Origin: a virus
Taxonomy: Duplodnaviria > Caudoviricetes
Length of the DNA: 64,000 nt
Reading direction: 5' to 3' (one strand)
IMG/VR virus record: IMGVR_UViG_3300037189_030782
Part shown: one piece after another, positions 1 through 64,000 of the stretch
Layout: each line of letters starts with the position of its first letter
Position numbering within the stretch: the stretch's first letter is position 1
Notes under the pieces: generated by a model
What the model was told of the DNA's origin: nothing
What the model saw: only the letters and a program-made list of their open reading frames with translations
Databases searched by the model: none
Position numbers and translations under genes: made by a program

Positions 1-225
1 ATCATGCAAGACCCAGAGGCAGCTTACTGGTATGTATTCCATATACTAAAGCGCCGATGGCCTGAGGCTGAACAATACATTAGTAAATCACCAAAATGGT
101 CACGTGCTTACGCTGCTAGGTTTAAAGATTTTGTGAGAGAGAGGCAAGCTAACGCCGGGCGTGTGGGGATCCCAGGGCAGAAAAGCTGGGCGCTATACAG
201 TGAATCTAATAATCGAGTACAGTAA
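1..225 (+). CDS. 3' end of a phage protein with RWPEAE-type ~24-aa repeats (runs off the left edge)
   Basis: Frame is open from base 1; DPEAAYWYVFHILKRRWPEAEQYISKSP matches the repeat unit in the 4086-5243 protein. Confidence 0.6.
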   Translation: MMQDPEAAYWYVFHILKRRWPEAEQYISKSPKWSRAYAARFKDFVRERQANAGRVGIPGQKSWALYSESNNRVQ

Positions 226-254
226 AATATACTTAGTAGATTAAGGAATTTGCT

Positions 255-353
255 ATGAAACTGCGTCGTCTTTTTGCAGCGTCTAATCCTGCTAGGTCTG
301 CGCCGGTTTGTGCTCCAGATATGATTTTCATCGTTGGGTCCTCAAAGCCATGA
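255..353 (+). pseudogene. Short ORF MKLRRLFAASNP... (32 aa), possibly a truncated member of the MKL-start gene family
   Basis: AAGGA SD at 243-247, ATG 255, TGA 351-353; overlaps the end of the minus-strand gene; not in the ORF track. Confidence 0.3.
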
Positions 354-528
354 TAATGTCGTCTTCATTGTGAAGTGGTAAATCGTCCACTTTGCGCCAT
401 GTAAACGAGTTAGGTGGACACCACCATGAGCCATGTTCGTTTCGCTGTATCTTTATGTTTTTACCGCTTAATCGGTAGGCCTTGGCGCCTAGCTTCACGA
501 GATATCGCTCTAGTGGTGTGTATTTCAT
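328..528 (-). CDS. Small hypothetical protein, paralogue A (MKYTPLERYLVKLG...)
   Basis: Shares 146 bp with 3866-4011; 8 of the 10 differences are synonymous in this frame; homology starts exactly at the ATG at 528. Confidence 0.7.
   Translation of the reverse strand: MKYTPLERYLVKLGAKAYRLSGKNIKIQRNEHGSWWCPPNSFTWRKVDDLPLHNEDDIIMALRTQR
383..528. repeat. 146-bp dispersed repeat, copy 1 (copy 2 at 3866-4011)
   Basis: Manual alignment: same length, no gaps, 10 mismatches. Confidence 0.95.
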
Positions 529-558
529 GGCCGTATGTAACACTTGCGTAGCGTTGTA

Positions 559-581
559 GTAATTATATATTCAAACATAAA
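559..581. promoter_or_regulatory. 23-bp AT-rich intergenic motif GTAATTATATATTCAAACATAAA, copy 1
   Basis: Exact copy at 2684-2706, near copy at 4044-4064; each lies between divergent genes. Confidence 0.6.
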
Positions 582-607
582 TTAAATCAGTCAGTTTAGG
601 GTTTGTT

Positions 608-2347
608 ATGAAATTGCGACTTATTTATACTGCGTTGAACGAAGGCATTTACATTAAAGGTAGTGATGGCCAATCTACAGGTTACGAAGATTTAACGTTA
701 ACCAATTTAATGGGTGACGCAGAACGTGGTATTAAGAAAATGAATACTAGGAGTCTTACTCCTCTTTATAGCAAGCCAACTTATGCGTATAGAGAGGAGA
801 ACCTGCCGAGCGACTTAGTGCACGTATATCCTTTAGATAAGAGCGTGTTGACTAAAATTCCGTATACTAAGATATATTATGCATTTGCAGTTGTGCCTTC
901 AGAAGACTTTATGGATCAAACGTTAGAACCGGAATTCGGTCCAGATACGGATTATTCAATCAATAAATCGACTAATGAATGGATCAATAAAGTGCGAATT
1001 GCGGTAAGGGACGAATTCGGATCAACGAGTTCATCTCACAGTGCTTTATTCGCTTTCAGTAACAGCCCAGCTAAACCGAAAATTAACAGCATGCAAGTCT
1101 TGGATATGATGGTGTCTGGTGATAGAAAATTCAGTAAAGCTGCCAAAGACGCCGCAAAGAATCTTATACAGCAGTTAGAAAAGCATAACACGGTGTGGCT
1201 AGCCGACATAGAAAAAGAGATTAGTGAAAAGTTTGGCAGCAAAGAGGTGAAGCATAGAGGCGCTGAGGCTACTGCTTCTGGTACTCGCAAAAGATCAATG
1301 GCAAGTATCAAGATTACACGTGAAGCGGCAGCGAAAGAGCATTTACGCTATGCTAGTGTTGCTTTGGCCAAAAAATTAAAGCAGCCAAGCAATGCCGACG
1401 AACAGCGTATGGCCGATAAACTTACTGATATGTCTGTTAGGATGCTGATTAGAAAATTTAAGCCATTTGATTTCATTGTCAGGCCAGAATCGTCTTCAAG
1501 CTACAATGACAAGTTGGTTAACTTGATCAAGAGCCAGAGCGGTTGGGAAAATATGCAGGATTTGGTCTTGAATAAGAGGTTAGGCAAAGATCTTCAGGGC
1601 GATCTCACGGCGTTAAAACCTGAGAATCGGACGCCTGGGGATATCTTATATTCCCCCGAGGAAGAGGATGAGGCTAAAGAGGCGACGTTGTTGTTTGCTG
1701 AGCAGGGAGATATTGGCAAAGTTTTAGAACAGTTTGGGTATTCACGCACGATAACGATGCAGCGCTTTTTCGATAAAGCTAGAGAATCAGCGAAAATGGC
1801 TGCAGACAGAGCTACTGCAAAGCGGGCTGGGCGGCTAGTCGGTGAGCGGAGGGGCGGTAACGCTATAAAATTGGCTGATGCACAAAGAATACTGTCTACT
1901 GGGTCGCAATTAGGGTTCGATATGTCGAAATTACAGTCGCAGTTTACACCTCAAGTGCTATCACAAGATGAGATTGGACCTACTGAAGAACAAGTAATTT
2001 ACGATCCTGACCACAAAGAATTGGCAGTGGATCGATCCTTTAGAGTAAATGAACTTTGGGTGAATCTATGGGCCGTTAACAAGATCTGCCAAGTGCTGCT
2101 AGCGATTCAGCAGCAACTTAACGTTAAGCCTCAAATTAAGCAAATGACAGCTATAAATCAAGTGAAGGAGTTGCTCGATCTCTTTTCCATCGATGTTGAA
2201 CCTAAAGCGCTTGCAGGCAAACGTGTTTTGATCGTGGACGATAACGTCGATAACCAGTCCACCATGGTGATTTGCAAAAGATTGATTGAAGAGTACAGGC
2301 CTAGAGAAATTATAATGTTCACTCCGTTCTACATGCGCGTGGACTAG
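608..2347 (+). CDS. 579-aa hypothetical protein with a C-terminal phosphoribosyltransferase-like motif
   Basis: KRVLIVDDNVDNQSTM resembles the PRPP-binding loop (VLIVDDxxxTGxT); N-terminus MKLRLIY. Confidence 0.55.
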   Translation: MKLRLIYTALNEGIYIKGSDGQSTGYEDLTLTNLMGDAERGIKKMNTRSLTPLYSKPTYAYREENLPSDLVHVYPLDKSVLTKIPYTKIYYAFAVVPSEDFMDQTLEPEFGPDTDYSINKSTNEWINKVRIAVRDEFGSTSSSHSALFAFSNSPAKPKINSMQVLDMMVSGDRKFSKAAKDAAKNLIQQLEKHNTVWLADIEKEISEKFGSKEVKHRGAEATASGTRKRSMASIKITREAAAKEHLRYASVALAKKLKQPSNADEQRMADKLTDMSVRMLIRKFKPFDFIVRPESSSSYNDKLVNLIKSQSGWENMQDLVLNKRLGKDLQGDLTALKPENRTPGDILYSPEEEDEAKEATLLFAEQGDIGKVLEQFGYSRTITMQRFFDKARESAKMAADRATAKRAGRLVGERRGGNAIKLADAQRILSTGSQLGFDMSKLQSQFTPQVLSQDEIGPTEEQVIYDPDHKELAVDRSFRVNELWVNLWAVNKICQVLLAIQQQLNVKPQIKQMTAINQVKELLDLFSIDVEPKALAGKRVLIVDDNVDNQSTMVICKRLIEEYRPREIIMFTPFYMRVD

Positions 2348-2619
2348 CACTTGTCCATTGATAACAATATATCTTCCATCCAGCATAATGCTATGTCTAA
2401 GCAATCCGGATCACTAAGCTCGCATATGATTGAATCGTGCTTAGTGACCGCATCCTCATCATTATAATCATACATTGCAGTGAATATGATTTGGTCGCCA
2501 TCTACGTATGATGAAAAACTCGCATCACCTTGATATAAGTATTTAAGCTTATTGAGTAATAGATGCACAATGTCGTCACCAGGTCGGTTTCGTAATGAGG
2601 AAATACGCTCAGTTACCAT
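2344..2619 (-). CDS. Hypothetical protein (about 91 aa, MVTERISS...)
   Basis: 3' part of the 2344-2946 ORF; the upstream part is antisense to the 2756-2971 gene and crosses the promoter-like motif. Confidence 0.45.
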   Translation of the reverse strand: MVTERISSLRNRPGDDIVHLLLNKLKYLYQGDASFSSYVDGDQIIFTAMYDYNDEDAVTKHDSIICELSDPDCLDIALCWMEDILLSMDKC

Positions 2620-2683
2620 AATTCGCTCCGTGATATGGTCTAGGTTATTGCATGACTGCTTGTGACAATACTGTAGAGCTGCA

Positions 2684-2706
2684 GTAATTATATATTCAAA
2701 CATAAA
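2684..2706. promoter_or_regulatory. 23-bp intergenic motif, copy 2
   Basis: Identical to 559-581. Confidence 0.6.
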
Positions 2707-2755
2707 GCATGAGATCGGTGCTTTTAGTAAGAAGTACCAGGCCAAAGACGGCGGG

Positions 2756-2971
2756 TTGAATGCGAAGGGCCGAGCACATTTTAAGAGGACTGAGGGGGCT
2801 AATTTAAAGCCGCCTGTTAGCGCTAAGGCTGCTAAGAAGTCTCCTGCTAAGGCTAAACGCCGAAAATCCTTCTGCGCCAGGATGAGTGGCCAGAAGAAAA
2901 TGCATAATATTGATTGTAGGAAGAATCCTGATAAGGCGATATGCAAGGCCTTAAAGAAATGGGATTGTTAA
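2756..2971 (+). CDS. DUF6321-like basic phage protein (5' end uncertain, possibly frameshifted)
   Basis: GGLNAKGRAHFKR...RRKSFCARMSG...ALKKWDC is a recognisable phage motif; the frame continues upstream of the TTG without an ATG. Confidence 0.6.
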   Translation: MNAKGRAHFKRTEGANLKPPVSAKAAKKSPAKAKRRKSFCARMSGQKKMHNIDCRKNPDKAICKALKKWDC

Positions 2972-3001
2972 TATGTCCATCGTCTGGTCTCCGTTGGGTC
3001 T

Positions 3002-3084
3002 CGTGGGCCCCGCCGCGGCGCGCGGCGGGCGTCCCGCCCCCGTCTTACTGTGGCAGCCCACGGCGCAGGGAGGAATCCCCCCGC
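3002..3084. repeat. GC-rich structured element A (hairpin - CTGTGGCAGCCCA(C)GGCGC - hairpin)
   Basis: 49 of 60 bases at 3001-3060 are G/C; 9-bp stem 3009-3017/3021-3029; 13-mer at 3048-3060 is repeated at 3621-3633. Confidence 0.75.
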
Positions 3085-3527
3085 AGTTCATCCCGCACTT
3101 CCATCCACAAGCGACCAAGTAGATTGTCTCCGACCCAGATCTGATCTTTGTATTTGGCTCCCCACGGTGAGTGGCTAGCACGTTTGCTTGTGTCTTCGAT
3201 GATGGCGGCGTCTTTTGTCGCCAGAAGTTCATTCCGCAAGTGTGGGTGTTGTTCGATTTTTAGCCTGAGGACCATTCGCATATTGTCTAGGTCCTCGGCT
3301 CCTATTTTTTCAATGACCATCGATTTTTTATTCTTTTTTGCAATCATTTTTGCGGTCATTGGCGATGTTGCTGCGTGTATTGCGTTGATGATTGTTTCGT
3401 CTTCGAAACGCAAAGCTTGGAATAAAGCTTCTGCGGTTCTCCATGTTCGGCCACCATACGTGATTTTGTGTGCGCTCATGTTGCCTAACCAGCCGAAAGG
3501 CAACGCTACTTTTGTAAATGCGATCAT
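3045..3527 (-). CDS. NADAR family (YbiA-like) N-glycosidase
   Basis: WLGNMS, WRTAEALFQALRF, SPMTAK, LKIEQHPHLRNELLAT, PWG and GDNLLGRLWMEVRDELR motifs; GGAGA SD. Confidence 0.9.
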   Translation of the reverse strand: MIAFTKVALPFGWLGNMSAHKITYGGRTWRTAEALFQALRFEDETIINAIHAATSPMTAKMIAKKNKKSMVIEKIGAEDLDNMRMVLRLKIEQHPHLRNELLATKDAAIIEDTSKRASHSPWGAKYKDQIWVGDNLLGRLWMEVRDELRGDSSLRRGLPQ

Positions 3528-3578
3528 CGTTTCTCCCTTGGTTACGTTTTCATGTGACAGCTAAACTGCAGGATGATA

Positions 3579-3656
3579 ACCCCCCCATGTTTCCTCGTTA
3601 GAACATGGGGGGGTGCCCTTCTGTGGCAGCCCAGGCGCGGGGGAGAAACCCCCTGC
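3579..3656. repeat. GC-rich structured element B
   Basis: Perfect 13-bp stem 3579-3591/3602-3614, then CTGTGGCAGCCCA-GGCGC, then a G5-AGAAA-C5 hairpin. Confidence 0.75.
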
Positions 3657-3658
3657 TC

Positions 3659-3775
3659 CTACTTCGACTGTACCAGCTCGACCAGCTTGTCCTTGTTCGT
3701 TTCGAACCAAGCGGCAAAAGTCTCTTCTACGTCGTCCTTGGACTTGGCAAACAGGTCAGCCCACTTTCCAAAGGT
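3659..3775 (-). pseudogene. Orphan 3' gene fragment with no start (TFGKWADLFAKSKDDVEETFAAWFETNKDKLVELVQSK*)
   Basis: 38 codons, protein-like and G/C-ending; ends at TAG 3659-3661 just before element B; preceded by an in-frame TAA. Confidence 0.45.
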
Positions 3776-4011
3776 TTAAAGCCGAAGCAGAATGCTTTAT
3801 GCATACAGTCAATAATCTTAGTGAGGAGAGGCGTAAAAGTATTCATTTTTGTAGCGAGCGGCAACTCGTCCACTTTGCGCCATGCAAACGAGTTAGGTGG
3901 ACACCACCATGATCCATGCTCGTTACGCTGTATTTTTATGTTTTTACCGTTTAATCGGTATGCCTTGGCGCCTAGCTTAACAAGATATCGTTCTAGTGGT
4001 GTGTATTTCAT
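3727..4011 (-). CDS. Small hypothetical protein, paralogue B (MKYTPLERYLVKLG...) with a different C-terminus
   Basis: N-terminal ~48 aa shared with 328-528. Confidence 0.65.
   Translation of the reverse strand: MKYTPLERYLVKLGAKAYRLNGKNIKIQRNEHGSWWCPPNSFAWRKVDELPLATKMNTFTPLLTKIIDCMHKAFCFGFKPLESGLTCLPSPRTT
3866..4011. repeat. 146-bp dispersed repeat, copy 2
   Basis: Matches 383-528 with 10 substitutions. Confidence 0.95.
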
Positions 4012-4043
4012 AGCTGCTTGTGGCATTCGTGGTGCGCTATAAA

Positions 4044-4064
4044 AATTATATACTCAAACATAAA
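4044..4064. promoter_or_regulatory. Intergenic motif, copy 3 (AATTATATACTCAAACATAAA)
   Basis: 20 of 21 bases match copies 1 and 2; same 33-nt spacing to the minus-strand ATG as copy 1. Confidence 0.55.
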
Positions 4065-4085
4065 ATATTGGGCTTTGGAGCTATA

Positions 4086-5243
4086 ATGAAATTAGCATTA
4101 ATTTTGGAAGCAAAGTTGGATCGTCCTTGGCTGGAGAAACAACTTGGCAGAGGCAATCCTACAGTTGAAAAAATAATCGACACTGACCCTAGCGATGGGG
4201 CGTTCTTTAAGTGGTTGACGCAGTTATATAAAACTCATGGCACTGACGATTTTCTTAAGCCGCAGTTAAAACAAGATTTAGAGGAGTGGATTAATAGCTT
4301 TCAAGCTATAAAAAATGCTGGTCTAAGTTCTGATTTAAACAATAAGGATTTAGATTACTTTCAAGAGACTTTGGAGAAGACCAGAGAATATAAGGCCACT
4401 CAGGCTTCGCGCAAGCGGCTGAGTGGCGTACACTACTTGGGTAAGGAATATCATGGTGCCAAGGTGTTGCTTGACGATGGGACCTTTAAACTGTTTAAGG
4501 TAGAGGGTACGAGTCCAGAAGCAGTTAATGCGCTAGCGAAACTAGGTATCGGCACTGCATGGTGTACAAGAATTGGCGCAGATAAAGAAATGGGCTCAAG
4601 CTACCTTGCCAAATCTCCGCAGTACGTGCTATACAAGAATCGAAAACCATTATATCAATTCGATGATTACTCGTTTAAAGATGTTGATAATGAAAATTGC
4701 ACCATATCTATAGATGCGATCAGAGCGTTGGCATCGAACGGGAAATTTGTCGATGACGTAATCAATAGCCCATATAATAAGAAACTTGGTGAGCTTTGTG
4801 AGATCATAGAGTCTTTTTCAGATTTAGATGACATGAGTCCATTAGAAATGAGCGAGCTAGCATCAGAATATACTGGCAGGTGGCTTGAAGCTGAGCCACA
4901 TATAATAAAGCATCCTGTAGCGGCAGCATTATATGCGAAGTATAACATAAAAGGCAGTTGGCCGGAGGCTGAAGCCAGTATCATGAGTGATTCTAAAGCA
5001 GCTAAAATATACGCAAAGATGCTCCCGCGCTTGCGTGAATGCGTCAGTACATTTACAGTAGGCGGTCAAGACCGCCAAGTTAAGATAATCTGGAAGGAAT
5101 ACAGGAGGGATAGAGATAATGTTAAGGTGGTTTCTTACGAGTTTGTAGACGGGTTGCCACCAGTGCAACTTGATTTGGAAGAGGTCGAGTTTGAAGCAAT
5201 ACAAAACTCCACTCACTATTCACGGTGGGATCAAGTCAGCTAG
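4086..5243 (+). CDS. Phage protein with DPS..FFKWL and GTAWCT motifs (PcfJ-like region) and RWPEAE repeats
   Basis: Start MKLALILEAK at 4086 with a GGAG SD; GRWLEAEPHII...GSWPEAEASIM repeats. Confidence 0.6.
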   Translation: MKLALILEAKLDRPWLEKQLGRGNPTVEKIIDTDPSDGAFFKWLTQLYKTHGTDDFLKPQLKQDLEEWINSFQAIKNAGLSSDLNNKDLDYFQETLEKTREYKATQASRKRLSGVHYLGKEYHGAKVLLDDGTFKLFKVEGTSPEAVNALAKLGIGTAWCTRIGADKEMGSSYLAKSPQYVLYKNRKPLYQFDDYSFKDVDNENCTISIDAIRALASNGKFVDDVINSPYNKKLGELCEIIESFSDLDDMSPLEMSELASEYTGRWLEAEPHIIKHPVAAALYAKYNIKGSWPEAEASIMSDSKAAKIYAKMLPRLRECVSTFTVGGQDRQVKIIWKEYRRDRDNVKVVSYEFVDGLPPVQLDLEEVEFEAIQNSTHYSRWDQVS

Positions 5244-5286
5244 AACGAGCCTTAGAACATGCCATTGGAACAGATAGGAGTTTAAT

Positions 5287-6009
5287 TTGAACATCTTATT
5301 TCCTATAGCGGGGGAAGGCCGTCGATTCCAAAAGGGCGACCATCGAAAGATCATAAAACCGTTGATCGATATTTTGGGTAAACCGATGATAGTAAGGGCT
5401 ATTGAAACATTAGGACTGAAAGGGCGATTAATATTTGTAGTGCAAGGTAACGAAATAGGACAGAGCATCATCGAAGCTATATCGCAATATTATGGCGATT
5501 TTAGTGTATTCTATGTCGATGGTTTAACTGATGGTCCTGCGGTATCAGCACTCGCCGCTGAATCAGCGATAGACAATGACGAGGAATTGGTCATTACAAA
5601 TTGTGATCAAATCATGGCTTGGGATTCACACGCATTCACTGTTTTCTTTAAAAATATTGATTATGACGGTATTATCGTCACATATTTTTGTGATGCGGAT
5701 AAGAATAGTTATGCTAAGGTTGGTAAAGACGGTCTGGTTACAGAGGTGCGAGAAAAGGAAGTGATCAGCGACATAAGTCTAAATGGTATTCACTGCTGGA
5801 AAAAAGGTTCTGACTTCATCGACAGTGCAAGAGCGATGGTCTCTAAAAATGATCGAGCTATAAACGGCGAGTTCTATATTGGGCCGACTTACAATTACCT
5901 GATAAATGGAGGTAAGCGAGTAGGAATATATCACATTCCTAATTCGCAACATCATGCGGTTGGCATACCGGAAGACCTTGAGAAATACTTAGCGAGTGCT
6001 GCAAGATAA
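5287..6009 (+). CDS. Sugar nucleotidyltransferase (NTP-transferase family)
   Basis: PIAGEGRRF, KPLIDILGKPMI, ITNCDQ, EVREKEVIS, NGEFYIGPTYN; TTG start with a GGAG SD. Confidence 0.85.
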   Translation: MNILFPIAGEGRRFQKGDHRKIIKPLIDILGKPMIVRAIETLGLKGRLIFVVQGNEIGQSIIEAISQYYGDFSVFYVDGLTDGPAVSALAAESAIDNDEELVITNCDQIMAWDSHAFTVFFKNIDYDGIIVTYFCDADKNSYAKVGKDGLVTEVREKEVISDISLNGIHCWKKGSDFIDSARAMVSKNDRAINGEFYIGPTYNYLINGGKRVGIYHIPNSQHHAVGIPEDLEKYLASAAR

Positions 6010-6085
6010 CAGCTTAAGATTCAGAAGTTATTTTTCGTACGCAAGATTCATAATTCTATGTCGAAGCTTATAGCCAAAGCACCTA

Positions 6086-6715
6086 TCAACCATTATATGG
6101 TATTCCTCGTACCAGTATTGCCATTTGGAACCTGTGTGTCTGTATGTTGTATTTGGTAAGATGGTACTTTAGTAGTTGCTCAGGGTGGAATTTACATCCT
6201 TGTTCGCAGTATTCGTAAATGTGATCTATGAGATTGGTATAGATCTTCATGGTTTTAGGGTTACCGATCGCTATAATATCGTTCAATCCACCTCTATAAT
6301 CGCCTCCAGCTGGCACTAGAATATTTGAATCGTCTATGTGAGTCAGCCATTTTGTGTCGAATTCGTTTTTATATTCTACATCTAATCTGCCGCAAACGAC
6401 GTAGTCATATTGATCTATATTGATCATTTTAAACGCTAGTTGGCGTTTTCGCCACATAAAAAAGCAGTTTTGGATGTTTGTCTCGGGCTCTTTATGATTT
6501 AGGATATTATCTGGCACATGAAATGCTTTAACATCTGGGCTTTCAGTGATTAGTTTTTTTATGTTTATTGCGGTTTCGATCGCTCCGAATGGTTCATTAT
6601 TATATGTATGAATATAAATATCTGGGTTTAGCTTATCTAAGAAGTTATGCTTGTTAGTAGGTAAATGTGCGTTGGCGTCAGCTAGCTTGCCACCAGAAAC
6701 CCATGCGATTTTCAT
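6086..6715 (-). CDS. Putative glycosyltransferase (phage DUF7796-like)
   Basis: YDYVVCGRLDV, GGLNDIIAIG, FHPEQLLKYHL motifs. Confidence 0.6.
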   Translation of the reverse strand: MKIAWVSGGKLADANAHLPTNKHNFLDKLNPDIYIHTYNNEPFGAIETAINIKKLITESPDVKAFHVPDNILNHKEPETNIQNCFFMWRKRQLAFKMINIDQYDYVVCGRLDVEYKNEFDTKWLTHIDDSNILVPAGGDYRGGLNDIIAIGNPKTMKIYTNLIDHIYEYCEQGCKFHPEQLLKYHLTKYNIQTHRFQMAILVRGIPYNG

Positions 6716-6736
6716 GTGTGATGTTCAGTGGTGCAG

Positions 6737-7837
6737 TTAGGCCATGTTGATTGACCAACGGACTATTACTTCAAAGTCTGAGCTCTTTTTGACTGGTGTT
6801 TGTAGGATCCGATGTGAGAACATTCTAAATTCGTCTTTGAAGACACCAACTGCGCCAGTTATTGGAGTGTTGTTGGCTGTTCTAATTGTGCGATCCACGG
6901 TAATATCGACGCCGCCGTTTACTTTACTCATCACTAGGTAGAACGGATTTAATTGATCTAGCTCATTATTTTCTGCAGCGGTAGAGTCAGAGGCTACGAT
7001 TTTTATCGTGTCACCAACTTTGATATAGTTTATATATTCACCGGTCGTTTCGGTTAGACTTACTGTAGATCCTGCGACAGCTATGTTGGCTTGCAATGGC
7101 AAGCCATCGGTGTGGCCTAGGAGAAAGATGTCACGTGGCGGGCAATTGCAAACATTTGCCATATCGACTTCAGGCGCGCATACTAGGCTCACTTCGCTGA
7201 TAGTGAAGTAGTCACTGGCTGTATTCCCAAATCCGTTATATTCTGTCTTTAGGAGTGTTGTTTCAAATACCACTGTGTTGTTAAGTGGTCTTACTGCGGC
7301 GTCTAAGTTCGGATCACCTGCTGGTTGATAGCTCGATTCGAAGTAGATCCGTTCTACTGCTTTAAGTGGTCGATTTGGATAGCTGATCGGAATTGGATTT
7401 ATTAAATCTCCGCTTTTCAGATACCAGGTTGCGTCTGTGTTGCCGTTTTCATCGACACCAGCGCTGTAGGGCAAAGCGCCAGGTGACAGTGGCTTCGGGA
7501 CGTACGCTTGGGTTACTGGGTCGATTTTATAGAAACGTGCGTCATTGGTGTCAAGTGGGTTACCGTTTGCGTCATAAGAGGCGCCGAAAACAATGTAACG
7601 CGCGGCGAAATCTTCAATGTTAAAGCTATTATCTATCCAGGCGCCGCTTCCCGTACCAGCGGTAGGGTCCCAGTGCCGTGATGGACACAACCTGTGCGCC
7701 AGGCTTTCTTTAGCAAAGATTTTAATTATATTATTGTGCTTTTCGTGTTGGACCACATTTCCATGTACGTCTTTGACGATGATTTCGACTACGCCAGTGC
7801 ACTCTTTGGCGGTTCGTTCTTTGATATTCATGAACAT
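6737..7837 (-). CDS. Tail fibre/baseplate-type structural protein
   Basis: GVVEIIVKD...HNNII start, TVVFETTL...NG...ISEVSL and FSHRIL..PVKKSSDFEVIVRWSI end resemble tail-fibre attachment domains. Confidence 0.6.
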   Translation of the reverse strand: MFMNIKERTAKECTGVVEIIVKDVHGNVVQHEKHNNIIKIFAKESLAHRLCPSRHWDPTAGTGSGAWIDNSFNIEDFAARYIVFGASYDANGNPLDTNDARFYKIDPVTQAYVPKPLSPGALPYSAGVDENGNTDATWYLKSGDLINPIPISYPNRPLKAVERIYFESSYQPAGDPNLDAAVRPLNNTVVFETTLLKTEYNGFGNTASDYFTISEVSLVCAPEVDMANVCNCPPRDIFLLGHTDGLPLQANIAVAGSTVSLTETTGEYINYIKVGDTIKIVASDSTAAENNELDQLNPFYLVMSKVNGGVDITVDRTIRTANNTPITGAVGVFKDEFRMFSHRILQTPVKKSSDFEVIVRWSINMA

Positions 7838-7851
7838 TTGTGTTTCTCCAA

Positions 7852-8586
7852 CTATTGAACTCTAGAAAAGATCAAATCTGCTGCGATTCGCCTAAAGCTT
7901 ACCATATACTTGTCGCCGTTTGTCAAGAATATGTTCAAAAGTGTTACTTTATCATAAGCTGGACTTAACACGACCTCATCGTTGGGAATCAATGTCATGC
8001 CAGGAAAAGGCACCGCTGAGGTCTTTGCAGCGTCATTTTGAAAATAAACGAATGGTACGTAATCGCTGCCCAGCATAGATTGCATTTCCGCTGGCACTAT
8101 GATTTCGTTGGTAGCCACACTTGTAACATTACCGTAAAGGATAATCTCGACGTTAAGTGCACCCGTGGCATTAGTGATTGCACCTAGGCTAATCCTAGTG
8201 CTATTAATGAATGAAGTCAGGTTAACATTGCCATCTATGCTGTCAAAAGCTTTGATGTAATCTGACAGATCAGTGAATGTGTCTGTTAGGCAGTCGTACG
8301 CTTTGTAGTAGCCGTTGCCGGTGTTGGGGCAGTCCATCTGGTACCACATAGTACCTGGGCGATATTGGCTTGGCTGGTCACAACTGCTTTGGTTAGACAG
8401 CAGACCAATAAGATACATGCGCATCCAGTCATACCGCGCTTGCGTGTTTGGCGATGGATATGTATCATGCTGTTGCTGCGTCAGCCCAACGTCGTTCGTG
8501 AAATCTATGGCGGATGTGCTGAATCGTATTCTATTGTCGAATGCACTTGCTCCACCAGTGGTGCCATTATTAGGGGTACAGCTCAT
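7852..8586 (-). CDS. Putative virion structural protein
   Basis: GAGGA SD before MSCTP; Thr/Asn/Gly-rich; co-oriented with the tail-type gene. Confidence 0.5.
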   Translation of the reverse strand: MSCTPNNGTTGGASAFDNRIRFSTSAIDFTNDVGLTQQQHDTYPSPNTQARYDWMRMYLIGLLSNQSSCDQPSQYRPGTMWYQMDCPNTGNGYYKAYDCLTDTFTDLSDYIKAFDSIDGNVNLTSFINSTRISLGAITNATGALNVEIILYGNVTSVATNEIIVPAEMQSMLGSDYVPFVYFQNDAAKTSAVPFPGMTLIPNDEVVLSPAYDKVTLLNIFLTNGDKYMVSFRRIAADLIFSRVQ

Positions 8587-8587
8587 T

Positions 8588-8791
8588 TCATTCCTCAATC
8601 GAATTAGCTATTGTGTTGACCCATTCTGAATGTGTCTTGCATTGGCATAATTTGCCTTTGATATGGTTAGCGTGACATGGGCATGTCTGATGGCAATCGC
8701 AGCCATAAGCATGCTGTATATTAGTTCGACTATATTGGGATCCTTGGCTTGCATCGCCAAGGGCCTCATTTGTTTGGTGTAATTGAGTCAT
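8588..8791 (-). CDS. Small Cys/His-rich protein (metal-binding?)
   Basis: CDCHQTCPCHANH...CQCKTH; tightly packed upstream of 7852-8586. Confidence 0.4.
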   Translation of the reverse strand: MTQLHQTNEALGDASQGSQYSRTNIQHAYGCDCHQTCPCHANHIKGKLCQCKTHSEWVNTIANSIEE

Positions 8792-8881
8792 ATAATATAT
8801 TTATCAAATGGGATTTTTCATTATACATATTCTTGCCACGCTTGAATCAGAGTAATATCACAGCGAAAGCGCGAGGGTGAT

Positions 8882-9655
8882 GTGACGTTAGAGAATCCAG
8901 CTGAGTTAAGCCAAAATCGAACGCCCACCGGCATTGCGCTTCGGAAACTAGCGCAAGGCATCCATCCTGCATTGAATATTTGGTTTCACAAGACTCTACA
9001 AATGCATGTAGTGGGGTTCATGGGCATATTGACCGAGCTTGATTTTGCCAATTTAATGACTATTCAGGTCGATTTGTCAGATAGTAATTGGGCTTCGGTG
9101 ATTGTAGGCGATGACGGTGAACTGACTTTATCGATGAGACAATATTGTGATAAAGTGGGTCAGTTGCATGATGATTTGGTGGCTGGTTTACATGTTTTAT
9201 ACGAAGATTGCAAGTTGTATCCTCAAGCCTTGAAGTTACAAGTATATCCTGCGCCATTGAAGGATCGCAGCGTCGCAGAATATGCTGCTTTGCGAACTGC
9301 GATGAGTTATATTAATTCATCACACACGGAGACAGATGCTCTGCCAGAAGATTTAGCATCTTTCGCAGCTGTAATGGTTTCCTCACGTTTATTCGGTTCG
9401 TTCTATGGTGTCGCTGCTTTAAAGGACGTGGCAGTGCCTAGTGGCACTAAGATTTTTAGCCGACAGCTATTCTTAGAATGGGCCGCAGACGTGAAGAAGA
9501 GACAGGCCCTTAAGACCTCTTTGCACCGAGAACGTGTCAATATTATAAAACGTCATGTTATGAAGATGACAGAAGATGATTGGGACACATTATTGAATGA
9601 AAGACCAGAATTTGCACATAAATTTATCAAGCGGTTGGAATTATATAATAAGTAA
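8882..9655 (+). CDS. Hypothetical protein
   Basis: 257-aa ORF with GAGG SD; fills the gap. Confidence 0.65.
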   Translation: MTLENPAELSQNRTPTGIALRKLAQGIHPALNIWFHKTLQMHVVGFMGILTELDFANLMTIQVDLSDSNWASVIVGDDGELTLSMRQYCDKVGQLHDDLVAGLHVLYEDCKLYPQALKLQVYPAPLKDRSVAEYAALRTAMSYINSSHTETDALPEDLASFAAVMVSSRLFGSFYGVAALKDVAVPSGTKIFSRQLFLEWAADVKKRQALKTSLHRERVNIIKRHVMKMTEDDWDTLLNERPEFAHKFIKRLELYNK

Positions 9656-9673
9656 TATAACAGGGAGTGAGCA

Positions 9674-10051
9674 ATGGCTGAGTGTGATGATCTGCTGGCG
9701 GAGCACAATCTACGTCGCAAGCAAGCGGAATTGCCGCCGTTGGTGTTTAACACTAATCTTATGGCTGCAGCTAAGTGGCATGCTGACTACATGTATAAAA
9801 ATCGTAGTATGACGCATGTGGAAGGCTACCTATGGAATAAAGATCGTACGGTAGCTAATCGCGCTAAGAATAATGGATATATGTTTACACATATAGGTGA
9901 GAATATAGCTAGGGGTCAGCAAACGGTAAATGAAGTAATGCAGACATGGTGGAATAGTGCGCCACATAAAAACAATATTCTTGGAAGTTATGTCCACATA
10001 GGGGTGGCACGCACTGGCGATTATTGGTGTGTGGTATTCGGAAAGTCATAG
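9674..10051 (+). CDS. CAP/SCP (YkwD-like) domain protein
   Basis: HNLRR...LPPL...AAAKWHADYM, GENIARGQ, WWNSAPHKNNIL, IGVA. Confidence 0.9.
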   Translation: MAECDDLLAEHNLRRKQAELPPLVFNTNLMAAAKWHADYMYKNRSMTHVEGYLWNKDRTVANRAKNNGYMFTHIGENIARGQQTVNEVMQTWWNSAPHKNNILGSYVHIGVARTGDYWCVVFGKS

Positions 10052-10461
10052 CCGAATGCTTTGATAAGGTTAAGTGGACTTAATATATTGTGGGTGCTTG
10101 CGAAATATTCTGCGAGCATTATAAATTCTTGATAGCAGTTAGTAAACGTACCTATTAATCGACGATATTCTATGGTAACGTCATTCCATTCTTTAAATAG
10201 GTGATTATTTAAATATATGATAATTTTTAAATGATGGCTTCCATCGACATCGGAATAATCGTTCAATGATGTGATTTCAAGATGGTCGTCGTCAATGTCA
10301 TTAGCGTTATAAATTCCGCTAAGTACTTTTAGTACGCTTGGTTCGCAATGAAAGCTAAAAATCAATGAGATTTCGCTATAATTTGAAGCGATTGCCCAAA
10401 TTGTCTCGTGTGTTACTGAGTAGGGTTCAATCTTCAGTGGCGGTTTTGCTTTCGATAGCAT
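10021..10461 (-). CDS. Hypothetical protein
   Basis: 146-aa ORF overlapping the end of the Mre11-like gene. Confidence 0.5.
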   Translation of the reverse strand: MLSKAKPPLKIEPYSVTHETIWAIASNYSEISLIFSFHCEPSVLKVLSGIYNANDIDDDHLEITSLNDYSDVDGSHHLKIIIYLNNHLFKEWNDVTIEYRRLIGTFTNCYQEFIMLAEYFASTHNILSPLNLIKAFGYDFPNTTHQ

Positions 10462-11527
10462 ATTCTCTGTCTCCTTCAGCGGTGATTTCTTTGTTCAACT
10501 GAAGCAAAATACTCTTATCTAAGCCTTCAGCGTTCTTGACGTCGATATCGAGCCATGATCTAAAGACGTCTTGCCGATCTAAGCTGGCGTTTGAGATCTG
10601 TTGCGGTGTTTCGAATTTCTCGACCATATCCATCCACTTAACATTATTGGCTCCTTGCCGTTCTAGTAATGTCTTCACTTCTTCTTTTTCACTAGTACTC
10701 ATCTCCTTGTCCATAATAACTTTGATGTTATTGCCACGGACTTCTTCGATGTTTAAACTTTCTAGTTGTTCGACAGAGATTGTCATGAACTGTGGTGGGA
10801 TGTCTTGTTGGCCTTTGCTTCTACCGTATTCGAACACATCTATGAATCGTTGATCCAATGTCTCTAAGTCTAGCTCGATGAATCCATGCGGGACTGAGCC
10901 TTCATCGAATTTAAACGGTATTAAACTGCCTGGGTACCATGTTTTAGCGCCGACTTGCTGGTAACAGTGAAAATGACCTGTGTAGCATCTTTTGAACTTG
11001 GTTTTATTAAGATTTATTTCGCTCCATTCTTTAAGGAGAAAGCAACTGTTTAAGATGGCAGAGGTTGTGCCTATATGTGTCAATAGGATGTCGTCTTCTG
11101 ACGACTTTCTTTCGATAGCGCGTAATACGTTGATATAGGCGTGTTCGTATGTTATGAATGGCACGATTGCAAATCGTTGATTGTTTATTTGTAGGTGTTT
11201 AACGTTGTCTACGTATGTGATTAATTTGTCCAATATTAGTGGGCTGCATATATCCCAGCTGTGGCGTAGGTACATGTCGTGGTTTCCAGGGAATGTGATC
11301 CACGTTTGATTAAATTGGTGTTTTGTGTCGTTGAAGAACTTATATGATTCAGCTAAGACATCGATGTCTAGTGTTTTACGATCGTGGAACATGTCTCCTA
11401 GGACTAAGACAGTGTGTATTTCGTGTTCCCGTGCATATTGCCTTAGATTTTGGCAGGCCCAGATTATATCTTTCGTTCTGCCAGAGACGCCAAAGTGTAA
11501 ATCGGCAGTTATTAATATTTTAGACAC
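10427..11527 (-). CDS. Mre11/SbcD/T4 gp47-like nuclease
   Basis: ADLHFG, LGDMFHDR, GNHD, LTH and GHFH phosphoesterase motifs, then YPGSLIPFKFDEG; start GTG 11527 (or ATG 11563). Confidence 0.9.
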   Translation of the reverse strand: MSKILITADLHFGVSGRTKDIIWACQNLRQYAREHEIHTVLVLGDMFHDRKTLDIDVLAESYKFFNDTKHQFNQTWITFPGNHDMYLRHSWDICSPLILDKLITYVDNVKHLQINNQRFAIVPFITYEHAYINVLRAIERKSSEDDILLTHIGTTSAILNSCFLLKEWSEINLNKTKFKRCYTGHFHCYQQVGAKTWYPGSLIPFKFDEGSVPHGFIELDLETLDQRFIDVFEYGRSKGQQDIPPQFMTISVEQLESLNIEEVRGNNIKVIMDKEMSTSEKEEVKTLLERQGANNVKWMDMVEKFETPQQISNASLDRQDVFRSWLDIDVKNAEGLDKSILLQLNKEITAEGDREYAIESKTATED

Positions 11528-11552
11528 TGTATTGGCTCTTTTGGAGGGCTTT

Positions 11553-13283
11553 ATGTACGACATTGATGCAATACGTTCGCATTTTCCGATGGATGGTTTT
11601 AGGGATGGCCAAGAGGCTGCGATTAAATTCGTTCTTAAGCAATTTAATAACGGTAAAAAATTCGTTATTGTGGAGGCGCCTACTGGATCAGGCAAAACCG
11701 CTATCGGAATGACTGTCTGTGGTTATAATAGCAGCAATTATTATTTAACTAGCAGTAAGATATTACAAGATCAAATTTATGGCGATTTTAGTGATAAGTT
11801 AGTGACACTCAAGGGCCGAAATGCTTACGAATGCACATATTTAAAGAGAATAGACAACACACACAAGGGTAAACTAATCGAATTAACACTCCGTGGAGAT
11901 GATCATCGAGGAAGTTACCGATCATGCAGTGAAGGACTGTGTAGATCAGGAGCCAAGTCTATAATAGGTGCTGACAATGGGCGTTGCACTTCATGCTTCC
12001 CAAAGCTTAACGTTTTTAATTATGAGGGCTCAGCCACTAACATAGGCACCAATAAGTATAGTTCATGTGAATATTATGAAGCCATTGGGCAGGCAATGAG
12101 TAGCAACATTGTCACGATGAATTTCTCTAGCTTCTTGACACAATTGAACTATACTAAGAATCGCTTTAATTCACGAGACATGTTAGTAATTGACGAAGGC
12201 CATAATTTAGAGAAGGAATTACTGGATTTTGTCAATTTGAATATCGATCAGGGTTTTATGGATCAGCATTTGCAGTCAATCCCAATTTGCGACACTGTGC
12301 AGGATTATCTCGACTTTTTCAATGACAATGATGTTTTGGACCAAATAGAGCGTGCCATTAAAAACGCTCAGGACGATTCAGACTCGGATTTAGAAGATGA
12401 ACTCATTAGGCTATCTCGAAAATTAGAATATTTTAAAACAGCAGCTGTTGGGCGCGCTGATGAGTGGGTAGTTGAGCATAAGATAGATCAAAGAGGTATT
12501 AATAGCATAAGTTTCAAGCCAATTTATGTGAGGGATCAAGCCCATGCTTTGGTATTTGGCCATGCTGAGCGAGTACTAATAATGAGTGCCACCATTTTAG
12601 ATGTCGATGTCTTATGTGATAGTCTTGGTATCGATAAAGAAGATTGTGCTGCCTATCGGATGCGGAATCGTTTTCCCAAAGAGAACAGACCTATCATTTA
12701 CGATCCAGTCGATAAATTTGTCGGTGGTAAGGCGCAGGCGCAAACATGGTTACCGAAAATGGCAAAAAGAATAAATCAGCTGATGGATAAGCATAAAAAT
12801 GAGAGGGGTATAATTCACACTCACAATTTTATGATCATGGATTACTTAATGAATAATGTATCGGAGAGTAATAGATGCAGGCTTATCAATCAGAAAGAGT
12901 ATAGAAGTAAAAATCATATGCTTGATGCGTTAGCGGTCAGTAGTAATGGTGTATTAATAGCTCCGGCTATGCATGAGGGTCTTAATCTTAAGGATGATTT
13001 GAGCCGATTTCAGGTAATATGTAAGATGCCATACCCCAATTTCTATGATGATCAGCAGTTAAATCGGCGGGTCGAAATTGATAAGAAATATTTAAATTGG
13101 CTTACGGCATTGAAATTGGTGCAAAGTGTGGGAAGGAGTGTTAGGAGCGCCGAAGACTATGCTATTACTTACATTATTGACGGTAGCTTTGAGGGTTTTC
13201 TAAGTCGTGGCAAGTCGATGTTACCAAGCTGGTTTTTGGAAGCAGTTACAAAGCCTGAAGTATCGATTAAAGGAAAACCATGA
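11553..13283 (+). CDS. DinG/XPD-family SF2 helicase with FeS-type cysteines
   Basis: EAPTGSGKT, KGRNAYEC, CEYY, DEGHN, MSAT, QSVGRSVRSAEDY; GGAGG SD before ATG 11553. Confidence 0.9.
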   Translation: MYDIDAIRSHFPMDGFRDGQEAAIKFVLKQFNNGKKFVIVEAPTGSGKTAIGMTVCGYNSSNYYLTSSKILQDQIYGDFSDKLVTLKGRNAYECTYLKRIDNTHKGKLIELTLRGDDHRGSYRSCSEGLCRSGAKSIIGADNGRCTSCFPKLNVFNYEGSATNIGTNKYSSCEYYEAIGQAMSSNIVTMNFSSFLTQLNYTKNRFNSRDMLVIDEGHNLEKELLDFVNLNIDQGFMDQHLQSIPICDTVQDYLDFFNDNDVLDQIERAIKNAQDDSDSDLEDELIRLSRKLEYFKTAAVGRADEWVVEHKIDQRGINSISFKPIYVRDQAHALVFGHAERVLIMSATILDVDVLCDSLGIDKEDCAAYRMRNRFPKENRPIIYDPVDKFVGGKAQAQTWLPKMAKRINQLMDKHKNERGIIHTHNFMIMDYLMNNVSESNRCRLINQKEYRSKNHMLDALAVSSNGVLIAPAMHEGLNLKDDLSRFQVICKMPYPNFYDDQQLNRRVEIDKKYLNWLTALKLVQSVGRSVRSAEDYAITYIIDGSFEGFLSRGKSMLPSWFLEAVTKPEVSIKGKP

Positions 13284-15067
13284 TAGAATTAAGACGAGTT
13301 AGCTGGAAGAATTTCTTATCATATGGTGATTATGTTTCAACCATTGATCTAGAGCATCTCGGTCAAGTGAGCATCACTGGTGAGATAGATGAAGAACCAT
13401 CGAAGAGTAATGGAGCGGGTAAAAGCACCATAGCCAATGCCATTCAATGGTGTCTGTTTGGTCGCACCATGCATAGCGCACGGCCAGGCAACAATGTTAT
13501 AAATCATTATACCAATAAAGACTGCTATGTGAAGCTAGAATTTAAATCTGGCGATCAGGTAATACGCACAAGAGCAGTCAATGGCCACGATGAGTTAATT
13601 TATGTAAAAGATGGGCTTGAAAATAAGCTTAGTGCCACTACAGCTAGCACAAATTCAAACATGCAGGAGCAGCTCAATAAGCTATTTAACTTAGATTATG
13701 AGTTATTTATATATGGTGTCTTTTTTAATCAATATGGTAAATCATGGGCTGAGCAAACTGAAGCTGTAAGAAGGAAGATTCTAGAAAGATTGATGAGGGT
13801 AGATCGGTATTCGTATTATGCAAGAGCTGCAAAAGCGAAAGCTGATTCGATCGATAGGGATGCTACTATAACAGGCAATGCGGTTACTAATGTCGAGAAC
13901 ACAGTCAAGGTATTAGCTGAGTCTGCAGCTAGCGAATTGGAAAGTAGTGCCACCTTTGAGCAGACCACAGCTGCTACAATTAGTATGCACATGGAGTCTA
14001 TAGCATCCTTCAAAGCTGATCATGATGCTATACCGTCACTGAGTGAAGAAGAGCTATCAGTAAAATGGGCTTTATGTGAATCGATAAGCCAATCAATCGC
14101 TAAGAATGAAATGGACTTGGCGGCTGCGACTGCTGAAAAGTATAAGTTAAATGCTATGGCAGATAATCTAAAATCGCAGGTGCAAGATTGGGAAGCTAAG
14201 AAAGGAACGACTTGCAGTAATTGCAAACAGACTGTAGCTAAAGGGCATGTGGATGGAAACATAGAGAGTCTAAAGCAAAAGCAAGCCATTTATAAAAAGA
14301 AAATCGAAGATAATAACATTGTGATTGGTGAATTTGAAAGCGCTCTTAGAACAAATAAGGAAGCGTTGCAACGTCATAAGCCGGAGTATAGCGCAGAGCA
14401 GATTAGGAGATTTAAGGCGCAGAAAGCAAAGCATGTGGAGACCATTAAGGGTTTAATAGCCAAAGTGAAAGCATTGAGAGCGGCCACGAACCCGTATCAT
14501 AAACGTTATGACGATCTAATCACCAAATTTGGAGAGGCCCAAGTGCTGTTGGACAAGCATAAGTTAAGCTTGTCCAGGCAACAGCTATTATATAAGCACA
14601 TGATGTATATCTACAAAGCGTACAATGATAAAAACAAGTTAAAAAGTCTGATTTATAAGGAATTCGTACCTGCTTTCAATAATCGACTTAAGAAATACTT
14701 GGAGATTTTGAAAATGGACATTATCATTACGCTAAATGATAATTTGTCGATGAGCTCTAGCTCTTGGGGTTACGATTATATGTCTGGCGGTGAGCGTAAG
14801 AGGGTTGATCTGGCCTTCATGTTCACGCTATATGACATGCACGAATACTTGCATGGCCGTCAATGTAATATCTTGGTGCTTGATGAGGTAGATGGTAGAT
14901 TAGATGACGAAGGAGTAGAATCTTTTATCAGTATTATCAAGAATGAGATAGCTCCCAGAGTAGAGACCATATTTGTGATCAGTCATAGACCAGAAATGCA
15001 TGATGTATTCGAGAGAGAAATAAAGGTGATTAGGAAAGGAAGATTTAGCGTCCTTGAGTCCAGGTAG
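13280..15067 (+). CDS. Rad50/SbcC/T4 gp46-like ABC ATPase
   Basis: NGAGKST Walker A, coiled coil with a CSNC hook, MSGGE signature, LDEVDGRLD Walker B, ISH. Confidence 0.92.
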   Translation: MIELRRVSWKNFLSYGDYVSTIDLEHLGQVSITGEIDEEPSKSNGAGKSTIANAIQWCLFGRTMHSARPGNNVINHYTNKDCYVKLEFKSGDQVIRTRAVNGHDELIYVKDGLENKLSATTASTNSNMQEQLNKLFNLDYELFIYGVFFNQYGKSWAEQTEAVRRKILERLMRVDRYSYYARAAKAKADSIDRDATITGNAVTNVENTVKVLAESAASELESSATFEQTTAATISMHMESIASFKADHDAIPSLSEEELSVKWALCESISQSIAKNEMDLAAATAEKYKLNAMADNLKSQVQDWEAKKGTTCSNCKQTVAKGHVDGNIESLKQKQAIYKKKIEDNNIVIGEFESALRTNKEALQRHKPEYSAEQIRRFKAQKAKHVETIKGLIAKVKALRAATNPYHKRYDDLITKFGEAQVLLDKHKLSLSRQQLLYKHMMYIYKAYNDKNKLKSLIYKEFVPAFNNRLKKYLEILKMDIIITLNDNLSMSSSSWGYDYMSGGERKRVDLAFMFTLYDMHEYLHGRQCNILVLDEVDGRLDDEGVESFISIIKNEIAPRVETIFVISHRPEMHDVFEREIKVIRKGRFSVLESR

Positions 15068-15088
15068 TATGGCAGCCAAATATAGAAT

Positions 15089-15637
15089 ATGGATAATTTA
15101 CAGTTATCGACGATTAAGCATGCTGCTAATGCGGATACCGTTAGGAGATTGCTGATAAAGTACTTCATGGAGAAGGGCTTTAGCAATTTTGCGCACGAGC
15201 GCGTTTATCCTGCGTTGTTAAATGATTTGCCTTATGTTATACCTATCCTTGGTAGTAAGGTTGAAATAATACCATATGCTAGAGATATCGACAATGTGCT
15301 GGGTAAGGCGTCGTTAGGGTGGAACTTGTTCGTGCTAGGCGATTTTAGGATGGATTTGGGAACTACGATCCATCGCGATTTGATGGATTTAAGTCGGCAG
15401 ATTCGGAGTGGTACTTTTTCTGTACCAACTAACCCTTCTCAACAATGCTCAAACGCGTGTGTACCTCGTCAGATTATAACATTTATAATTAGAGTGTTGA
15501 GTGAGCATGAAGATGGTTACGTCGATCTGGTGGCTAGCGCACGTGGGCTTAGGATGCCTGGTGAGATAGTGCAGAATAAGAATATCTTAATGGGCCAACC
15601 GCAACAGTACTTTACTAAGAGTGGCTACGGCAATTGA
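15089..15637 (+). CDS. Hypothetical protein
   Basis: 182-aa ORF in the operon. Confidence 0.6.
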   Translation: MDNLQLSTIKHAANADTVRRLLIKYFMEKGFSNFAHERVYPALLNDLPYVIPILGSKVEIIPYARDIDNVLGKASLGWNLFVLGDFRMDLGTTIHRDLMDLSRQIRSGTFSVPTNPSQQCSNACVPRQIITFIIRVLSEHEDGYVDLVASARGLRMPGEIVQNKNILMGQPQQYFTKSGYGN

Positions 15638-15658
15638 TTTAGTGATAGATAATTTGTT

Positions 15659-15955
15659 ATGGATTATCGCACGCTCGATTACTTTGCTGATCATATATCT
15701 GGACATTTGCCTGATAAATGTCGATTGAAGGTTAATTATATATTAGATGTTGGCGATGACCACAATTTATTCATGTATAATGATGGCGCTATTATTGAGA
15801 GTATAAATGATATGTTAATTGTCAAGAATAGGGTCGGCCCCCCGAAGTGCTTTGCGATGGCCGACCCTGACTGTTTTAAGCTGGTGGCTGAGGCGCTAAT
15901 AAGCGCTGGGGACCAAATCGTTAGCCATCGAGACTACTCGGATGGTGTTGATTGA
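15659..15955 (+). CDS. Hypothetical protein
   Basis: 98-aa ORF in the operon. Confidence 0.5.
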   Translation: MDYRTLDYFADHISGHLPDKCRLKVNYILDVGDDHNLFMYNDGAIIESINDMLIVKNRVGPPKCFAMADPDCFKLVAEALISAGDQIVSHRDYSDGVD

Positions 15956-17161
15956 GTCTTTGATCGATTTGCGGTTTCGGTTTAGAAATCGTGCGATGTG
16001 GCCGTTGCAAGGGCGACCTTCACCGAACGTTTCTGCGTATGCGTCGTACACAGGTCCTGTGCAAGCAAGAATATCAAACACATCTCTATCTTGGTCATTT
16101 AGGGCCAAGCGTACCTTTAGGCAACCTTCTTTGATTGCGAGCTCTTCAGTGTGATCGTCGTACCTCATACCGTGTCCTCCTGGTATATTATCAAGTGATG
16201 ATTTTCCGTCCTGCCGCGCACTGCTTGTCGAGTCATCGTTGACTGAGACGAAGGTAGTTTTACGTTCCTTGATTGAGAAACCGACACTATAAGATCCATT
16301 GAAGTAGACCTTATCGTTAGTTAATTTCATAACTATGCCATATGCACTCGCCTCCTTTTGTAAGCTTAGTAAATCTTCTGTTAGTTCAACGGGACTAAGT
16401 AAGCCATCGACTACCACGATTAGGTCTTTGGACTCGTTGTAGAAGATGCTTATTTTTGCTGAATGCTTTGCGAATAAGCCTAAAAATTTAGGCTGGAAAT
16501 GGTCGAAAGCATCTACGTTTGTGAATACTTGCTTTATGGTCTTGGCGGGTTTGTTCTCACGCAAGATCTGTTTTTCGTAGTTCTGAATATAGCTGCTTAC
16601 GAATTTGATTAGTTGCTGTTCGTCATTAAGAATAGCTTCAGCCTGTGCATGTTTTGGTCCTTCAGCTAAGTGTTCTATTATTGGATAACATTGGGGTGTT
16701 GGTTCACCAGCTACAATGTAGTCTGGTAAGTCATCGATATGAATGATTTTTGAGTCATCTTCTATTAAAATTTTGGTGTGCTTGCAGTTTGGACATGGCA
16801 CGTAGGTCGTGCGGTCAAATAATTTAGATATCCCTTCTTTGTTAGTATATTCTGATGACTTGCAGTGACTGCAGTGATAACTATATTGTTTGTGGCAGAG
16901 AAGTTGGACGACGGCGTTCCAGATAGGGATTTGGAATTCAGCCAATGCTGCTTCGATGTCATCTTTGTAGTCTGCTCCGATTGTGTTTCGTAGGGCTCTT
17001 ACGAATGATGATTTAGATGACTGCAGTTTTTCGTGTTTAAATAATCGTGCTACCAATGCGTCGATATTTGCTTTGTCGGTCGGCGACAGGTTCTTCATCG
17101 TGATGTTAGCAATCGAACCTCTTACATAAATCTTCGGCATCTGGCGCACAATGGTCATCAT
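15896..17161 (-). CDS. Divergent sigma-factor-like protein with a Zn-ribbon insertion
   Basis: Region-2-like DIEAALAEFQIPIWNAV; HCSHC and CPNC pairs; region-4-like LNDQDRDVFDIL...GHIARFLNRNRKSIKDSINTIR; AAGGAGG SD. Confidence 0.5.
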   Translation of the reverse strand: MMTIVRQMPKIYVRGSIANITMKNLSPTDKANIDALVARLFKHEKLQSSKSSFVRALRNTIGADYKDDIEAALAEFQIPIWNAVVQLLCHKQYSYHCSHCKSSEYTNKEGISKLFDRTTYVPCPNCKHTKILIEDDSKIIHIDDLPDYIVAGEPTPQCYPIIEHLAEGPKHAQAEAILNDEQQLIKFVSSYIQNYEKQILRENKPAKTIKQVFTNVDAFDHFQPKFLGLFAKHSAKISIFYNESKDLIVVVDGLLSPVELTEDLLSLQKEASAYGIVMKLTNDKVYFNGSYSVGFSIKERKTTFVSVNDDSTSSARQDGKSSLDNIPGGHGMRYDDHTEELAIKEGCLKVRLALNDQDRDVFDILACTGPVYDAYAETFGEGRPCNGHIARFLNRNRKSIKDSINTIRVVSMANDLVPSAY

Positions 17162-17208
17162 ATCCTCCTTGAAAATCTGTGTATTGAAATGTGAAAGGGG
17201 ATCGAAAT

Positions 17209-17946
17209 ATGGCGTATTGCAACTCTGATCTGTTGGAACAGAAATGGTTTACTTGGCTGTTAGCTAGCGCAACACCAGAGCTAGAACCTTTTCGCAATCA
17301 TGGTTTATTGTTTTCAAAACCAGACATCCACGTCCATAAGGATGGAGTGGCATTGTATAAGAACGGGAAGCCATTATTCGATCCATCAAGCCCATTGAAG
17401 CATCATTGCCTACCATTTGAGACTCCGGTATATTTCAGCACATGTGACGGCGAGATTGTTGATTTTTTCATTATACAACACTCAGTCCGGTTTGTCAATA
17501 CAGCTTCGCTAAAAAGCCTGTCAGAGGCATTCCCTATTATAGGTAAGCCATCTGAGAAAATCGTGGCAGAGTTAGAGCAAGAGGAATATATTCAAGAGAT
17601 TCCTGAACAGGAAGCTTGGCATGCTCTACTGTTCGACATAAAACAGATGTGTAGTGGCATAGCGCAAAAATTCAAACCTAATGGCGAGGAAGAGCATTTA
17701 GAATTAATACATGAAGCATTATTGCAGGTTTTACAGAAGCTTAAGAATAAAAAATTGAAATATATGCCTGGTAAGGCACCGGTATTTAACTTATTGACAA
17801 CTACCATATATAGGTGCCTTTACAGTGTGATGAATAAGCGTAAACATATAAAGGAAGGGCAATATAAGCTAGGTGCAGCTATACAAAATGGTAGAGCTCC
17901 CGCAAATTGTCGCAGTTTTAGAATAAATAAGCAAGGGCTAGATTGA
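17209..17946 (+). CDS. T4 gp55-like late-transcription sigma factor
   Basis: AYCNSDLL start; LIHEALLQVLQKL...YMPGK.PVFNLLTTTIYRCLYSVMNKRK echoes the gp55 core; near gp46/47. Confidence 0.6.
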   Translation: MAYCNSDLLEQKWFTWLLASATPELEPFRNHGLLFSKPDIHVHKDGVALYKNGKPLFDPSSPLKHHCLPFETPVYFSTCDGEIVDFFIIQHSVRFVNTASLKSLSEAFPIIGKPSEKIVAELEQEEYIQEIPEQEAWHALLFDIKQMCSGIAQKFKPNGEEEHLELIHEALLQVLQKLKNKKLKYMPGKAPVFNLLTTTIYRCLYSVMNKRKHIKEGQYKLGAAIQNGRAPANCRSFRINKQGLD

Positions 17947-18980
17947 TGATTAATCCAAGACGGCAAAAGGTAAATATTCAGCTTCCTAAAGCCGTTCGAG
18001 TGTACGTGGAGCAAAATAAAAATCAACAGAATGTTGCTGCGCCCAAGCCGCCTGTAATGAGGCAGCAACAGAATCCAAATTACGTCGCACCATCTGTGGT
18101 CAGATTAGATCCTAGTACTAGACAGCCAGTATCACAAATCATAGAACAAGCGAATGAGTCAAGAGTAAATCTTTATAATGCCAGCAGGGCTGGCGTCAAG
18201 TCGCCGTCTCAGCCGTCGTCGCAGCAAGTGACGAGACGGCGAGGGCCGGTAATCCAATATTCGAGTGACAAAGATTTACCAGTTCAGTCTGCTTTCATAA
18301 ATCGGTTGAAAGACGTGGGGGTAGGGCGTGCTTTGATGATAATTGGGAACGGACCGAGCATTGCTACCGTAGATCTGGCAGAGCTCAAGGATAAAAAACG
18401 GATCGATATTTGCAGTATTAATAATCCAGACACAAGAGTATGGCCAACTCAATACTGGTGCTTCTTTGATAGTAGCCAATATCGAAGGCATAAAGCGCTA
18501 TTGGCTGACTACAAAGGAATCATTGTCACAGGTAGCAGTATTGCGAATTGTCACGCAAATCATCTGAGGCTTAGGAATTTGGGACAACAAACGTTCAGCA
18601 CTGATCTACTAAGAGGATTAGCCATTGGTCGTAGCAGTGTCTTCGCAGCTTTGCAAGTGGCTGAATGGATGAAGTATGATGAGATCTTTGTGTTCGGTGT
18701 AGACATGGATGCTAAAGGTATCGATGGTAAATTGCATTTTTACGGGACTAATCCTGACGTGCCGCCTCATGTGCGTGTTGAGCGATTTAAGGCTGAGGCT
18801 GATTGTTTCATGCAAGCGGTTAATAATATCGCTGAGGAGCGGAGGCAGAACATTCATTTTTGTAGTGAATACAACACATGGCCGTTCGTTAAGCATTTCA
18901 GCAACCACTCTGCGCAAGAAGGACTAGAGTTGGCTATCGCTCGTTGGGGCGCTGATGTTAGCCCATCAGTTGAATTCTAG
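17943..18980 (+). CDS. Maf/DUF115 (MptE-like) fold protein with a Q/P-rich N-terminal extension; putative nonulosonate-type transferase
   Basis: IIGNGPSI, ICSINN, GRSSVFAALQVAEWMKYDEIFVFGVDM. Confidence 0.7.
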   Translation: MMINPRRQKVNIQLPKAVRVYVEQNKNQQNVAAPKPPVMRQQQNPNYVAPSVVRLDPSTRQPVSQIIEQANESRVNLYNASRAGVKSPSQPSSQQVTRRRGPVIQYSSDKDLPVQSAFINRLKDVGVGRALMIIGNGPSIATVDLAELKDKKRIDICSINNPDTRVWPTQYWCFFDSSQYRRHKALLADYKGIIVTGSSIANCHANHLRLRNLGQQTFSTDLLRGLAIGRSSVFAALQVAEWMKYDEIFVFGVDMDAKGIDGKLHFYGTNPDVPPHVRVERFKAEADCFMQAVNNIAEERRQNIHFCSEYNTWPFVKHFSNHSAQEGLELAIARWGADVSPSVEF

Positions 18981-19016
18981 GAATAAATACACAGTTAATC
19001 ACTTCAGGAGCAGCAT

Positions 19017-19709
19017 ATGAATGGCAATCCGATCAGTAAGTTAGAACTCGACTGTTTTCAAATTAGCGAAATGTTAGAGTGCATGGAGTTCGCTGCGAAG
19101 CATAATTTGCCTGCTGTGGTAGTCCACCAGGGACTGAGTTCGGACGCATTGATCATAAGAAATAAGGTCAGAGGGAAGTTCAAAGTGGTAGTGCCAATAG
19201 ATTGGCCAAAAGGAGATCATTTCGGTAATCTAAAATTCCGCGGACTTACTATTGATAGTTTAGAGGGCGATGCGTTCGAGATCGTAATGAGTTCAGGTAA
19301 ATCAATAATGGATTTAAAAAATGAAGCTAGAGTGTGCACTGACTTCATTAGGACGTATCTCGGTCCGACGCAGGAGATCAGGTTCGTAGTTCCATCTACC
19401 AAGACTGATGTGGCATCTATTGCGGAGTTGGCCGGGTTGTTTCATGGTATTCGCAATCCTGCTTATGTGCGGTTTGGATTTGCTAGCAAAGCGCCTGCCA
19501 ATAAGGTCAGTCGATCATATAATATAGAGATCAGGACCAAATTGTTCGAAGCAGTCGGCGTTCCTATTAAAATGTGTGGTAATATTCAAACGATACAAGA
19601 CATTGATTTAATAGGCGCTGCTCGATATGGTGTCTCTTTGGCTTTTGCTAAAGTCATTATAAATGAGTATGCACTGGCTCAGGAAGAACGGCATAGTACC
19701 CCAGTGTGA
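19017..19709 (+). CDS. DeoC-like (deoxyribose-phosphate aldolase fold) TIM barrel, degenerate
   Basis: PIDWPKG, GDAFEIVM and IKMCGNIQTIQDIDLIGAARYGVS align to DeoC; the KTSTG Schiff-base Lys appears as RFGF. Confidence 0.6.
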   Translation: MNGNPISKLELDCFQISEMLECMEFAAKHNLPAVVVHQGLSSDALIIRNKVRGKFKVVVPIDWPKGDHFGNLKFRGLTIDSLEGDAFEIVMSSGKSIMDLKNEARVCTDFIRTYLGPTQEIRFVVPSTKTDVASIAELAGLFHGIRNPAYVRFGFASKAPANKVSRSYNIEIRTKLFEAVGVPIKMCGNIQTIQDIDLIGAARYGVSLAFAKVIINEYALAQEERHSTPV

Positions 19710-19765
19710 TCCTAGTATTGGTAGCACCGGGATATGTCTACTTTTTGTTACAGCAGGAGTTATAA

Positions 19766-20887
19766 ATGCAAAAGGGAAAATTCAATGTGGTAACAGACGG
19801 CAACTACGGTAGCACAGGTAAAGGTCATGTCAGCAGCGCCTTAGTGTACAGGTACAGACCTGAGATACTTACCAACACGAATATGGCGAATGCTGGCCAT
19901 ACAGCTGTATCACCAGATGGGAGCAAATTTGTCAGCAAGGCTTTACCAGCGCCAACTATAATGCGTAAATGGTTAGATAAATATGATCCGACCGTTATTA
20001 TGGGTGCTACTAGCGCATTTAAGCTTGACACGTTGCAGGCGGAATTAGATCAGGTTGGTCACGACATTAAGTTAATGATTCATGATCGTGCTGCTGTGAT
20101 CACGAAAGAGCATCAGGAGCGAGAAGCGTGTGGGTCAGATAGCACTAAACATGTGGCAAGCACAATGCAGGGTTGCGCCACCTGTCTATCGGACAAAATA
20201 TTGCGCAAGCAGGACGTCAAACTCGCTAGAGATTATGCTGATATAGCACCATTGATGGCAAGCAAACAATGTAGTGGAATGTCGCTTCCAGAATATCTTA
20301 CTACTATGATGCGTGGTGGGATGACAATTCTCCATGAGGGTAGCCAAGGGTTCGGATTAGATATTAATCATGGTAGTCATTATCCCCAATGTACTTCACG
20401 TAGCACCACCGCAATACAAAATCTTAGTGACCTTGGATTGCCACATCAGTGTATGGGTGATGTGTACTTAGTGCTTAGATGTCATCCTATTCGAGTTGGT
20501 AACGTAATCGAGGACGGTAAGGTCATAGGCTACAGCGGAGATTGTTACCCCGATCAACACGAGTTAACAATAGAGCAAATAGCAGCTGAATGTGGCGCTC
20601 CGCCTGATGTCATTCGTGGTATCGAAATTACCACGGTCACTAAGCGTCAGCGCCGGATGTTCTCATTTAGCGCGCAGCAGGCCAAACAGGCGGCTCTAAG
20701 CAATGGAGCTACAAAATTGGTACTGACATTCGTTAATTATATCGATTGGTCATGTTACGGGGTGAAGGAGTACAATAAGTTACCTCAAAAAGTGCAGTCG
20801 TTCGTGCACAAGATCGAAGATGAATTGAGGTTACCAGTAGTAATGGTAGGGACTGGGCCAGCTTATGATGACGTTTGCATCATCTAA
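19766..20887 (+). CDS. purZ: PurZ-type adenylosuccinate synthetase homologue (N6-succino-2-amino-dAMP synthase)
   Basis: GNYGSTGKG (Ser at PurA Asp13), NMANAGHT, EGSQG..LD, YPQCTSR, RCHPIRVG, YPDQHELT, TTVTKRQRRMFSFS, TFVNY. Confidence 0.8.
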   Translation: MQKGKFNVVTDGNYGSTGKGHVSSALVYRYRPEILTNTNMANAGHTAVSPDGSKFVSKALPAPTIMRKWLDKYDPTVIMGATSAFKLDTLQAELDQVGHDIKLMIHDRAAVITKEHQEREACGSDSTKHVASTMQGCATCLSDKILRKQDVKLARDYADIAPLMASKQCSGMSLPEYLTTMMRGGMTILHEGSQGFGLDINHGSHYPQCTSRSTTAIQNLSDLGLPHQCMGDVYLVLRCHPIRVGNVIEDGKVIGYSGDCYPDQHELTIEQIAAECGAPPDVIRGIEITTVTKRQRRMFSFSAQQAKQAALSNGATKLVLTFVNYIDWSCYGVKEYNKLPQKVQSFVHKIEDELRLPVVMVGTGPAYDDVCII

Positions 20888-21569
20888 TAAATTCGCATAT
20901 TTAGATGAGATTAGCGATGATCTTGACGAGGCCTTGGCTCACACCAAGGCCTTGTCCTTTTCACGCGTGTGGTATCGGAAACATAAGTATAAGTCATTTA
21001 CTCAGTTGTCTGACGATGAGCACAAGCATATTAAAGGAAAATTGATAGCATCGAACTTAGCATTGGTCGGATTTAATATCACGGTTGAGGACTTAACTAA
21101 TACAAAGCTAACTGGATTATTAGGTTATTATAAAGTCAAGTGGCTGAGCTTACAATTCGACAGTAGAAAGCACTACGATGATCATTATGATAGAGCGATG
21201 GAGTTCGCTAGTTCTTTAATACCATTAGGTGTGACTGTGGTGTGTCCGTATTATTGGTGGTTACTTAATCATTCAAAACAATTCAGGTCTTATAAGTTAG
21301 AAGCTATGTTGATCTTGAATAATATCAATATTAGTATTAGGAAGTCTTTGCCTATGAAAAGTGTCGCCATAATAGATACTGTTGATGTGTTACCTGGCCA
21401 TGGAACACAATGGCTAGGTGACGGTAAATTGGATTTTGCCGGATGCATTTCAGATATCGGCGACGGCGTGTTGGTGGGGTGTGCTCATTCTATGGTAGTG
21501 CGGCAAGGTAAGACTAAGGTAGATAACATGCATGTAGTATTAAGCAGGTTGGAGCGATATTATGATTAA
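20865..21569 (+). CDS. Xylose-isomerase/AP-endonuclease-2-like TIM barrel, degenerate
   Basis: N-terminal LDEISDDLDEAL...VWYR and C-terminal LGDGKLDF; metal ligands poorly conserved. Confidence 0.55.
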   Translation: MMTFASSNKFAYLDEISDDLDEALAHTKALSFSRVWYRKHKYKSFTQLSDDEHKHIKGKLIASNLALVGFNITVEDLTNTKLTGLLGYYKVKWLSLQFDSRKHYDDHYDRAMEFASSLIPLGVTVVCPYYWWLLNHSKQFRSYKLEAMLILNNINISIRKSLPMKSVAIIDTVDVLPGHGTQWLGDGKLDFAGCISDIGDGVLVGCAHSMVVRQGKTKVDNMHVVLSRLERYYD

Positions 21570-21774
21570 CATGAATGAAGCAGTATTGAAAATAAAAGCG
21601 GCAGGATCAAAGGCAGTTAGGATCGTTCCGGGCCCAGGACAATCGGTTGATGGTGGTCTATATCAAATAGAAATTTTAGAGTCAGCTGGATGGTCGACAG
21701 TAATTCAAGGTGTGACTAAACAGGTAGCGGAGTCTATGGTAAACCAGGCAATAAATCGTGTGATTCTAGGATGA
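21562..21774 (+). CDS. Hypothetical protein
   Basis: 70 aa, overlaps both neighbours. Confidence 0.6.
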   Translation: MINMNEAVLKIKAAGSKAVRIVPGPGQSVDGGLYQIEILESAGWSTVIQGVTKQVAESMVNQAINRVILG

Positions 21775-22205
21775 AAAAGAAAATCGTATCAGTTATGGAG
21801 CTGGCAAAGTACAAAATCGGAGATCTTGCATATCATGTAATGTTACAGCCAACTGGAAAAATTCCTAGACTAGCGTCAGCAGACAAATGGATGCGAGAAG
21901 TCCACCCCAAAGTCCTATATTCTAGTGGGCCTTTCAAGCATCTATGGAAATACACAAGCGTACTACCTCGTGTCAGCTGGAATGATTTTGAAGATTTAAT
22001 AATGGTTATAACCGCAAGCGTAGCAGTACAACCGTTTTGTGTGAAGGGCATTGAAAGATGTAAGCATACTGGTGAATTCATTTATACAAATGAAGACGAC
22101 GTCGAAATACCTGAATCTTGCTTGTTCGACACAAAGCAAGCTGCATCGTTAGAACGGTCTAGGATATTGAAGCTATTCAAGAAATGGGTCGAAGTGCAAA
22201 CGTAG
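21771..22205 (+). CDS. Hypothetical protein (KYKIGD SH3/KOW-like start)
   Basis: 144 aa, ATGA overlap. Confidence 0.6.
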   Translation: MKKKIVSVMELAKYKIGDLAYHVMLQPTGKIPRLASADKWMREVHPKVLYSSGPFKHLWKYTSVLPRVSWNDFEDLIMVITASVAVQPFCVKGIERCKHTGEFIYTNEDDVEIPESCLFDTKQAASLERSRILKLFKKWVEVQT

Positions 22206-22309
22206 TGGCCCATTTGTAACTTCAATGGCTTTGGTTAGTATCGTTTGGATGTTATATGAACTAAATCTATTGTAAGTGTGATACATTACAGTAGCCAAAG
22301 TGAATCGTC

Positions 22310-25300
22310 ATGGAAATAAATCTTAATGGTAGTGGTATCGGGATCAATAACTATTCCGAGGTCCTTGTAGTCGATATCGAAACACGCAACACTTTCTGTG
22401 AGAATAATTCATATAATCAGGATACCTTGTTAGCGTATGCGAATCAATTAGCTCATAAAAACATCACGACAGTGTGTAAGCCGATCCAGACAAATGCTGT
22501 CAGAATTACACAAGATAAGGTCAATAAAACAAGCAGGAGTACATTTCCGCGGATAACAGATAATGCGTTGCTTGGCAATTGCATCGATGATCAAGCCTTA
22601 GCGTGTCAGAATGAATCGACGCCGCTTGACGTACATTTTATCATAGATCTGAGCACACCGGCTTTACGGCAAGTTGGAGATCTTGCCACATATTTAGATC
22701 AATTGATCGTAAGCATGAAAGAGAGATATGGTGGAGGATTAAGGGCGAGCTACACTTTCTTAACCCCAATTGATAATGTTATTGATACGTCGACTCAATG
22801 GACCATACAGCATTTGGCAGGACCCAGTATTATCACCACAGGTGACTCCGCCGGGATCACATATCATCTTCCGGTAGCCTGTGCAACAGTGAGTTCATTG
22901 AAAGCATCATATCATAATGGCAACCTTGGAGTAGGAGCAACATTGACGGCTAGTGAGAATCGCACCTTGATGAGGATAGACGGCTATCAGCCACTGCTTA
23001 ATGATCGTATATTAGTCAAAGATCAATTGCTTCAGCAAGCTAATGGGATTTATGTCGTAACTGATTTAGGTAGCGGCAGTAAACCGTATGTTCTCACCAG
23101 GTCTAACGATTTCGACGGCAGTTCTGCTGCAGTAACACCTGGGTGGGCGACGACAGTTAGCAAAGGATTGACCAACAGTGGCTTGTCTTTCGTGTCAACT
23201 GGCGTGGGGACTTTAACTTCCGGAACTCATGCAATCTTGTTTGGTGTCGACGCAGTGGTGTTTACTAATAGTAGTCTGGTCAAGTATTCGTGTGTTACAC
23301 CGTCAATTGTCGATTATCTAAACGTGAACAATTCGAAGCTGCTGCTGACTACGAGCAATAGTCGGATCTGTCCGTATGATATAGTTATAAACAATTTAAT
23401 AAGGCAATCGTCATTCTCTTACGGTACGGTAATAACAGATAGCGTGGTAGTGCGGGCTAGTGACATCAAGACGTGTCGATTTGTTAGAAGATCACTGGCG
23501 TATTTGCAGTTATTCGTCATCTCTAATCGCAGCTTTACACTGTCTGACAACAGCGTCATAAATTTTGAAGGCTCTTTGGATAATGCGGTAAATTGCAGCG
23601 TTAACATTAGTCCGATTGTCACCAATGGACAGTTGACATCAGACTTTAGTAAAGCTTTTAATGTTTATCGCAATCATGGCGTTGAACCGTACACTGTGTT
23701 CAATGCAGCTGAGTTATTCAGCATAATCCATGGTCAAATCAAAAAGTACTACGATGGGCTATTCATTAGTGTCGCCAATAATGTCGATAAACAATACCTA
23801 TATCAGACTGGCCAATATGTTAAATCGGTCAAAGGCAATAATGTGGCTAATTTGGCCATTTCCTCTGCGGTCGATTTTAGTGCCTATGATACGGTTAATG
23901 ACTTTTTAGCGGTCGTATCAGGCAATCAACTGCAAGTGATAAAGTTGGCTGAGTATAGGCTGGTCGCTAAGTACACGTATGATTACGAGATAGTAGGGTT
24001 AGCGTTCGATAAGTATCTGCAACTTAGTTTGTTAACCCAAGTCGGCACTACGTTATCGGTGTTATCGATCCAAGTGTCAGATTTATCAGCAGTTACAGAA
24101 AAATATGTTTTAGACATTTCTTCATATGGCGTCATACCGGTAGGCAGCATAAGGTTTCATAGTCCGAAAGCGGTCGATGTAGATTTCTTGACCTTTGCTG
24201 TCAATGGTGATGGTGGATCTAATCTACGATATACTATAGCGTTGCGGCAACTTGATGGCAACCAGGCCACAGAAGTTCTACCGCATGTTGGCTCATTTGT
24301 CGGGTTCGATTCATTTACCAATCGGTTTTACATTTTAGATGCGCTCACTAAAAAGATATTGAGATTTGATGGTCTTGCCGAATATTTCTTTGATGGATTG
24401 AGTAACGCCACGCAGGTTTATGATGTTGCTTTAATCGAGGTGACGCTCGATGAAGATAGTGGCCATTTGATTGGGTTCAATGGTACCAGTTGGCTCGACA
24501 TAGATCTCGCTGGCGCTAGTGTTGCACTTGGTATCACTCAGGAAGTCGATAACTTTATCGGCATTAAACTTAACTTGTCGTGCCCTGAAGATTATTCACT
24601 TTTGTCGGTTCATAACGTGCCATTTGGTGGCATTAGCAACTGGTCGAACCGCAATAAATCTTTCGATAATATTCTGGTGTCCAATGGTGGATCTACATAC
24701 AGGCAATATCTAGATTTGATAGCTGGTAGCACCTACACGCTTACGATTGATGCGGTTATTTTAGATCAAGTAAGCAGTCAGGGCAATTTTTGTGTTACGA
24801 TAGGATTCACTGGTGTCTCATATCAATATCCGATACATCGGACTGGCCCAGTTACTTTATTGTTTGAAGCTGTGGGTGGTCCGTGTCTGATTGAGCTTTT
24901 TGTCAGTCCTTTTTATGATAGCAAGGAGATAGCGGTTAATAATCTTATTGTGTGCGAGACCAAAGAAATAGTGTGTGGACTGGTCGAGAACATAGAAATG
25001 ACACTAAAGTGGGGCACTCCTGAATCTGTCGATATACCTCGTTTACCATTGAACATATTTAACGCATTTTTGAAATTAATTTATCGGAATCCCACAACAC
25101 CATCAGAGTTTAAGAATACATTTCTACTGCCCACCTGCGAAGGGCATACGTGCATTGGCGATCCACCAAAAGTCGTTAGTGTCACATGCAATTATGGCGA
25201 TACTGTTGACTTCTGGAAGCAACAGGGATTAGGCACGGTGGCGCAAGTCAGCATCTTGTCGCAGAATCTGACGAAGAAGTTTATGGAAGGAGTGACTGAA

Positions 25301-28300
25301 AATAAAACAAGCAGTGTGGAAGGATTCGCCAATTGGCTTTGGAGCATTCCGCAAAGTAAGAGCGCAGTGATTAATGACGAATTAACCGCTTATTTTCCCA
25401 GTTACGAAGATCCAGTTAACATTCTGGATACCATAGAAGTCTACATCTTAGCGAATCAGGTTTATCCGAGTGGCGATTTTCCTCCTAAGCATTGTGACAA
25501 TTACCCAGCCATGTTTGAGGATCCCGGCGTCAATCTGTCGGTAGAGATCAGCTATGATGACCAAAGGAAAGTTAACCACACTTTCTCTAAGAGCTTTAAT
25601 CGCAATGACATCTTTACGACTTATGGGGACTTCACACGGAATCTTCCAAGTCAATGGGACACGTTAACCAGCTTAGGTAATGGAGTGCGTGGGAACAAAG
25701 CGGCGTGGCACGTGGCTCAATTTATTTTGGATACACCAGATGGTAAGCAGCCAGATGGCGCAGCTACGTTAAATCAGTGCTCTAAGCCATTAAAAGTAGT
25801 CCTCAGTGGCACTGGTTCTATGTATGTGTTTCCCGGCGCTAATAAACCAGCGCCTACGGTAGTAGCGTCTGGCAATGCCTATAATGTGAGACCATGTCAA
25901 CCGCAAATGGGATTTAAAATGGTCAGCGCTGGCAGAGCTGATTATAGTGTGGTGTCATTCAGTCAGCCTAATGCAACTGGCGGGACTTACAAGGTGACAT
26001 TCCAAAAAAACGGCGTAAATTCTCCGTTCGTGTTTGAATTAGCAAATGGTGAAAAGCCAGAGATGCTCGTTAAGCTTTTAGCGTCTAGGGCTGGTTTTGT
26101 GACAGCGGCAAGCGATATTGGTCTAAGTGGAACAGGCACAAAGAGCGACCCGTTCGTGCTGGCATTCGTCGGCAGGTCTCAAGGTATAGGTTATAGCATT
26201 ACGAGCACCGACGGTAGTGGCCTGAGTGGTGCAGGATCATTTGACACTGAAGTGATAGCTTCAGGTGGCGCACAACGTGATATCTTCACTGTAAAGTTTA
26301 AAAATAGCTTAGAGATACAAAATTCGCCGATTAACACACCTACTTTCAATGAATATTATGCTACATTATACCTTGTATATGGCAACAGCACTTATTCATC
26401 TCCAGATGCTACTGCCACTTACGTGAGCAGTAGCGTAGGTACTACAGCATCAGCTATATTGAATTTCATTAACACTATGGTCGATTCAAGTGGCAAATCT
26501 TTCGGAACCACTTACGGCGTTGATTTTGTGAGTGTCAGCCCAGGTATAGATCCAACTTATGGTCCGTTTACTATAGGATTTAGCGCTCCCGCCAAGGATG
26601 AGAAAGTACAACTGTACTTTAAAACTATCCTTACAAACGGTACAAATCGCAACACGATCGATAGTAGGAATAACCTATCGTATGACCCAGTGGACCTAGT
26701 GCATAAATCACAATTTGGTAGCAAGACTGCTGCATCGCAAAAGCTTATGGTCAACGCTAGTGGCGGATCATTCATATTAGGGCTTCCGGCTAACACTGGC
26801 ACCGTCACACCGCGTGGCATTTATCTGCTAGTGTCTTACGAATTCCCTAATACATCGACGTATACAGCCAGTGCACCTTTTAACATAATTGTATCTGGGA
26901 TTGATAAAGATGCCAATGGTCAAGATAATCAGTATCAGGTGGCAATCACGCCTGACCGATGTAACACTACTAGTGCTGGTTGCGATGCGTTTTTAGCTTG
27001 CGACCCGAATGTCAGCAAAAACATTCAATATTTAAAGTGGTCGGTACGTGGAATTAATGGTGCTTGCGCTAATAACGTTTATACCTCGTTCAGTCAAAGT
27101 CTCGATGTGCCAATGAGTGATTGGATCAGTAAAATAGTCAATTCGTTTGATTTAACATTAACTACGGTTTATCCATTTGCACCTAATGTGAATTTGTCTG
27201 ATGAGCCGATACCTAGTTCTGTACCTAGCTGCGATATTAATTGCATTGTCAGGGTATTTGCTGACAATGGCACCACAAATACTAACACGTTCACGCAGGT
27301 TTTTAGTCAGGTTATTAAGGCGACTGCAGGTAAAGAATTTACTAAGAAATTTAAGGTGACAGTGCCCGAAGCGGGATATGTCTACACACGACCTATCCAG
27401 GCTAATGCTGCAGCTTCCGATGTTTTAGCAGCTGTTAAGGATCTCAAGGACACTGCGCCTTCTGATGCTGTGGTTGAATTAGATACGGTTGAGAAGGATG
27501 GCAGTAATTTTAGCTATATCTTAAAATGGAATGCCGGTTATGCAATTGAGCCCGTGATTGTCGACACTGCCGGTTTGAGCGGTGCGACTGTGCAATATAC
27601 TAACACAGCTTCAGGCTCTTATGAGATATGCAAGCAGGTTTTAACGTTACAGAACGCAACGGATGGTTATTTTAGCGTTAACGTGGCTTATGGGAGTAGG
27701 AATACTACAACAGACGCTATAAGTATACCATTCCGAGATGTTGATTTGCAATATGCGCTGCTTAATACCAGAGGCGTATTTCCTGTCGATTCTCTCACTG
27801 TTACACAAGTGCAAACAGTAGATCCTAAGCTCGTGAAGATCTACAACATTGAATTCGCGCCTTTCATGGGACCAGTGCCGTTGTTAGAATCAATCTCTGC
27901 TGGTACGATCAGGTGCTATCCTGTTGCGATACCGCCGTTGCCGCCGCCACCGTTTAAGCTGCCTACATATAGCTGTGTAGAGGGTCCGGAGGATCTGTTA
28001 TTCTCTTTTTGTGGCATCACTGGAGACGGACCAGAGTCTATTGCAGCCGTTGGCTATTCGGCCAAGCAGCTGTCAAGTGTGAGCACCAGTATTAAAGCCA
28101 AGGCGGAATTAGTGAATCCTGAGCAGAGACTGACATTACGGCAGATGATTTTAAAGACCAATAGTGGTAACCCTAATGACTTCTTGGGTTACCAATATGA
28201 TAATTTAAGTGGATCAGTCAGGAGGGTTGGCTTAGAAACGGTGCTTGAGACCCAAACTAGTTATATGATTGTCAAAAAGGTCGTGTACGGTGTGTCTTAT

Positions 28301-28483
28301 AACTTTAAGTATAGCGATGGAGTTTATGAAGATGCTATGATTGACAAAATGTCATATAATCTCTATGTTAGAGTAAGGGCTCAGACCAATCTTCTGCCCG
28401 GTAGGATTCAACCCAAGCATTACACACCTAAGGCCGCTTCTTACTTGCTGGCCCCTGCGTCAAGCTTAAATTGTTTAACTTGA
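22310..28483 (+). CDS. 2057-aa virion protein (tail fibre/baseplate-associated, multi-domain)
   Basis: DRILVKDQ...ANGIYVV...LTRSNDFD tail-fibre motif; vWA-like VHFIIDLS; repeated NAxxGxF modules; T/S/G/N-rich. Confidence 0.75.
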   Translation: MEINLNGSGIGINNYSEVLVVDIETRNTFCENNSYNQDTLLAYANQLAHKNITTVCKPIQTNAVRITQDKVNKTSRSTFPRITDNALLGNCIDDQALACQNESTPLDVHFIIDLSTPALRQVGDLATYLDQLIVSMKERYGGGLRASYTFLTPIDNVIDTSTQWTIQHLAGPSIITTGDSAGITYHLPVACATVSSLKASYHNGNLGVGATLTASENRTLMRIDGYQPLLNDRILVKDQLLQQANGIYVVTDLGSGSKPYVLTRSNDFDGSSAAVTPGWATTVSKGLTNSGLSFVSTGVGTLTSGTHAILFGVDAVVFTNSSLVKYSCVTPSIVDYLNVNNSKLLLTTSNSRICPYDIVINNLIRQSSFSYGTVITDSVVVRASDIKTCRFVRRSLAYLQLFVISNRSFTLSDNSVINFEGSLDNAVNCSVNISPIVTNGQLTSDFSKAFNVYRNHGVEPYTVFNAAELFSIIHGQIKKYYDGLFISVANNVDKQYLYQTGQYVKSVKGNNVANLAISSAVDFSAYDTVNDFLAVVSGNQLQVIKLAEYRLVAKYTYDYEIVGLAFDKYLQLSLLTQVGTTLSVLSIQVSDLSAVTEKYVLDISSYGVIPVGSIRFHSPKAVDVDFLTFAVNGDGGSNLRYTIALRQLDGNQATEVLPHVGSFVGFDSFTNRFYILDALTKKILRFDGLAEYFFDGLSNATQVYDVALIEVTLDEDSGHLIGFNGTSWLDIDLAGASVALGITQEVDNFIGIKLNLSCPEDYSLLSVHNVPFGGISNWSNRNKSFDNILVSNGGSTYRQYLDLIAGSTYTLTIDAVILDQVSSQGNFCVTIGFTGVSYQYPIHRTGPVTLLFEAVGGPCLIELFVSPFYDSKEIAVNNLIVCETKEIVCGLVENIEMTLKWGTPESVDIPRLPLNIFNAFLKLIYRNPTTPSEFKNTFLLPTCEGHTCIGDPPKVVSVTCNYGDTVDFWKQQGLGTVAQVSILSQNLTKKFMEGVTENKTSSVEGFANWLWSIPQSKSAVINDELTAYFPSYEDPVNILDTIEVYILANQVYPSGDFPPKHCDNYPAMFEDPGVNLSVEISYDDQRKVNHTFSKSFNRNDIFTTYGDFTRNLPSQWDTLTSLGNGVRGNKAAWHVAQFILDTPDGKQPDGAATLNQCSKPLKVVLSGTGSMYVFPGANKPAPTVVASGNAYNVRPCQPQMGFKMVSAGRADYSVVSFSQPNATGGTYKVTFQKNGVNSPFVFELANGEKPEMLVKLLASRAGFVTAASDIGLSGTGTKSDPFVLAFVGRSQGIGYSITSTDGSGLSGAGSFDTEVIASGGAQRDIFTVKFKNSLEIQNSPINTPTFNEYYATLYLVYGNSTYSSPDATATYVSSSVGTTASAILNFINTMVDSSGKSFGTTYGVDFVSVSPGIDPTYGPFTIGFSAPAKDEKVQLYFKTILTNGTNRNTIDSRNNLSYDPVDLVHKSQFGSKTAASQKLMVNASGGSFILGLPANTGTVTPRGIYLLVSYEFPNTSTYTASAPFNIIVSGIDKDANGQDNQYQVAITPDRCNTTSAGCDAFLACDPNVSKNIQYLKWSVRGINGACANNVYTSFSQSLDVPMSDWISKIVNSFDLTLTTVYPFAPNVNLSDEPIPSSVPSCDINCIVRVFADNGTTNTNTFTQVFSQVIKATAGKEFTKKFKVTVPEAGYVYTRPIQANAAASDVLAAVKDLKDTAPSDAVVELDTVEKDGSNFSYILKWNAGYAIEPVIVDTAGLSGATVQYTNTASGSYEICKQVLTLQNATDGYFSVNVAYGSRNTTTDAISIPFRDVDLQYALLNTRGVFPVDSLTVTQVQTVDPKLVKIYNIEFAPFMGPVPLLESISAGTIRCYPVAIPPLPPPPFKLPTYSCVEGPEDLLFSFCGITGDGPESIAAVGYSAKQLSSVSTSIKAKAELVNPEQRLTLRQMILKTNSGNPNDFLGYQYDNLSGSVRRVGLETVLETQTSYMIVKKVVYGVSYNFKYSDGVYEDAMIDKMSYNLYVRVRAQTNLLPGRIQPKHYTPKAASYLLAPASSLNCLT

Positions 28484-28487
28484 TGTA

Positions 28488-28988
28488 TTGATGTATTGTA
28501 AACATGACGAAAGTCGTTACTTATTCGGAGTAAGTATGAGTAAAACATTGACCATGATGGATGGCACGAGTGTGGACATAATTTCGATGTCCGCATTGGC
28601 CAATGGGCTGGTGGTGGTCGAAGGATGCAACAGTGAAAGGTATACTGTCCATCCTTCACGAATTAAGGAGAATCAAAGCACAATGACTAGCTTGACTGAG
28701 TTTAGCGTTTTGGGGTTGAGAGATAGACCTAACTGCATGCTGTTTACTAAAAAAGGCATCAGATTTGACCATGAGCGCATAGATGTGCGAGCGCATGTGC
28801 TATTGTGTATTGATGATAATCCACGCAAGATGTGCTTTAATACTTATAATGGTCAGCTTGGCAAGGACAAAAAGTCGCCAGACTTTGATGGATTTTGCGC
28901 AGGCGCCGATGGTAAGAACTTCTACAAGGTAGCTTGCGTGGTGAAGGAACAGAAGAAACTTTTAAAGCAAGGATATGAGAAAATTTAA
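28488..28988 (+). CDS. Hypothetical protein
   Basis: 166-aa ORF; TAATG overlap with csrA. Confidence 0.55.
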   Translation: MMYCKHDESRYLFGVSMSKTLTMMDGTSVDIISMSALANGLVVVEGCNSERYTVHPSRIKENQSTMTSLTEFSVLGLRDRPNCMLFTKKGIRFDHERIDVRAHVLLCIDDNPRKMCFNTYNGQLGKDKKSPDFDGFCAGADGKNFYKVACVVKEQKKLLKQGYEKI

Positions 28989-29140
28989 TGTTAATAATAA
29001 CACGAAAGATTGACCAGACATTCACTGTCGGTAACGTCGTAATAAAAATAGTAGACGTTGATCGTAATAAAGTCAGAGTTGGAATAGAGGCGCCTAAAGA
29101 TATACCTATATATCGTGACGACGTCAAAACCAAAAAATAA
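28988..29140 (+). CDS. csrA: Carbon storage regulator CsrA/RsmA homologue (50 aa; absent from the ORF track)
   Basis: Manual translation MLIITRKIDQTFTVGNVVIKIVDVDRNKVRVGIEAPKDIPIYRDDVKTKK matches the MLILTR...VRIGI.APK.V.I.R consensus. Confidence 0.9.
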   Translation: MLIITRKIDQTFTVGNVVIKIVDVDRNKVRVGIEAPKDIPIYRDDVKTKK

Positions 29141-29163
29141 TACTAGCGCAGGTAAGGATTCAA

Positions 29164-30117
29164 ATGATTAAAATATGCGTGATTGGTCACAGCGGATTTC
29201 TCGGGCGTGCTGTGATAGACCAATTCAATAAATGTGACATCGATGTTATAGGCGTAAGCAAAAGCCACGGAGTGGACGCAACTGATGAAAGACAATTAGA
29301 AGATGTGATAACGTCTGACGGTATTACGACTGTTGTAAATTTAGCTGCGGTGTGCGGTGGAATAGGATTAAATCAGATACGACCAGCAGAGTTATGGTCT
29401 ACCACCAATAATATAAACGGAGCTGTGCTAAAAGCTTGCAGCAAGACAAATGTCAGATTATTGATGATTGGTACGGCGTGCTCTTATGGCAGTCTTACGC
29501 CGACGCCATTTAGGGAAGATGACTTGATGAAGTATGGCTATCCTGAGGCAACGAATGCTGCTTATGGCGTAAGCAAGCTAAATGGATTATTCGGATCGAT
29601 GGCCTATCGGCAGCAGTATGACTGTAAGATTACGTATGCAATACCAGCGAATTTGTATGGTCCGTTCGACAATTTTGATCTTGGAACTAGCCATGTTATT
29701 CCAGCGTTAATAAGAAAAATCGATGAAGCTAAAACAGCTGGCACACCATTAGTGGTATGGGGCACTGGTATAGCTTCCAGAGAGTTCCTATATGTGAGAG
29801 ACTGTGCGAAGGCCATAACGCAATTGTCCATAATGCCATATGAGATGGTAGGGTTAGGACCATATAATATCGGTAATGGGCAGGAAGTAGCAATTGCAGA
29901 TTTAGTGCAAGCATTATGCAATGCAATGGACTTTAAAGGCGAAGTGATTTGGGATAGCAGCAAACCTGACGGACAATTAAGGCGTTGTTTAGATGTTTCA
30001 AAGTTACATAAATTAGGCTTTGCCGCTGAGACGGCTCTTGCTGAGGGGTTATTGAATACGATCAAGTATTACCAACGGATGGTGAAAAATGGGAGTGGAA
30101 GTACGAGTAACAATTAG
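29164..30117 (+). CDS. fcl: GDP-L-fucose synthase
   Basis: GFLG, AAVCGGIGLN, YGVSK, PANLYGPFDNFDLGTSHVIPALIRK, VWGTG.ASREFLYV, WDSSKPDG. Confidence 0.92.
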   Translation: MIKICVIGHSGFLGRAVIDQFNKCDIDVIGVSKSHGVDATDERQLEDVITSDGITTVVNLAAVCGGIGLNQIRPAELWSTTNNINGAVLKACSKTNVRLLMIGTACSYGSLTPTPFREDDLMKYGYPEATNAAYGVSKLNGLFGSMAYRQQYDCKITYAIPANLYGPFDNFDLGTSHVIPALIRKIDEAKTAGTPLVVWGTGIASREFLYVRDCAKAITQLSIMPYEMVGLGPYNIGNGQEVAIADLVQALCNAMDFKGEVIWDSSKPDGQLRRCLDVSKLHKLGFAAETALAEGLLNTIKYYQRMVKNGSGSTSNN

Positions 30118-30487
30118 CGTCGGAGAATTATTAGACAAGTTGAGCATTTTAAGAATCAAAAAGCACTTCTTCAAAGACGACGATAAATTACACAACATTA
30201 AACAAGAATATAATTTACTAGCACAGACGTGGCAAGGTATGCATTCACATATCAAGCCAGTTATGCTTACTGAATTATATAATCTATATGATCGTTTATG
30301 CACTGTCAATAAAGCTATCTGGGATATGCAAAATAATATCAGAGAGCACGAAAGAGAGCAATTGTTTGATGATGAATTTATACAGTTGGCTCGGCAACTG
30401 TATATCAACGATGACTTAAGATCATCGATAAAGAAACAAATAAATATTAAAATAGGTAGTGCCATAGTAGAAGAAAAATCATTCTAA
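30089..30487 (+). CDS. DUF6165-like protein
   Basis: ISVGELLDKLSILRIK...VNKAIWD...FIQLAR..YI.DD.R..IK..IN...S.IVEEKS. Confidence 0.75.
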   Translation: MGVEVRVTISVGELLDKLSILRIKKHFFKDDDKLHNIKQEYNLLAQTWQGMHSHIKPVMLTELYNLYDRLCTVNKAIWDMQNNIREHEREQLFDDEFIQLARQLYINDDLRSSIKKQINIKIGSAIVEEKSF

Positions 30488-30496
30488 AGGCCAAAA

Positions 30497-31102
30497 ATGA
30501 CCACACCAAAAAGAAGCGCAAGCGCAATAGGTAAAAGCAACGTGCGGATGGGCAAAACGCATGAAAGAAGGATGGCACACCTATTAACTGAGTTTACCGG
30601 TCAGGAATTTAGAAGGCGGCGCGTTACTGGCCGAGACCAAGGTACTATAGACAGGGAGAGCACGTCGGATGTAATATCATCCAGAGGTTTGTGTGCGTTT
30701 AGCATCGAAGGTAAAGCTGGCAAAGGATATAGTCTTGATGCACTTATGTCTACACCAGACACTGCATTATTCACCAAATGGTGGTTCCAGGCCACATATG
30801 ATGCTAACCTTTTGACAGCGGCAGTCAAGCGTCCCATCTACCCGATGGTCATGTTCAAACCGATTCCAGCGTGGGATTGGGTGGCTGTGTCGAAAAAAGG
30901 TTTTTCTGATAAGCTGATACACAAAGGTGTTTTTCCAGTGCTTTTATTTGAAGGATTTAACAATCGCCAATATACTATGTCTGTATCACATTCAGATCGT
31001 ACTAAGCAGATTATCGAACAGGCTTTGGATGACGTTGTATTCTGTCGATGGAAATCGTTTGCTGAAAATATAGTATCAGATTCACTGTTCTATGAGAGGT
31101 GA
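30497..31102 (+). CDS. Putative Holliday junction resolvase (PD-(D/E)XK)
   Basis: GKTHERRMA...SDVI...FSIEGK. Confidence 0.7.
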   Translation: MTTPKRSASAIGKSNVRMGKTHERRMAHLLTEFTGQEFRRRRVTGRDQGTIDRESTSDVISSRGLCAFSIEGKAGKGYSLDALMSTPDTALFTKWWFQATYDANLLTAAVKRPIYPMVMFKPIPAWDWVAVSKKGFSDKLIHKGVFPVLLFEGFNNRQYTMSVSHSDRTKQIIEQALDDVVFCRWKSFAENIVSDSLFYER

Positions 31103-31105
31103 TTT

Positions 31106-31327
31106 ATGGCATGTGGAAGTTGCGGCGGTGGAGCACCTAGACAAATTAAAGTGGTTAACGATACCAACCCAAGCCAGCCATTGAACATACGTCCATTGCC
31201 GGTGCAAAGGCAGATTAATAATCGGATAAATAGATGTGGAACATGTAGTAGTTTAACCATGTTAGTCAGCATTAATGGAAAGGAACGCACCCAGTGTGTG
31301 AATCCAGCTTGTCGATTGGTGCAATAG
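31106..31327 (+). CDS. Small Zn-ribbon-like protein
   Basis: MACGSCGG...CGTC...CVNPAC. Confidence 0.65.
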   Translation: MACGSCGGGAPRQIKVVNDTNPSQPLNIRPLPVQRQINNRINRCGTCSSLTMLVSINGKERTQCVNPACRLVQ

Positions 31328-31710
31328 CTCAGCTGTTAGTAGCGGCTGTCGCAGTAGAGGCGGCAGTAGAAGTGTTCGTAGATTCAGAAATATTCTCTGA
31401 AGTCAGGTCATTTATCAAGGACTTGTGCTACCCACAAGTTCCTCGTGCTAACGCAAGGTTAGCATACGTTTATTACAAGTTAAATTATTTTATTAATTGC
31501 GGCTATTGTATGTCGGTGTGGGTAGCAGCAGTTGTCGCTCTTGGTTTCGTCTGCTGCATAACAGGCATCATGGTTGTTGATTGGTTTATCACTACATTGG
31601 TGCTGCATCGTTTATCTAATCTCTTCCACGTATTGTTTATGTTAGTGAAGCATGGGCGAGTGCACACGTTGAGCGGTGACTTTAACCATATAATTGAGAA
31701 CAAAAAATGA
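31294..31710 (+). CDS. DUF1360-like membrane protein
   Basis: Hydrophobic helices with CGYCMSVWVA; start uncertain (perhaps TTG 31309). Confidence 0.65.
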   Translation: MCESSLSIGAIAQLLVAAVAVEAAVEVFVDSEIFSEVRSFIKDLCYPQVPRANARLAYVYYKLNYFINCGYCMSVWVAAVVALGFVCCITGIMVVDWFITTLVLHRLSNLFHVLFMLVKHGRVHTLSGDFNHIIENKK

Positions 31711-32156
31711 ACCAAGAAGAATTAGCAGCGCGGAACGCTAAGAGATTCGATTCGAGGATTTTTACTGACAAGAAGCCTAAATCGATAGACGATGTAAAGG
31801 CTCTATTGAGGGAATTCGACCCCAAGCTGAGTGCTGATCAATCAGTTACATTGAATGCAGAGTTTGCAGAAGAATCAGGTCCTACCGATATCAAAGCTAT
31901 TGCGACGGTTAAAAGTAAGCGCAGCATGCTTTTATTCGGTTTTGAAAAAATCAGATATATTTCGAGTATTGAAAGGGATGAAATATTGGAAGAGTACATC
32001 GTCCCTTCGCCAGCGGTTAATTTTGGCTTACATTGGCTGGATCAGTATATTGCAAGATGGCTTGGCGCAACACGCGAAGGTTTATTCATTGTTTGGAATT
32101 TGAACTCCGGTAAGTTTAAGTACGACATTTTTACACACACATTGACCCGAGTATAA
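31707..32156 (+). CDS. Hypothetical protein
   Basis: 149 aa, ATGA overlap. Confidence 0.6.
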   Translation: MNQEELAARNAKRFDSRIFTDKKPKSIDDVKALLREFDPKLSADQSVTLNAEFAEESGPTDIKAIATVKSKRSMLLFGFEKIRYISSIERDEILEEYIVPSPAVNFGLHWLDQYIARWLGATREGLFIVWNLNSGKFKYDIFTHTLTRV

Positions 32157-32157
32157 T

Positions 32158-32472
32158 ATGCAACAGGCCGCACTGCCACATTTGGCTCATTATTCGGATT
32201 TGCGTCGGTACATACCCGCTTATGGCGACTATTTAATCTGGTCAAAATGGTTCACTACGTGGCACGGGTTTATAGTAGATTTCGATGCTAAGACTCTCGA
32301 AGTGAGCGTGATTTTCGCTGGTCTACCAATTTTGTTGGTAACTATGTCAGAACTAGAACAGAAAAAAGAAACTCGAAAAATTCCATTAGGAGAATTAAAC
32401 AATGCGACCAAGGGTAAATACGCAGTTCTCCGCCACGACACAGCCAACAACGCAAACATCTGGTACGTTTAA
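32158..32472 (+). CDS. Hypothetical protein
   Basis: 104 aa, in the operon. Confidence 0.6.
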   Translation: MQQAALPHLAHYSDLRRYIPAYGDYLIWSKWFTTWHGFIVDFDAKTLEVSVIFAGLPILLVTMSELEQKKETRKIPLGELNNATKGKYAVLRHDTANNANIWYV

Positions 32473-33028
32473 GCTTGCTAAGCTGTTATCGCACCCAAAG
32501 CCGCTTCCATTTAATTATTTAGACACACTGAAAAACGTATTATGCTATGTCATCAGGAAATATGCAGATGATGGTCTATCGGTTCTTATAAGCAGAAAAA
32601 ATGAAGATGTTGCGGTTTTATTCGGTGATTGGAATGGGAACTTATGTGATATACGGGAGGATGGTCCTGCTCCGGCGGCAGCTAAGCTGTTTATGGAGCA
32701 GCACTTGAATGATGTCTATGCTTTAATGAAGTACATTAAAATTGACATGTTACAAATGTTCATTGACACTAGCGCAGGATTCAGACTTGTTGATATACAA
32801 TTAAGCCTCAATAAATACACTGGCCCAGGCATGCTGCGTGATGTGTTTAATCCTATAATAGACACGCAGGAGGTGTTGGTCATTGAACCTTTGGCTGATC
32901 GAGCCTTGGAGGCGATTAGGCACGGCACCGGAACATATGAAGGCAATCTGATCATTAAGCCCAGCAAATTTAGGCTATATGAGGACGGTGGTGCTTATTT
33001 TCCACATTATGTGAGTGTAACACGATAA
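32402..33028 (+). CDS. Hypothetical protein (true start probably downstream)
   Basis: 208-aa ORF; TAATG overlap with the next gene. Confidence 0.55.
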   Translation: MRPRVNTQFSATTQPTTQTSGTFKLAKLLSHPKPLPFNYLDTLKNVLCYVIRKYADDGLSVLISRKNEDVAVLFGDWNGNLCDIREDGPAPAAAKLFMEQHLNDVYALMKYIKIDMLQMFIDTSAGFRLVDIQLSLNKYTGPGMLRDVFNPIIDTQEVLVIEPLADRALEAIRHGTGTYEGNLIIKPSKFRLYEDGGAYFPHYVSVTR

Positions 33029-34956
33029 TGCCTACTTTTATCAATCGTAATACCTATGCTGTTCACTTAAATGGTCCCGACGGCCAAACGGTACTGGTTA
33101 ACAGTAAACAGGTGATCGAACTTCCAGATTTTTATCATAAATACGTGCAGCGTGGTTATATTACTCAGGTTAATGGTAATGTTTTATCTCCTGAAACTAG
33201 GATGGCTAGTATCAGGAAGAGCGTCACACAAAAAGTGATTCGCCAAGGTAAGAGCATTGTAAAGCCTGTGCAAGATGTCGTCAGGGAAGCCGTCGACGTC
33301 ATGCCTAATGCAGCGAAAGTCTTGCGAAGACAGCAATCAGATGTGCTAAGAAAACCAGCTGTGAACATTACCGACAGCGCCACTAGGCCACGAGTAGGCA
33401 CTGCAGTGAATGCGAACTACCTAGAGGTTTATAGATCATTTGCAGCGAGGTATCAATATGCTGTCAGTAATGACATTGGTATCGGAATTTTAACATATAA
33501 CAGGCCAGGCTCTCTTAAAAGATTATTGCAGTCCATAGAGTCATTTACGGATCTAGACAAAACAGTTGTGTTCATTAGCGATGATAACAGTGATGATCCG
33601 GAGCAGATCAGCCTGTTAGATTCGTTAGTCGACTCAAAATATGTCGTGCTTCGCAATAGGACCAGAGCTGGCGTGGCTGGTAACAGCAACAGATTATTGA
33701 AGTGCCTTAGTCGATTTCGTTACGGGCTGCTTTTAAATGATGATGTGGAAGTGTTAAAGCTGGGCTGGGATTCGTTCTACCCTGATAATTTAAATGCGTC
33801 GGGCTTAAAGCATTTCATTTATCGGGAGATTGGAGTCTACGGAGCATCAGCTGCTACGGCATATCGGATGATTCAAGGGAATAGCAAAACCAGCCATATT
33901 AAGGAAGTCGAAGTATCTAAGGTCGATTCAAAACCACATGGCGCTGTCTTAGCTTTTGATAACTCAGTCGATGTCGGCTATTTCGATGAGGGATTTGGCG
34001 TCTATGGGATGGAGCATATAGAGTGGAGTGACCGTTTTCACAAAGATGGCCATCAAGAAGCCGGGTATTTCGACGTGGCTCATAGCAACGAGTATTTCAG
34101 AATTCACGCAGAGGCTTCGGCAGTCGCAGATCGCGTAATGCATTTGCAGCATAGCAAAAAATACTTGGCTGTCGGTAAATTTGCTAGAAGCAGCAGTTAT
34201 GTGGAAGAGCTACCAAGCTTGAGTATTGTGGTACCAATCCGCGTTTTCGGTCGTCAAAACGCTATTGACTTGATCATTAGAAATATTAAAGCATTAAAGT
34301 TCCCGCACGTGGACATTATAATCTCTGAACATGACGTTAGCCAGAATTTCGATAATAAGCATGTCGGAATTAGGCATATATTTACAGCTGCAGATGGTGC
34401 ACAAACGTTATTTAACAAATCAAGGGCATTCAACGTGGGTGTTAATGCAGCCGCTTGCAATGATATCATTTTGCATGACGCAGACCTGATGGTACACCGT
34501 AGCTATGCAAGCCAGATCAAATCAATCCTAATGGCCAATGAATCATGCCATATCGGTAAATTTGTGATCTATTTGGACCAAGGTGAAACTGAAAGGGTCA
34601 GTATAGATGGTCTCTCATCAGAGCCTTCGTTCGAACGAATGGTTGGCTACTACGAAGGAGGCAGCCTAGGTGTGAGGCGGAGAGATTATTGGCGTTGCGG
34701 AGGCTTTAACGAAGCTTTTTACGGCTACGGCAACGAAGATACTGAATTTTTCGGTAGATTGTCTCAGACCACTAAATTTTGCAACGAACGTACGGAAGCG
34801 TTCATACATCTTTGGCATCCAAGAGTGGAAAACTGGATCGATCATCATCAAGAAAACAAGATGTTGGAAAGGAAATTGGTCTCTAATGCGATGGATAAAC
34901 GTTTAAAGGACTTGAATGCTCAAAACGTCGAAAGAGGCTATAAATGCGAGTGTTGA
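33028..34956 (+). CDS. Two-domain glycosyltransferase (GT2-like + GT7/galactosyltransferase-like) with a non-catalytic N-terminal extension
   Basis: ILTYNRP, ISDDNSDD, LLLNDDVE, FDEGFGVYGMEH; FNKSRAFNVG, LHDADL, GGFNEAFYGYGNEDTEF. Confidence 0.88.
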   Translation: MPTFINRNTYAVHLNGPDGQTVLVNSKQVIELPDFYHKYVQRGYITQVNGNVLSPETRMASIRKSVTQKVIRQGKSIVKPVQDVVREAVDVMPNAAKVLRRQQSDVLRKPAVNITDSATRPRVGTAVNANYLEVYRSFAARYQYAVSNDIGIGILTYNRPGSLKRLLQSIESFTDLDKTVVFISDDNSDDPEQISLLDSLVDSKYVVLRNRTRAGVAGNSNRLLKCLSRFRYGLLLNDDVEVLKLGWDSFYPDNLNASGLKHFIYREIGVYGASAATAYRMIQGNSKTSHIKEVEVSKVDSKPHGAVLAFDNSVDVGYFDEGFGVYGMEHIEWSDRFHKDGHQEAGYFDVAHSNEYFRIHAEASAVADRVMHLQHSKKYLAVGKFARSSSYVEELPSLSIVVPIRVFGRQNAIDLIIRNIKALKFPHVDIIISEHDVSQNFDNKHVGIRHIFTAADGAQTLFNKSRAFNVGVNAAACNDIILHDADLMVHRSYASQIKSILMANESCHIGKFVIYLDQGETERVSIDGLSSEPSFERMVGYYEGGSLGVRRRDYWRCGGFNEAFYGYGNEDTEFFGRLSQTTKFCNERTEAFIHLWHPRVENWIDHHQENKMLERKLVSNAMDKRLKDLNAQNVERGYKCEC

Positions 34957-35921
34957 TTGTAAAACGTGTAGCTGCTGCATATGGTTATGTGACAGATGGT
35001 TTCATCAATGCGTTAAGGACTGTGGGTTGCGTTGTACAGAGATGGGATGGCGCAGCTGACACATGGTGGCAATTTAATCCAGACCTATATATAGGATGTG
35101 CTGCTCATCCGCAGGAGCCACCGAAGGGGCATCGAGCGGCAATTGCGTTACATGTAAATCCTCTTGGCCCAATCACTATTCCAGACATTATGGAGACACC
35201 TAAGAATGTTTCCTGGGTTACCAAAATTAATCCGACAGTGGTTTACGGATACGGATTTGATGACGATGTGATTTATTGGGCGCATTGGCAGGAGAAGCAT
35301 GGGTTCAAATGGACAGCTCAATCCACAGCTTGTGACGCTACGATATTTAAAGACCTTAATGCAGTCAAGACCAATGATGTCATTTACCTTGGCGGATATT
35401 GGCCATACAAAGCTAAGAATATCGAACCATATCTATTTCCTGTGTTAGACCACCCTAGAATCAAATCAAAAGTCATGGGTTGGGGCCATTGGCCAGAAAA
35501 ATATAACGTCGAACCATGCCCAGAAGCCGATGGTAATTCATTCCTAAACACTGGTGTAATTGCGCCTTGTATCAGTGAGCCGCACACGCACCAATGGGGT
35601 ATCGACGTTCCGGAGCGGGTGTTTAAAGCTGCTGCGGTAGGGTTATTGCCGATCATAGATTCAGTCCCGACGTTGAAGAGGAAGCTGCCTGGTATCCCGA
35701 TGGCGTGTGAAGGGCCTGATATGTTAGAGCTGGTGTTGCATTATCTTGCCAATCCGGTAGAACAGCAGGCTTTAGCCAAGCAATTGCAAGTGCATGTCTT
35801 GCAGAATCATACTTATCACCATCGAATGGCTAAATTGCTTACTGATATTGCTTTAGTCGATAACAGATACACTAAATTCTTGCAGGTAGCTGAAAAGTTA
35901 AATGGCTATTGCCACCAGTAA
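34944..35921 (+). CDS. CgeB-like GT-B glycosyltransferase
   Basis: DVIYLGG, VPERVFKAAAVG, HTYHHRMAKLL. Confidence 0.75.
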   Translation: MRVLIVKRVAAAYGYVTDGFINALRTVGCVVQRWDGAADTWWQFNPDLYIGCAAHPQEPPKGHRAAIALHVNPLGPITIPDIMETPKNVSWVTKINPTVVYGYGFDDDVIYWAHWQEKHGFKWTAQSTACDATIFKDLNAVKTNDVIYLGGYWPYKAKNIEPYLFPVLDHPRIKSKVMGWGHWPEKYNVEPCPEADGNSFLNTGVIAPCISEPHTHQWGIDVPERVFKAAAVGLLPIIDSVPTLKRKLPGIPMACEGPDMLELVLHYLANPVEQQALAKQLQVHVLQNHTYHHRMAKLLTDIALVDNRYTKFLQVAEKLNGYCHQ

Positions 35922-36507
35922 ATGCTTGTTCCTGCACATTCCTAAGACAGCCGGGACTTTCGTCAGGGCTGTGTTGGAGTCTATCGACAAAGTGTCGATA
36001 GTTGGGGCTGATATACACGCCCATTTCCCAGATATCAATGACCATCTTAATAGACCTATCTTTTGCTTTGTAAGACACCCTTTAACTTGGTATCTAAGCA
36101 GGTTTTCGCACAGGTTGCGTAATGGCTGGGTGGCTTCACATCCACTGGATTCTAAGTGCGCTAGCAATGACTTCGATCAATTCGTAGAGAATGTTTGCCA
36201 AGAATACCCCGATGGCTGGTTAACAAATGAATACAATACGTTCATCGACTCAGCACCAACGAAGCCGACAATCGGTCGCCTAGAGAATCTGTATGACGAT
36301 TTACATCTTATTCTAACGAGCTTTAAATATCGGATTTCACGTTCAAGAATCACCAAGTTAGGATACATCAATGCCAGTCATTTCGGTAAATTAAAGCCTG
36401 TTGATGTAATTAAATACAGTGAAGAAACGGCCCAAAAAATATTAAGATTAGAAAGACAAGTGGTTCACCGTTTTTATGAAAATCACGATAGCATGCTTGT
36501 ACAATAA
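35902..36507 (+). CDS. Sulfotransferase-family protein
   Basis: FLHIPKTAGT (5'-PSB loop) and FVRHPLTWYLS (3'-PB motif). Confidence 0.8.
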   Translation: MAIATSKCLFLHIPKTAGTFVRAVLESIDKVSIVGADIHAHFPDINDHLNRPIFCFVRHPLTWYLSRFSHRLRNGWVASHPLDSKCASNDFDQFVENVCQEYPDGWLTNEYNTFIDSAPTKPTIGRLENLYDDLHLILTSFKYRISRSRITKLGYINASHFGKLKPVDVIKYSEETAQKILRLERQVVHRFYENHDSMLVQ

Positions 36508-37261
36508 GCCTAACGTGTTCGAGGAATGTATACTTAATTCATATTATACATTGCCGGATGAGGACGTAAGGATATTTCCTATTTTTAATGATAATAACGT
36601 TTATTCTGCCAGTGCTGCGTTTAATATCGTCTGCGAAGTGAGCAAGAGTGATGTGATTGTCTTTGCACATCAAGATATTGTTTTTACTAGTGACTTAGTA
36701 CAGAAGATTAAAGAAACGATATCTAAGCTGGGTAAAAACTGGGCTGTTATTGGCGTGGCTGGTAGAAAGGCCCAGATAAAGGGAAAGATCTCAAATGTAA
36801 GCAAAGGCAATAATAATCTGTGTGGTATAGTTATGGATGAAACTGGTATTGCGTGGCCTGGCGCTAGTGGAATACATCGTGTAGACGTAGTAGATGAATG
36901 TTTTTTCATCATTAATAGGAAGTTGAATTTTACGTTCGATTATTCTTTTAATCGATTTCATTTTTATGGTGCAGATTTGTGTTTGCAAGCAAGAGCTGCA
37001 CAATTTGATGTCGTAGTTGCAGAAATGCCAATCAAGCATATAGGTAAGTACAGTCACTCTATGACTGACAAAACGTATTTTCGGCATTTGAGGCTGTTAA
37101 ATGACAAGTGGTTCGGTTTATTTCCAGAGGTGAATGGGACTCATTTTTCTTGGAGGGATCGCAAGATAAGCAGCCACATTCCTTATATGATAGAATCGAA
37201 GAATCATCATAACATTCAAGTGTTGAACAGTAGGTGTGAATATACGGAGAAAAGATGGTAG
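36476..37261 (+). CDS. GT-A glycosyltransferase (Glyco_tranf_2_5-like)
   Basis: VIVFAHQDIV, IGVAG, VDVVDECFFI, FHFYGADLCLQA. Confidence 0.8.
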   Translation: MKITIACLYNKPNVFEECILNSYYTLPDEDVRIFPIFNDNNVYSASAAFNIVCEVSKSDVIVFAHQDIVFTSDLVQKIKETISKLGKNWAVIGVAGRKAQIKGKISNVSKGNNNLCGIVMDETGIAWPGASGIHRVDVVDECFFIINRKLNFTFDYSFNRFHFYGADLCLQARAAQFDVVVAEMPIKHIGKYSHSMTDKTYFRHLRLLNDKWFGLFPEVNGTHFSWRDRKISSHIPYMIESKNHHNIQVLNSRCEYTEKRW

Positions 37262-38079
37262 ACGTAATATTATTGCATCATCCGCAGAGTCCTGACCTGC
37301 TTGGCAACCAGATCGAAAATGACGAAGACGTCACAGTGCATAGAATAGCATGTGGCACGTCGAAGGTAGTGGCTGGAGCGTATAGCGAATCAGGTGATTT
37401 TAACCCAAATTTTGCTAGTTTGAATTCATGTCTATTCGAGAGTAGTGTGATCTTAACTGCTTGGGAGCATATTGACGAGTTGGCTAAGTCTGACGTAGTG
37501 GCTATACTGCACACGGATGTCGATAAAAATTATGCTGGTGTTGATTTATGGCGCAAGATAGCTGCGTTCACGAAGACGCATAATGTAGGGCTAACTATGT
37601 CGCCAGATCATCTATTTAAATTTAAGGATCATGTGTTAGTGGATAATGCACGATTAAGATTTAAAAATGATCCTTATCGCGTGCATAGCTTTGATCACGG
37701 TATAGATGTGTGGGGTATCGTGCAGAAGGTAGACAAAGAACTGTACGAATGGGCGTCTAATGAAAATCCAGTTATGATTTATAGCCATCAGTTCGCTTGT
37801 TCTAAGCGTGTGTTTAAGAAGCTTGGAGTAAATTTGTATAAGGCACTAAGTAGGATTAATTTGGCGGACGTAGGTTTATGGATACCGCATATTTTCGAAA
37901 GGTTAATCGCACTTAATTTAGCTAAGCTTGGTTACGTTAAGATCACTGACTATTTTAGACATTATGGGAGCTCGGGTATCAAAGGGCAAGCGGATTTGAA
38001 GCTTTATGGACCTAGAGAGTATAAATTTTTTAGATTGAGAGATGTGCAAAAGCTAAGATCGCAAGCTGAGCGTCTTTAA
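37255..38079 (+). CDS. Hypothetical protein, possibly glycosyltransferase-like
   Basis: LHTDVD DxD-like motif and HIFERL; inside the glycosylation cluster. Confidence 0.45.
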   Translation: MVDVILLHHPQSPDLLGNQIENDEDVTVHRIACGTSKVVAGAYSESGDFNPNFASLNSCLFESSVILTAWEHIDELAKSDVVAILHTDVDKNYAGVDLWRKIAAFTKTHNVGLTMSPDHLFKFKDHVLVDNARLRFKNDPYRVHSFDHGIDVWGIVQKVDKELYEWASNENPVMIYSHQFACSKRVFKKLGVNLYKALSRINLADVGLWIPHIFERLIALNLAKLGYVKITDYFRHYGSSGIKGQADLKLYGPREYKFFRLRDVQKLRSQAERL

Positions 38080-38263
38080 GCCAGTCGAATTCAGGCTCTT
38101 TTTTAAACTGTCCTTCAATATATCCACTTAAGCTGTCGAAATGGATATTGTAGTGTATCGGTTTCTCGTCGACAAATGATCTGAGTTCTAACGATAATTT
38201 CATAGGAAATGCGTGAGGTAGTGTTTTAATCAATGACCTTGTTATGCGTTTTTTGATTCTCAT
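38030..38263 (-). CDS. Hypothetical protein
   Basis: 77-aa ORF filling the gap, divergent from gmd. Confidence 0.4.
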   Translation of the reverse strand: MRIKKRITRSLIKTLPHAFPMKLSLELRSFVDEKPIHYNIHFDSLSGYIEGQFKKEPEFDWLKDAQLAILAFAHLSI

Positions 38264-38304
38264 TGCGTGATCCTTGGTAATTAATATATACTGTAGAGAA
38301 CAGC

Positions 38305-39264
38305 ATGATGAAAAGAGCTTTGATTACTGGTATCACTGGAATGGCGGGATCATATTTAGCTCGGCACTTGCTTAGTCTTGGTTATGAAGTGCATGGCGTG
38401 GTTCGTAGGATATCTACACCTAACTTGTCTAGAATAGTAGACATTTTAGACCAATTGCATCTACATGATGGTGATCTTACGGATCTATCATCGCTATTAA
38501 GAATTGTTATGGCGCGGTCTTATCAAGAGGTTTATAATTTAGCTGCGCAAAGTTTTGTGGGCACCAGCTGGGATCAGCCTTGGCTAACCGCTCAGGTCAC
38601 AGCTATTGGTGCTCTTAATCTCTTAGAAGCGTTGAGATTGACTAAATCTGATGCTCGCATATATCAAGCATCGAGTAGTGAGATGTTCGGCAAGGTCCAG
38701 GAAATACCTCAGAAGGAATCTACTCCATTTTATCCACGTAGCCCTTATGGAGTCGCTAAAGTATTCGCTCACCAGATGGCCATCAATTACCGTGAAAGTT
38801 ATGGCATGTTTTGTAGCACAGGGATCTGCTTTAACCATGAGGGTCCTGGTCGAGGTTTGGAGTTTGTCACTAGGAAGATATCCAACACGGTGGCCAAGAT
38901 TAAAAAAGGAAAAGCTACGGAACTGAGATTAGGTAACCTCGACGCCAAAAGAGACTGGGGATTTGTTGGCGATTATGTCAAGGCTATGCATCTTATATTG
39001 CAGCACGATACACCTTTGGATGTGGTGATCGCTACGGGAGAGACGCATTGCGTAATGGAATTCGTTCAATTAGCATTCGAAAGAGCGGGTTTAGATTATC
39101 GTCAATATCTAGTAGTTGATCCTCATTTTTACAGGCCTGCTGAGGTCGATCTTTTGTTAGGAGATCCTACGTTGGCTAGTGATGTATTGGGTTGGACGCC
39201 GTCAGTTACTTTCAATGAATTAGTAAATATGATGGTTGATGATGATTTACAATTAGAAGCATAG
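38305..39264 (+). CDS. gmd: GDP-mannose 4,6-dehydratase
   Basis: ALITGITG..GSYLA, YNLAAQSFV, YQASSSEMFG, PFYPRSPYGVAK, FNHE.P.RG.EFVTRKI, GNLDAKRDWG, RPAEVDLLLGD. Confidence 0.95.
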   Translation: MMKRALITGITGMAGSYLARHLLSLGYEVHGVVRRISTPNLSRIVDILDQLHLHDGDLTDLSSLLRIVMARSYQEVYNLAAQSFVGTSWDQPWLTAQVTAIGALNLLEALRLTKSDARIYQASSSEMFGKVQEIPQKESTPFYPRSPYGVAKVFAHQMAINYRESYGMFCSTGICFNHEGPGRGLEFVTRKISNTVAKIKKGKATELRLGNLDAKRDWGFVGDYVKAMHLILQHDTPLDVVIATGETHCVMEFVQLAFERAGLDYRQYLVVDPHFYRPAEVDLLLGDPTLASDVLGWTPSVTFNELVNMMVDDDLQLEA

Positions 39265-39272
39265 GAGATTCA

Positions 39273-39530
39273 ATGCTTACTTCTTTGATTATGTTGGTGG
39301 CTGCTCAGGCTCCGGAACTTAAAGGACAAGCTCCAAAGGCCCAAGCGCCTAAAGTGGAAGTAAAAAAGGCTCAAGCGCCCAAAGCTCAAGCGCCAAAGGC
39401 CCAGGCCCCCAAAGCCCAAGCACCGACCAAAGGTCAGGCTGCTACCGCTCCTGTAACTGCTGGGATTAGGGAGCGTTTGAAAGAGCGCGCTGAAAAATTG
39501 CGAGATCGTGTAGCTAATCTTCGTGGTTAA
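39273..39530 (+). CDS. Small exported protein with KAQAP pentapeptide repeats
   Basis: Hydrophobic MLTSLIMLVAAQA leader; about 6 K(A/G)QAP units; GGAG SD. Confidence 0.7.
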   Translation: MLTSLIMLVAAQAPELKGQAPKAQAPKVEVKKAQAPKAQAPKAQAPKAQAPTKGQAATAPVTAGIRERLKERAEKLRDRVANLRG

Positions 39531-39542
39531 TCTTATTTAAAT

Positions 39543-39572
39543 AATGGCACCGCTTCTGGCGGTGTCATTTTT
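39543..39572 (+). terminator. Rho-independent terminator
   Basis: ATGGCACCGC-TTCTG-GCGGTGTCAT stem followed by a T run. Confidence 0.75.
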
Positions 39573-39587
39573 GTATTCGGAATCAAT

Positions 39588-39854
39588 ATGTTCGCCAAAT
39601 TCGACCTTGTACTCCTTAAAACGACGAAGAACGTTAAATACATCAGCGTTGATCCAGCTGAAATAAGCCCAAAGGGCTACTGGACAGTAAGTAATATCGT
39701 TGAAGATGACTTGCTAATAACAAAGGGTATGGCTGTGGTAAGGATACCGCAGGCTGATGTATTGAAGGCTGTAGACATTAATCAGTCGATGCATAAGATC
39801 CACGGGCTACTTGGGAGGTTATCAGAATATGGCGAAGGCAGAGAAGACAGCTAA
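39588..39854 (+). CDS. Hypothetical protein
   Basis: 88 aa, upstream of recA. Confidence 0.6.
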   Translation: MFAKFDLVLLKTTKNVKYISVDPAEISPKGYWTVSNIVEDDLLITKGMAVVRIPQADVLKAVDINQSMHKIHGLLGRLSEYGEGREDS

Positions 39855-40941
39855 ACCTAAAAACCTAGATGAGCTGTTTGCGAGAATCGATAAATCTATC
39901 GGAAGTGGGTCGATCAAAAGAGGCAAGAATGCTATCAGTCCGGTGCAGGTTTTCAGCTCTGGGGTAGCTAGCATTGATTTTGCAATTGGCTGCGGTGGCA
40001 TTCCGATCGGTAGGATTATTGAGATCTGGGGTCCAGAGAGCAGTGGTAAAACTACGACCTGCCTGCAATTGGCTAAAGCATGCCAAAAGCATTATTTTGC
40101 TACCAAGAAAGCCTATGGATCTGTGGTTTACATAGACGTCGAACATTCTTTAGATCGCTCGTGGGCTATCAAGATTGGCGTTGATGTCGATGTTATGGCG
40201 ATTAGTCAGCCAGATTCAGGTGAAGATGCATTTAGCATAATAGATCAATGTATAGATTCAGGTTTAGTCGATTTGATTATAGTCGACTCGGTTGCAGCGC
40301 TGGTGCCTCAGAAGGTGTTAGATGGAGATATAGGTGATCAACAGATGGCAGCATTAGCGCAATTGATGAGCAAGGGTCTCAGCAAGATAAAGGGGAAATG
40401 TAATAACACAGGTACAACGATTATCTTCGTGAATCAGATCCGTGAGAAAGTGGGCCAAATGTTTGGCAATCCCGAGACAACGCCAGGCGGCAAAGCGCTC
40501 AAGTTCTATGCATCAGTGAGGGCTGAAGTAAAGCGAAAGGAAGCTGTCAAAGTAGGACAAGAAATAGTAGGCAATGTTGCACATCTTACTATGCGTAAAA
40601 ACAAAGTGGCGCCACCATTTGAAGTAGCTGAGTATGATATTTGTTTCGGTCGGAAGGAACGACCAGTTCACGGTATCGATTGGGTCACTAGTTTAGTGCG
40701 AACTGCAGAAAAGAAGGGCGTATTGATCACTAAAGGCTCGCATTATAAGTTCGATAATCAGACTATAGGCAATGGCGAGGCTGCAGTGGTTAAAGCATTC
40801 AGAGATGATGATAAGCTAATAGAACGTGTTAGAGCTAAGTTGTATGAATTGATCGTCGATGGAGGCATAGAGCCAACTGAAGATACAGAGGAAGATCGAT
40901 TGGAAGACGGGGGTTTTGTCGATGAGCAATCCGCTGTATGA
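39829..40941 (+). CDS. recA: RecA recombinase
   Basis: GRIIEIWGPESSGKTT, YIDVEH, SQPDSGE, VDSVAALVP, IFVNQIREKVG.MFGNPETTPGGKALKFYASVR. Confidence 0.95.
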   Translation: MAKAEKTAKPKNLDELFARIDKSIGSGSIKRGKNAISPVQVFSSGVASIDFAIGCGGIPIGRIIEIWGPESSGKTTTCLQLAKACQKHYFATKKAYGSVVYIDVEHSLDRSWAIKIGVDVDVMAISQPDSGEDAFSIIDQCIDSGLVDLIIVDSVAALVPQKVLDGDIGDQQMAALAQLMSKGLSKIKGKCNNTGTTIIFVNQIREKVGQMFGNPETTPGGKALKFYASVRAEVKRKEAVKVGQEIVGNVAHLTMRKNKVAPPFEVAEYDICFGRKERPVHGIDWVTSLVRTAEKKGVLITKGSHYKFDNQTIGNGEAAVVKAFRDDDKLIERVRAKLYELIVDGGIEPTEDTEEDRLEDGGFVDEQSAV

Positions 40942-41245
40942 AGTCGGCCAGACAGTATACCACAGGTCTAGTGCTACTTCTGGTTTCCTAGATCCTATCA
41001 TTATCAGTGGAGTGCGATCTTCTGGTATCAATTGGATCTATAAGATCAATAGCACTCGCACAGCCAGTCAATCATTGGGGACTTATTCGGACAAAAACAG
41101 CTTAATTACTGGCGACGTGTTATGGTTTAGAGAGGATGAATTCATATTATATTGCGAAGCGTTGACACTGGCCAAGCAATTTCTGCAGAAGCAGCTATTA
41201 AGCATCGACCATGCGCTGGCGGCGCAGTGTGGAGAGACATTCTAA
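40916..41245 (+). CDS. Hypothetical protein
   Basis: 109 aa between recA and the helicase. Confidence 0.6.
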   Translation: MSMSNPLYEVGQTVYHRSSATSGFLDPIIISGVRSSGINWIYKINSTRTASQSLGTYSDKNSLITGDVLWFREDEFILYCEALTLAKQFLQKQLLSIDHALAAQCGETF

Positions 41246-42583
41246 ATGGAAGACAGTATTCAGGAAATTCTGGACGACAAGACGGAGATTAATCCTGAAT
41301 TTACTCAGTATTACGAAGAAGGCATCATCAGTCTTAGTCTTGATTATCCAGAATTTTTCGGCACTATTGCAAGATTTCTTAAGCCTGATATGTTTGCCCG
41401 CAGCGAATGTCAGATAGTGGTAGCGCTAATACTGAATTACTATGAAAAATATAATACTGTGCCGACGAGGAGGTTAGTGCGTGAGTTAGCGTATGAGCAG
41501 GTGTCTGTTGATGACAACTTTGAGCCTATCTTAGCGCTTATAGAGCGGGAATCTGACCACCGAGAAATCCCTTTTCTTAAAGAAAAAATGCTGTCGTGGG
41601 CCAGGAAGAAAGCCTTTTCCATGATCTACAGCCCTGAAGCGATCCAGTGCTTTGAAGATGGAGACTATGATGCATTGGAAAAGATAGTAGACGAAGCGCA
41701 TAAGATAACTGATGTGGGCGAAGGTGGGATGTTTTTGTTAGAGAACGTGGACCTATTATTCGAGGAATCTGCCAACCTTCATGTTACAACTGGTTTCAAG
41801 CAGTTAGATAAGTGCTTGAATGATGGTGGTCCATCGCCAAAAGAAGTAGTCTGCTATTTGGCGCCCACGAATGTAGGCAAAAGTATCGTGCTGTGCCAGA
41901 CGGCCATTCATAGCCTTGAGGCTGCTTCTGTGGACGGCACTATTGGCCAGAATGTTTTATTCGTTTCCTTTGAGCTAGATATTAAAAAGACTGCAGCACG
42001 TATGCTTTCGTCAATGTCACAAGTACCAATTAGTCAAATCAAGAATCATAAAGAACGTTGTGTCAATAAAGTTGATACAGTGAAGAATTACTTTAAGAAG
42101 GACGTGGCTATATTTGAATATGCTCCGGATGAGCATAGTGTAGACACCATCTATACCTTAATAGATAATCTTAAGAGGACTAAAAGCTTTAAGCCCGATA
42201 TTGTCATTTTAGATTATATGGATCTCATGGTCAGTCGTCACAAGGCCTATAATAAAGATGATTATGTGCGTCAAAAGCATGTGGCTACTGAAATTCGTGC
42301 TTTAGCTAAGAACACTAATACTGTGGTTTTTACAGCTACTCAGACAAATCGGGCAGGTGCGACGGATAGCGCTGAGAATATTGACATGACAAAGGCGGCA
42401 GATAGCTTTGCTAAACAATTTGCGCTTGACTACGTAATTAGTTTGAACCAATCTTATCAGGATCGAGTAGCTACTCCACCGCGACTTAGGATGTTCATTG
42501 CCAAAAATCGGAACGGTGAGCGTAACAAAACGATTGATTGTGAGATTTTGTACGACCTAATGAGAGTGAAGGAATCTTTATGA
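41246..42583 (+). CDS. DnaB/T4 gp41-like replicative helicase
   Basis: TTGFKQLD, APTNVGKS, SFEL, ILDYMDLM, TATQTNR, IAKNRNG. Confidence 0.9.
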   Translation: MEDSIQEILDDKTEINPEFTQYYEEGIISLSLDYPEFFGTIARFLKPDMFARSECQIVVALILNYYEKYNTVPTRRLVRELAYEQVSVDDNFEPILALIERESDHREIPFLKEKMLSWARKKAFSMIYSPEAIQCFEDGDYDALEKIVDEAHKITDVGEGGMFLLENVDLLFEESANLHVTTGFKQLDKCLNDGGPSPKEVVCYLAPTNVGKSIVLCQTAIHSLEAASVDGTIGQNVLFVSFELDIKKTAARMLSSMSQVPISQIKNHKERCVNKVDTVKNYFKKDVAIFEYAPDEHSVDTIYTLIDNLKRTKSFKPDIVILDYMDLMVSRHKAYNKDDYVRQKHVATEIRALAKNTNTVVFTATQTNRAGATDSAENIDMTKAADSFAKQFALDYVISLNQSYQDRVATPPRLRMFIAKNRNGERNKTIDCEILYDLMRVKESL

Positions 42584-42765
42584 AAATGAAAGTTTTAATC
42601 GAACTTGATGTGAGTAGGACGTTGGCGGATACAATAGAAAGAACTGGTTTTACGCTTAGTGCTGATGGCAGTAAGTTTAAAGTGCAAGTTCCGAATGCTC
42701 CAGCTATCACTCAACGTAAGGTGAAAGTGTCATTTGATCGAGTCCAGCCAGAGGAGACTAAGTAG
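42580..42765 (+). CDS. Hypothetical protein
   Basis: 61 aa, ATGA overlap. Confidence 0.55.
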   Translation: MKMKVLIELDVSRTLADTIERTGFTLSADGSKFKVQVPNAPAITQRKVKVSFDRVQPEETK

Positions 42766-43184
42766 TGTCTATTCCAAAATCGCTTAAATTACAGAGTGAA
42801 GAAGTAGCGTCTGCGCCGGAGCAGATCGATAGCAATGGGCCGCTTAAAAATTTCTCTACTTGCGACACTAAGCCAGTGAAGTGCTGTAGCCCAGATGACA
42901 GAGCCGAGAAAGTATCGAATTTGCTTAAATGGAAGCCGTTAAACGGTTTGGTCATAGTTAAGTGTGAACCGGTAGAAGAATCTATCATCATCACCAATGT
43001 TAACAATGCACCTGCTTTTAAACTCGAAGGCGTAGTGTTGAGTATAGCTAGTGATGTGTTGAATGTAGAGCCAGGTGAATATGTTAAATTTGGCAAGTCT
43101 GGAATAGTGTCAGACTCTGTAGATCCGACAGATTCGTCAGTCATTTTGCTTAATCATAAAAGCATCTTGTGCAGCAGGGTATAA
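42765..43184 (+). CDS. GroES/Cpn10-like co-chaperonin with an N-terminal extension
   Basis: WKPLNGLVIVK...EGVVLSI...VEPGEYVKF...VILLNHKSIL. Confidence 0.65.
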   Translation: MSIPKSLKLQSEEVASAPEQIDSNGPLKNFSTCDTKPVKCCSPDDRAEKVSNLLKWKPLNGLVIVKCEPVEESIIITNVNNAPAFKLEGVVLSIASDVLNVEPGEYVKFGKSGIVSDSVDPTDSSVILLNHKSILCSRV

Positions 43185-43573
43185 TGAATTACATATACAT
43201 ATGCCTGGATTGTGAGCAGAAGGCGATCCAGGCAGGGATTGGCGAAAAATCAGAATCATATCCAGAATTAGTGTTGTATGAGACGAGTCATCCGATGGTG
43301 CCGTCAGATCAAGAATTGCTTGATGCGGTTGTGTGTCCACGCTGTGGTTCGACCAAAGGTGAAAAATCTTTCCACGACTACAATATACAGTGCTATATCC
43401 GAGGCAACGGCTTCTTAGATAGAGCTGGAACTAGGAGAGATATGGACATTCACACAATCACCAAGAACGACCCATTTGCTGAGCATCGCGTGTCAGGGGA
43501 AGTAGACCAAGTGGTGTCTGATATGCGTAAAGCTGATAAGCATAATCCTAAACCAATTCATTTCGTAGTTTAG
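43184..43573 (+). CDS. FmdB-like Zn-ribbon protein
   Basis: MNYIYICLDC...CPRCGS. Confidence 0.7.
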   Translation: MNYIYICLDCEQKAIQAGIGEKSESYPELVLYETSHPMVPSDQELLDAVVCPRCGSTKGEKSFHDYNIQCYIRGNGFLDRAGTRRDMDIHTITKNDPFAEHRVSGEVDQVVSDMRKADKHNPKPIHFVV

Positions 43574-43588
43574 TGTATTGATGGCGGC

Positions 43589-44758
43589 ATGGAATCTATT
43601 TTCGTTCATGCCGCCTACAATCGCAGTGGTAGGCCTGAGTTCGTAGAGATCAGCACCAAAGCTGTGATCAAAAGGATAGGTCTTTTCTTAGCAGGATCCA
43701 AAGCGAAATTAAAAGAAGTATTTGACAAGATCGATAAGTTAAAGGGTTTTATCGATTCAGCTTTAGCTAAAAACATCCGGGTCGGTTATGATGATGTAAG
43801 GACGGCTAGGCTGTTCCAGATTTCCAATGTACAAATGTGTTATTACTTCGAAGGTGGCTGTAAGCCTGATGGTGACGCTGATTTTAACAGATACAGGCAT
43901 TTAATGGCTAGGTGTATCAATGCCTATGAGACCATAAATCAACGTGGTATATTTATTAATCATAAGCGTATGTCGCCGGTTTTTTCTTTAGAGACTTTTA
44001 CGAGCCGCACTAAATGCTCTGTGTTCGACCTTCAGAATTATCCGCATCACGATTGTGTATCACATGATAGGAATGACGAATCATCTGTCTATTTGCAGTT
44101 AGACTGGATTTCAGCTGATGTGCGCATGGCTGGATTACTGTCCGGAGACGAAGGGCTTATAAATTGCTTTTCGGATTCTGACCCATACCAGTATATGGCA
44201 GATAGAGCTAATGAATTCGATGAAGTGTTAACCAGAGAACAATGTAAAATTAGGCTTTTAAAATCTATCAATAGTTTAAACGGGCATGACGTAATTGTGA
44301 AGTCATGCTTTCCTGGGTTATCAAACTGGATTTTGGATGTGAGTCACAGATTGATGTTACCCGACAGTGTGTTTTACACGATTTTAGGTCGGGCTTATAA
44401 GCAGATAGCTGATCGATCCAAGAACGCTATTATGAATGCAATGCTGCAGGGTAGTGTAGCTCATGGCATGCACAATGTAATAGCGAAGGTACAGCATGAT
44501 TTCCCGACTTATTTCATCTGTGACATGCATGATTCTGTCGTGTTAAGTGTTCCTAATCATGTAGGGGTGTTGAATGAAGTGATAGATAAAGTGGCAAGAA
44601 TAATGGTAAACCCGTTTAATGGTATTTTACCAGATGATCCATCATTTCCTGTCAGAGTCAATGTGGGCAAGAAGTGGAAAAAATGGAAGCCGTATAAGAT
44701 CATAAGGGGATATGCAGATGATTTCGCGCAGGATCCAGATGAAGCGCCAGAAGCGTAA
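43589..44758 (+). CDS. Short family-A DNA polymerase (polymerase domain only, atypical motif B)
   Basis: Motif A QLDWISADVR, motif B REQCKIRLLKSINS, NAMLQGSVAH, motif C DMHDSVV. Confidence 0.75.
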   Translation: MESIFVHAAYNRSGRPEFVEISTKAVIKRIGLFLAGSKAKLKEVFDKIDKLKGFIDSALAKNIRVGYDDVRTARLFQISNVQMCYYFEGGCKPDGDADFNRYRHLMARCINAYETINQRGIFINHKRMSPVFSLETFTSRTKCSVFDLQNYPHHDCVSHDRNDESSVYLQLDWISADVRMAGLLSGDEGLINCFSDSDPYQYMADRANEFDEVLTREQCKIRLLKSINSLNGHDVIVKSCFPGLSNWILDVSHRLMLPDSVFYTILGRAYKQIADRSKNAIMNAMLQGSVAHGMHNVIAKVQHDFPTYFICDMHDSVVLSVPNHVGVLNEVIDKVARIMVNPFNGILPDDPSFPVRVNVGKKWKKWKPYKIIRGYADDFAQDPDEAPEA

Positions 44759-44885
44759 ACTGTTGCAGAAGGCGAGGAAGGCGTCCGGAGTCAGTAAGAA
44801 GACTTTTGGATCCAATAAGCCTATTCCAGCCTCAGACTTTAATCGAGTGGCTTTTAAGGCCAAAGAAGACGCAGGAGAGGAATAA
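44712..44885 (+). CDS. Small basic protein (57 aa; absent from the ORF track)
   Basis: MQMISRRIQMKRQKRKLLQKARKASG...; TAATG overlap with the next gene. Confidence 0.5.
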   Translation: MQMISRRIQMKRQKRKLLQKARKASGVSKKTFGSNKPIPASDFNRVAFKAKEDAGEE

Positions 44886-45394
44886 TGGCAGACGGACAAG
44901 CGGAATGGTTCATTGACAATGTGCCTCCAGAGATTCTCGAAAGCACATTGTGTAGATTTAAGATAGGCTTCGTAGACGACAATAGCAAAGCTAAGCATTT
45001 GCATTCGGTCGACATTCCGACTTTCGTAGAGATTGATGTTGATAATATTGAACGACACTTGCGTGACACGCCAGCTCAGTATGCGTTCATATCGGAAGTT
45101 TATGCAGAAGCCAAAAAGCAATTATCTGTCATCGAACGTAGTATTAAACTACGTAGGAGCCAGATTTTTAAAGAATGTTACGAGAAGGGAGGTTCAGAAA
45201 AGGTAAGATTAACTGTGGAGCAGATAAAAGCGATCGTCGAATTAGACGAGGAAGTCACTCGGCTTGAAGATTTAGGCTTCAATGCTGATTCACGGGTAAG
45301 CAAGCTATTCGGCTTGTTAAAATCTGTGGAATTAAAAAACAATAACATTGCCCAATTAGCTAAGATGAAAGTCCAAGAGCGCTTCAACACTTAA
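44885..45394 (+). CDS. UvsY-like recombination mediator (helical)
   Basis: LEIDxxxI...PAQYAF..EV...RLTVEQIKAIVELD coiled coil; lies before the SSB. Confidence 0.5.
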   Translation: MADGQAEWFIDNVPPEILESTLCRFKIGFVDDNSKAKHLHSVDIPTFVEIDVDNIERHLRDTPAQYAFISEVYAEAKKQLSVIERSIKLRRSQIFKECYEKGGSEKVRLTVEQIKAIVELDEEVTRLEDLGFNADSRVSKLFGLLKSVELKNNNIAQLAKMKVQERFNT

Positions 45395-45403
45395 AAGGAG
45401 ACT

Positions 45404-46393
45404 ATGATGAGCTACGATATAAACGATATTCGCAAAAAGCTGCAATCAGCTGGCGACGGAAAGAGGCAGGACCCTGATGAGTTTCGCCCAGAGAAGGTAA
45501 AGAATCCTGGCGACAATTTTAAATACAGGTTCTATATTTTGCCACCTGTAGGAGCAGGTCAGATTATCAAAGGTGGACAAGCACCTAAATCAATGGACCA
45601 GTTCTTTGTGAAGCACGGCAATCACTGGATCGAGAATCGACCTCATCCTTGCCCGCGAGTCTGGGATAATTCGCATTGCGATGTATGTGATTTCGGCTTT
45701 GCGCTATTAAAAGATTGCCATAAGGACGATAAGACTAAGAGGACTCAAATAGTTAAGGACTGGATGCCTAACCAGAACTATATGGTTAACATCTTTTTCC
45801 CTAACGTGAAGCAGAATCCTGAGGCACTACGTAATACGGTTAAGTGGTATAATGCCTCGAAAACGTGTTTCGAAATTTGGACCAAGTGCCTGATGAGTGA
45901 CAACGCAGGAGATCCAGATGAGCCATTGGCCCATGGGATTTTCTTCGATGAGTATAAATCTTGGCTATTCGAACTCGACATCACCGAGCAGGGTCGCCAG
46001 AATAGCTATAAAACCAGTAGATTTTTAGCGAGCGGAGGAGTACCAATTCCGATTGCTAAAAACGCAGACGGTTCAGCTAATGAAGCAGCCATCAAGGGCA
46101 TCTTGAAGTTACGCCACGACCTGCATTCTAAGGTAGAGACGCCTGATCCAAGCAAGATCAAGCAATTGGCAGATAAAATCATCAAAGGCGACGATAGCCT
46201 TGATGAACGTAATAACAAAGTAGGCTTCCATGATGAGGAAGAGGAGCAGCCGAAGCCCACACCGAAGTCTAAGGCTCCTGTCAATGATGACGAGGAGTTA
46301 CCACCGATTGCGGAGACAAAGAAATCAAAAGCTCCTGTCACCACAAACGATGAAGATGATTCGCTTGATTCGTTATTAGCTACGCTTGACTAG
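45404..46393 (+). CDS. T4 gp32-like single-stranded DNA-binding protein
   Basis: YRFYILPP, HPCP...CDVC Zn site, acidic tail ending DDSLDSLLATLD. Confidence 0.75.
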   Translation: MMSYDINDIRKKLQSAGDGKRQDPDEFRPEKVKNPGDNFKYRFYILPPVGAGQIIKGGQAPKSMDQFFVKHGNHWIENRPHPCPRVWDNSHCDVCDFGFALLKDCHKDDKTKRTQIVKDWMPNQNYMVNIFFPNVKQNPEALRNTVKWYNASKTCFEIWTKCLMSDNAGDPDEPLAHGIFFDEYKSWLFELDITEQGRQNSYKTSRFLASGGVPIPIAKNADGSANEAAIKGILKLRHDLHSKVETPDPSKIKQLADKIIKGDDSLDERNNKVGFHDEEEEQPKPTPKSKAPVNDDEELPPIAETKKSKAPVTTNDEDDSLDSLLATLD

Positions 46394-46448
46394 TAAGATT
46401 GTGCAATGGCCCTGGTATCCCGGGGCCATTGTCGTATTTAGAGTAACC

Positions 46449-47288
46449 ATGTACAAACACGCTCTTATCGATGGCAAAAACCTGCTATACCGCTGCTTAT
46501 ATGCTAACGCAGATAACGAAATAGGCATGATCGATAAAGCAGTACACATGTTCGTGACACATCTCATAGAATATAAGAAGACTGCAGAATCCAATCATGT
46601 CCACGTGTTCTGGGATGAAGACCGCAATAAGGTATGGAGGCGTTATCTGTACCCTGGATATAAAGACCGTGATGATTCAGATTATGTAAATGGTTTTCGC
46701 AGTAGTCTGCAACGATGCATCGACATTCTTAGAAAAGTACTTACGAAATTGCCAGTTAGACAATATTGGGCAGAGAGGCAGGAAGCTGATGATTTGATTT
46801 TTGCTGCATCAATTATCCTAGAGCCGGATCCTGTTGTTATATTTAGCACAGATGGAGATATGACGCAGATTTCATTTAAGTACAAGCATGTTAAGATTTA
46901 TCATCACAAGAAAGGTATGCTTGCCACTCCAAAAGCCAGCCCCATATTGGTCAAGTGTTTAATGGGAGATAGTAGTGACAGCATCAATGGATATAAAGGC
47001 ATTGGTCCTGTGAAAGCCGAGAAGCTTGTGTTAGAGGATGCAATTGGTGGTTTCCTAGCTAAAGCGGGCAATGAGCAATTCGAATTTAATAGAAAACTAA
47101 TCGATTTAAGCCTGAATCCTGAAATTGTAAAAAATAAAATCTACGTGGCCAATGTACTACTTGAGCCAGCGGCCACGAACATTTCTGAATTTAATGCTGA
47201 GCTCATCAAGTATAAACTCAGCACCATGTATCAAAATTCAGCATTAATAAAGCGAGAATTCATTAACCTTCCGACGCAATTGTCTTAG
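46449..47288 (+). CDS. 5'-3' exonuclease / T4 RNase H-like flap endonuclease
   Basis: LIDGKNLLYR, WRRYLYPGYK, EADDLI, STDGDMTQ, LMGDSSDSINGYKGIGPVKA. Confidence 0.9.
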   Translation: MYKHALIDGKNLLYRCLYANADNEIGMIDKAVHMFVTHLIEYKKTAESNHVHVFWDEDRNKVWRRYLYPGYKDRDDSDYVNGFRSSLQRCIDILRKVLTKLPVRQYWAERQEADDLIFAASIILEPDPVVIFSTDGDMTQISFKYKHVKIYHHKKGMLATPKASPILVKCLMGDSSDSINGYKGIGPVKAEKLVLEDAIGGFLAKAGNEQFEFNRKLIDLSLNPEIVKNKIYVANVLLEPAATNISEFNAELIKYKLSTMYQNSALIKREFINLPTQLS

Positions 47289-47781
47289 TATGTGGCGTTG
47301 ATTTGATGTCGGTAAACGTGTGTATTGCGGAGCGTGGTACGATTTTGTCAGTATGTCCGGTTCTTGTGTCTTTGAACATTAGAGCGCAGATGTTTGCGTC
47401 ATGGCTTAGCATCAAGCCATCTGATGACGTCCATACGAACTGACTTAACTCTGGACCGATTAGGTTCTTTATACCTAGCTCTTCCCAGTATTCTTTGTAT
47501 ATGATACGGCCATGTTGGTAGATGATATCTTTTTCGAGTACTAGTCGTTCAAATTTCGCATATTTTTCGTTCTTTAATTCTTTCTTTTCGAGAGTTACCA
47601 CTCGCAGATTCCATTGATTAAGTACAATCACTTGGCCGTCGGCCATGAATGCAAAGGTCATCTCTTTGGCAATCATTGGTATGTTGTAGATGTCGTAGTC
47701 TTGTCGTTCTAGGATTTCTATGTTGCGAAACGACTGCCCAGATGATAAGCTAACGTGATCTGCGATGATCATTTGGATCAA
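47263..47781 (-). CDS. Hypothetical protein
   Basis: 172-aa ORF, convergent with the exonuclease gene. Confidence 0.55.
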   Translation of the reverse strand: MIQMIIADHVSLSSGQSFRNIEILERQDYDIYNIPMIAKEMTFAFMADGQVIVLNQWNLRVVTLEKKELKNEKYAKFERLVLEKDIIYQHGRIIYKEYWEELGIKNLIGPELSQFVWTSSDGLMLSHDANICALMFKDTRTGHTDKIVPRSAIHTFTDIKSTPHTKTIASEG

Positions 47782-47974
47782 CCCTCGTGTCTTTAATATC
47801 TTTGTAGGGGCAATGGCGGCAGTGTCGGTATAATAGGTTCAGGTGCGATCGATGCCTTCTTCGAATGATCGGGTCATGGGATGCACTTTTAACAAAGAGA
47901 TTTAGCAAGGAATTATATTAAACGAATATTCTAATTTCCAGATAACTTATAATAACTGTTCTAGGGGATCTGAA

Positions 47975-48739
47975 ATGGGTAGAAAGAAATCGTGGAAAGA
48001 CCAGTTAAAGGTCGAAGATGACTCTAAACCCGATTGGAAAGCCGTTAGAGACGCAATTGAACCTGTAAAACATCGGAGTTCGGCTTCACATGAGGAACCC
48101 AAGAAGGAATTAAAGACCAAAACGTTAGAGGCTAAGACTGAAAATCAAAAGCATTATATGAAAATTGTGCGCGAGTGCACTGTGACATTTTGCTCTGGTG
48201 TAGCTGGCACTGGCAAAACGTATATTGCATGTGGAATTGGCGCTCAGATGTTAATGGACAATAAGATCAATCGTATTATCATAAGCAGGCCAATCGTTGA
48301 ATGTGGACATCGCCTAGGTTTCTTACCTGGCGATTTGCATGAAAAAACTGATCCTTATATGAACCCGATGTTTGAGTCGTTGGGTGACTTTATAGACCCT
48401 GTAAGTTTAAAGAAGCTATTAACAGATAAAGTGATAGAGAGCGTTCCACTTGAGACCATGCGTGGTCGCACGTTCCATAACTCTTTAATGATTTTAGATG
48501 AGGCGCAGAACGTCACCAAGACGCAAATGAAAATGTTCCTGACTCGCATGGGCAAGGATAGTAAAGTGGTGATTTGTGGAGACACTAATCAAAGCGACTT
48601 AACTCATCAGGACATAAACCCGTTACGATGGGCGATGGCTTTACTAGATCATGATCAAATTGGTAAGGTAGTATTGACAGAGGCAGATATACAAAGGCAT
48701 GGTCTGATCAGTTACATTTTAACTGCATTGGGGAATTAA
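47975..48739 (+). CDS. phoH: PhoH-family ATPase
   Basis: GVAGTGKT, ISRPIVE...LGFLPGDL.EK, MRGRTF, ILDEAQN, TRMG..SK. Confidence 0.93.
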   Translation: MGRKKSWKDQLKVEDDSKPDWKAVRDAIEPVKHRSSASHEEPKKELKTKTLEAKTENQKHYMKIVRECTVTFCSGVAGTGKTYIACGIGAQMLMDNKINRIIISRPIVECGHRLGFLPGDLHEKTDPYMNPMFESLGDFIDPVSLKKLLTDKVIESVPLETMRGRTFHNSLMILDEAQNVTKTQMKMFLTRMGKDSKVVICGDTNQSDLTHQDINPLRWAMALLDHDQIGKVVLTEADIQRHGLISYILTALGN

Positions 48740-49287
48740 TGGTAGAACTTGTGCTGGAGCGTTTGGAGAACAATTTTTATGACTTGCCAGTCAAGCAGAC
48801 AGTCGGCGCTGCATCCTTAGACTTTCATGCATGTTTAGACAGGGACTTATTTGCTATTGATGAAAATGGCAAACGCCACTGGTTTAAATGCGTAGGAGAA
48901 TTTCGTAATTACGATAAGCTTAGCGTAGCTAGGCTATCGGCGCTTCGCTGCGGGCCGACCAAAATCGGCGTAAAGCCTGGCGAAACTATCATGATTCCTC
49001 TCGGCTTTAAGACTAAATTCTCGTCAGACTACGTTCTTTTGCTTGCTATTCGCAGTGGCGCAAGTTTGCGAGGGTTAAGATTATCGAATAGTGTGGGTAT
49101 AATCGACAGTGATTATCGCGGAGAATTGATGGCAGTTATCACTAACCACAATGAAAATATTCAATATATTGAAAACGGCGAAAGAATAGTGCAGGGGCTA
49201 TTGACTCATGCGCTAAAAATCAACGTGCTTGAGGGAAAAGTTGATGAAACCGCCAGGGGAGTTGGCGGTTTCGGCAGCACGAATTAA
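48739..49287 (+). CDS. dut: Trimeric dUTPase with an internal insertion
   Basis: GAASLD, RSG, GIIDSDYRGE, GERIVQ, RGVGGFGST. Confidence 0.9.
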   Translation: MVELVLERLENNFYDLPVKQTVGAASLDFHACLDRDLFAIDENGKRHWFKCVGEFRNYDKLSVARLSALRCGPTKIGVKPGETIMIPLGFKTKFSSDYVLLLAIRSGASLRGLRLSNSVGIIDSDYRGELMAVITNHNENIQYIENGERIVQGLLTHALKINVLEGKVDETARGVGGFGSTN

Positions 49288-50129
49288 GTGGGTAATGCTG
49301 CTACTTGAGCACTAAACACTCCGTCATCGCTGCGTGACATGGAAAATTCTAGCCACCATCCGCCAATGGGCCGCGCTGCGCGGCCCTTCTCGATGTGATA
49401 ACCGCTATCTTCGTGCTTGTAGCTGCTGCAGCGCAGAAACATCTGGTTTATGCTTCGAATTTTGCCTTTGCTACTGCAGCGTAGCAATATGTTTTCGTCC
49501 ATGTTCCTTCTGTGGATATGGCCGGAAACATATATGTCAGCTTGGTATTGGCCTCTGGTTCGGCTGTGATCAATAAGACCTCTGGTTACTTCACCACCAC
49601 CGCCGTAGCCATGATGGTAATGCAGAATCTTGCTGTCTCTATGTGTTGAATACTGGATGATGAATTGGACGAAACCCCAATATTGGCCTGTTGCTACTTT
49701 GCTACCATCCTTACGTAAGATACCTACGAGTCGTTGGATAAGATCGACTTCGTGGCGTTTGATGATAGCTGTTTCGTGGTTGCCGTAGCCGATTAGAGCT
49801 AACTGGTCTTTGTAAGGTAGCAAATAGTCGCTTGCAGTGTTGACTAACAGGTCTAAGTAATTTGGGCCGTGGTGTTCTGGCCTAAGTTGCTCGGATGATT
49901 TTCTTGGGTCCCACTTACCTTGCATTACGTCAAAGAAATCACCGAAAATGAAGATAGGACTATCGGCAGCTTTTGCCTCATCAAGGTGTTTAGTGAGTAT
50001 CTTGCGGTCACACCAGGCGCTATCCCAGTGAACGTCACTAAGGATTAAGCATTTGTGTTTAGACGACGCAGTTAGTAAATTCAGAGTGGCTTTGTGGACG
50101 TTATTGTCCGTTCGCAGTAGCGAGAACAT
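49284..50129 (-). CDS. Calcineurin-like metallophosphoesterase
   Basis: SDVHWD, FGDFFD, GNHE, HHG, GHIH; AGGAGG SD before ATG 50129. Confidence 0.85.
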   Translation of the reverse strand: MFSLLRTDNNVHKATLNLLTASSKHKCLILSDVHWDSAWCDRKILTKHLDEAKAADSPIFIFGDFFDVMQGKWDPRKSSEQLRPEHHGPNYLDLLVNTASDYLLPYKDQLALIGYGNHETAIIKRHEVDLIQRLVGILRKDGSKVATGQYWGFVQFIIQYSTHRDSKILHYHHGYGGGGEVTRGLIDHSRTRGQYQADIYVSGHIHRRNMDENILLRCSSKGKIRSINQMFLRCSSYKHEDSGYHIEKGRAARPIGGWWLEFSMSRSDDGVFSAQVAALPT

Positions 50130-50202
50130 TATCAACCTCCTTGAGTTCACCTTATGTTTTCCAAGGAGGTGTTAAGTTACGTAAATTAACGGTTCGTATA
50201 TA

Positions 50203-51210
50203 TTAATCCCACTTAGCACTTGAACATTTCGTGCAGATGTCGTTGAAGGCTTGGTCGATCATGCTAGCGTGTTGATCTGAGCCCCAGAAATCACGAAGGG
50301 AATGTGTTGACAAATCGCCGATCTCATGCGACATTGAATAATCATTGCAGCATAGGAATACTTTCCCTACAGCATTGACATGTATCCAGCTGAAAGGTCT
50401 GCCTTTGTCACCCATGCCGTTTGTACATCCCGTGACTCTGGTTTTGCCTTGTCGTGCTTTGTCGATTAATTTGGTGTTAGTTAACACGTTCAATGGCATC
50501 AGGCCAGCTCGATCACTCAAAGATGGTTGCATATATATTGGTATCCATGGAAAGTATTTTTCTCCTAGCTGTTTGTTCTGTTGCAGTGTGCCTGTATCTG
50601 ACAGATCGAATGGAGGCGCTGCTGGCCCCAGTGTGCCGACATGGTTTGCGAAATCAGTGTTCACACCATTTACTTGTATTGTGATCCTTTGTGTTTCCAT
50701 CAATGGTTTTAATGTTCGCACCGCATAATTGATGTTTTCTAACAGTAAGTCGAATTTATCTTCGTGAAACCCTGTAAATGCTGACCATTCAGATCTCTTG
50801 AAGGAAGGAATGTTTAGGCAGATGCCAGCGACATGTGTCGAGTATTGCAGAATAGTGTCAACGCGATCTTTGGTTAGAGTCGTGCCGTTGCTTAGGATCA
50901 TATGATGTAGATCGTACTTCACTGCCAGCTGGCATAATTCTTCGAAATGCTTGTATAATAGCACTTCATTGTAGTGCGCTGTGTAAAAATATCGAAATGC
51001 TGGGCTAACCAGTCCAGATCTCTCAGACACTAAATTCTGCAGGATCTTCTCTAGCAACTCCGGCGACATCTGTTTTTTGCCGGATTCTGGATTGCCTTCG
51101 TATCTGACTGGGCAAAACCAGCATTTGGCATTGCAATAGCCAAATGGGTCTATTTGCGCTGCCGATATTTTTGTTTCTCTGAGTGTTGATTTTATGTCGT
51201 CTAGCGTCAT
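50203..51210 (-). CDS. Radical SAM enzyme with a C-terminal SPASM/twitch domain
   Basis: CNAKCWFC; C-terminal GC...PF..I.V...G.VFLCC.D...ICTKC. Confidence 0.88.
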   Translation of the reverse strand: MTLDDIKSTLRETKISAAQIDPFGYCNAKCWFCPVRYEGNPESGKKQMSPELLEKILQNLVSERSGLVSPAFRYFYTAHYNEVLLYKHFEELCQLAVKYDLHHMILSNGTTLTKDRVDTILQYSTHVAGICLNIPSFKRSEWSAFTGFHEDKFDLLLENINYAVRTLKPLMETQRITIQVNGVNTDFANHVGTLGPAAPPFDLSDTGTLQQNKQLGEKYFPWIPIYMQPSLSDRAGLMPLNVLTNTKLIDKARQGKTRVTGCTNGMGDKGRPFSWIHVNAVGKVFLCCNDYSMSHEIGDLSTHSLRDFWGSDQHASMIDQAFNDICTKCSSAKWD

Positions 51211-51812
51211 TACAGTCCCCAAGTTGGTGTTTTGCGCCCTTGCCAATTTACGAACGGTGGACCTAAATGTTCTACAGATGAGTTCTGCAGCAGCACATAG
51301 TTTCCTTTCCACAAAGATCTGAAGCCTATGTCGCAATATCCGCAGTCCATAGACCAATGATCATATATATAGTGTTTTTGGTAGTAGAGCTGGAAATAGC
51401 CGTGGCCATGGTGATAATATTTATATGAGCGATCGGATGTATAGTCTCTATATGTAGGATAGTTCAATCTAGTCACGCCGTACAATTTAGTGTTATCATT
51501 TACTTCCTCTGCATCTAGATAGATGATGCAGTCACTGTCATGGATGAGCATCCAATTGTCACTGTGGTTGGTATGTGCCATGATCTGCATTTGATGTATG
51601 ATGCCTGACTTATTAAATGTAGCACCGTCAGCCTTTACTGCATTATCGAAAAAGATCACTGTTGCGTCGTGTTGATTAGCGAGTTCTATCGTAGCTGTGT
51701 CTTTTGAGGTCGTGCCAATATAATATCTGTCAAATAGACTTCTGTTGTGTTTTATAGTGCAAGCTAGATAATCGCTGTAGTCTATTGATATAGTTAAGCC
51801 AATTGTTTTCAT
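51210..51812 (-). CDS. Putative GT-A glycosyltransferase
   Basis: FNKSG, WMLIHDSDCI, GYFQLY; TAATG-coupled to the radical SAM gene. Confidence 0.65.
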   Translation of the reverse strand: MKTIGLTISIDYSDYLACTIKHNRSLFDRYYIGTTSKDTATIELANQHDATVIFFDNAVKADGATFNKSGIIHQMQIMAHTNHSDNWMLIHDSDCIIYLDAEEVNDNTKLYGVTRLNYPTYRDYTSDRSYKYYHHGHGYFQLYYQKHYIYDHWSMDCGYCDIGFRSLWKGNYVLLQNSSVEHLGPPFVNWQGRKTPTWGL

Positions 51813-51887
51813 GCATCATCCAAGCAAATATAATTTGTATATGATAGCGTGTGACTATCTAAAATTACTTACTTGGAGGAATAGTCT

Positions 51888-52292
51888 ATGAGCGGTCAAC
51901 CAGCTCAGACTGACATCTCGGTTTACCGGGCTTTGCGTTCTCAGCGTAATCCCCGCCGTAATGCGAGCGTTGCGGCCCTCACCAAGGACTTGACCTCCTT
52001 GGTGATGGTAATCCCAGGAAAAGAAACAGGCGTTGTCTACGGTCATCGTAACTCGTCCGTTTCTGACCTTAGTTCTTACATGGGTCCCCCGACCAATTCT
52101 GGCCGTGGTTTCCCTGTTACCATCGATCTCCGTCCTTGCGTGAGCTACGCATATGCTCAAACGCATCTTTCGGACGTGGACTTTGGATTTACCATCGGAC
52201 GCGATCGGTTCATCACCAACACAGCAGCTGGTCTCGATGGCGACCTTTTTGGCGCCGCCGGTGCTCTTTCTGATGCTTCCTGCTGCGAATAA
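51888..52292 (+). CDS. Probable abundant virion protein
   Basis: GGAGG SD, codon bias typical of high expression (CGT, GGT, ACC), own strong terminator. Confidence 0.5.
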   Translation: MSGQPAQTDISVYRALRSQRNPRRNASVAALTKDLTSLVMVIPGKETGVVYGHRNSSVSDLSSYMGPPTNSGRGFPVTIDLRPCVSYAYAQTHLSDVDFGFTIGRDRFITNTAAGLDGDLFGAAGALSDASCCE

Positions 52293-52312
52293 TTAGTTAG
52301 CACAACTAAACA

Positions 52313-52348
52313 AAAGAGCAGGTCAGTTTTCTGACCTGCTCTTTCTGT
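52313..52348 (+). terminator. Rho-independent terminator (possibly bidirectional)
   Basis: Perfect 14-bp stem AAAGAGCAGGTCAG-TTTT-CTGACCTGCTCTTT. Confidence 0.85.
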
Positions 52349-52372
52349 ATATATGTATAAAGGAGTACTCAG

Positions 52373-53122
52373 ATGAATATCTCGTTGATAGTATTAGCCG
52401 CTCTGGTGTGTGGTCAATCCTTGCAGCCTGGGCCAAAGGTCGGCATCGCTAATAATAATGCACCGATACAGGCTCCACCACAAGCACAGATGTCGGTTGA
52501 GCAAGGCCGAATTCTGCAGATCGCAGTGCAAGATAAGGCATACGACTCGGTGAACTGGATCAGGACCTCTACCGATTACGACCTTATTCCGTCAGAATCA
52601 AGCAAATCAGCTTATTTCTCAGCACCGAAGACAGGCAGTTACGTAGTTCTTTGCTTCTCTGCATTGACTAAGGATGGCAAGGCGCTTCCGACAGAACCAA
52701 CCAGAGTGGTCATCGTCGTTACTGAAGGCGGCAAATTGCCGGAAAAGCCAGATGATGTGCTGCCTGGGCCTGATGATAAGCCAGCAGTAGATGCTTTCGC
52801 AAATGAGCTTGCAGCTGCATTCAATACCATTGAAGAGATCAATAAGACAGAAAATAGAGTTAAATTGGCTAAAGCTTATAATGAGTGTGCTATTGCAGCA
52901 GAAAAATTCACTGGCACAGCCGATGCGCTTTACAGTGAATTGGGCAAATTGATGGATGGTAATCTGCAACGTATTGCGTTGAAGCCTTTGCGTGAAAAGG
53001 TAGGTGAAGAATTAAATAAAATCTTACCAAGGGACGGGTCTCAGGAAGTTACTGCTGATACCGCCAAAAAGGCCTCTTCTCTTTTTAAGCGTGCGTCGAA
53101 GGCTCTTTCTTCCACAAAGTGA
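52373..53122 (+). CDS. Exported protein (signal peptide, beta domain, Pro/Asp linker, helical C-domain)
   Basis: MNISLIVLAALVCGQ leader; KPDDVLPGPDDKP linker. Confidence 0.7.
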   Translation: MNISLIVLAALVCGQSLQPGPKVGIANNNAPIQAPPQAQMSVEQGRILQIAVQDKAYDSVNWIRTSTDYDLIPSESSKSAYFSAPKTGSYVVLCFSALTKDGKALPTEPTRVVIVVTEGGKLPEKPDDVLPGPDDKPAVDAFANELAAAFNTIEEINKTENRVKLAKAYNECAIAAEKFTGTADALYSELGKLMDGNLQRIALKPLREKVGEELNKILPRDGSQEVTADTAKKASSLFKRASKALSSTK

Positions 53123-53130
53123 GGTGTATC

Positions 53131-54045
53131 ATGGCAGACGAATTAGATTTTGTGGGTTACACAGGCTGGGTTGATGACAAGGAAGCGGTTGATAATGTGG
53201 TAGCTCAGCTACCATTTAAGTCATTTGCGGAAACGCCAGCTGCAACTGTTAGTCTAGACGCCATTCCACAGAGAGTGGCTCTGTGGGAAATAGCTGCCAA
53301 AGTCTTAGGTCAGCCGTTACCTGCGCGTAGCCAAGGAGATGTTGGCTCATGTGTTTCGTTCGGGACTGCCTCTGCGGTAGAAGCAACTATGCTTGCCGAA
53401 ATCTATCTGGGGCAACTCGAAGAATATAAGGATATCGTGCAGGAAGCGATTTACGGCGGCTCTCGTGTAGAGGTCGGTAAGGGGAAGCTAGGCCGTCAGG
53501 ACGGATCAGTGGGCGCTTGGGCAGCGAAGTGGGTCAGAGAATGGGGCATTTTGCCGCGTGGTATTGTGGCTGGATTCGATTTAACCAATTACAGCATTCC
53601 TCTTTGTCGCACATGGGGTGCTAAAGGTGTGCCTCTTGACTTGGAAACTGAGAGTAAAAAACACCCAGTAATGGAGACTACTCCAGTCACGTCGTGGGTG
53701 CAAGCTAAGAAATGCTTGGCTCAAGGTTACGGGATTTCGATTTGCAGTAGTCGTGGTTTTTCTACTAAGCGCGATTCCGAAGGCGTTTGTGCTCCACGAG
53801 GCGTGTGGGAGCATTGTATGTGCCTTCTCGGTTACAAAACAGTAGGCAAGAAAGAATACGGTTGGATTAAAAACAGTTGGGGTAAGTATCTGACCGGTCC
53901 TATTGCCGATGGTGACCCATCTGATGATGGATTTTGGGCTGCAGCCGATGTCATTGACGAAGATATCTTACGTTTGGGCGACAGTTTTGCTTTTAGCGGT
54001 GTGAAGGGATTCGTTGCTCGACAAATTGATTGGCGTACTCTTTAA
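53131..54045 (+). CDS. Papain-like (C1) cysteine peptidase
   Basis: QGDVGSCVSF (Gln/Cys), EHCM (His), KNSWG (Asn). Confidence 0.88.
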   Translation: MADELDFVGYTGWVDDKEAVDNVVAQLPFKSFAETPAATVSLDAIPQRVALWEIAAKVLGQPLPARSQGDVGSCVSFGTASAVEATMLAEIYLGQLEEYKDIVQEAIYGGSRVEVGKGKLGRQDGSVGAWAAKWVREWGILPRGIVAGFDLTNYSIPLCRTWGAKGVPLDLETESKKHPVMETTPVTSWVQAKKCLAQGYGISICSSRGFSTKRDSEGVCAPRGVWEHCMCLLGYKTVGKKEYGWIKNSWGKYLTGPIADGDPSDDGFWAAADVIDEDILRLGDSFAFSGVKGFVARQIDWRTL

Positions 54046-54051
54046 TAACTG

Positions 54052-54111
54052 CGATGGCCACGCTTTGATTAGTGTGGCCATCGGTGTATTTGTAGGGAAT
54101 TTCCCTACAAA
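54052..54111. promoter_or_regulatory. Two tandem intergenic hairpins
   Basis: 10-bp stems at 54052-54061/54074-54083 and 54089-54098/54102-54111. Confidence 0.6.
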
Positions 54112-54134
54112 AGTAAAATAAGGAGTACTATGCC

Positions 54135-54668
54135 ATGTTAAAAGTTCCATTTCAGGCTTATATAAGCTTACTGGCACCTCGTCCAGGCACAAGGTGGGAA
54201 TATTTACGGGATTTTCAAAAGATAGCAGTGTACATCTACGATGCTTTAAGCGCTGAAGCTACTATACAGATGCCCGCACCGGAAGGTAGCCAATTCTTAA
54301 ACGGCTCTGGCGATAACAATGGCTCGTTTAGCACATCATATGGTGGCCTCGGGATAAAGCCAAGATTCGGAGATTTTCCAGATACGTTGTCAGTTAGTGG
54401 TTGGTACTTGGTAGATCGTCCAAATACACCCGTTGCTACATTGGACAACACGATTTTTGCGCAAAATCAGGTATGGAATCTGCAATATCCGAATGTCTTT
54501 AGAACTAACATAGAATCTTTCGTTTACACTGAAGTATCCGCTTTAAAAACGCTACTGCTTAATAGTTGCCAGACAGCTTATCCAGTTGCAAATTCGACTT
54601 ACAAGATGTTTCAGATGGATTATTCAGGGTTAGTGTTCGGTTATAAAGGCCAAGGTTTTCCATCTTAA
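54135..54668 (+). CDS. Hypothetical structural protein
   Basis: AAGGAG SD; first gene of the neck/tail operon. Confidence 0.55.
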   Translation: MLKVPFQAYISLLAPRPGTRWEYLRDFQKIAVYIYDALSAEATIQMPAPEGSQFLNGSGDNNGSFSTSYGGLGIKPRFGDFPDTLSVSGWYLVDRPNTPVATLDNTIFAQNQVWNLQYPNVFRTNIESFVYTEVSALKTLLLNSCQTAYPVANSTYKMFQMDYSGLVFGYKGQGFPS

Positions 54669-54677
54669 GGAGGCGCA

Positions 54678-55514
54678 ATGGCTATTATAGCTCCAAATGA
54701 CCTGCCCAGTATCATCAAGATTAACTCTGGACCTATGAAAAAATACGTCCTGAGTAAGTTAGGCTATCCAAATGTAACTGTAGAAATAAGTGAAGACCAA
54801 TTTGAAATCATTTGGAAAGTCGTCGGGGATTTCATTTCTGGATATTTCCCGAGAGAGCAAAAATTGGCTGTGTTCTACACACAGCCATTGCAGGCCACAT
54901 ATCCGCTGCCAAATGACGCTTATTGGATTCAAAGCTGTCACTGGAATGCGGTGTCCTCGTTTTTGAATGATATATTCGGAGCTGAAAGTTTTTTGTTTAA
55001 CATAGGTAATATTTCCGGAATCCAGAATATATTAACTGACTATCATCTGTTGCAGTCATATCGTAAATTTTCGCAGAAAGTGCTGGCCACCGAGGGGCAT
55101 TGGGAAGTCCTAAATGAGGGTGGCTCGGCTGGTGTAACTGGTGATCAGATTAACGCTGCCAATCAGCTGATCAGGTTATATCCTACACCTAAAGGTGTTT
55201 TTCCGGTAGTCGTGCTATATATTCCAGTAGTAACACATTTTAGAAGTCCACAGGCTCGAAAGTTAGCTTATGATTACATGGAAGCCGAAGCGAAGATCGC
55301 AGTCGGCAGTGCAAGACGCAAAGTGACCAACATGCCCAGTCCCGAAGGCGGCTCATTAGGTTGGGACGGTGGTGAGTTGGTCGGCGAGGGTATCAAAGCA
55401 AAGGAAGAAATAATAAAAATGGCCATCGAGCTTGGTGAACCGATGCTACCTGCAATGTGGAGTATCATCCCATTGCTCATTAGCGTTTTACACTTGACCA
55501 GTCATTTTGCATGA
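54678..55514 (+). CDS. Neck/head-completion protein (T4 gp13-like)
   Basis: KKYVLSKLGYPNVTVEISEDQ; synteny. Confidence 0.75.
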   Translation: MAIIAPNDLPSIIKINSGPMKKYVLSKLGYPNVTVEISEDQFEIIWKVVGDFISGYFPREQKLAVFYTQPLQATYPLPNDAYWIQSCHWNAVSSFLNDIFGAESFLFNIGNISGIQNILTDYHLLQSYRKFSQKVLATEGHWEVLNEGGSAGVTGDQINAANQLIRLYPTPKGVFPVVVLYIPVVTHFRSPQARKLAYDYMEAEAKIAVGSARRKVTNMPSPEGGSLGWDGGELVGEGIKAKEEIIKMAIELGEPMLPAMWSIIPLLISVLHLTSHFA

Positions 55515-55535
55515 TCTATTAGATCAAGGTAACCA

Positions 55536-56024
55536 ATGGACGAATTTCCTTACCCTTTTGATGTAGATCTAAAATTGGCTGTAATTGGCCAAGATAAGAT
55601 CGTACCTCCCGGATGCGAACCAAGCAGTGGCTTAAGTAGCCTTATGCTTGGTTATAGTATGCGGAAAGATGGTTGCACAGGTGGCCTAGTGCCTTTGAAA
55701 AAAGCGTTGGCGGCCATTCCCGGTAGTTGGGTGCAGTTTGGTGTAAATTATAACACTGGCGTGCGTCAAAAGTGGTTCGTATTGCCACCACGACCGTGGG
55801 GTTGTCCTTGCACGTCGTATCCTGACTGGTATCGGATCTTAAGATCATTGGCGGAAATGAGTGAGCCAGATGCTCCGAAAGATGAGTGTGGTGTGAACAG
55901 TCATGATCTGAGCTGTGGATTTAATTTCGAGCCGAAAGATTCACCACCCAGCACATACTTTCAGGAAGGGTCTGGAAACGCGCCTGGCGTTTTGCCTTTA
56001 ATTCCACCTTGGGCGATAAAGTAA
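55536..56024 (+). CDS. Hypothetical Cys-rich protein
   Basis: 162 aa in the structural operon. Confidence 0.55.
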   Translation: MDEFPYPFDVDLKLAVIGQDKIVPPGCEPSSGLSSLMLGYSMRKDGCTGGLVPLKKALAAIPGSWVQFGVNYNTGVRQKWFVLPPRPWGCPCTSYPDWYRILRSLAEMSEPDAPKDECGVNSHDLSCGFNFEPKDSPPSTYFQEGSGNAPGVLPLIPPWAIK

Positions 56025-56641
56025 TGGCTATTTACGATTTCACAGTGGCCGATTACTTATTGGAAGGTCCAGACGCTGGATCTCAGCAGGTCAGTACAGA
56101 TTCTAAATTAGCTATCTTCAATGCTGAAAGCCCAGAACATTCTCTTGCAAGGAAGTTGGCCGAAGAAGCTATAAACATTTCAGGCGCTCCGATTATTGTT
56201 TATACTCGCACTGAGAATGGTGATTATGATGCGGTTTGGGACGAAGACCCTGACCCCACCTACTGGGCTCCTTTTGATCTGAAAGCATTTTTTAAGCCAA
56301 AGCCCATAGAGCTTGAATTAAAGAAGTGGGGCTTAGAATCAGAAAATAAGATTGAAGTGGTGTTTAGCCATAAGATGCTGTTAGAAAAAATCGGCACACG
56401 ATTATTGCGCGCTGGCGATGTGTTGGTTATCCCTTATAACAGCATCTTAGATAATGTAAGTCCGCATAATTATAGGATTACCAATACTACACCGTCCGGG
56501 TATTACCGTTATGAGTGGCTATATCTCACATGCATGGCAACGGTGATCAGTCAAGATATTACTGTGGCGCCTGATATCAAGGATGACCAAACACAATTGC
56601 AGACTGGGGATGATGCTGGTTTCTTCTTGGAGAGCTTATGA
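56024..56641 (+). CDS. Head-closure/neck protein (T4 gp14-like)
   Basis: LAEEAINISG..I.VY.R, KKWGL, RAGDVL; synteny. Confidence 0.7.
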   Translation: MAIYDFTVADYLLEGPDAGSQQVSTDSKLAIFNAESPEHSLARKLAEEAINISGAPIIVYTRTENGDYDAVWDEDPDPTYWAPFDLKAFFKPKPIELELKKWGLESENKIEVVFSHKMLLEKIGTRLLRAGDVLVIPYNSILDNVSPHNYRITNTTPSGYYRYEWLYLTCMATVISQDITVAPDIKDDQTQLQTGDDAGFFLESL

Positions 56642-56889
56642 AATTCGACACTGATAAGTTTACGACTGAAGCAGTGTTGCAGGCGTACAGATATGTTAGT
56701 GCTAACGTCGATGAATTGAAGCTTGAATTAGTATCTAAGAACTTCGTAGTAGATGAAAATGCTGCTGACTTGCGCGCCATGCCGATTACCATTGATCTGA
56801 ATATCTCTAAGCCACTTGCGGCACCAGAGGATAAAGCTACTGTAGAGCAGGCGTTGATCAAATTCAAGGTTAAAATCCAGGGGGCATGA
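56638..56889 (+). CDS. Hypothetical protein
   Basis: 83 aa, ATGA overlap. Confidence 0.55.
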   Translation: MKFDTDKFTTEAVLQAYRYVSANVDELKLELVSKNFVVDENAADLRAMPITIDLNISKPLAAPEDKATVEQALIKFKVKIQGA

Positions 56890-56890
56890 C

Positions 56891-57697
56891 ATGATTCACG
56901 ACTTTGACATGGATATCGGCATGTCGGGCGTCGGATTGGATGGCTTGCCATCGAGGCCCGGCGCTAGGCAGTTGGCGGATATCCAAGGAGGCCGTAAGCG
57001 GCCAGGATTTCAGAACAGCCAGACCAAACCTGAATATCTAAATGAGTTCCTAGTGCCTGGCCTAAGGTCACTAGATGAAGCGATAAAAAACTACTTTTCT
57101 GGCGTCAGAGTGCCGACTAAAGACTCCTATAGATTGCTGCGGACAAAGATAGCTGGCGGTGACAAGTCTCTATTGATTTGGAATGATGAGCTTAAGGAAG
57201 GACGTGTTAAGCTGCCTGTGGCGAGCATTAATCGTACTTCACATGAGTTAAATCGTAATAAATTTAGTCCGCCTTATTTGCCAATAACCGGCCGCTATCT
57301 GAGTAGTCGAAGAGACCTGATGGCCTTGTCGTATCGTCCCATGCCGTTGTACATCGATTATGAAATGGTGGTATGGAGTGAGCATAAAAGAGATAGCGAA
57401 TATATCGCATATCAAGTGATGACTAAATTCATGCCTGTAGTACAATTTAATATCACTATTGCTAATATCAATGCACCGATTATAATGGAATTCAACGGCA
57501 TGACGGATGCCTCCGACAAAGAAGTATCATCCGACACGCAGCAAAAATTCCGTTATGAATATAAATTCAAAGTGGAAGGTTGGTTGCCACTGCCAGAGAA
57601 GGTGCAAAAGACAGTGTTAGGTCGTGTGTCCACGATAGAATTATCTACGGAAATCGATTTTAGCACTGAAGCGTCGTCTTACGGTGTTTTTGCATAA
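56891..57697 (+). CDS. Tail terminator/sheath stabiliser (T4 gp15-like)
   Basis: KLPVASI, PMPLYIDYEMVVW, FKVEGWL; lies before the sheath gene. Confidence 0.7.
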   Translation: MIHDFDMDIGMSGVGLDGLPSRPGARQLADIQGGRKRPGFQNSQTKPEYLNEFLVPGLRSLDEAIKNYFSGVRVPTKDSYRLLRTKIAGGDKSLLIWNDELKEGRVKLPVASINRTSHELNRNKFSPPYLPITGRYLSSRRDLMALSYRPMPLYIDYEMVVWSEHKRDSEYIAYQVMTKFMPVVQFNITIANINAPIIMEFNGMTDASDKEVSSDTQQKFRYEYKFKVEGWLPLPEKVQKTVLGRVSTIELSTEIDFSTEASSYGVFA

Positions 57698-57722
57698 ATA
57701 AACTATTTACCGGAGGTTGATT

Positions 57723-57944
57723 ATGGCTAGTGTAGATCGTCGTAACGTAGAGACTGTTCGTGTGCATAATGTTAGCAAGATGGTTTTATCACTGCAAGTT
57801 AAACAGCCTGGAACTAATTTCTACACTCATGAGCAGCAGATTAGGTTAGCCCCTGGCGAGCACCATTTGGTGCCCAAAGCTTATCTTCTTAGCGAGCAAA
57901 TTGCTAACTTAAAAGCCAAGGGTATGCTGGTCGTTATCGGTTAA
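57723..57944 (+). CDS. Small hypothetical virion-associated protein
   Basis: GGAGG SD; HNVS...IRLAPGE...LKAKGML. Confidence 0.6.
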   Translation: MASVDRRNVETVRVHNVSKMVLSLQVKQPGTNFYTHEQQIRLAPGEHHLVPKAYLLSEQIANLKAKGMLVVIG

Positions 57945-58001
57945 TCACATTTTGGGCATTGACAGGGCAAAGATAATCCAGAGTATAATTTGGAGAATCA
58001 A

Positions 58002-60845
58002 ATGGCCGTGTACCTTAGCCCTGGTGTATTTACAAAAGAAGTCGACCTAAGTGCGCTGCCTGAAGGCAATGGTGGTGTGATCCCAGCGTTCGTCGGTGCA
58101 TGCAGCAGGGGACCTATTGGAGTCCCGACTTTAGTAACTAGCGCAGCACAAGCGATTGACACGTTCGGCGATCCGATCAGCTACTTGATGCAATCCGTAC
58201 TAGCCTTCTTCGAGCAAGGCACTTCCTGTTACATCCAGCGCGTAGCAGTTGAATACAGTGATATTCTCCCAGATCCAGTGAAGCAGATAGCTGTTGATTC
58301 AACTACCAAGACTAACGGGTGGGGCAGGATTCCACTATTCCAGGGTCCAGATGTTGCTCGTTTACCGTTTAAATTGATTGATTCAAGCAATCCAGTAACG
58401 TTTTCTGCTGCAGTCGTCTCGACCCCAACATTTTACCAATATCACGTAGCCACTTACGGCACCACCACTGCTGCAATGACGGTTACTGGCACATACACTT
58501 ACACTGCTCAACGTACTTTTTCGGTTAAAATAGTTGGCGCTCCAAGCGAACCAACTGCTGGCGCCAGAATCGGCGGAGCGCTCTACGAAGTGTACGATGG
58601 AGTGCAGTCTTCTCCTGTACTGTCTGGTGCATTTTCAACTAATAATCACGGTAATGGCCCTTCGGCGGCGATAGCTTTAACCTACACCACTGAGGCTGGT
58701 GAAGATGTTGTTACAGGCTTATCGTTCACAGTAACTGTGTCGAGTGGTGAACTCCATGAGGATGACCTGTTCGTCTTCACCGCTGCGCCTGATAATCGCA
58801 AATTCTACGTGGCTGTCGAGCACGTGACTGGCGCCATGATCACTGTTCCAGCCGGTACGTACACTTCAGCTAGCGCATTAGCGACTGCGATTAACAATCT
58901 ATTGGGCGCTGAAGATTACATCTGCACTACCAGTGACACAACGCCAGCTGTGGCGGTCCTTCAAAGTGTTGATTCAGGTGCTTTGATCCAATTGGTTGAC
59001 AGCATTGCTTTCGGCAACACTGTTGGTGTTCCTAACTTTACACTCGACCAGGTGCGTGGCCATTTCACAGCTACGAATGCTGGCCCTTACATCATAGGGG
59101 CAGCCAATAACAACGTAAGACTTGATGTGATTTCAAGCACCGTTAAGTCATTTAACTTTACGTTGCCTTCTGGCACTTACACTGCAGCCGATCTGGCATC
59201 GCAATTGAATAACCATGCAACAATCGACGGCGTGAGCTATTTCAACGCTATTGCAGTCGAATTGCCTGGTAGTGATGTCAATGGTGACACTTACGTGCTA
59301 ATCAGCACGACCACTAACAATAACACCGCCACGATCAAGCTTTACGCAGATTACACTTTCCTTTCTACATTGCAGTTCGCTGCAGAATTAGGCATCAACA
59401 GTCCATTTGTTAGAAGCTATCGTGGATTCAATGATACACGGACAGTTCTACCAACGCCAAGCTTGCTTGATCCAAGCATTCCTAATAGCTGTGCAACTGA
59501 TCCAACTGGCGATCAATGTGCAAAAGATACTAACTACTATTCTGAGATAGTCGGATTCTTTATAGCGCCATCCGCTGGCACTTGGTCGTCGGGTTACAAG
59601 ATTAATCTGACCAGTAATTCGACTAGCCCAGGGTCGCCGGTAGGCAGATACTCATTGCAGATCAGCCAAAGCAGCGGGCAAGTCGTAGAGTCTTATGATG
59701 AAGTCTACTTTGATCCTACTGCTGACCGCTACATTGCTAATGTGATCAATCCAGGAAGCAAGTACGGCGGGGTTACTGGCAGTACTTACATCAACTGGGA
59801 AGCTCGGCCTTCGACGGTCGGACCAGGCGAAACTAGGTTACCATCGCCCAAGTACAATGCTGCGTTTAAGGGTGGCCAGAATGGCATTCCTACTGGTGCC
59901 TATTCTAACTACTTGGATGCTGCGATTGTGGGCAATCCAGCTTTAGCATCTGGCCTTTACGCTTTCCAGAATCCGGAATCGATTGATATTAGTGTGTTGG
60001 CTGTGCCAGGGATCACATCTGGTGCAGTAATCGGCACAGCAATTGCAGTTTGCGAAAGCCGTGGCGATGTGCTAATGTTAGTTGATCCCCCATTCGGGTT
60101 ACGTCCGCAGCAAGTTGTGGATTGGAGCAATGGCGTTCTGCCAGATGGTTCGACCAGCAATGCTTTAAACACTTCGTACGGCGCGCTTTACTGGAGCTGG
60201 ATTAAGCGATTTAATCAATTCACCAGTGAATACGAATGGGTGCCGCCGAGTGGTTACGTTGCAGCGGTGATCGCTAGGACTGCCAGGGATTACGAACCAT
60301 GGTATGCTCCTGCTGGAATAACTCGTGGCAGGTTAAATTCTGCTCTGGCGGTCGAGTACAGTCCTACCGAGGGCGAACGTGATTTGCTTTACGGCAACGG
60401 AAACGTTGTAAACCCGATCGTCGACTTCCCTCAAGACGGTATTATCGTTTTCGGTCAACGTACCTTACAACGTGTGCCTACTGCTCTTGATAGGGTTAGT
60501 GTGAGACTGTTGATGACGTTCCTGAAGAAACTGCTGACACGCACTTTACGTCAGTTCATCTTCGAACCTAACGACACTATTCTGCGTGCGCAGGTCACAA
60601 ATGTACTTGATCCTTTGCTCGGTGATGTGCTGAATCGCAGGGGAGTGACAGCTTACAAGATTGTTTGTAACAACACTAATAACACCCCTGAAAGAATCGA
60701 TCGTCAAGAGTTATGGGTGTCGATCTTTGTTAAACCTACCAAGGCTGTCGAGTTCATCGCTCTGAATTTGGTCGTTCTTCGCACAGGTGCGTCATTTACC
60801 GCCGAGGAAATCTTGGCGGCTGGTGGCGTAGTTTCCACTAACTAA
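58002..60845 (+). CDS. Contractile tail sheath protein (gp18-like) with a large inserted domain
   Basis: YLSPGVFTKEVDLS; WVPPSGYVAA, PWYAPAG..RG.L, RDLLY....NPI, GQRT, RVSVRLL, FEPND. Confidence 0.95.
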   Translation: MAVYLSPGVFTKEVDLSALPEGNGGVIPAFVGACSRGPIGVPTLVTSAAQAIDTFGDPISYLMQSVLAFFEQGTSCYIQRVAVEYSDILPDPVKQIAVDSTTKTNGWGRIPLFQGPDVARLPFKLIDSSNPVTFSAAVVSTPTFYQYHVATYGTTTAAMTVTGTYTYTAQRTFSVKIVGAPSEPTAGARIGGALYEVYDGVQSSPVLSGAFSTNNHGNGPSAAIALTYTTEAGEDVVTGLSFTVTVSSGELHEDDLFVFTAAPDNRKFYVAVEHVTGAMITVPAGTYTSASALATAINNLLGAEDYICTTSDTTPAVAVLQSVDSGALIQLVDSIAFGNTVGVPNFTLDQVRGHFTATNAGPYIIGAANNNVRLDVISSTVKSFNFTLPSGTYTAADLASQLNNHATIDGVSYFNAIAVELPGSDVNGDTYVLISTTTNNNTATIKLYADYTFLSTLQFAAELGINSPFVRSYRGFNDTRTVLPTPSLLDPSIPNSCATDPTGDQCAKDTNYYSEIVGFFIAPSAGTWSSGYKINLTSNSTSPGSPVGRYSLQISQSSGQVVESYDEVYFDPTADRYIANVINPGSKYGGVTGSTYINWEARPSTVGPGETRLPSPKYNAAFKGGQNGIPTGAYSNYLDAAIVGNPALASGLYAFQNPESIDISVLAVPGITSGAVIGTAIAVCESRGDVLMLVDPPFGLRPQQVVDWSNGVLPDGSTSNALNTSYGALYWSWIKRFNQFTSEYEWVPPSGYVAAVIARTARDYEPWYAPAGITRGRLNSALAVEYSPTEGERDLLYGNGNVVNPIVDFPQDGIIVFGQRTLQRVPTALDRVSVRLLMTFLKKLLTRTLRQFIFEPNDTILRAQVTNVLDPLLGDVLNRRGVTAYKIVCNNTNNTPERIDRQELWVSIFVKPTKAVEFIALNLVVLRTGASFTAEEILAAGGVVSTN

Positions 60846-60860
60846 CAAAGGAGTCTAGTA

Positions 60861-61385
60861 ATGCCAGGATTTAACGTAGCTGGATTAGGTGGCGGTGGGC
60901 CCAACAATCTCGGTGAGATGAAACGGGTCTACCGTTGGCAGATGTCTTTCTTGGGTCGCGGTGCTGGTAATTTTCCGACCAACTGCCTGTTACTACTTAA
61001 GAAGGCCACTCGTCCTTCGTGGAACTCCGAAGCTGTGACGATGCATCATCAGCAGGAAGAGATCTACTATGCTGGTAAGCAAAAATGGGATGCTGTCGGC
61101 ATTGAGTGGTACGATTCTGAACAATCTCCTAACGTAAGCCAGGAAGTGTGGACCTGGTGTACGTCAATTGTAAATATGTCGACGATCGCTGTATCTTCGC
61201 CAGCTGACCACAAGAAGAATTCCACCTTAGAAATGTTAAATGGAATTGGTTCGCCAACGGAAAGATGGACGATGTACGGATGCTGGCCGAAGAAAATAGC
61301 ATTCAACGACGTTAATTATGAAACGAACCAGATTATTTCGGTAAATGCCGAAATGTCTTACGATAGGGCTAACCGAGTGCTCTAA
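60861..61385 (+). CDS. Tail tube protein (gp19-like) 1
   Basis: YRWQMSF, IYYAGKQKW, W.MYGCWP, MSYDR. Confidence 0.8.
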   Translation: MPGFNVAGLGGGGPNNLGEMKRVYRWQMSFLGRGAGNFPTNCLLLLKKATRPSWNSEAVTMHHQQEEIYYAGKQKWDAVGIEWYDSEQSPNVSQEVWTWCTSIVNMSTIAVSSPADHKKNSTLEMLNGIGSPTERWTMYGCWPKKIAFNDVNYETNQIISVNAEMSYDRANRVL

Positions 61386-61948
61386 TGCCAGGTTTTCAGA
61401 TTCCTGAAGAAGGTGCAGTAGGGCCACCAGCCGATGGTGGCCCTGCTAATACCGCTGAGATGATGAGGAAATACAGGTGGACTTTACGAATATCTGTTCC
61501 TGGTTTTATACCTTTTGTAAATAATTTTGTAGATCTTAGCGTTGCGTCTTGTGATCGGCCTAAGGTCGAATTTAAGGAAATGGAAATACATAATGGGGCC
61601 GATGTAATTTACAGGCCTGGCAAAGTGACTTATAAACCAATCAGCATTAAGTATTATGAGGCTGCCACGACAGCCGGTAACGTAAACGCCACAGCCTTTA
61701 GATTTTCGACGTGGTGGTCACAATTCGTTTTCCAGCAAGCAGACTCTAGATATGGAAAACGTGAAGCCTATGCTGCTAAGTGCGATATTAAGATGTCAGA
61801 CGGTAGTGGAAATACCATGTGGCATTACACATTGTACAATTGCTGGCCGTCAACTTTAGATCCCGATGGGTTGGACTACAGCTCTAATGAAATTTCTACA
61901 TACTCATTGACTTTACGGTACGATAGATTTGTGGAGAAATTTGAATAA
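61385..61948 (+). CDS. Tail tube-like protein 2
   Basis: YRWTL, YRPGKVTY, YTLYNCWP..L...LDY, LRYDR. Confidence 0.75.
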   Translation: MPGFQIPEEGAVGPPADGGPANTAEMMRKYRWTLRISVPGFIPFVNNFVDLSVASCDRPKVEFKEMEIHNGADVIYRPGKVTYKPISIKYYEAATTAGNVNATAFRFSTWWSQFVFQQADSRYGKREAYAAKCDIKMSDGSGNTMWHYTLYNCWPSTLDPDGLDYSSNEISTYSLTLRYDRFVEKFE

Positions 61949-61957
61949 GAGGTGCAT

Positions 61958-62488
61958 ATGCCTGGTTTCCGAATTGAAGGCATAGGTGGCAATAGCAGAT
62001 TTGCGGATTCTAATGCCAGTTATTACACTAAGTTCTATTGGGAAATACAACAATTACTCGGCTTAGCTTTCGCTCCTGGGTCGGTATTGGTATCATTAAA
62101 GTCATGTAGTTTACCGACGTTTAAAGTTGATGTGGAAACGATAGTCGGCGCTTCTCATAAGTATAAGCATGCTAAAAGCATAGATTGGGAAAATATCAAA
62201 GTGACTTGGTATGATACAGTGGGGTTACTGCCGATAATGAAGCAATGGCGAGAATCTGTGTGGTCGTTCAGTGGCGGTTTGAAAACTCCTGATACTTATA
62301 AGAAGAACAGCAGCATCTTGGTCAAAACTCCCGATGAGGTAGGATCGCAAAAATGGAATCTATACCAAAGCTGGCCAGCATCAATCACCCATGGCGATTT
62401 AAGCTACACTGAGTCAGAGGTGAAGTTGATCGATGTAGATATTGTGTATGATTGGGCTGAAGAGTCATCCGAAGCAACTGAAACGTAG
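61958..62488 (+). CDS. Tail tube-like protein 3
   Basis: SCSLP, W.NI..TWYD, WNLYQSWP..I..GDL.Y, IVYD. Confidence 0.72.
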   Translation: MPGFRIEGIGGNSRFADSNASYYTKFYWEIQQLLGLAFAPGSVLVSLKSCSLPTFKVDVETIVGASHKYKHAKSIDWENIKVTWYDTVGLLPIMKQWRESVWSFSGGLKTPDTYKKNSSILVKTPDEVGSQKWNLYQSWPASITHGDLSYTESEVKLIDVDIVYDWAEESSEATET

Positions 62489-62495
62489 GAACCAC

Positions 62496-63464
62496 ATGTC
62501 AGAAGAAAATCTATTGGATTCGACACGAATGCCATCGCATCAGTCGGATGCGACGATGAACGATGGCGTAGTGTATGGACAATTGGAAGACATATCTGGG
62601 CCCAATTCGTCAAATGAAGAATTTGTAAAAAGTCTATTGGCGACTCCTAAAGAGAAGCTAATCCCTTGGGAAGACTGCTCGTTACCGAGTAAAGGTCTGT
62701 ATTATGGATGGGGTCATGGGATCATCCAAGTACGGGCCATGAGCCAGACTGCAGAAAAGGTGCTGGCTACGCAACGGTTAGCCCAATCAGGCCAAAGCAT
62801 CGATTATCTTTTTAGGGAATGCTGTAAGTTCCCAGATGGTTTTGATCCTTCGATGCTGTTAGTGGGTGACAGGATCTTTTTGCTGTACTACTTACGTGGT
62901 ATCACACATGGTAATCTGTACGAGTTCCAACTGACATGCCCTAATACGGCATGCAGTAGCATTAGTACTCACACATACGATTTAAATGAGTTAGCTGGGA
63001 CTGTGACCTACGCTAACGATGAATTGGGATCTGAACCATTTAAAGTCATCTTGCCATATTTGACAAAGGCGACTGGCCGAGAGGTCTATGTTAATTTGAG
63101 GTTTATCAGATCAGTAGACACTACCGGAATGTTAGCTAAGAGAAAGATCGCTAAAAATTCAGCGGCACATTCATCAAAACAGCCAAGATTCAAATCCACC
63201 ATCACATCTGACGACTTAGATAACACGTTGAATGAGAATCTTGAGAAGGTGATTGTTGACATCATGGGGGTGTCAGACGAATATGCCATCAAGCAGTTCG
63301 TCGATAAACTGCACGCTCAGGATACTTCTGCGATTAGGGAATGGTTAAAGGACAACACTCCGGGGATTGATACTACGATTAAGGTGGCTTGCCCTGATTG
63401 CGAAAACGAGTATTCGGCACAGTTGCCAATAAGTGAAGGCTTCTTTCGCCCAGCAAAGCGCTGA
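62496..63464 (+). CDS. Baseplate hub/tail-assembly protein (T4 gp26-like)
   Basis: LPSKGLYY, CPNTAC, CPDC, ends FFRP. Confidence 0.7.
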   Translation: MSEENLLDSTRMPSHQSDATMNDGVVYGQLEDISGPNSSNEEFVKSLLATPKEKLIPWEDCSLPSKGLYYGWGHGIIQVRAMSQTAEKVLATQRLAQSGQSIDYLFRECCKFPDGFDPSMLLVGDRIFLLYYLRGITHGNLYEFQLTCPNTACSSISTHTYDLNELAGTVTYANDELGSEPFKVILPYLTKATGREVYVNLRFIRSVDTTGMLAKRKIAKNSAAHSSKQPRFKSTITSDDLDNTLNENLEKVIVDIMGVSDEYAIKQFVDKLHAQDTSAIREWLKDNTPGIDTTIKVACPDCENEYSAQLPISEGFFRPAKR

Positions 63465-63702
63465 TAGTTTAGAAAAACAGTACGATTCATTGCTTGAGCA
63501 GCAATTTTTGCTCAAGCAACATGGCGGTCTTACGTTATTTGAACAAGATAACATGACTGCGGAAGATCGTAAATGGTGGATCAAAAGACTAGAAAAAGAG
63601 AATCGAGATCGCGAAGAGCGTGAAAAGGGCTATTCGTCGTCAATGCCTTCTATGCCTTCCATGCCTTCCGTGCCTTCTATGCCTTCTATGCCTAGGCGAT
63701 AG
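63433..63702 (+). CDS. gp51-like small baseplate/chaperone segment, probably reached by a +1 frameshift
   Basis: LLKQHGGLTLFEQDNMTAEDRKWWIKRL; no SD at GTG 63433; TTC TTT CGC C at 63441-63450. Confidence 0.6.
   Translation: MKASFAQQSADSLEKQYDSLLEQQFLLKQHGGLTLFEQDNMTAEDRKWWIKRLEKENRDREEREKGYSSSMPSMPSMPSVPSMPSMPRR
63643..63693 (+). repeat. 9-bp tandem repeat (ATGCCTTCY x about 5.7) encoding MPS repeats
   Basis: Read directly from the sequence. Confidence 0.9.
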
Positions 63703-63729
63703 GTAAAAATACCATAAAGGGGTTTACCT

Positions 63730-64000
63730 ATGGCATGCAATGTACCTGCTGTTTTTTTTCCGCGTATCTCAGCTCGCCGTGGCGAAATAGTGGACTTGAA
63801 TAATGAATTTTTTCTCGGCGGTAGGCCAACCAATCCATATGCAATTCGTAAAGTCGAGATCTATAAAACAAGTGTCATTCCAGGAAATTTAATCGCAGCC
63901 ATTCCGGTAGTGGATCCATGTGACCCATTATATCCGGCTCCATTGTGCCAGCCTGATACTATCACTCCTGTCTCACCATGCGATGTTACAGCAACACCGA
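63730..64000 (+). CDS. 5' part of a Cys/Pro-rich structural protein (runs off the right edge)
   Basis: MACNVPAVFFPRISARRGEIVDL...DPCDPLYPAPLCQP; open to the window end. Confidence 0.6.
   Translation, partial: MACNVPAVFFPRISARRGEIVDLNNEFFLGGRPTNPYAIRKVEIYKTSVIPGNLIAAIPVVDPCDPLYPAPLCQPDTITPVSPCDVTATP

Follow-up and report, generated by a model that had tools for sequence, protein, structure and literature searches.

PurZ Between Two Divergent TIM Barrels in a Huge Freshwater Phage: A Possible Compact Deoxynucleotide-Pool Module

In the DNA of an uncultured huge freshwater phage, the gene for PurZ lies between a gene for a barrel of the DERA fold and a gene for a xylose-isomerase-like barrel. 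A search of gene neighborhoods found the same order again in diverged contigs of huge phages, more than 15 in all, and because it recurs in so many of them the arrangement is not a matter of chance. As a tentative explanation, which we place a little short of an even chance when taken as a whole, the stretch is a compact form of a deoxynucleotide-pool module of huge phages, a variant of the Z-pathway toolkit. Comparison with relatives suggests that both barrels are part of a new variant of the toolkit for editing DNA precursors.

To our knowledge, descriptions of Z-DNA synthesis are until now confined to small sipho- and podoviruses and to two sets of accessory enzymes, DatZ/MazZ and DutZ/DmtZ. 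Clusters of the phiVC8/S-2L type combine purZ with datZ, mazZ/DUF550 and dpoZ in genomes of 40–70 kb. Here PurZ is found in a clade of uncultured huge freshwater phages with contigs of 230–408 kb, without DatZ or MazZ, and is joined to two families that are unnamed in databases. A literature search found no mention of either barrel family, and neither is reported to flank PurZ in the Z-DNA literature searched.

Organization of the Locus

The window, the whole 64-kb stretch of DNA that was analyzed, contains the five co-oriented open reading frames of the preliminary description, all on the + strand. They encode a DERA/DeoC-fold TIM barrel of 230 residues, assigned by fold comparison and family conservation (19017–19709); PurZ, 373 residues (19766–20887); a shortened xylose-isomerase-like barrel of the AP_endonuc_2 superfamily, 234 residues, assigned by fold and by the profile of its cousins (20865–21569); a 70-residue protein with no Pfam or PHROG family match (21562–21774); and a 144-residue protein of no clear family, which closes the PurZ cassette (21771–22205). 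The last two are recognized by their co-occurrence in relatives. The packing is as tight as had been claimed, with a gap of 56 nt between the DERA-like gene and purZ, followed by overlaps of 23 nt between purZ and the second barrel, 8 nt between that barrel and the 70-residue gene, and 4 nt between the two small genes.

Directly upstream, also on the + strand, is a gene for a 345-residue MptE/Maf-like protein with a Gln-rich N-terminus (17943–18980), which weakly matches PF01973 (17.9 bits) and phrog_4603, “sialyltransferase”; its orthologues occupy the same position in relatives. Counts from a promoter and terminator scan of the stretch equal those in shuffled sequence. A near-identity DNA search of GenBank phages gave no match to the locus, IMG/VR gave none to P0150 as the query, and a feature search of the ESM Atlas with the 144-residue protein gave sub-threshold leads only.

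PurZ

The PurZ assignment of the preliminary description proved sound. The protein is an adenylosuccinate synthetase homologue (PF00709, 2.9e-33; phrog_1211, 3e-56), and its closest solved relatives are the PurZ structures of phiVC8 (6fm1, 3e-39) and S-2L (7odx, 3.5e-37). The P-loop reads GSTGKG, and Ser16, which aligns with S14 of phiVC8 PurZ and stands at the position of Asp13 in PurA, is invariant in 13 orthologues; serine replaces this catalytic aspartate in 100% of 147 phage PurZ proteins (PMC12884076). In the phiVC8 pocket, F12 and T262 are assigned to dGMP's 2-amino group, and F295 and Y298 to the adenine of ATP (bioRxiv 10.1101/2025.10.22.683976). These determinants have counterparts here: Y14 is a conservative replacement of F12, and the TTVTK and F-V-N-Y (F-x-N-Y) motifs align. 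Judged by these residues, the protein is probably a 2-aminoadenylosuccinate (succino-dZMP) synthetase. It is nearer to classical PurZ (31–35% identity) than to the PurZ0 group of Arthrobacter and Gordonia phages (24–29%).

The likeness to the phiVC8 and S-2L clusters, in the serine, the dGMP/ATP pocket and overall identity, does not extend to the accessory genes or to genome size. As anticipated, there are no canonical partners of the DatZ/MazZ type: no HD/DatZ, MazG or PF04447 gene lies near PurZ, and HD, HD_3, MazG and PF04447 are absent from the window's near-copy and from two complete or nearly complete relatives (408 and 354 kb; CheckV completeness 100% and 98%), the PF04447 test being a weak one in which the control gave no match anywhere. 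DatZ, MazZ or an NDT gene could lie elsewhere in the ~381-kb genome, outside the window. As a candidate for the Z-selective family A polymerase DpoZ, the window has a PolA-like open reading frame of 389 residues (43589–44758), which scores 30.6 bits, below the cut-off.

The Isomerase-like Barrel

Barrels of the PF01261 superfamily include sugar-phosphate isomerases and epimerases, IolE, keto-sugar lyases and endonuclease IV. The fold proposed for the second barrel is borne out. The window protein itself falls below threshold against Pfam, and PDB searches with both barrels, as single proteins and as five-sequence profiles, returned nothing significant. Nevertheless its profile aligns by hhalign over 207 columns (probability 95%, E 2.6e-8) with cousins that themselves reach 39.5 bits for PF01261, and its model, of moderate quality (pLDDT 69.3), matches only xylose-isomerase-like barrels (Foldseek, 3p6l at 2.2e-6; VIA Z 15.2).

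The metal site has decayed, in line with the earlier reading. The cousins keep the E/D/D/E ligand pattern, whereas the window copy departs from the superfamily's E/D/H-or-D/E set: three of the four positions are gone (Glu in P-x-x-E, Asp in YDPAQ, Glu in EP), and only the Asp pair of IDxxD, here IDTVD, is kept. The protein carries deletions and is about 40 residues shorter than its cousins. Within the window lineage it evolves about three times faster than its neighbors (dN 0.29–0.35, compared with 0.09–0.10 for PurZ). The isomerase-like protein of this lineage is probably non-catalytic or repurposed.

The gene stands directly 3′ of purZ in all 15 loci that carry it and for which DNA was read, a set that includes 8 contigs found with the isomerase-like query alone; in two further contigs, available as gene tables only, an isomerase-like gene fits by position. 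It is absent from the PurZ-less loci L021 and L022. The 70-residue gene always follows it in PurZ-bearing relatives, and the isomerase-like, 70-residue and 144-residue genes occur only directly after PurZ. Since in the relatives examined the isomerase-like gene always follows PurZ directly and is missing where PurZ is missing, it is best regarded as an accessory of the PurZ pathway. A tblastn search with one member against 50,697 GenBank phage records gave no match, and a predicted complex with PurZ, based on 13-row alignments only, scored 0.00, a value that weighs on binding in neither direction.

The DERA-like Barrel

No match to the first barrel was found in Pfam, PHROG or PDB sequences, and neither the window protein nor any of 119 relatives scores for PF01791 at E<=1; three members searched by tblastn against the same GenBank phage records gave no match. 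The DeoC-like fold is supported by comparison of predicted structures. All of the top 42 Foldseek matches to the AlphaFold model (pLDDT 74.7) are DERAs (6d33, E 2.7e-8, TM 0.70), and VIA-align, which is independent of Foldseek, places six DERAs first (Z 15.3–18.1, rmsd 3.0–3.3, 192–210 residues aligned). The ESM Atlas's own model of the protein agrees with a DeoC cluster at TM 0.83. Besides the fold, at Z 15–18, the protein shares with DERA/DeoC (PF01791) its size of about 220–230 residues, an “FPxG”-like motif at β2/β3, the β7 lysine and the phosphate loops.

The catalytic lysine, by contrast, has been replaced, as the preliminary description had noticed. R152 falls on the Lys of VKTSTGF in Geobacillus DERA (8qps), and against E. 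coli DeoC IRT stands opposite IKT at K167, so that β6 lacks the Schiff-base lysine. R122 occupies the β5 position where DERA has Lys (K137). The equivalent of E. coli K201 was also correctly recognized: K185 falls on the Lys of VKASGG in 8qps, the local motif being IKxSGN against FKPAGG in E. coli DeoC, and K185-x-C/S-G-N retains both the β7 lysine and the phosphate-binding Gly loop. The family-profile alignment to 8qps is weak (E 0.08), with RYGVS placed on RIGTS; a local hhalign alignment to E. coli DeoC, not significant by score, has the same register, whereas a global one was unsuccessful. Because the canonical Schiff-base lysine is an arginine, classical DERA chemistry is not expected.

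The family is found in phages only and has at least 204 cluster representatives at E<=1e-3. Its sole invariant residue is K73, following β3 (141/141), a lysine of its own with respect to DERA; R152 is present in 135, R122 in 132 and K185 in 131 of the 141. An acidic and basic set is conserved at the C-terminal face of the barrel (E10, D62, K73, D85, E88, E103 and K185). With dN of 0.10–0.13, similar to that of PurZ, and saturated dS, the gene is under purifying selection. The description of both barrels as degenerate thus fits the isomerase-like copy, which has decayed, but not the DERA-like protein, which is well conserved and has invariant residues of its own. A rule of exactly one lysine, at either β6 or β7, was considered as a sign of a migrated nucleophile and set aside as a hint only, four members having neither lysine. 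The six members with a β6 lysine form one clade, so the apparent swap counts as a single event.

Gene Neighborhood in Relatives

Characterized members of the NDT family, DmtZ and Rcl/DNPH1, split dNMP into base and deoxyribose 5-phosphate. In 16 loci (L006, L008, L009, L012-15, L017-20, L022, L024, L025, L031 and L032) jackhmmer detects a DmtZ/Rcl-like gene of this family upstream of the DERA-like gene, and Pfam supports a 17th contig; matches of these genes to PF05014/PF15891 are weak and mostly below threshold. In 15 of these 16 the NDT gene runs into the DERA-like start or stops right at it (L019 has a gap of 356 nt), and in 13 the overlap is 4–29 nt. There are two NDT subtypes, with different contexts. 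No NDT-family gene was found in the window or in L003 or L004.

Other neighbors of the DERA-like gene are consistently deoxynucleotide genes, in arrangements independent of one another and in agreement with the setting first proposed: PurZ, RNase T, ThyA and DHFR in L009, PurZ and Toprim in L025, dCTP deaminase in L021 and L022, and dCMP deaminase in L024. The association of PurZ with two barrels therefore stands for the isomerase-like barrel, whereas the DERA-like barrel also occurs without PurZ, beside dCTP or dCMP deaminase. In L021 and L022 the dCTP deaminase gene comes after the DERA-like gene; the window's dUTPase-family protein was considered as an orthologue of these deaminases and was rejected as not orthologous.

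Conserved order is by itself weak evidence of shared function, because much of the synteny is confined to one phage clade and takes in clearly unrelated backbone genes: SbcCD, helicase, and 421- and 251-residue proteins keep the same order in all members. It is therefore conceivable, though in our judgment unlikely, that the locus reflects backbone synteny only and that the barrels serve other pathways, such as the chemistry of glycans or nonulosonic acids, in which their partners would be the MptE/Maf-like transferase, DegT and a GDP-fucose/glycosyltransferase island. Sugar-nucleotide and glycosyltransferase genes abound in the window, and xylose-isomerase-like barrels are typically sugar enzymes. 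The MptE/Maf-like gene lies directly 5′ of the NDT/DERA-like pair in most clade relatives, PurZ-less ones included, and a DegT aminotransferase stands beside the pair in one contig; both fit sugar chemistry as well and count against the explanation that we prefer. Outside the usual backbone, however (L009, L024 and L025), the DERA-like gene is still accompanied by NDT together with PurZ, dCMP deaminase, ThyA or DHFR, the isomerase-like gene is present or absent together with PurZ, and the NDT and DERA-like genes overlap in most loci.

Those overlaps suggest translational coupling, which could also mean that the DERA-like protein binds nucleotides as a subunit without catalysis, or without aldolase activity; it might, for instance, be a partner that binds dNMP or deoxyribose 5-phosphate and serves the NDT enzyme or PurZ by regulation or channeling, its arginines binding phosphate or carboxylate in place of Schiff-base chemistry. 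Arginine at both the β5 and β6 lysine positions (130/141), the retained phosphate-loop motifs and the persistence of the gene in the window lineage without NDT agree with such a role. We nevertheless consider it doubtful, since the residues conserved at the C-terminal face of the barrel are of an enzyme-like kind.

Accessory Enzymes and the Proposed Pathway

The relatives join PurZ, NDT-family and dUTPase-family genes, as in the DutZ/DmtZ route (dATP to dAMP to adenine plus deoxyribose 5-phosphate), a likeness in gene content. They differ from that route in a PurZ nearer the classical type, in the extra DERA-fold gene coupled to NDT, and, for the window, in the absence of NDT. Each of the two complete or nearly complete relatives has two dUTPase-family genes; in the window a single candidate for a dNTP pyrophosphatase was seen, the dUTPase-family protein encoded 28 kb downstream on the + strand (48739–49287; PF00692, 62 bits). 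DmtZ converts dAMP to adenine and deoxyribose 5-phosphate and works with a Dut-like dATPase, and stand-ins of the NDT and dUTPase families are published for Wayne, Ghobes and other PurZ0 phages (PMC12884076). The canonical genes are indeed absent from the near-copy and from the two relatives, as supposed when the barrels were proposed to replace DatZ and MazZ, but the DmtZ-like NDT genes and the dUTPase-family genes are the more parsimonious stand-ins. The DERA-like barrel pairs with the NDT gene and is not itself an analogue of DatZ or MazZ.

In the module that we propose, PurZ would condense dGMP and aspartate at the expense of an NTP to N6-succino-2-amino-dAMP, the committed step toward dZTP, as its conserved residues predict. 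The DERA-like protein would most likely bind the deoxyribose 5-phosphate released by dNMP breakdown, a role suggested by the overlap of its start with the gene for a dNMP-splitting enzyme. Removal of this product, whether a relocated lysine cleaves it or it is converted in another way, would make the destruction of unwanted canonical dNMP irreversible. Because NDT is absent from the locus in the window lineage, the substrate would there need another source, in the host or in some other part of the genome. The isomerase-like protein may be a PurZ-linked accessory, decayed from a xylose-isomerase-like enzyme that depends on metal, and the two small genes would complete the PurZ cassette.

A more specific scheme, a previously undescribed toolkit with which this clade would make Z-DNA and which we think quite improbable, has NDT and the DERA-fold enzyme, with K73 or K185 as the relocated lysine, destroy dNMP and deoxyribose 5-phosphate while the isomerase-like enzyme substitutes for PurB. 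This metal-dependent enzyme, non-homologous to PurB, would free fumarate from succino-dZMP; its function would have been lost in the window lineage, which would fall back on host PurB. The earlier suggestion that the barrels convert the succinyl intermediate of PurZ into a purine other than Z found nothing in its support and is very improbable: the strict PurZ linkage of the isomerase-like family, the lyases and eliminases among its superfamily and the lack of a PurB-type gene in the two complete or nearly complete relatives would suit it, but in every PurZ phage known Z is reached through the host's PurB, the cassette has no evident transferase or other enzyme for tailoring, the isomerase-like copy of the window has lost its ligands, and the DERA-like gene is not PurZ-specific.

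The occurrence of the DERA-like family beside dCTP and dCMP deaminases ties it to dNTP-pool editing for several DNA modifications. Knowledge of its reaction could therefore uncover a step used generally by phages to rid themselves of canonical nucleotides, and would show how the scaffold of a class I aldolase functions when the classical lysine is gone. The isomerase-like family is a candidate for a phage-encoded step that is missing after PurZ. Within the same cassette, the 70-residue protein is 89–91% identical among members of the window lineage.

PurZ and Its Gene Neighborhood

The 373-residue protein encoded at 19766-20887 (+) is a PurZ. It scores for PF00709 and PHROG 1211, and the nearest solved structures are the PurZ enzymes of phiVC8 (3e-39) and S-2L (3.5e-37). 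The P-loop reads GSTGKG, with Ser16 aligned to S14 of phiVC8; the Asp13-to-Ser change is the defining mark of PurZ (bioRxiv 10.1101/2025.10.22.683976; PMC12884076), and Ser16 is invariant across 13 orthologues on related contigs. Other pocket positions are also in place relative to phiVC8, namely Y14 (for F12), TTVTK, and F-x-N-Y (for F295/Y298). Identity to the PurZ proteins of Gram-negative phages and S-2L is 31–35%, whereas it is just 24–29% to the Arthrobacter/Gordonia/Microbacterium group, called PurZ0 in the literature. A distant adenylosuccinate-synthetase-like match (24% identity) lies at 345374-346513 of GenBank LR756501.1, from a 735-kb uncultured phage.

The PurZ genes of some relatives seem to have been invaded by selfish elements. 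On the Logan contig L006 (11802-16006), a 51-aa N-terminal piece of PurZ is followed 2.4 kb downstream by a 557-aa PurZ ORF; between the two, on the opposite strand, is a LAGLIDADG gene. The PurZ ORF of L031 (4123-7761) extends to 1212 aa, which an intein might explain, and in L009 (5430-6266) a LAGLIDADG gene directly follows PurZ. On one contig a reverse transcriptase lies between PurZ and the DERA-like gene upstream.

The source phage is very large and uncultured; near-identical and related contigs reach 242–254 kb, and more distant relatives 408 kb. In the window PurZ is preceded by a DERA-like gene (230 aa, 19017-19709, +) and followed, with a 23-nt overlap, by a second barrel (234 aa, 20865-21569, +) and by genes of 70 aa (21562-21774, +) and 144 aa (21771-22205, +). 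Downstream, in relatives too, is a 2057-aa ORF without a Pfam match (22310-28483, +), 67–73% identical within the lineage. Upstream are two proteins of no known family, of 421 aa (15896-17161, −) and 251 aa (17191-17946, +). Every relative, whether it carries PurZ or not, has their genes in the same order, and so they count as backbone rather than as part of a PurZ cassette. Next comes a 345-aa protein (17943-18980, +) with a Gln-rich N-terminus and weak matches to MptE/Maf-like proteins and a "sialyltransferase" PHROG. A consensus scan was informative for neither promoters nor terminators.

Loci around family members were taken from metagenome assemblies and IMG/VR, and their ORFs were classified by iterated profile searches. 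The main order is represented by 11 IMG/VR contigs (L012-L020, L031, L032; 96–408 kb) and L006 (79 kb), in which the DERA-like protein, where measured, is 36–43% identical to that of the window. The usual order is the 421-aa gene (minus strand), the 251-aa gene, the MptE-like gene, an NDT-like gene for a putative dNMP glycosidase of the DmtZ/Rcl type, the DERA-like gene, a zinc-ribbon protein, a coiled-coil protein, PurZ, the isomerase-like second barrel, the 70-aa and 144-aa genes, and, in most cases, the giant ORF; L016 retains it just from the DERA-like gene on. Much of this synteny is confined to one clade. The MptE-like gene lies directly upstream of the NDT/DERA-like pair in PurZ-less relatives as well, and in one relative a DegT aminotransferase separates it from that pair.

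The two barrels differ in what they travel with. In 16 loci, and in one further contig known from its gene table alone, the DERA-like gene has an NDT-family gene upstream. The two genes overlap by 4–29 nt in 13 of the 16, are at most 30 nt apart in two, and are separated by 356 nt in L019; PF05014/PF15891 matches of the NDT-like genes are weak and mostly sub-threshold. The upstream NDT-like gene is missing from the window lineage, L016, and L021, and none is detectable across the whole 64-kb window. Three loci have an arrangement other than the one usual for the clade: L009 (NDT, DERA-like, RNase T, PurZ, homing endonuclease, ThyA, DHFR), L025 (NDT, DERA-like, a 113-aa gene, PurZ, Toprim), and L024 (NDT, DERA-like, dCMP deaminase). 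In L021 and L022 the backbone and the DERA-like gene remain, but a dCTP deaminase follows the latter and no PurZ lies within 8 kb. The DERA-like gene is therefore not specific to PurZ; it travels with NDT and deoxynucleotide enzymes generally. The isomerase-like gene, on the other hand, directly follows PurZ in all 15 loci that carry it and whose DNA was read, including 8 of 8 IMG/VR contigs retrieved by a search with the isomerase-like protein alone. Neither L009 and L025 nor the loci without PurZ contain it, and along with the 70-aa and 144-aa genes it makes up what behaves like a PurZ cassette.

The Two Barrels

The DERA-like protein of the window has no sequence match in Pfam, PHROG, or the PDB. 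Among 1.84 billion representatives, a profile search recovered 204 related clusters, of which 183 reached E ≤ 1e-10; none of 119 family members scores for PF01791, and 50,697 GenBank phage records contain no match to any of three members. Three structural routes identify its fold as a DERA barrel. With an AlphaFold model (pLDDT 74.7), the best 42 Foldseek matches are all DERA; VIA-align, which is independent of Foldseek, places six DERAs first (Z 15.3–18.1), with the next barrel families at Z ≤ 15.0; and for the separate ESM Atlas model the match is a DeoC cluster (TM 0.83).

A weak profile match (E 0.08) to Geobacillus DERA, 8qps, aligns the family motifs "IRTD" with "VKTSTGF", "IKxSGN" with "VKASGG", and "RFxVS" with "RIGTS"; local hhalign against E. 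coli DeoC gives the same register at a non-significant score. These alignments bear out the residue calls of the preliminary description: an arginine (R152) occupies the Schiff-base lysine position of DERA, and the equivalent of K201 (K185) is retained. By strand position, K137 is replaced by R122 and D102 by E88. K73 is the sole invariant residue among 141 aligned members, while R152 is present in 135, R122 in 132, and K185 in 131. Six members, forming a single clade, have a β6 lysine and all lack the β7 lysine; four others have neither. Relative to two lineage members dN is 0.10–0.13, with synonymous sites saturated, and PurZ is similar; the DERA-like protein is not decaying.

The isomerase-like protein of the window has no Pfam match. 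The same-position gene of a distant relative scores for PF01261 (39.5 bits), five cousins are annotated with that family, and the profile of the window lineage matches that of the cousins with 95% probability (E 2.6e-8, 207 columns). The model is of moderate quality (pLDDT 69.3) and matches xylose-isomerase-like barrels only. The downstream barrel has a xylose-isomerase-like fold. The cousins share the glutamate of "P-x-x-E", "YDPAQ", "ID(V/L)(R/H)D", and "EP"; in the window lineage, which carries two deletions, the Asp pair of "IDTVD" is all that remains of these motifs. The protein changes at about three times the rate of its neighbors (dN 0.29–0.35), but purifying selection still acts on it (dN/dS about 0.15 where computable).

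A Possible Route to Z

The published solution for PurZ0 combines DutZ with DmtZ (PMC12884076). DutZ is Dut-like and converts dATP and dGTP to dNMP; DmtZ, of the NDT family, splits dAMP into adenine and deoxyribose 5-phosphate and is able to hand this sugar phosphate on to the base Z. In phage Wayne, DutZ and DmtZ occur as a fusion (PMC12884076). The present clade, by comparison, appears to join a classical-type PurZ with such an accessory set and two extra families.

The window has no HD or MazG protein, and no HD, HD_3, MazG, PF04447, or PurB-type gene was found in two relatives (rated by CheckV as 100% and 98% complete), the test for PF04447 being a weak one. There is one dUTPase-family gene in the window (48739-49287, +; PF00692, 62 bits) and two in each of those relatives, so that one of the two could be a DutZ-like dATP/dGTP pyrophosphatase. 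The replication module of the window comprises RecA, DnaB, a gp32-like protein, a 5'-3' exonuclease, and a 389-aa PolA-like ORF (43589-44758, +) with a weak C-terminal match to family A polymerases (30.6 bits, below cut-off).

We infer that PurZ would form succino-dZMP, to be finished to dZMP by host PurB or an analogue of it, and that in the relatives dATP and dAMP would be broken down by Dut-like and NDT-like enzymes. The DERA-fold protein may bind and remove the deoxyribose 5-phosphate freed by the NDT reaction, a role suggested by its fold, its retained phosphate loops, and the tight linkage of its gene to one of the NDT family, whose enzymes release exactly the compound that DERA takes as substrate. 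Removal might proceed by cleavage through another lysine, K73 or K185, or in some other way. It is plausible, though speculative, that the ligand-bearing isomerase-like cousins act on an intermediate of the PurZ pathway, since metal-dependent eliminases occur in their superfamily and the two relatives rated by CheckV lack a PurB gene. The window lineage is streamlined: the NDT, zinc-ribbon, and coiled-coil genes are gone, the isomerase-like protein is without its ligands, and of the module PurZ and the DERA-fold protein alone still appear fully functional.

Z-pathway clusters as such were already known; what is new here is that such a cluster contains two unnamed accessory families. The Z-pathway literature searched makes no mention of an aldolase-fold or xylose-isomerase-fold partner, nor of jumbo phages.

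Elsewhere the window encodes a NADAR domain protein (3045-3527, −), a MobA-like nucleotidyltransferase (5287-6009, +), and a radical SAM/SPASM enzyme (50203-51357, −). A sugar island at 29164-35921 (+) comprises an NAD-dependent epimerase/GDP-mannose dehydratase-family gene (29164-30117) together with genes for a GT1-like glycosyltransferase and a protein that carries two GT2 domains.

Follow-up and report, generated by a model that had tools for sequence, protein, structure and literature searches.

Genomes that contain 2-aminoadenine (Z) have been reported, in the literature that we searched, only from siphoviruses and podoviruses, with genomes that stay under about 85 kb. The helper sets described there are DatZ and MazZ with PurZ, and DutZ and DmtZ with PurZ0; likewise, a survey of NCBI viruses describes only the PurZ and PurZ0 groups (PMC12884076). 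Classic PurZ (DgsS) is represented by the enzymes of Vibrio phage phiVC8 (PDB 6FM1, 6FKO, and 6TNH) and cyanophage S-2L (PDB 7ODX), and by the protein model NF038379. In small Z phages, the DatZ and MazZ helpers make the replacement of adenine complete. Loss of datZ/mazZ lowers the Z content in E. coli, and S-2L PurZ accepts dATP as a donor (PMC8342488). The PurZ0 systems are those of Gordonia and Arthrobacter phages (Archimedes, PDB 7VF6; Ghobes; Wayne), in which PurZ0 occurs with DutZ and DmtZ. DmtZ is an NDT-family dAMP hydrolase/transferase of dZ phages (PMC12884076), and NDT-M2, also of the NDT family, prefers dA and is tied to dZ phages (bioRxiv 2025.10.22.683976); two independent studies thus link NDT-family enzymes to such phages. 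PurZ0 is reported to use GTP (Tong et al. 2023). One sentence in PMC12884076 gives the opposite ATP/GTP order, in conflict with the ATP-bound structures of PurZ, and we take it to be a slip. No link of PurZ or diaminopurine to jumbo or huge phages was found in the full-text literature searched.

Here we describe a PurZ-type gene in a 64,000-nucleotide stretch of DNA from an uncultured freshwater tailed phage (hereafter, the window). The gene is intact and conserved, encodes the PurZ-specific contact residues, is sister to characterized PurZ, and resides in a huge myovirus; which substrate the enzyme prefers, whether what it makes serves DNA synthesis, and how far any replacement goes are matters of inference. 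Like the phiVC8 and S-2L enzymes, the encoded protein has a short PurA fold, a Ser in place of the catalytic Asp, a TTVTK loop, and the dGMP contacts, and its nucleotide pocket of the form F-x-N-Y reads T-F-V-N-Y where that of phiVC8 reads N-F-C-N-Y. Its identity to those two enzymes, however, is only 32-33%, it carries insertions relative to phiVC8 PurZ at about residues 246-256 and 272-286, and its genome is estimated at ~360 kb, compared with 39-45 kb for phiVC8 and S-2L. In addition, no datZ or mazZ adjoins the gene; a gene for a protein predicted to have a deoxyribose-phosphate-aldolase (DERA) fold adjoins it instead.

With the PurZ0 systems, the window shares a Ser-type P-loop, a TTVT loop, and the lack of DatZ and MazZ, and there is a parallel to DutZ and DmtZ (PMC12884076) in that the window contains a Dut-family gene and purZ of relatives is adjoined by one of the NDT family. 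The window's protein differs from PurZ0, to which it is 25-28% identical, in having Asn324 and G-S-T-G-K-G where PurZ0 has Asp and G-S-E-A-K-G. Unlike DutZ, the window's Dut-family gene is unlinked, lying 28 kb from purZ, and shows no sign of altered specificity. Finally, archaeal short-type PurA (Pyrococcus horikoshii, PDB 5K7X/2D7U; NF003295) has the same compact fold (TM 0.80) and length as the window's protein and shares with it the IMP/dGMP phosphate and P-loop residues, but the catalytic Asp, the G-T-V-T-G loop, and T-x-x-D-K are features of the archaeal enzyme alone.

The PurZ-type gene and its residue signature

The gene for the putative succino-amino-deoxyadenylate synthase occupies positions 19766..20887 (+) and encodes 373 amino acids from an ATG start. 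Its reading frame is intact and clean in the ORF listing of the window, and a Shine-Dalgarno box, AGGAG, can be read at 19755..19759 (+), 6 nt 5' of the ATG. Promoter and terminator scans yielded nothing beyond shuffled expectation, and megablast with the locus as query returned no match among 50,697 phage records. The protein carries the motifs GNYGSTGKG (residues 12-20), NTNMANAGHT (37-46), RCHPIRVG (238-245), YPDQHELTIEQ (261-271), TTVTKRQRRMFSFS (289-302), and TFVNY (321-325). Its membership in the PurA superfamily was supported by Pfam PF00709 (E 2.9e-33), and it matched PHROG 1211, '2-aminooxy adenylosuccinate synthetase', at E 3e-56. The solved relatives that it matched best among PDB sequences were phiVC8 PurZ (138 bits, E 3e-39) and S-2L PurZ (131 bits), with P. 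horikoshii PurA (120 bits) and PurZ0 (7VF6; 70 bits) ranked lower. Together, the motif set and profile matches are far above chance.

Neither family models nor the fold assign the protein formally. Its top NCBIfam model was PurZ NF038379 (211.4 bits), short of the curated cut-off of 300 bits; the archaeal-type PurA model NF003295 scored 199.6 bits (cut-off 368 bits) and the PurA model TIGR00184 scored 125 bits (cut-off 395 bits). Because the protein falls below the cut-offs of both the PurZ and the PurA models, it has formal HMM membership in neither family. Its AF2 model (pLDDT 88.6) matched 6FKO, 7ODX, and 5K7X at TM 0.77-0.80, with the P. horikoshii PurA structure as the top fold match; as that PurA and PurZ are matched equally well, the fold cannot separate one from the other.

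The distinction was instead apparent in individual residues. We aligned the protein and its relatives with five PurZ, four PurZ0, 20 Asp-type archaeal PurA, and one long bacterial-type PurA sequence, and read the columns that contain the substrate contacts listed for S-2L PurZ (PMC8342488). Of these contacts, S23, T273, and Q308 (N297 in phiVC8) are the PurZ-specific ones according to that work, and Ser16, Thr289, and Asn324 of the window's protein align with them. In comparison with both the archaeal Asp-type and the long PurA sequences, Ser16 fills the column of the catalytic Asp, and Asn324 that of the Asp in the guanine-recognition motif T-x-L-D. The three diagnostic columns of Asp-type PurA read Asp, Gly, and Asp, and it has a T-x-x-D-K motif, while PurZ0 has Ser and Thr as PurZ does but keeps the Asp. 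Loop residues Thr289 and Lys293 are likewise of the PurZ type, the corresponding residues in PurA being Gly and Gly. Phe322, Asn324, and Tyr325 are equivalent to F295, N297, and Y298 of phiVC8, of which F295 and Y298 stack on the adenine of ATP (bioRxiv 2025.10.22.683976, section 8). The dGMP pocket is also kept (N42, A43, G44, H45, T46, S132, T133, R147, Q194, C209, T210, R243, and V244), including, at V244, the position that in S-2L is said to clash with a 2'-OH (PMC8342488). Thus, the residue signature of an ATP-type PurZ is complete, while specificity for dGMP and ATP remains an inference from it.

The signature is not peculiar to this one sequence. The Y-G-S-T-G-K-G P-loop is identical to that of S-2L, and a G-S-[CTA]-G-K-G P-loop, including the Ser, was present in all 120 of the 120 nearest homologs; in true PurA, Asp13 is 99% conserved (PMC12884076). 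Across 37 members of the huge-phage clade described below, 67 columns, including the catalytic ones, are invariant, and the gene of one relative contains two inteins within its catalytic motifs.

Relatives, phylogeny, and the phage genome

A search of 50,697 records of isolated phages gave 201 matches, all below 36% identity and all to PurZ or PurZ0 of siphoviruses and podoviruses. Conversely, more than 1,700 relatives were found at E <= 1e-10 in a collection of 5.8 billion proteins. The best 119 of these, excluding the query itself, are 49-88% identical to it and all metagenomic, many being encoded on contigs of 100-440 kb. The best match among prokaryotes (185,579 species, one genome each) was a protein with only 40% identity encoded on a Sorangium chromosome, which shows the huge-phage PurZ-type clade to be viral.

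In a maximum-likelihood tree of 88 rows (LG+C20+F+G4), a Ser/Gly-type superclade with support of 100/100 separated the protein from Asp-type PurA. A 60-row clade (100/99) contained all classic PurZ as well as the huge-phage clade, with PurZ0 outside it in a clade of its own (100/100) that excluded the window's protein. The huge-phage clade itself (23 rows, 100/99) had members on viral contigs only and was sister to the experimentally characterized, DatZ/MazZ-linked PurZ (85/90), rather than nested among its characterized members. As PurZ and PurZ0 flank it in the tree, the clade is bracketed by enzymes that have been shown experimentally to use dGMP. The union of the huge-phage clade with Asp-type PurA was rejected by the AU test (delta lnL 75, p 0.003). 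The best-scoring relative from an isolated phage, a PurA-like protein of Bacillus phage vB_BpsS-140 (MH884512; 206 bits, 35% identity), shares the insertions and an N-F-A-N-Y motif with the huge-phage clade, but it belongs to a 55-kb siphovirus, reads G-S-E-G-K-G and A-T-V-T-G, and falls in another branch of the 60-row clade.

These results bear on a preliminary description of the gene that had been made from the sequence alone. The motifs that it quoted, and the Ser that it saw in place of the catalytic Asp, are all present in the ORF, and its claim of an ATP-type PurZ, with Asn where PurZ0 has Asp, held at the level of residues (F322/N324/Y325). The protein grouped with PurZ, outside both PurZ0 and archaeal-type PurA, and clustering with the latter, which would have refuted the proposal, is the arrangement that the AU test rejected. 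We consider it very likely that the product of the ORF is a PurZ-type enzyme, its activity being inferred.

Many MAG contigs of bacteria and archaea likewise encode Ser-type PurA homologs, and in 18 of them a Dut-family gene lies within 3 kb of such a homolog. Misbinned phages or prophages, a suspicion voiced in PMC8342488 as well, may account for some of these contigs. Because Ser-type homologs are common there, the Ser signature by itself may be insufficient proof of a Z genome.

The nearest record to the window is a near-identical one of 75,177 bp (G001), to which CheckV assigns a completeness of 21%; from these values we estimate a genome of ~360 kb. The huge-phage clade is represented on four complete IMG/VR genomes with direct terminal repeats, of 355.8, 395.5, 370.8, and 393.2 kb, one of which (G008) is the sole complete genome from the query's own sub-lineage. 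A gene for a 951-residue tail sheath protein at 57990..60845 (+) (phrog_23, E 1e-73) indicates a contractile-tailed, myovirus-type virion, and the window also encodes a baseplate hub, UvsX, a DnaB-type helicase, an SbcCD-like nuclease, and PhoH. A minimal family A DNA polymerase domain of 389 residues, without an exonuclease domain, is encoded at 43589..44758 (+). No other DNA polymerase family turned up in this phage group, which in this respect resembles most Z phages; the four complete relatives, in particular, gave no family B polymerase. DNA of the window recurs in 20 freshwater or lake DNA sequencing runs across several studies, and no RNA run containing it was listed.

The purZ neighborhood and the search for helper genes

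The order of genes around purZ is conserved: an SbcC-like gene, ORF182, ORF421 (on the minus strand), ORF251, ORF345, ORF230, purZ, ORF70, and ORF144, with synteny observed in 11-15 relatives, varying by gene. ORF230 (19017..19709, +; 230 residues) lies directly upstream of purZ, a position that its homologs also occupy in 15 relatives. It had no match in Pfam (including nothing to Pfam DeoC), PHROG, or NCBIfam, and a profile of its family found nothing among PDB sequences. Nevertheless, its AF2 model (pLDDT 85) is predicted to adopt the TIM-barrel fold of DERA: the top 50 PDB folds were all of the DERA family (TM 0.70-0.74, E about 1e-9), engineered derivatives of E. coli DERA among them, and its Atlas model matched DeoC clusters at TM 0.83. 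The family has an invariant Arg152 on predicted beta-6 and a Lys185 on beta-7. The site of Arg152 is, by position alone, what we take to be the expected position of the Schiff-base Lys of DERA; the canonical Lys is thus possibly replaced, a suggestion made without a residue-level structural alignment. The idea that ORF230 is a true aldolase that pulls dAMP hydrolysis by destroying deoxyribose 5-phosphate is weakened by this invariant Arg.

Upstream of ORF230 lies ORF345 (17943..18980, +), which encodes a conserved 345-residue protein with weak MptE-like and sialyltransferase-like matches. In 11 of the 15 relatives with an ORF230 homolog at this position, an NDT-family ORF of ~130 residues, detected with Pfam PF05014 and a purpose-built HMM, is found between the ORF345 and ORF230 homologs. 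In these ORFs the catalytic Tyr is present, as is a G-S-H-x-E-x-G nucleophile motif that contains the catalytic Glu. Neither model matched anything in the window at E <= 1, and since only 36 bp separate ORF345 from ORF230, the NDT ORF is absent from this locus; the 88%-identical relative also lacks an NDT gene at its purZ locus. A jackhmmer search with Ghobes DmtZ found nothing.

Downstream, a 234-residue ORF (20865..21569, +) that overlaps the purZ stop is specific to the sub-lineage: no homolog was found near purZ in relatives other than the closest one, and a 237-residue gene occupies the corresponding position in the 88%-identical relative. The ORF may encode an AP_endonuc_2/xylose-isomerase-like TIM barrel (feature score 0.93), which we regard as a lead only. 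A layout in which two TIM barrels flank PurZ is borne out only partly, the upstream barrel alone being conserved.

We scanned G001, the records of 11 relatives, and three positive-control phages with Pfam models of the known helpers. No DatZ/YfbR-like HD protein, DUF550/MazZ, MazG, or DUF5664 was detected in the window or in G001 (~21% of the genome), and DatZ, DUF550/MazZ, and DUF5664 were absent from three of the four complete relatives (G008, G009, and G010). DatZ (PF12917) was recovered from phiVC8 and S-2L and, among the relatives, from G011 only, as a 204-residue DatZ-like protein (E 5e-6) encoded ~200 kb from that genome's purZ. The DUF550/MazZ model matched in S-2L only and that of DUF5664 in G017 only; MazG exceeded its cut-off in G010 only, with a sub-threshold match in G009. 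Generic HD proteins in G008, G009, and G016 are not DatZ-like. A jackhmmer search of the six-frame translation of the window with DatZ and MazZ also yielded nothing, while the same search did detect both beside 32 classic-PurZ loci of IMG/VR. As for later steps of the pathway, PurB was present in one of the four complete relatives and Gmk in none.

One gene of the window resembles a known type of helper. A paralog of the Dut family (trimeric dUTPase) at 48739..49287 (+) has the five canonical motifs and an insertion of ~45 residues after motif 1, and relative G012 encodes both a Dut variant with the insertion and a canonical Dut. The variant is a possible dNTP pyrophosphatase, its specificity not having been established. 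A role as a DutZ analog is no more than a possibility: the motifs are canonical apart from the insertion, and there is no sign of purine specificity.

The preliminary description had placed the gene in a T4-like jumbo phage without a recognizable DatZ or MazZ in the window, and had left open whether these helpers lie elsewhere or the pathway is organized differently. The phage context held as regards the tail sheath, the T4-like recombination and helicase genes, and the estimated genome size, with the caveat that only a minimal DNA polymerase of family A was recovered, not a T4-type enzyme of family B. The absence of the helpers also held, and extends to G001 and to three of the four complete relatives. 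A differently organized pathway is the favored alternative, since DatZ, DUF550, and DUF5664 are missing from G008 and from two more of the complete genomes, and the conserved neighbors of purZ are other genes.

Proposed pathway, alternatives, and implications

We propose that the PurZ-type enzyme would condense dGMP with aspartate in an ATP-dependent reaction, yielding N6-succino-2-amino-2'-deoxyadenylate (dSMP), which the host's adenylosuccinate lyase and kinases would convert to dZTP. The phage family A polymerase would then incorporate dZTP, such that adenine in the ~360-kb genome may be partly or wholly replaced by Z. Removal of dATP or dAMP, if there is any, might fall to the Dut-family variant, to PurZ itself using dATP as its donor, or, in relatives, to the NDT-family gene. 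That the PurZ product enters phage DNA is probable, because this is the sole known use of PurZ and because relatives show the NDT linkage; it remains an inference, the chemistry of the DNA being untested. The extent of A-to-Z replacement is undetermined, as no dATP-clearing enzyme was recognized here. Taken as a whole, the reading that we favor, with moderate confidence, is that of an ATP-dependent PurZ that aminates dGMP and thereby supplies dZTP for the DNA of the phage. A bolder reading holds that a contractile-tailed lineage of 356-395 kb with T4-like recombination genes makes Z-DNA without DatZ and MazZ, by means of a PurZ clade of its own, together with a DERA-fold partner that is conserved and, for the majority of members, an NDT-family dNMP hydrolase/transferase. 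As a joint claim, we hold this to be slightly more apt to fail than to stand.

The most serious alternative, though we think it unlikely, is that PurZ chemistry operates without a fully Z genome, through partial replacement, a reshaping of nucleotide pools in which the enzyme acts as a dGMP sink, or consumption of dATP as the donor. In its favor, neither the window nor G001 nor three of the four complete relatives encode the dATP- and dGTP-clearing helpers, and the behavior of S-2L PurZ toward dATP and of datZ/mazZ loss in E. coli (PMC8342488) is compatible with it; moreover, in metaGPA data, three of 17 PF00709 proteins from unmodified-class contigs did not cluster with PurA (bioRxiv 2025.10.22.683976, section 7). 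Against it, PurZ is strictly conserved across the huge-phage lineage and linked to an NDT-family gene in relatives, unknown or non-homologous dATP-clearing enzymes could sit among the many unannotated genes, and PurZ0 phages contain Z although they lack DatZ and MazZ (PMC12884076).

Two other explanations would place the enzyme outside Z synthesis altogether, and we consider both very unlikely. The protein could be an auxiliary metabolic PurA that converts IMP to adenylosuccinate and thereby boosts the supply of AMP and ATP during infection. Its fold and most of its catalytic residues are common to PurA, the P. horikoshii enzyme is its top fold match, and the archaeal-type PurA model scores nearly as high (200 bits) as the PurZ model (211). 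Yet the catalytic Asp of PurA, 99% conserved there as Asp13 (PMC12884076), gives way to Ser in the query and in 120/120 of the nearest homologs, Asn takes the place of the guanine-recognizing Asp, the loop has T289 and K293 in place of two Gly residues, and the AU test rejects a grouping with Asp-type PurA. Alternatively, an enzyme of the same family could act on another substrate (for example, ribo-GMP or dIMP/XMP) and make a product not destined for DNA. The clade is indeed unclassified and only ~33% identical to characterized PurZ, and the neighboring DERA-fold and MptE-like genes are unknown from other Z phages. Every listed dGMP contact of S-2L PurZ is nevertheless kept, V244 included (PMC8342488), and deoxyribose chemistry is what the neighboring genes, of the DERA fold and the NDT family, suggest.

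If it does supply dZTP, the huge-phage PurZ clade would be a source of new enzymes for Z-DNA synthesis, and it offers Z-aware sequencing of lake viromes a specific target. The DERA-fold protein would become an unstudied candidate component of the pathway. Conserved as it is across complete genomes of 356-395 kb, such a PurZ clade would bring huge phages into the range of Z-DNA and would suggest a third organization of the pathway; Z genomes of that size would far exceed any known so far.

Assembly and gene content of the window

The near-identical IMG/VR record (G001) aligns to window coordinates 3430..78606, ending ~14.6 kb past the window's end. The preliminary description had reported a hexamer microsatellite joining two phage-like halves, and G001 terminates at that position. 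Because of this coincidence, the 381-kb assembly containing the window may be a chimera.

At 43589-44758 the window encodes a family A polymerase domain of 389 aa that lacks exonuclease domains. This exonuclease-less form, about 380-416 aa long, is kept in relatives, where family A was the sole polymerase family found; in place of the short form, G011, a complete relative, and G013, a further relative's record, carry full-length PolA (open frames of 966 aa and 820 aa, respectively). Directly downstream of the PurZ cluster, a 2057-aa ORF (22310-28483) has homologues in six relatives at 25-31% identity, and its only match is a weak one to a virion structural protein. A glycan-building island follows (29164-39264), made up of two fcl/gmd-like genes for nucleotide-sugar epimerases/dehydratases, a double glycosyltransferase of 642 aa and an ORF resembling a sulfotransferase.

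PurZ-like genes elsewhere

One relative's PurZ homologue (L132:6872-10510; IMGVR_UViG_3300045256_000294) is a 1212-aa ORF with two intein-like insertions, the first splitting N-A-G-H from T and the second splitting Y-P-Q from C-T-S-R. Each insertion has C...HN boundaries; LAGLIDADG-like motifs occur in the first. Catalytic motifs of essential genes are the usual intein sites.

Twenty-seven PurZ-like genes (L018-L044) that share the motifs Q-A-G-S-C-G-K-G and N-F-A-Q-Y form a tight group from animal-gut Clostridia and Bacilli MAG contigs, which reach 431 kb. The stretches within 3 kb of these genes yielded no DatZ, MazZ or Dut gene. The contigs may be unrecognised phage.

Ser-type PurA-like genes (G-S-E-G-K-G) were also present on contigs of Acidobacteriota, Binatia, Nitrospira, Chloroflexota, Cyanobacteriota, Archaeoglobaceae and Sorangium. 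At each of 18 loci on genome contigs (L017, L045, L050, L052, L053, L057, L058, L064, L065, L070, L071, L077, L078, L081, L082, L088, L090 and L091), a Dut-family gene lies within 3 kb of the Ser-type gene, an arrangement that recalls the PurZ0-DutZ pair. These loci could represent either prophages or cellular modules.

A distinct Dut-family paralogue

The relative's record G012 (L187, L193) carries the insertion-bearing Dut variant alongside a canonical 144-aa Dut, indicating that the variant is a distinct paralogue. G015 (L192), another relative's record, was grouped with G012 in this observation. The window's own insertion-bearing variant (48739-49287, plus strand; insertion of ~45 aa after motif 1) is thus not merely the phage's dUTPase.
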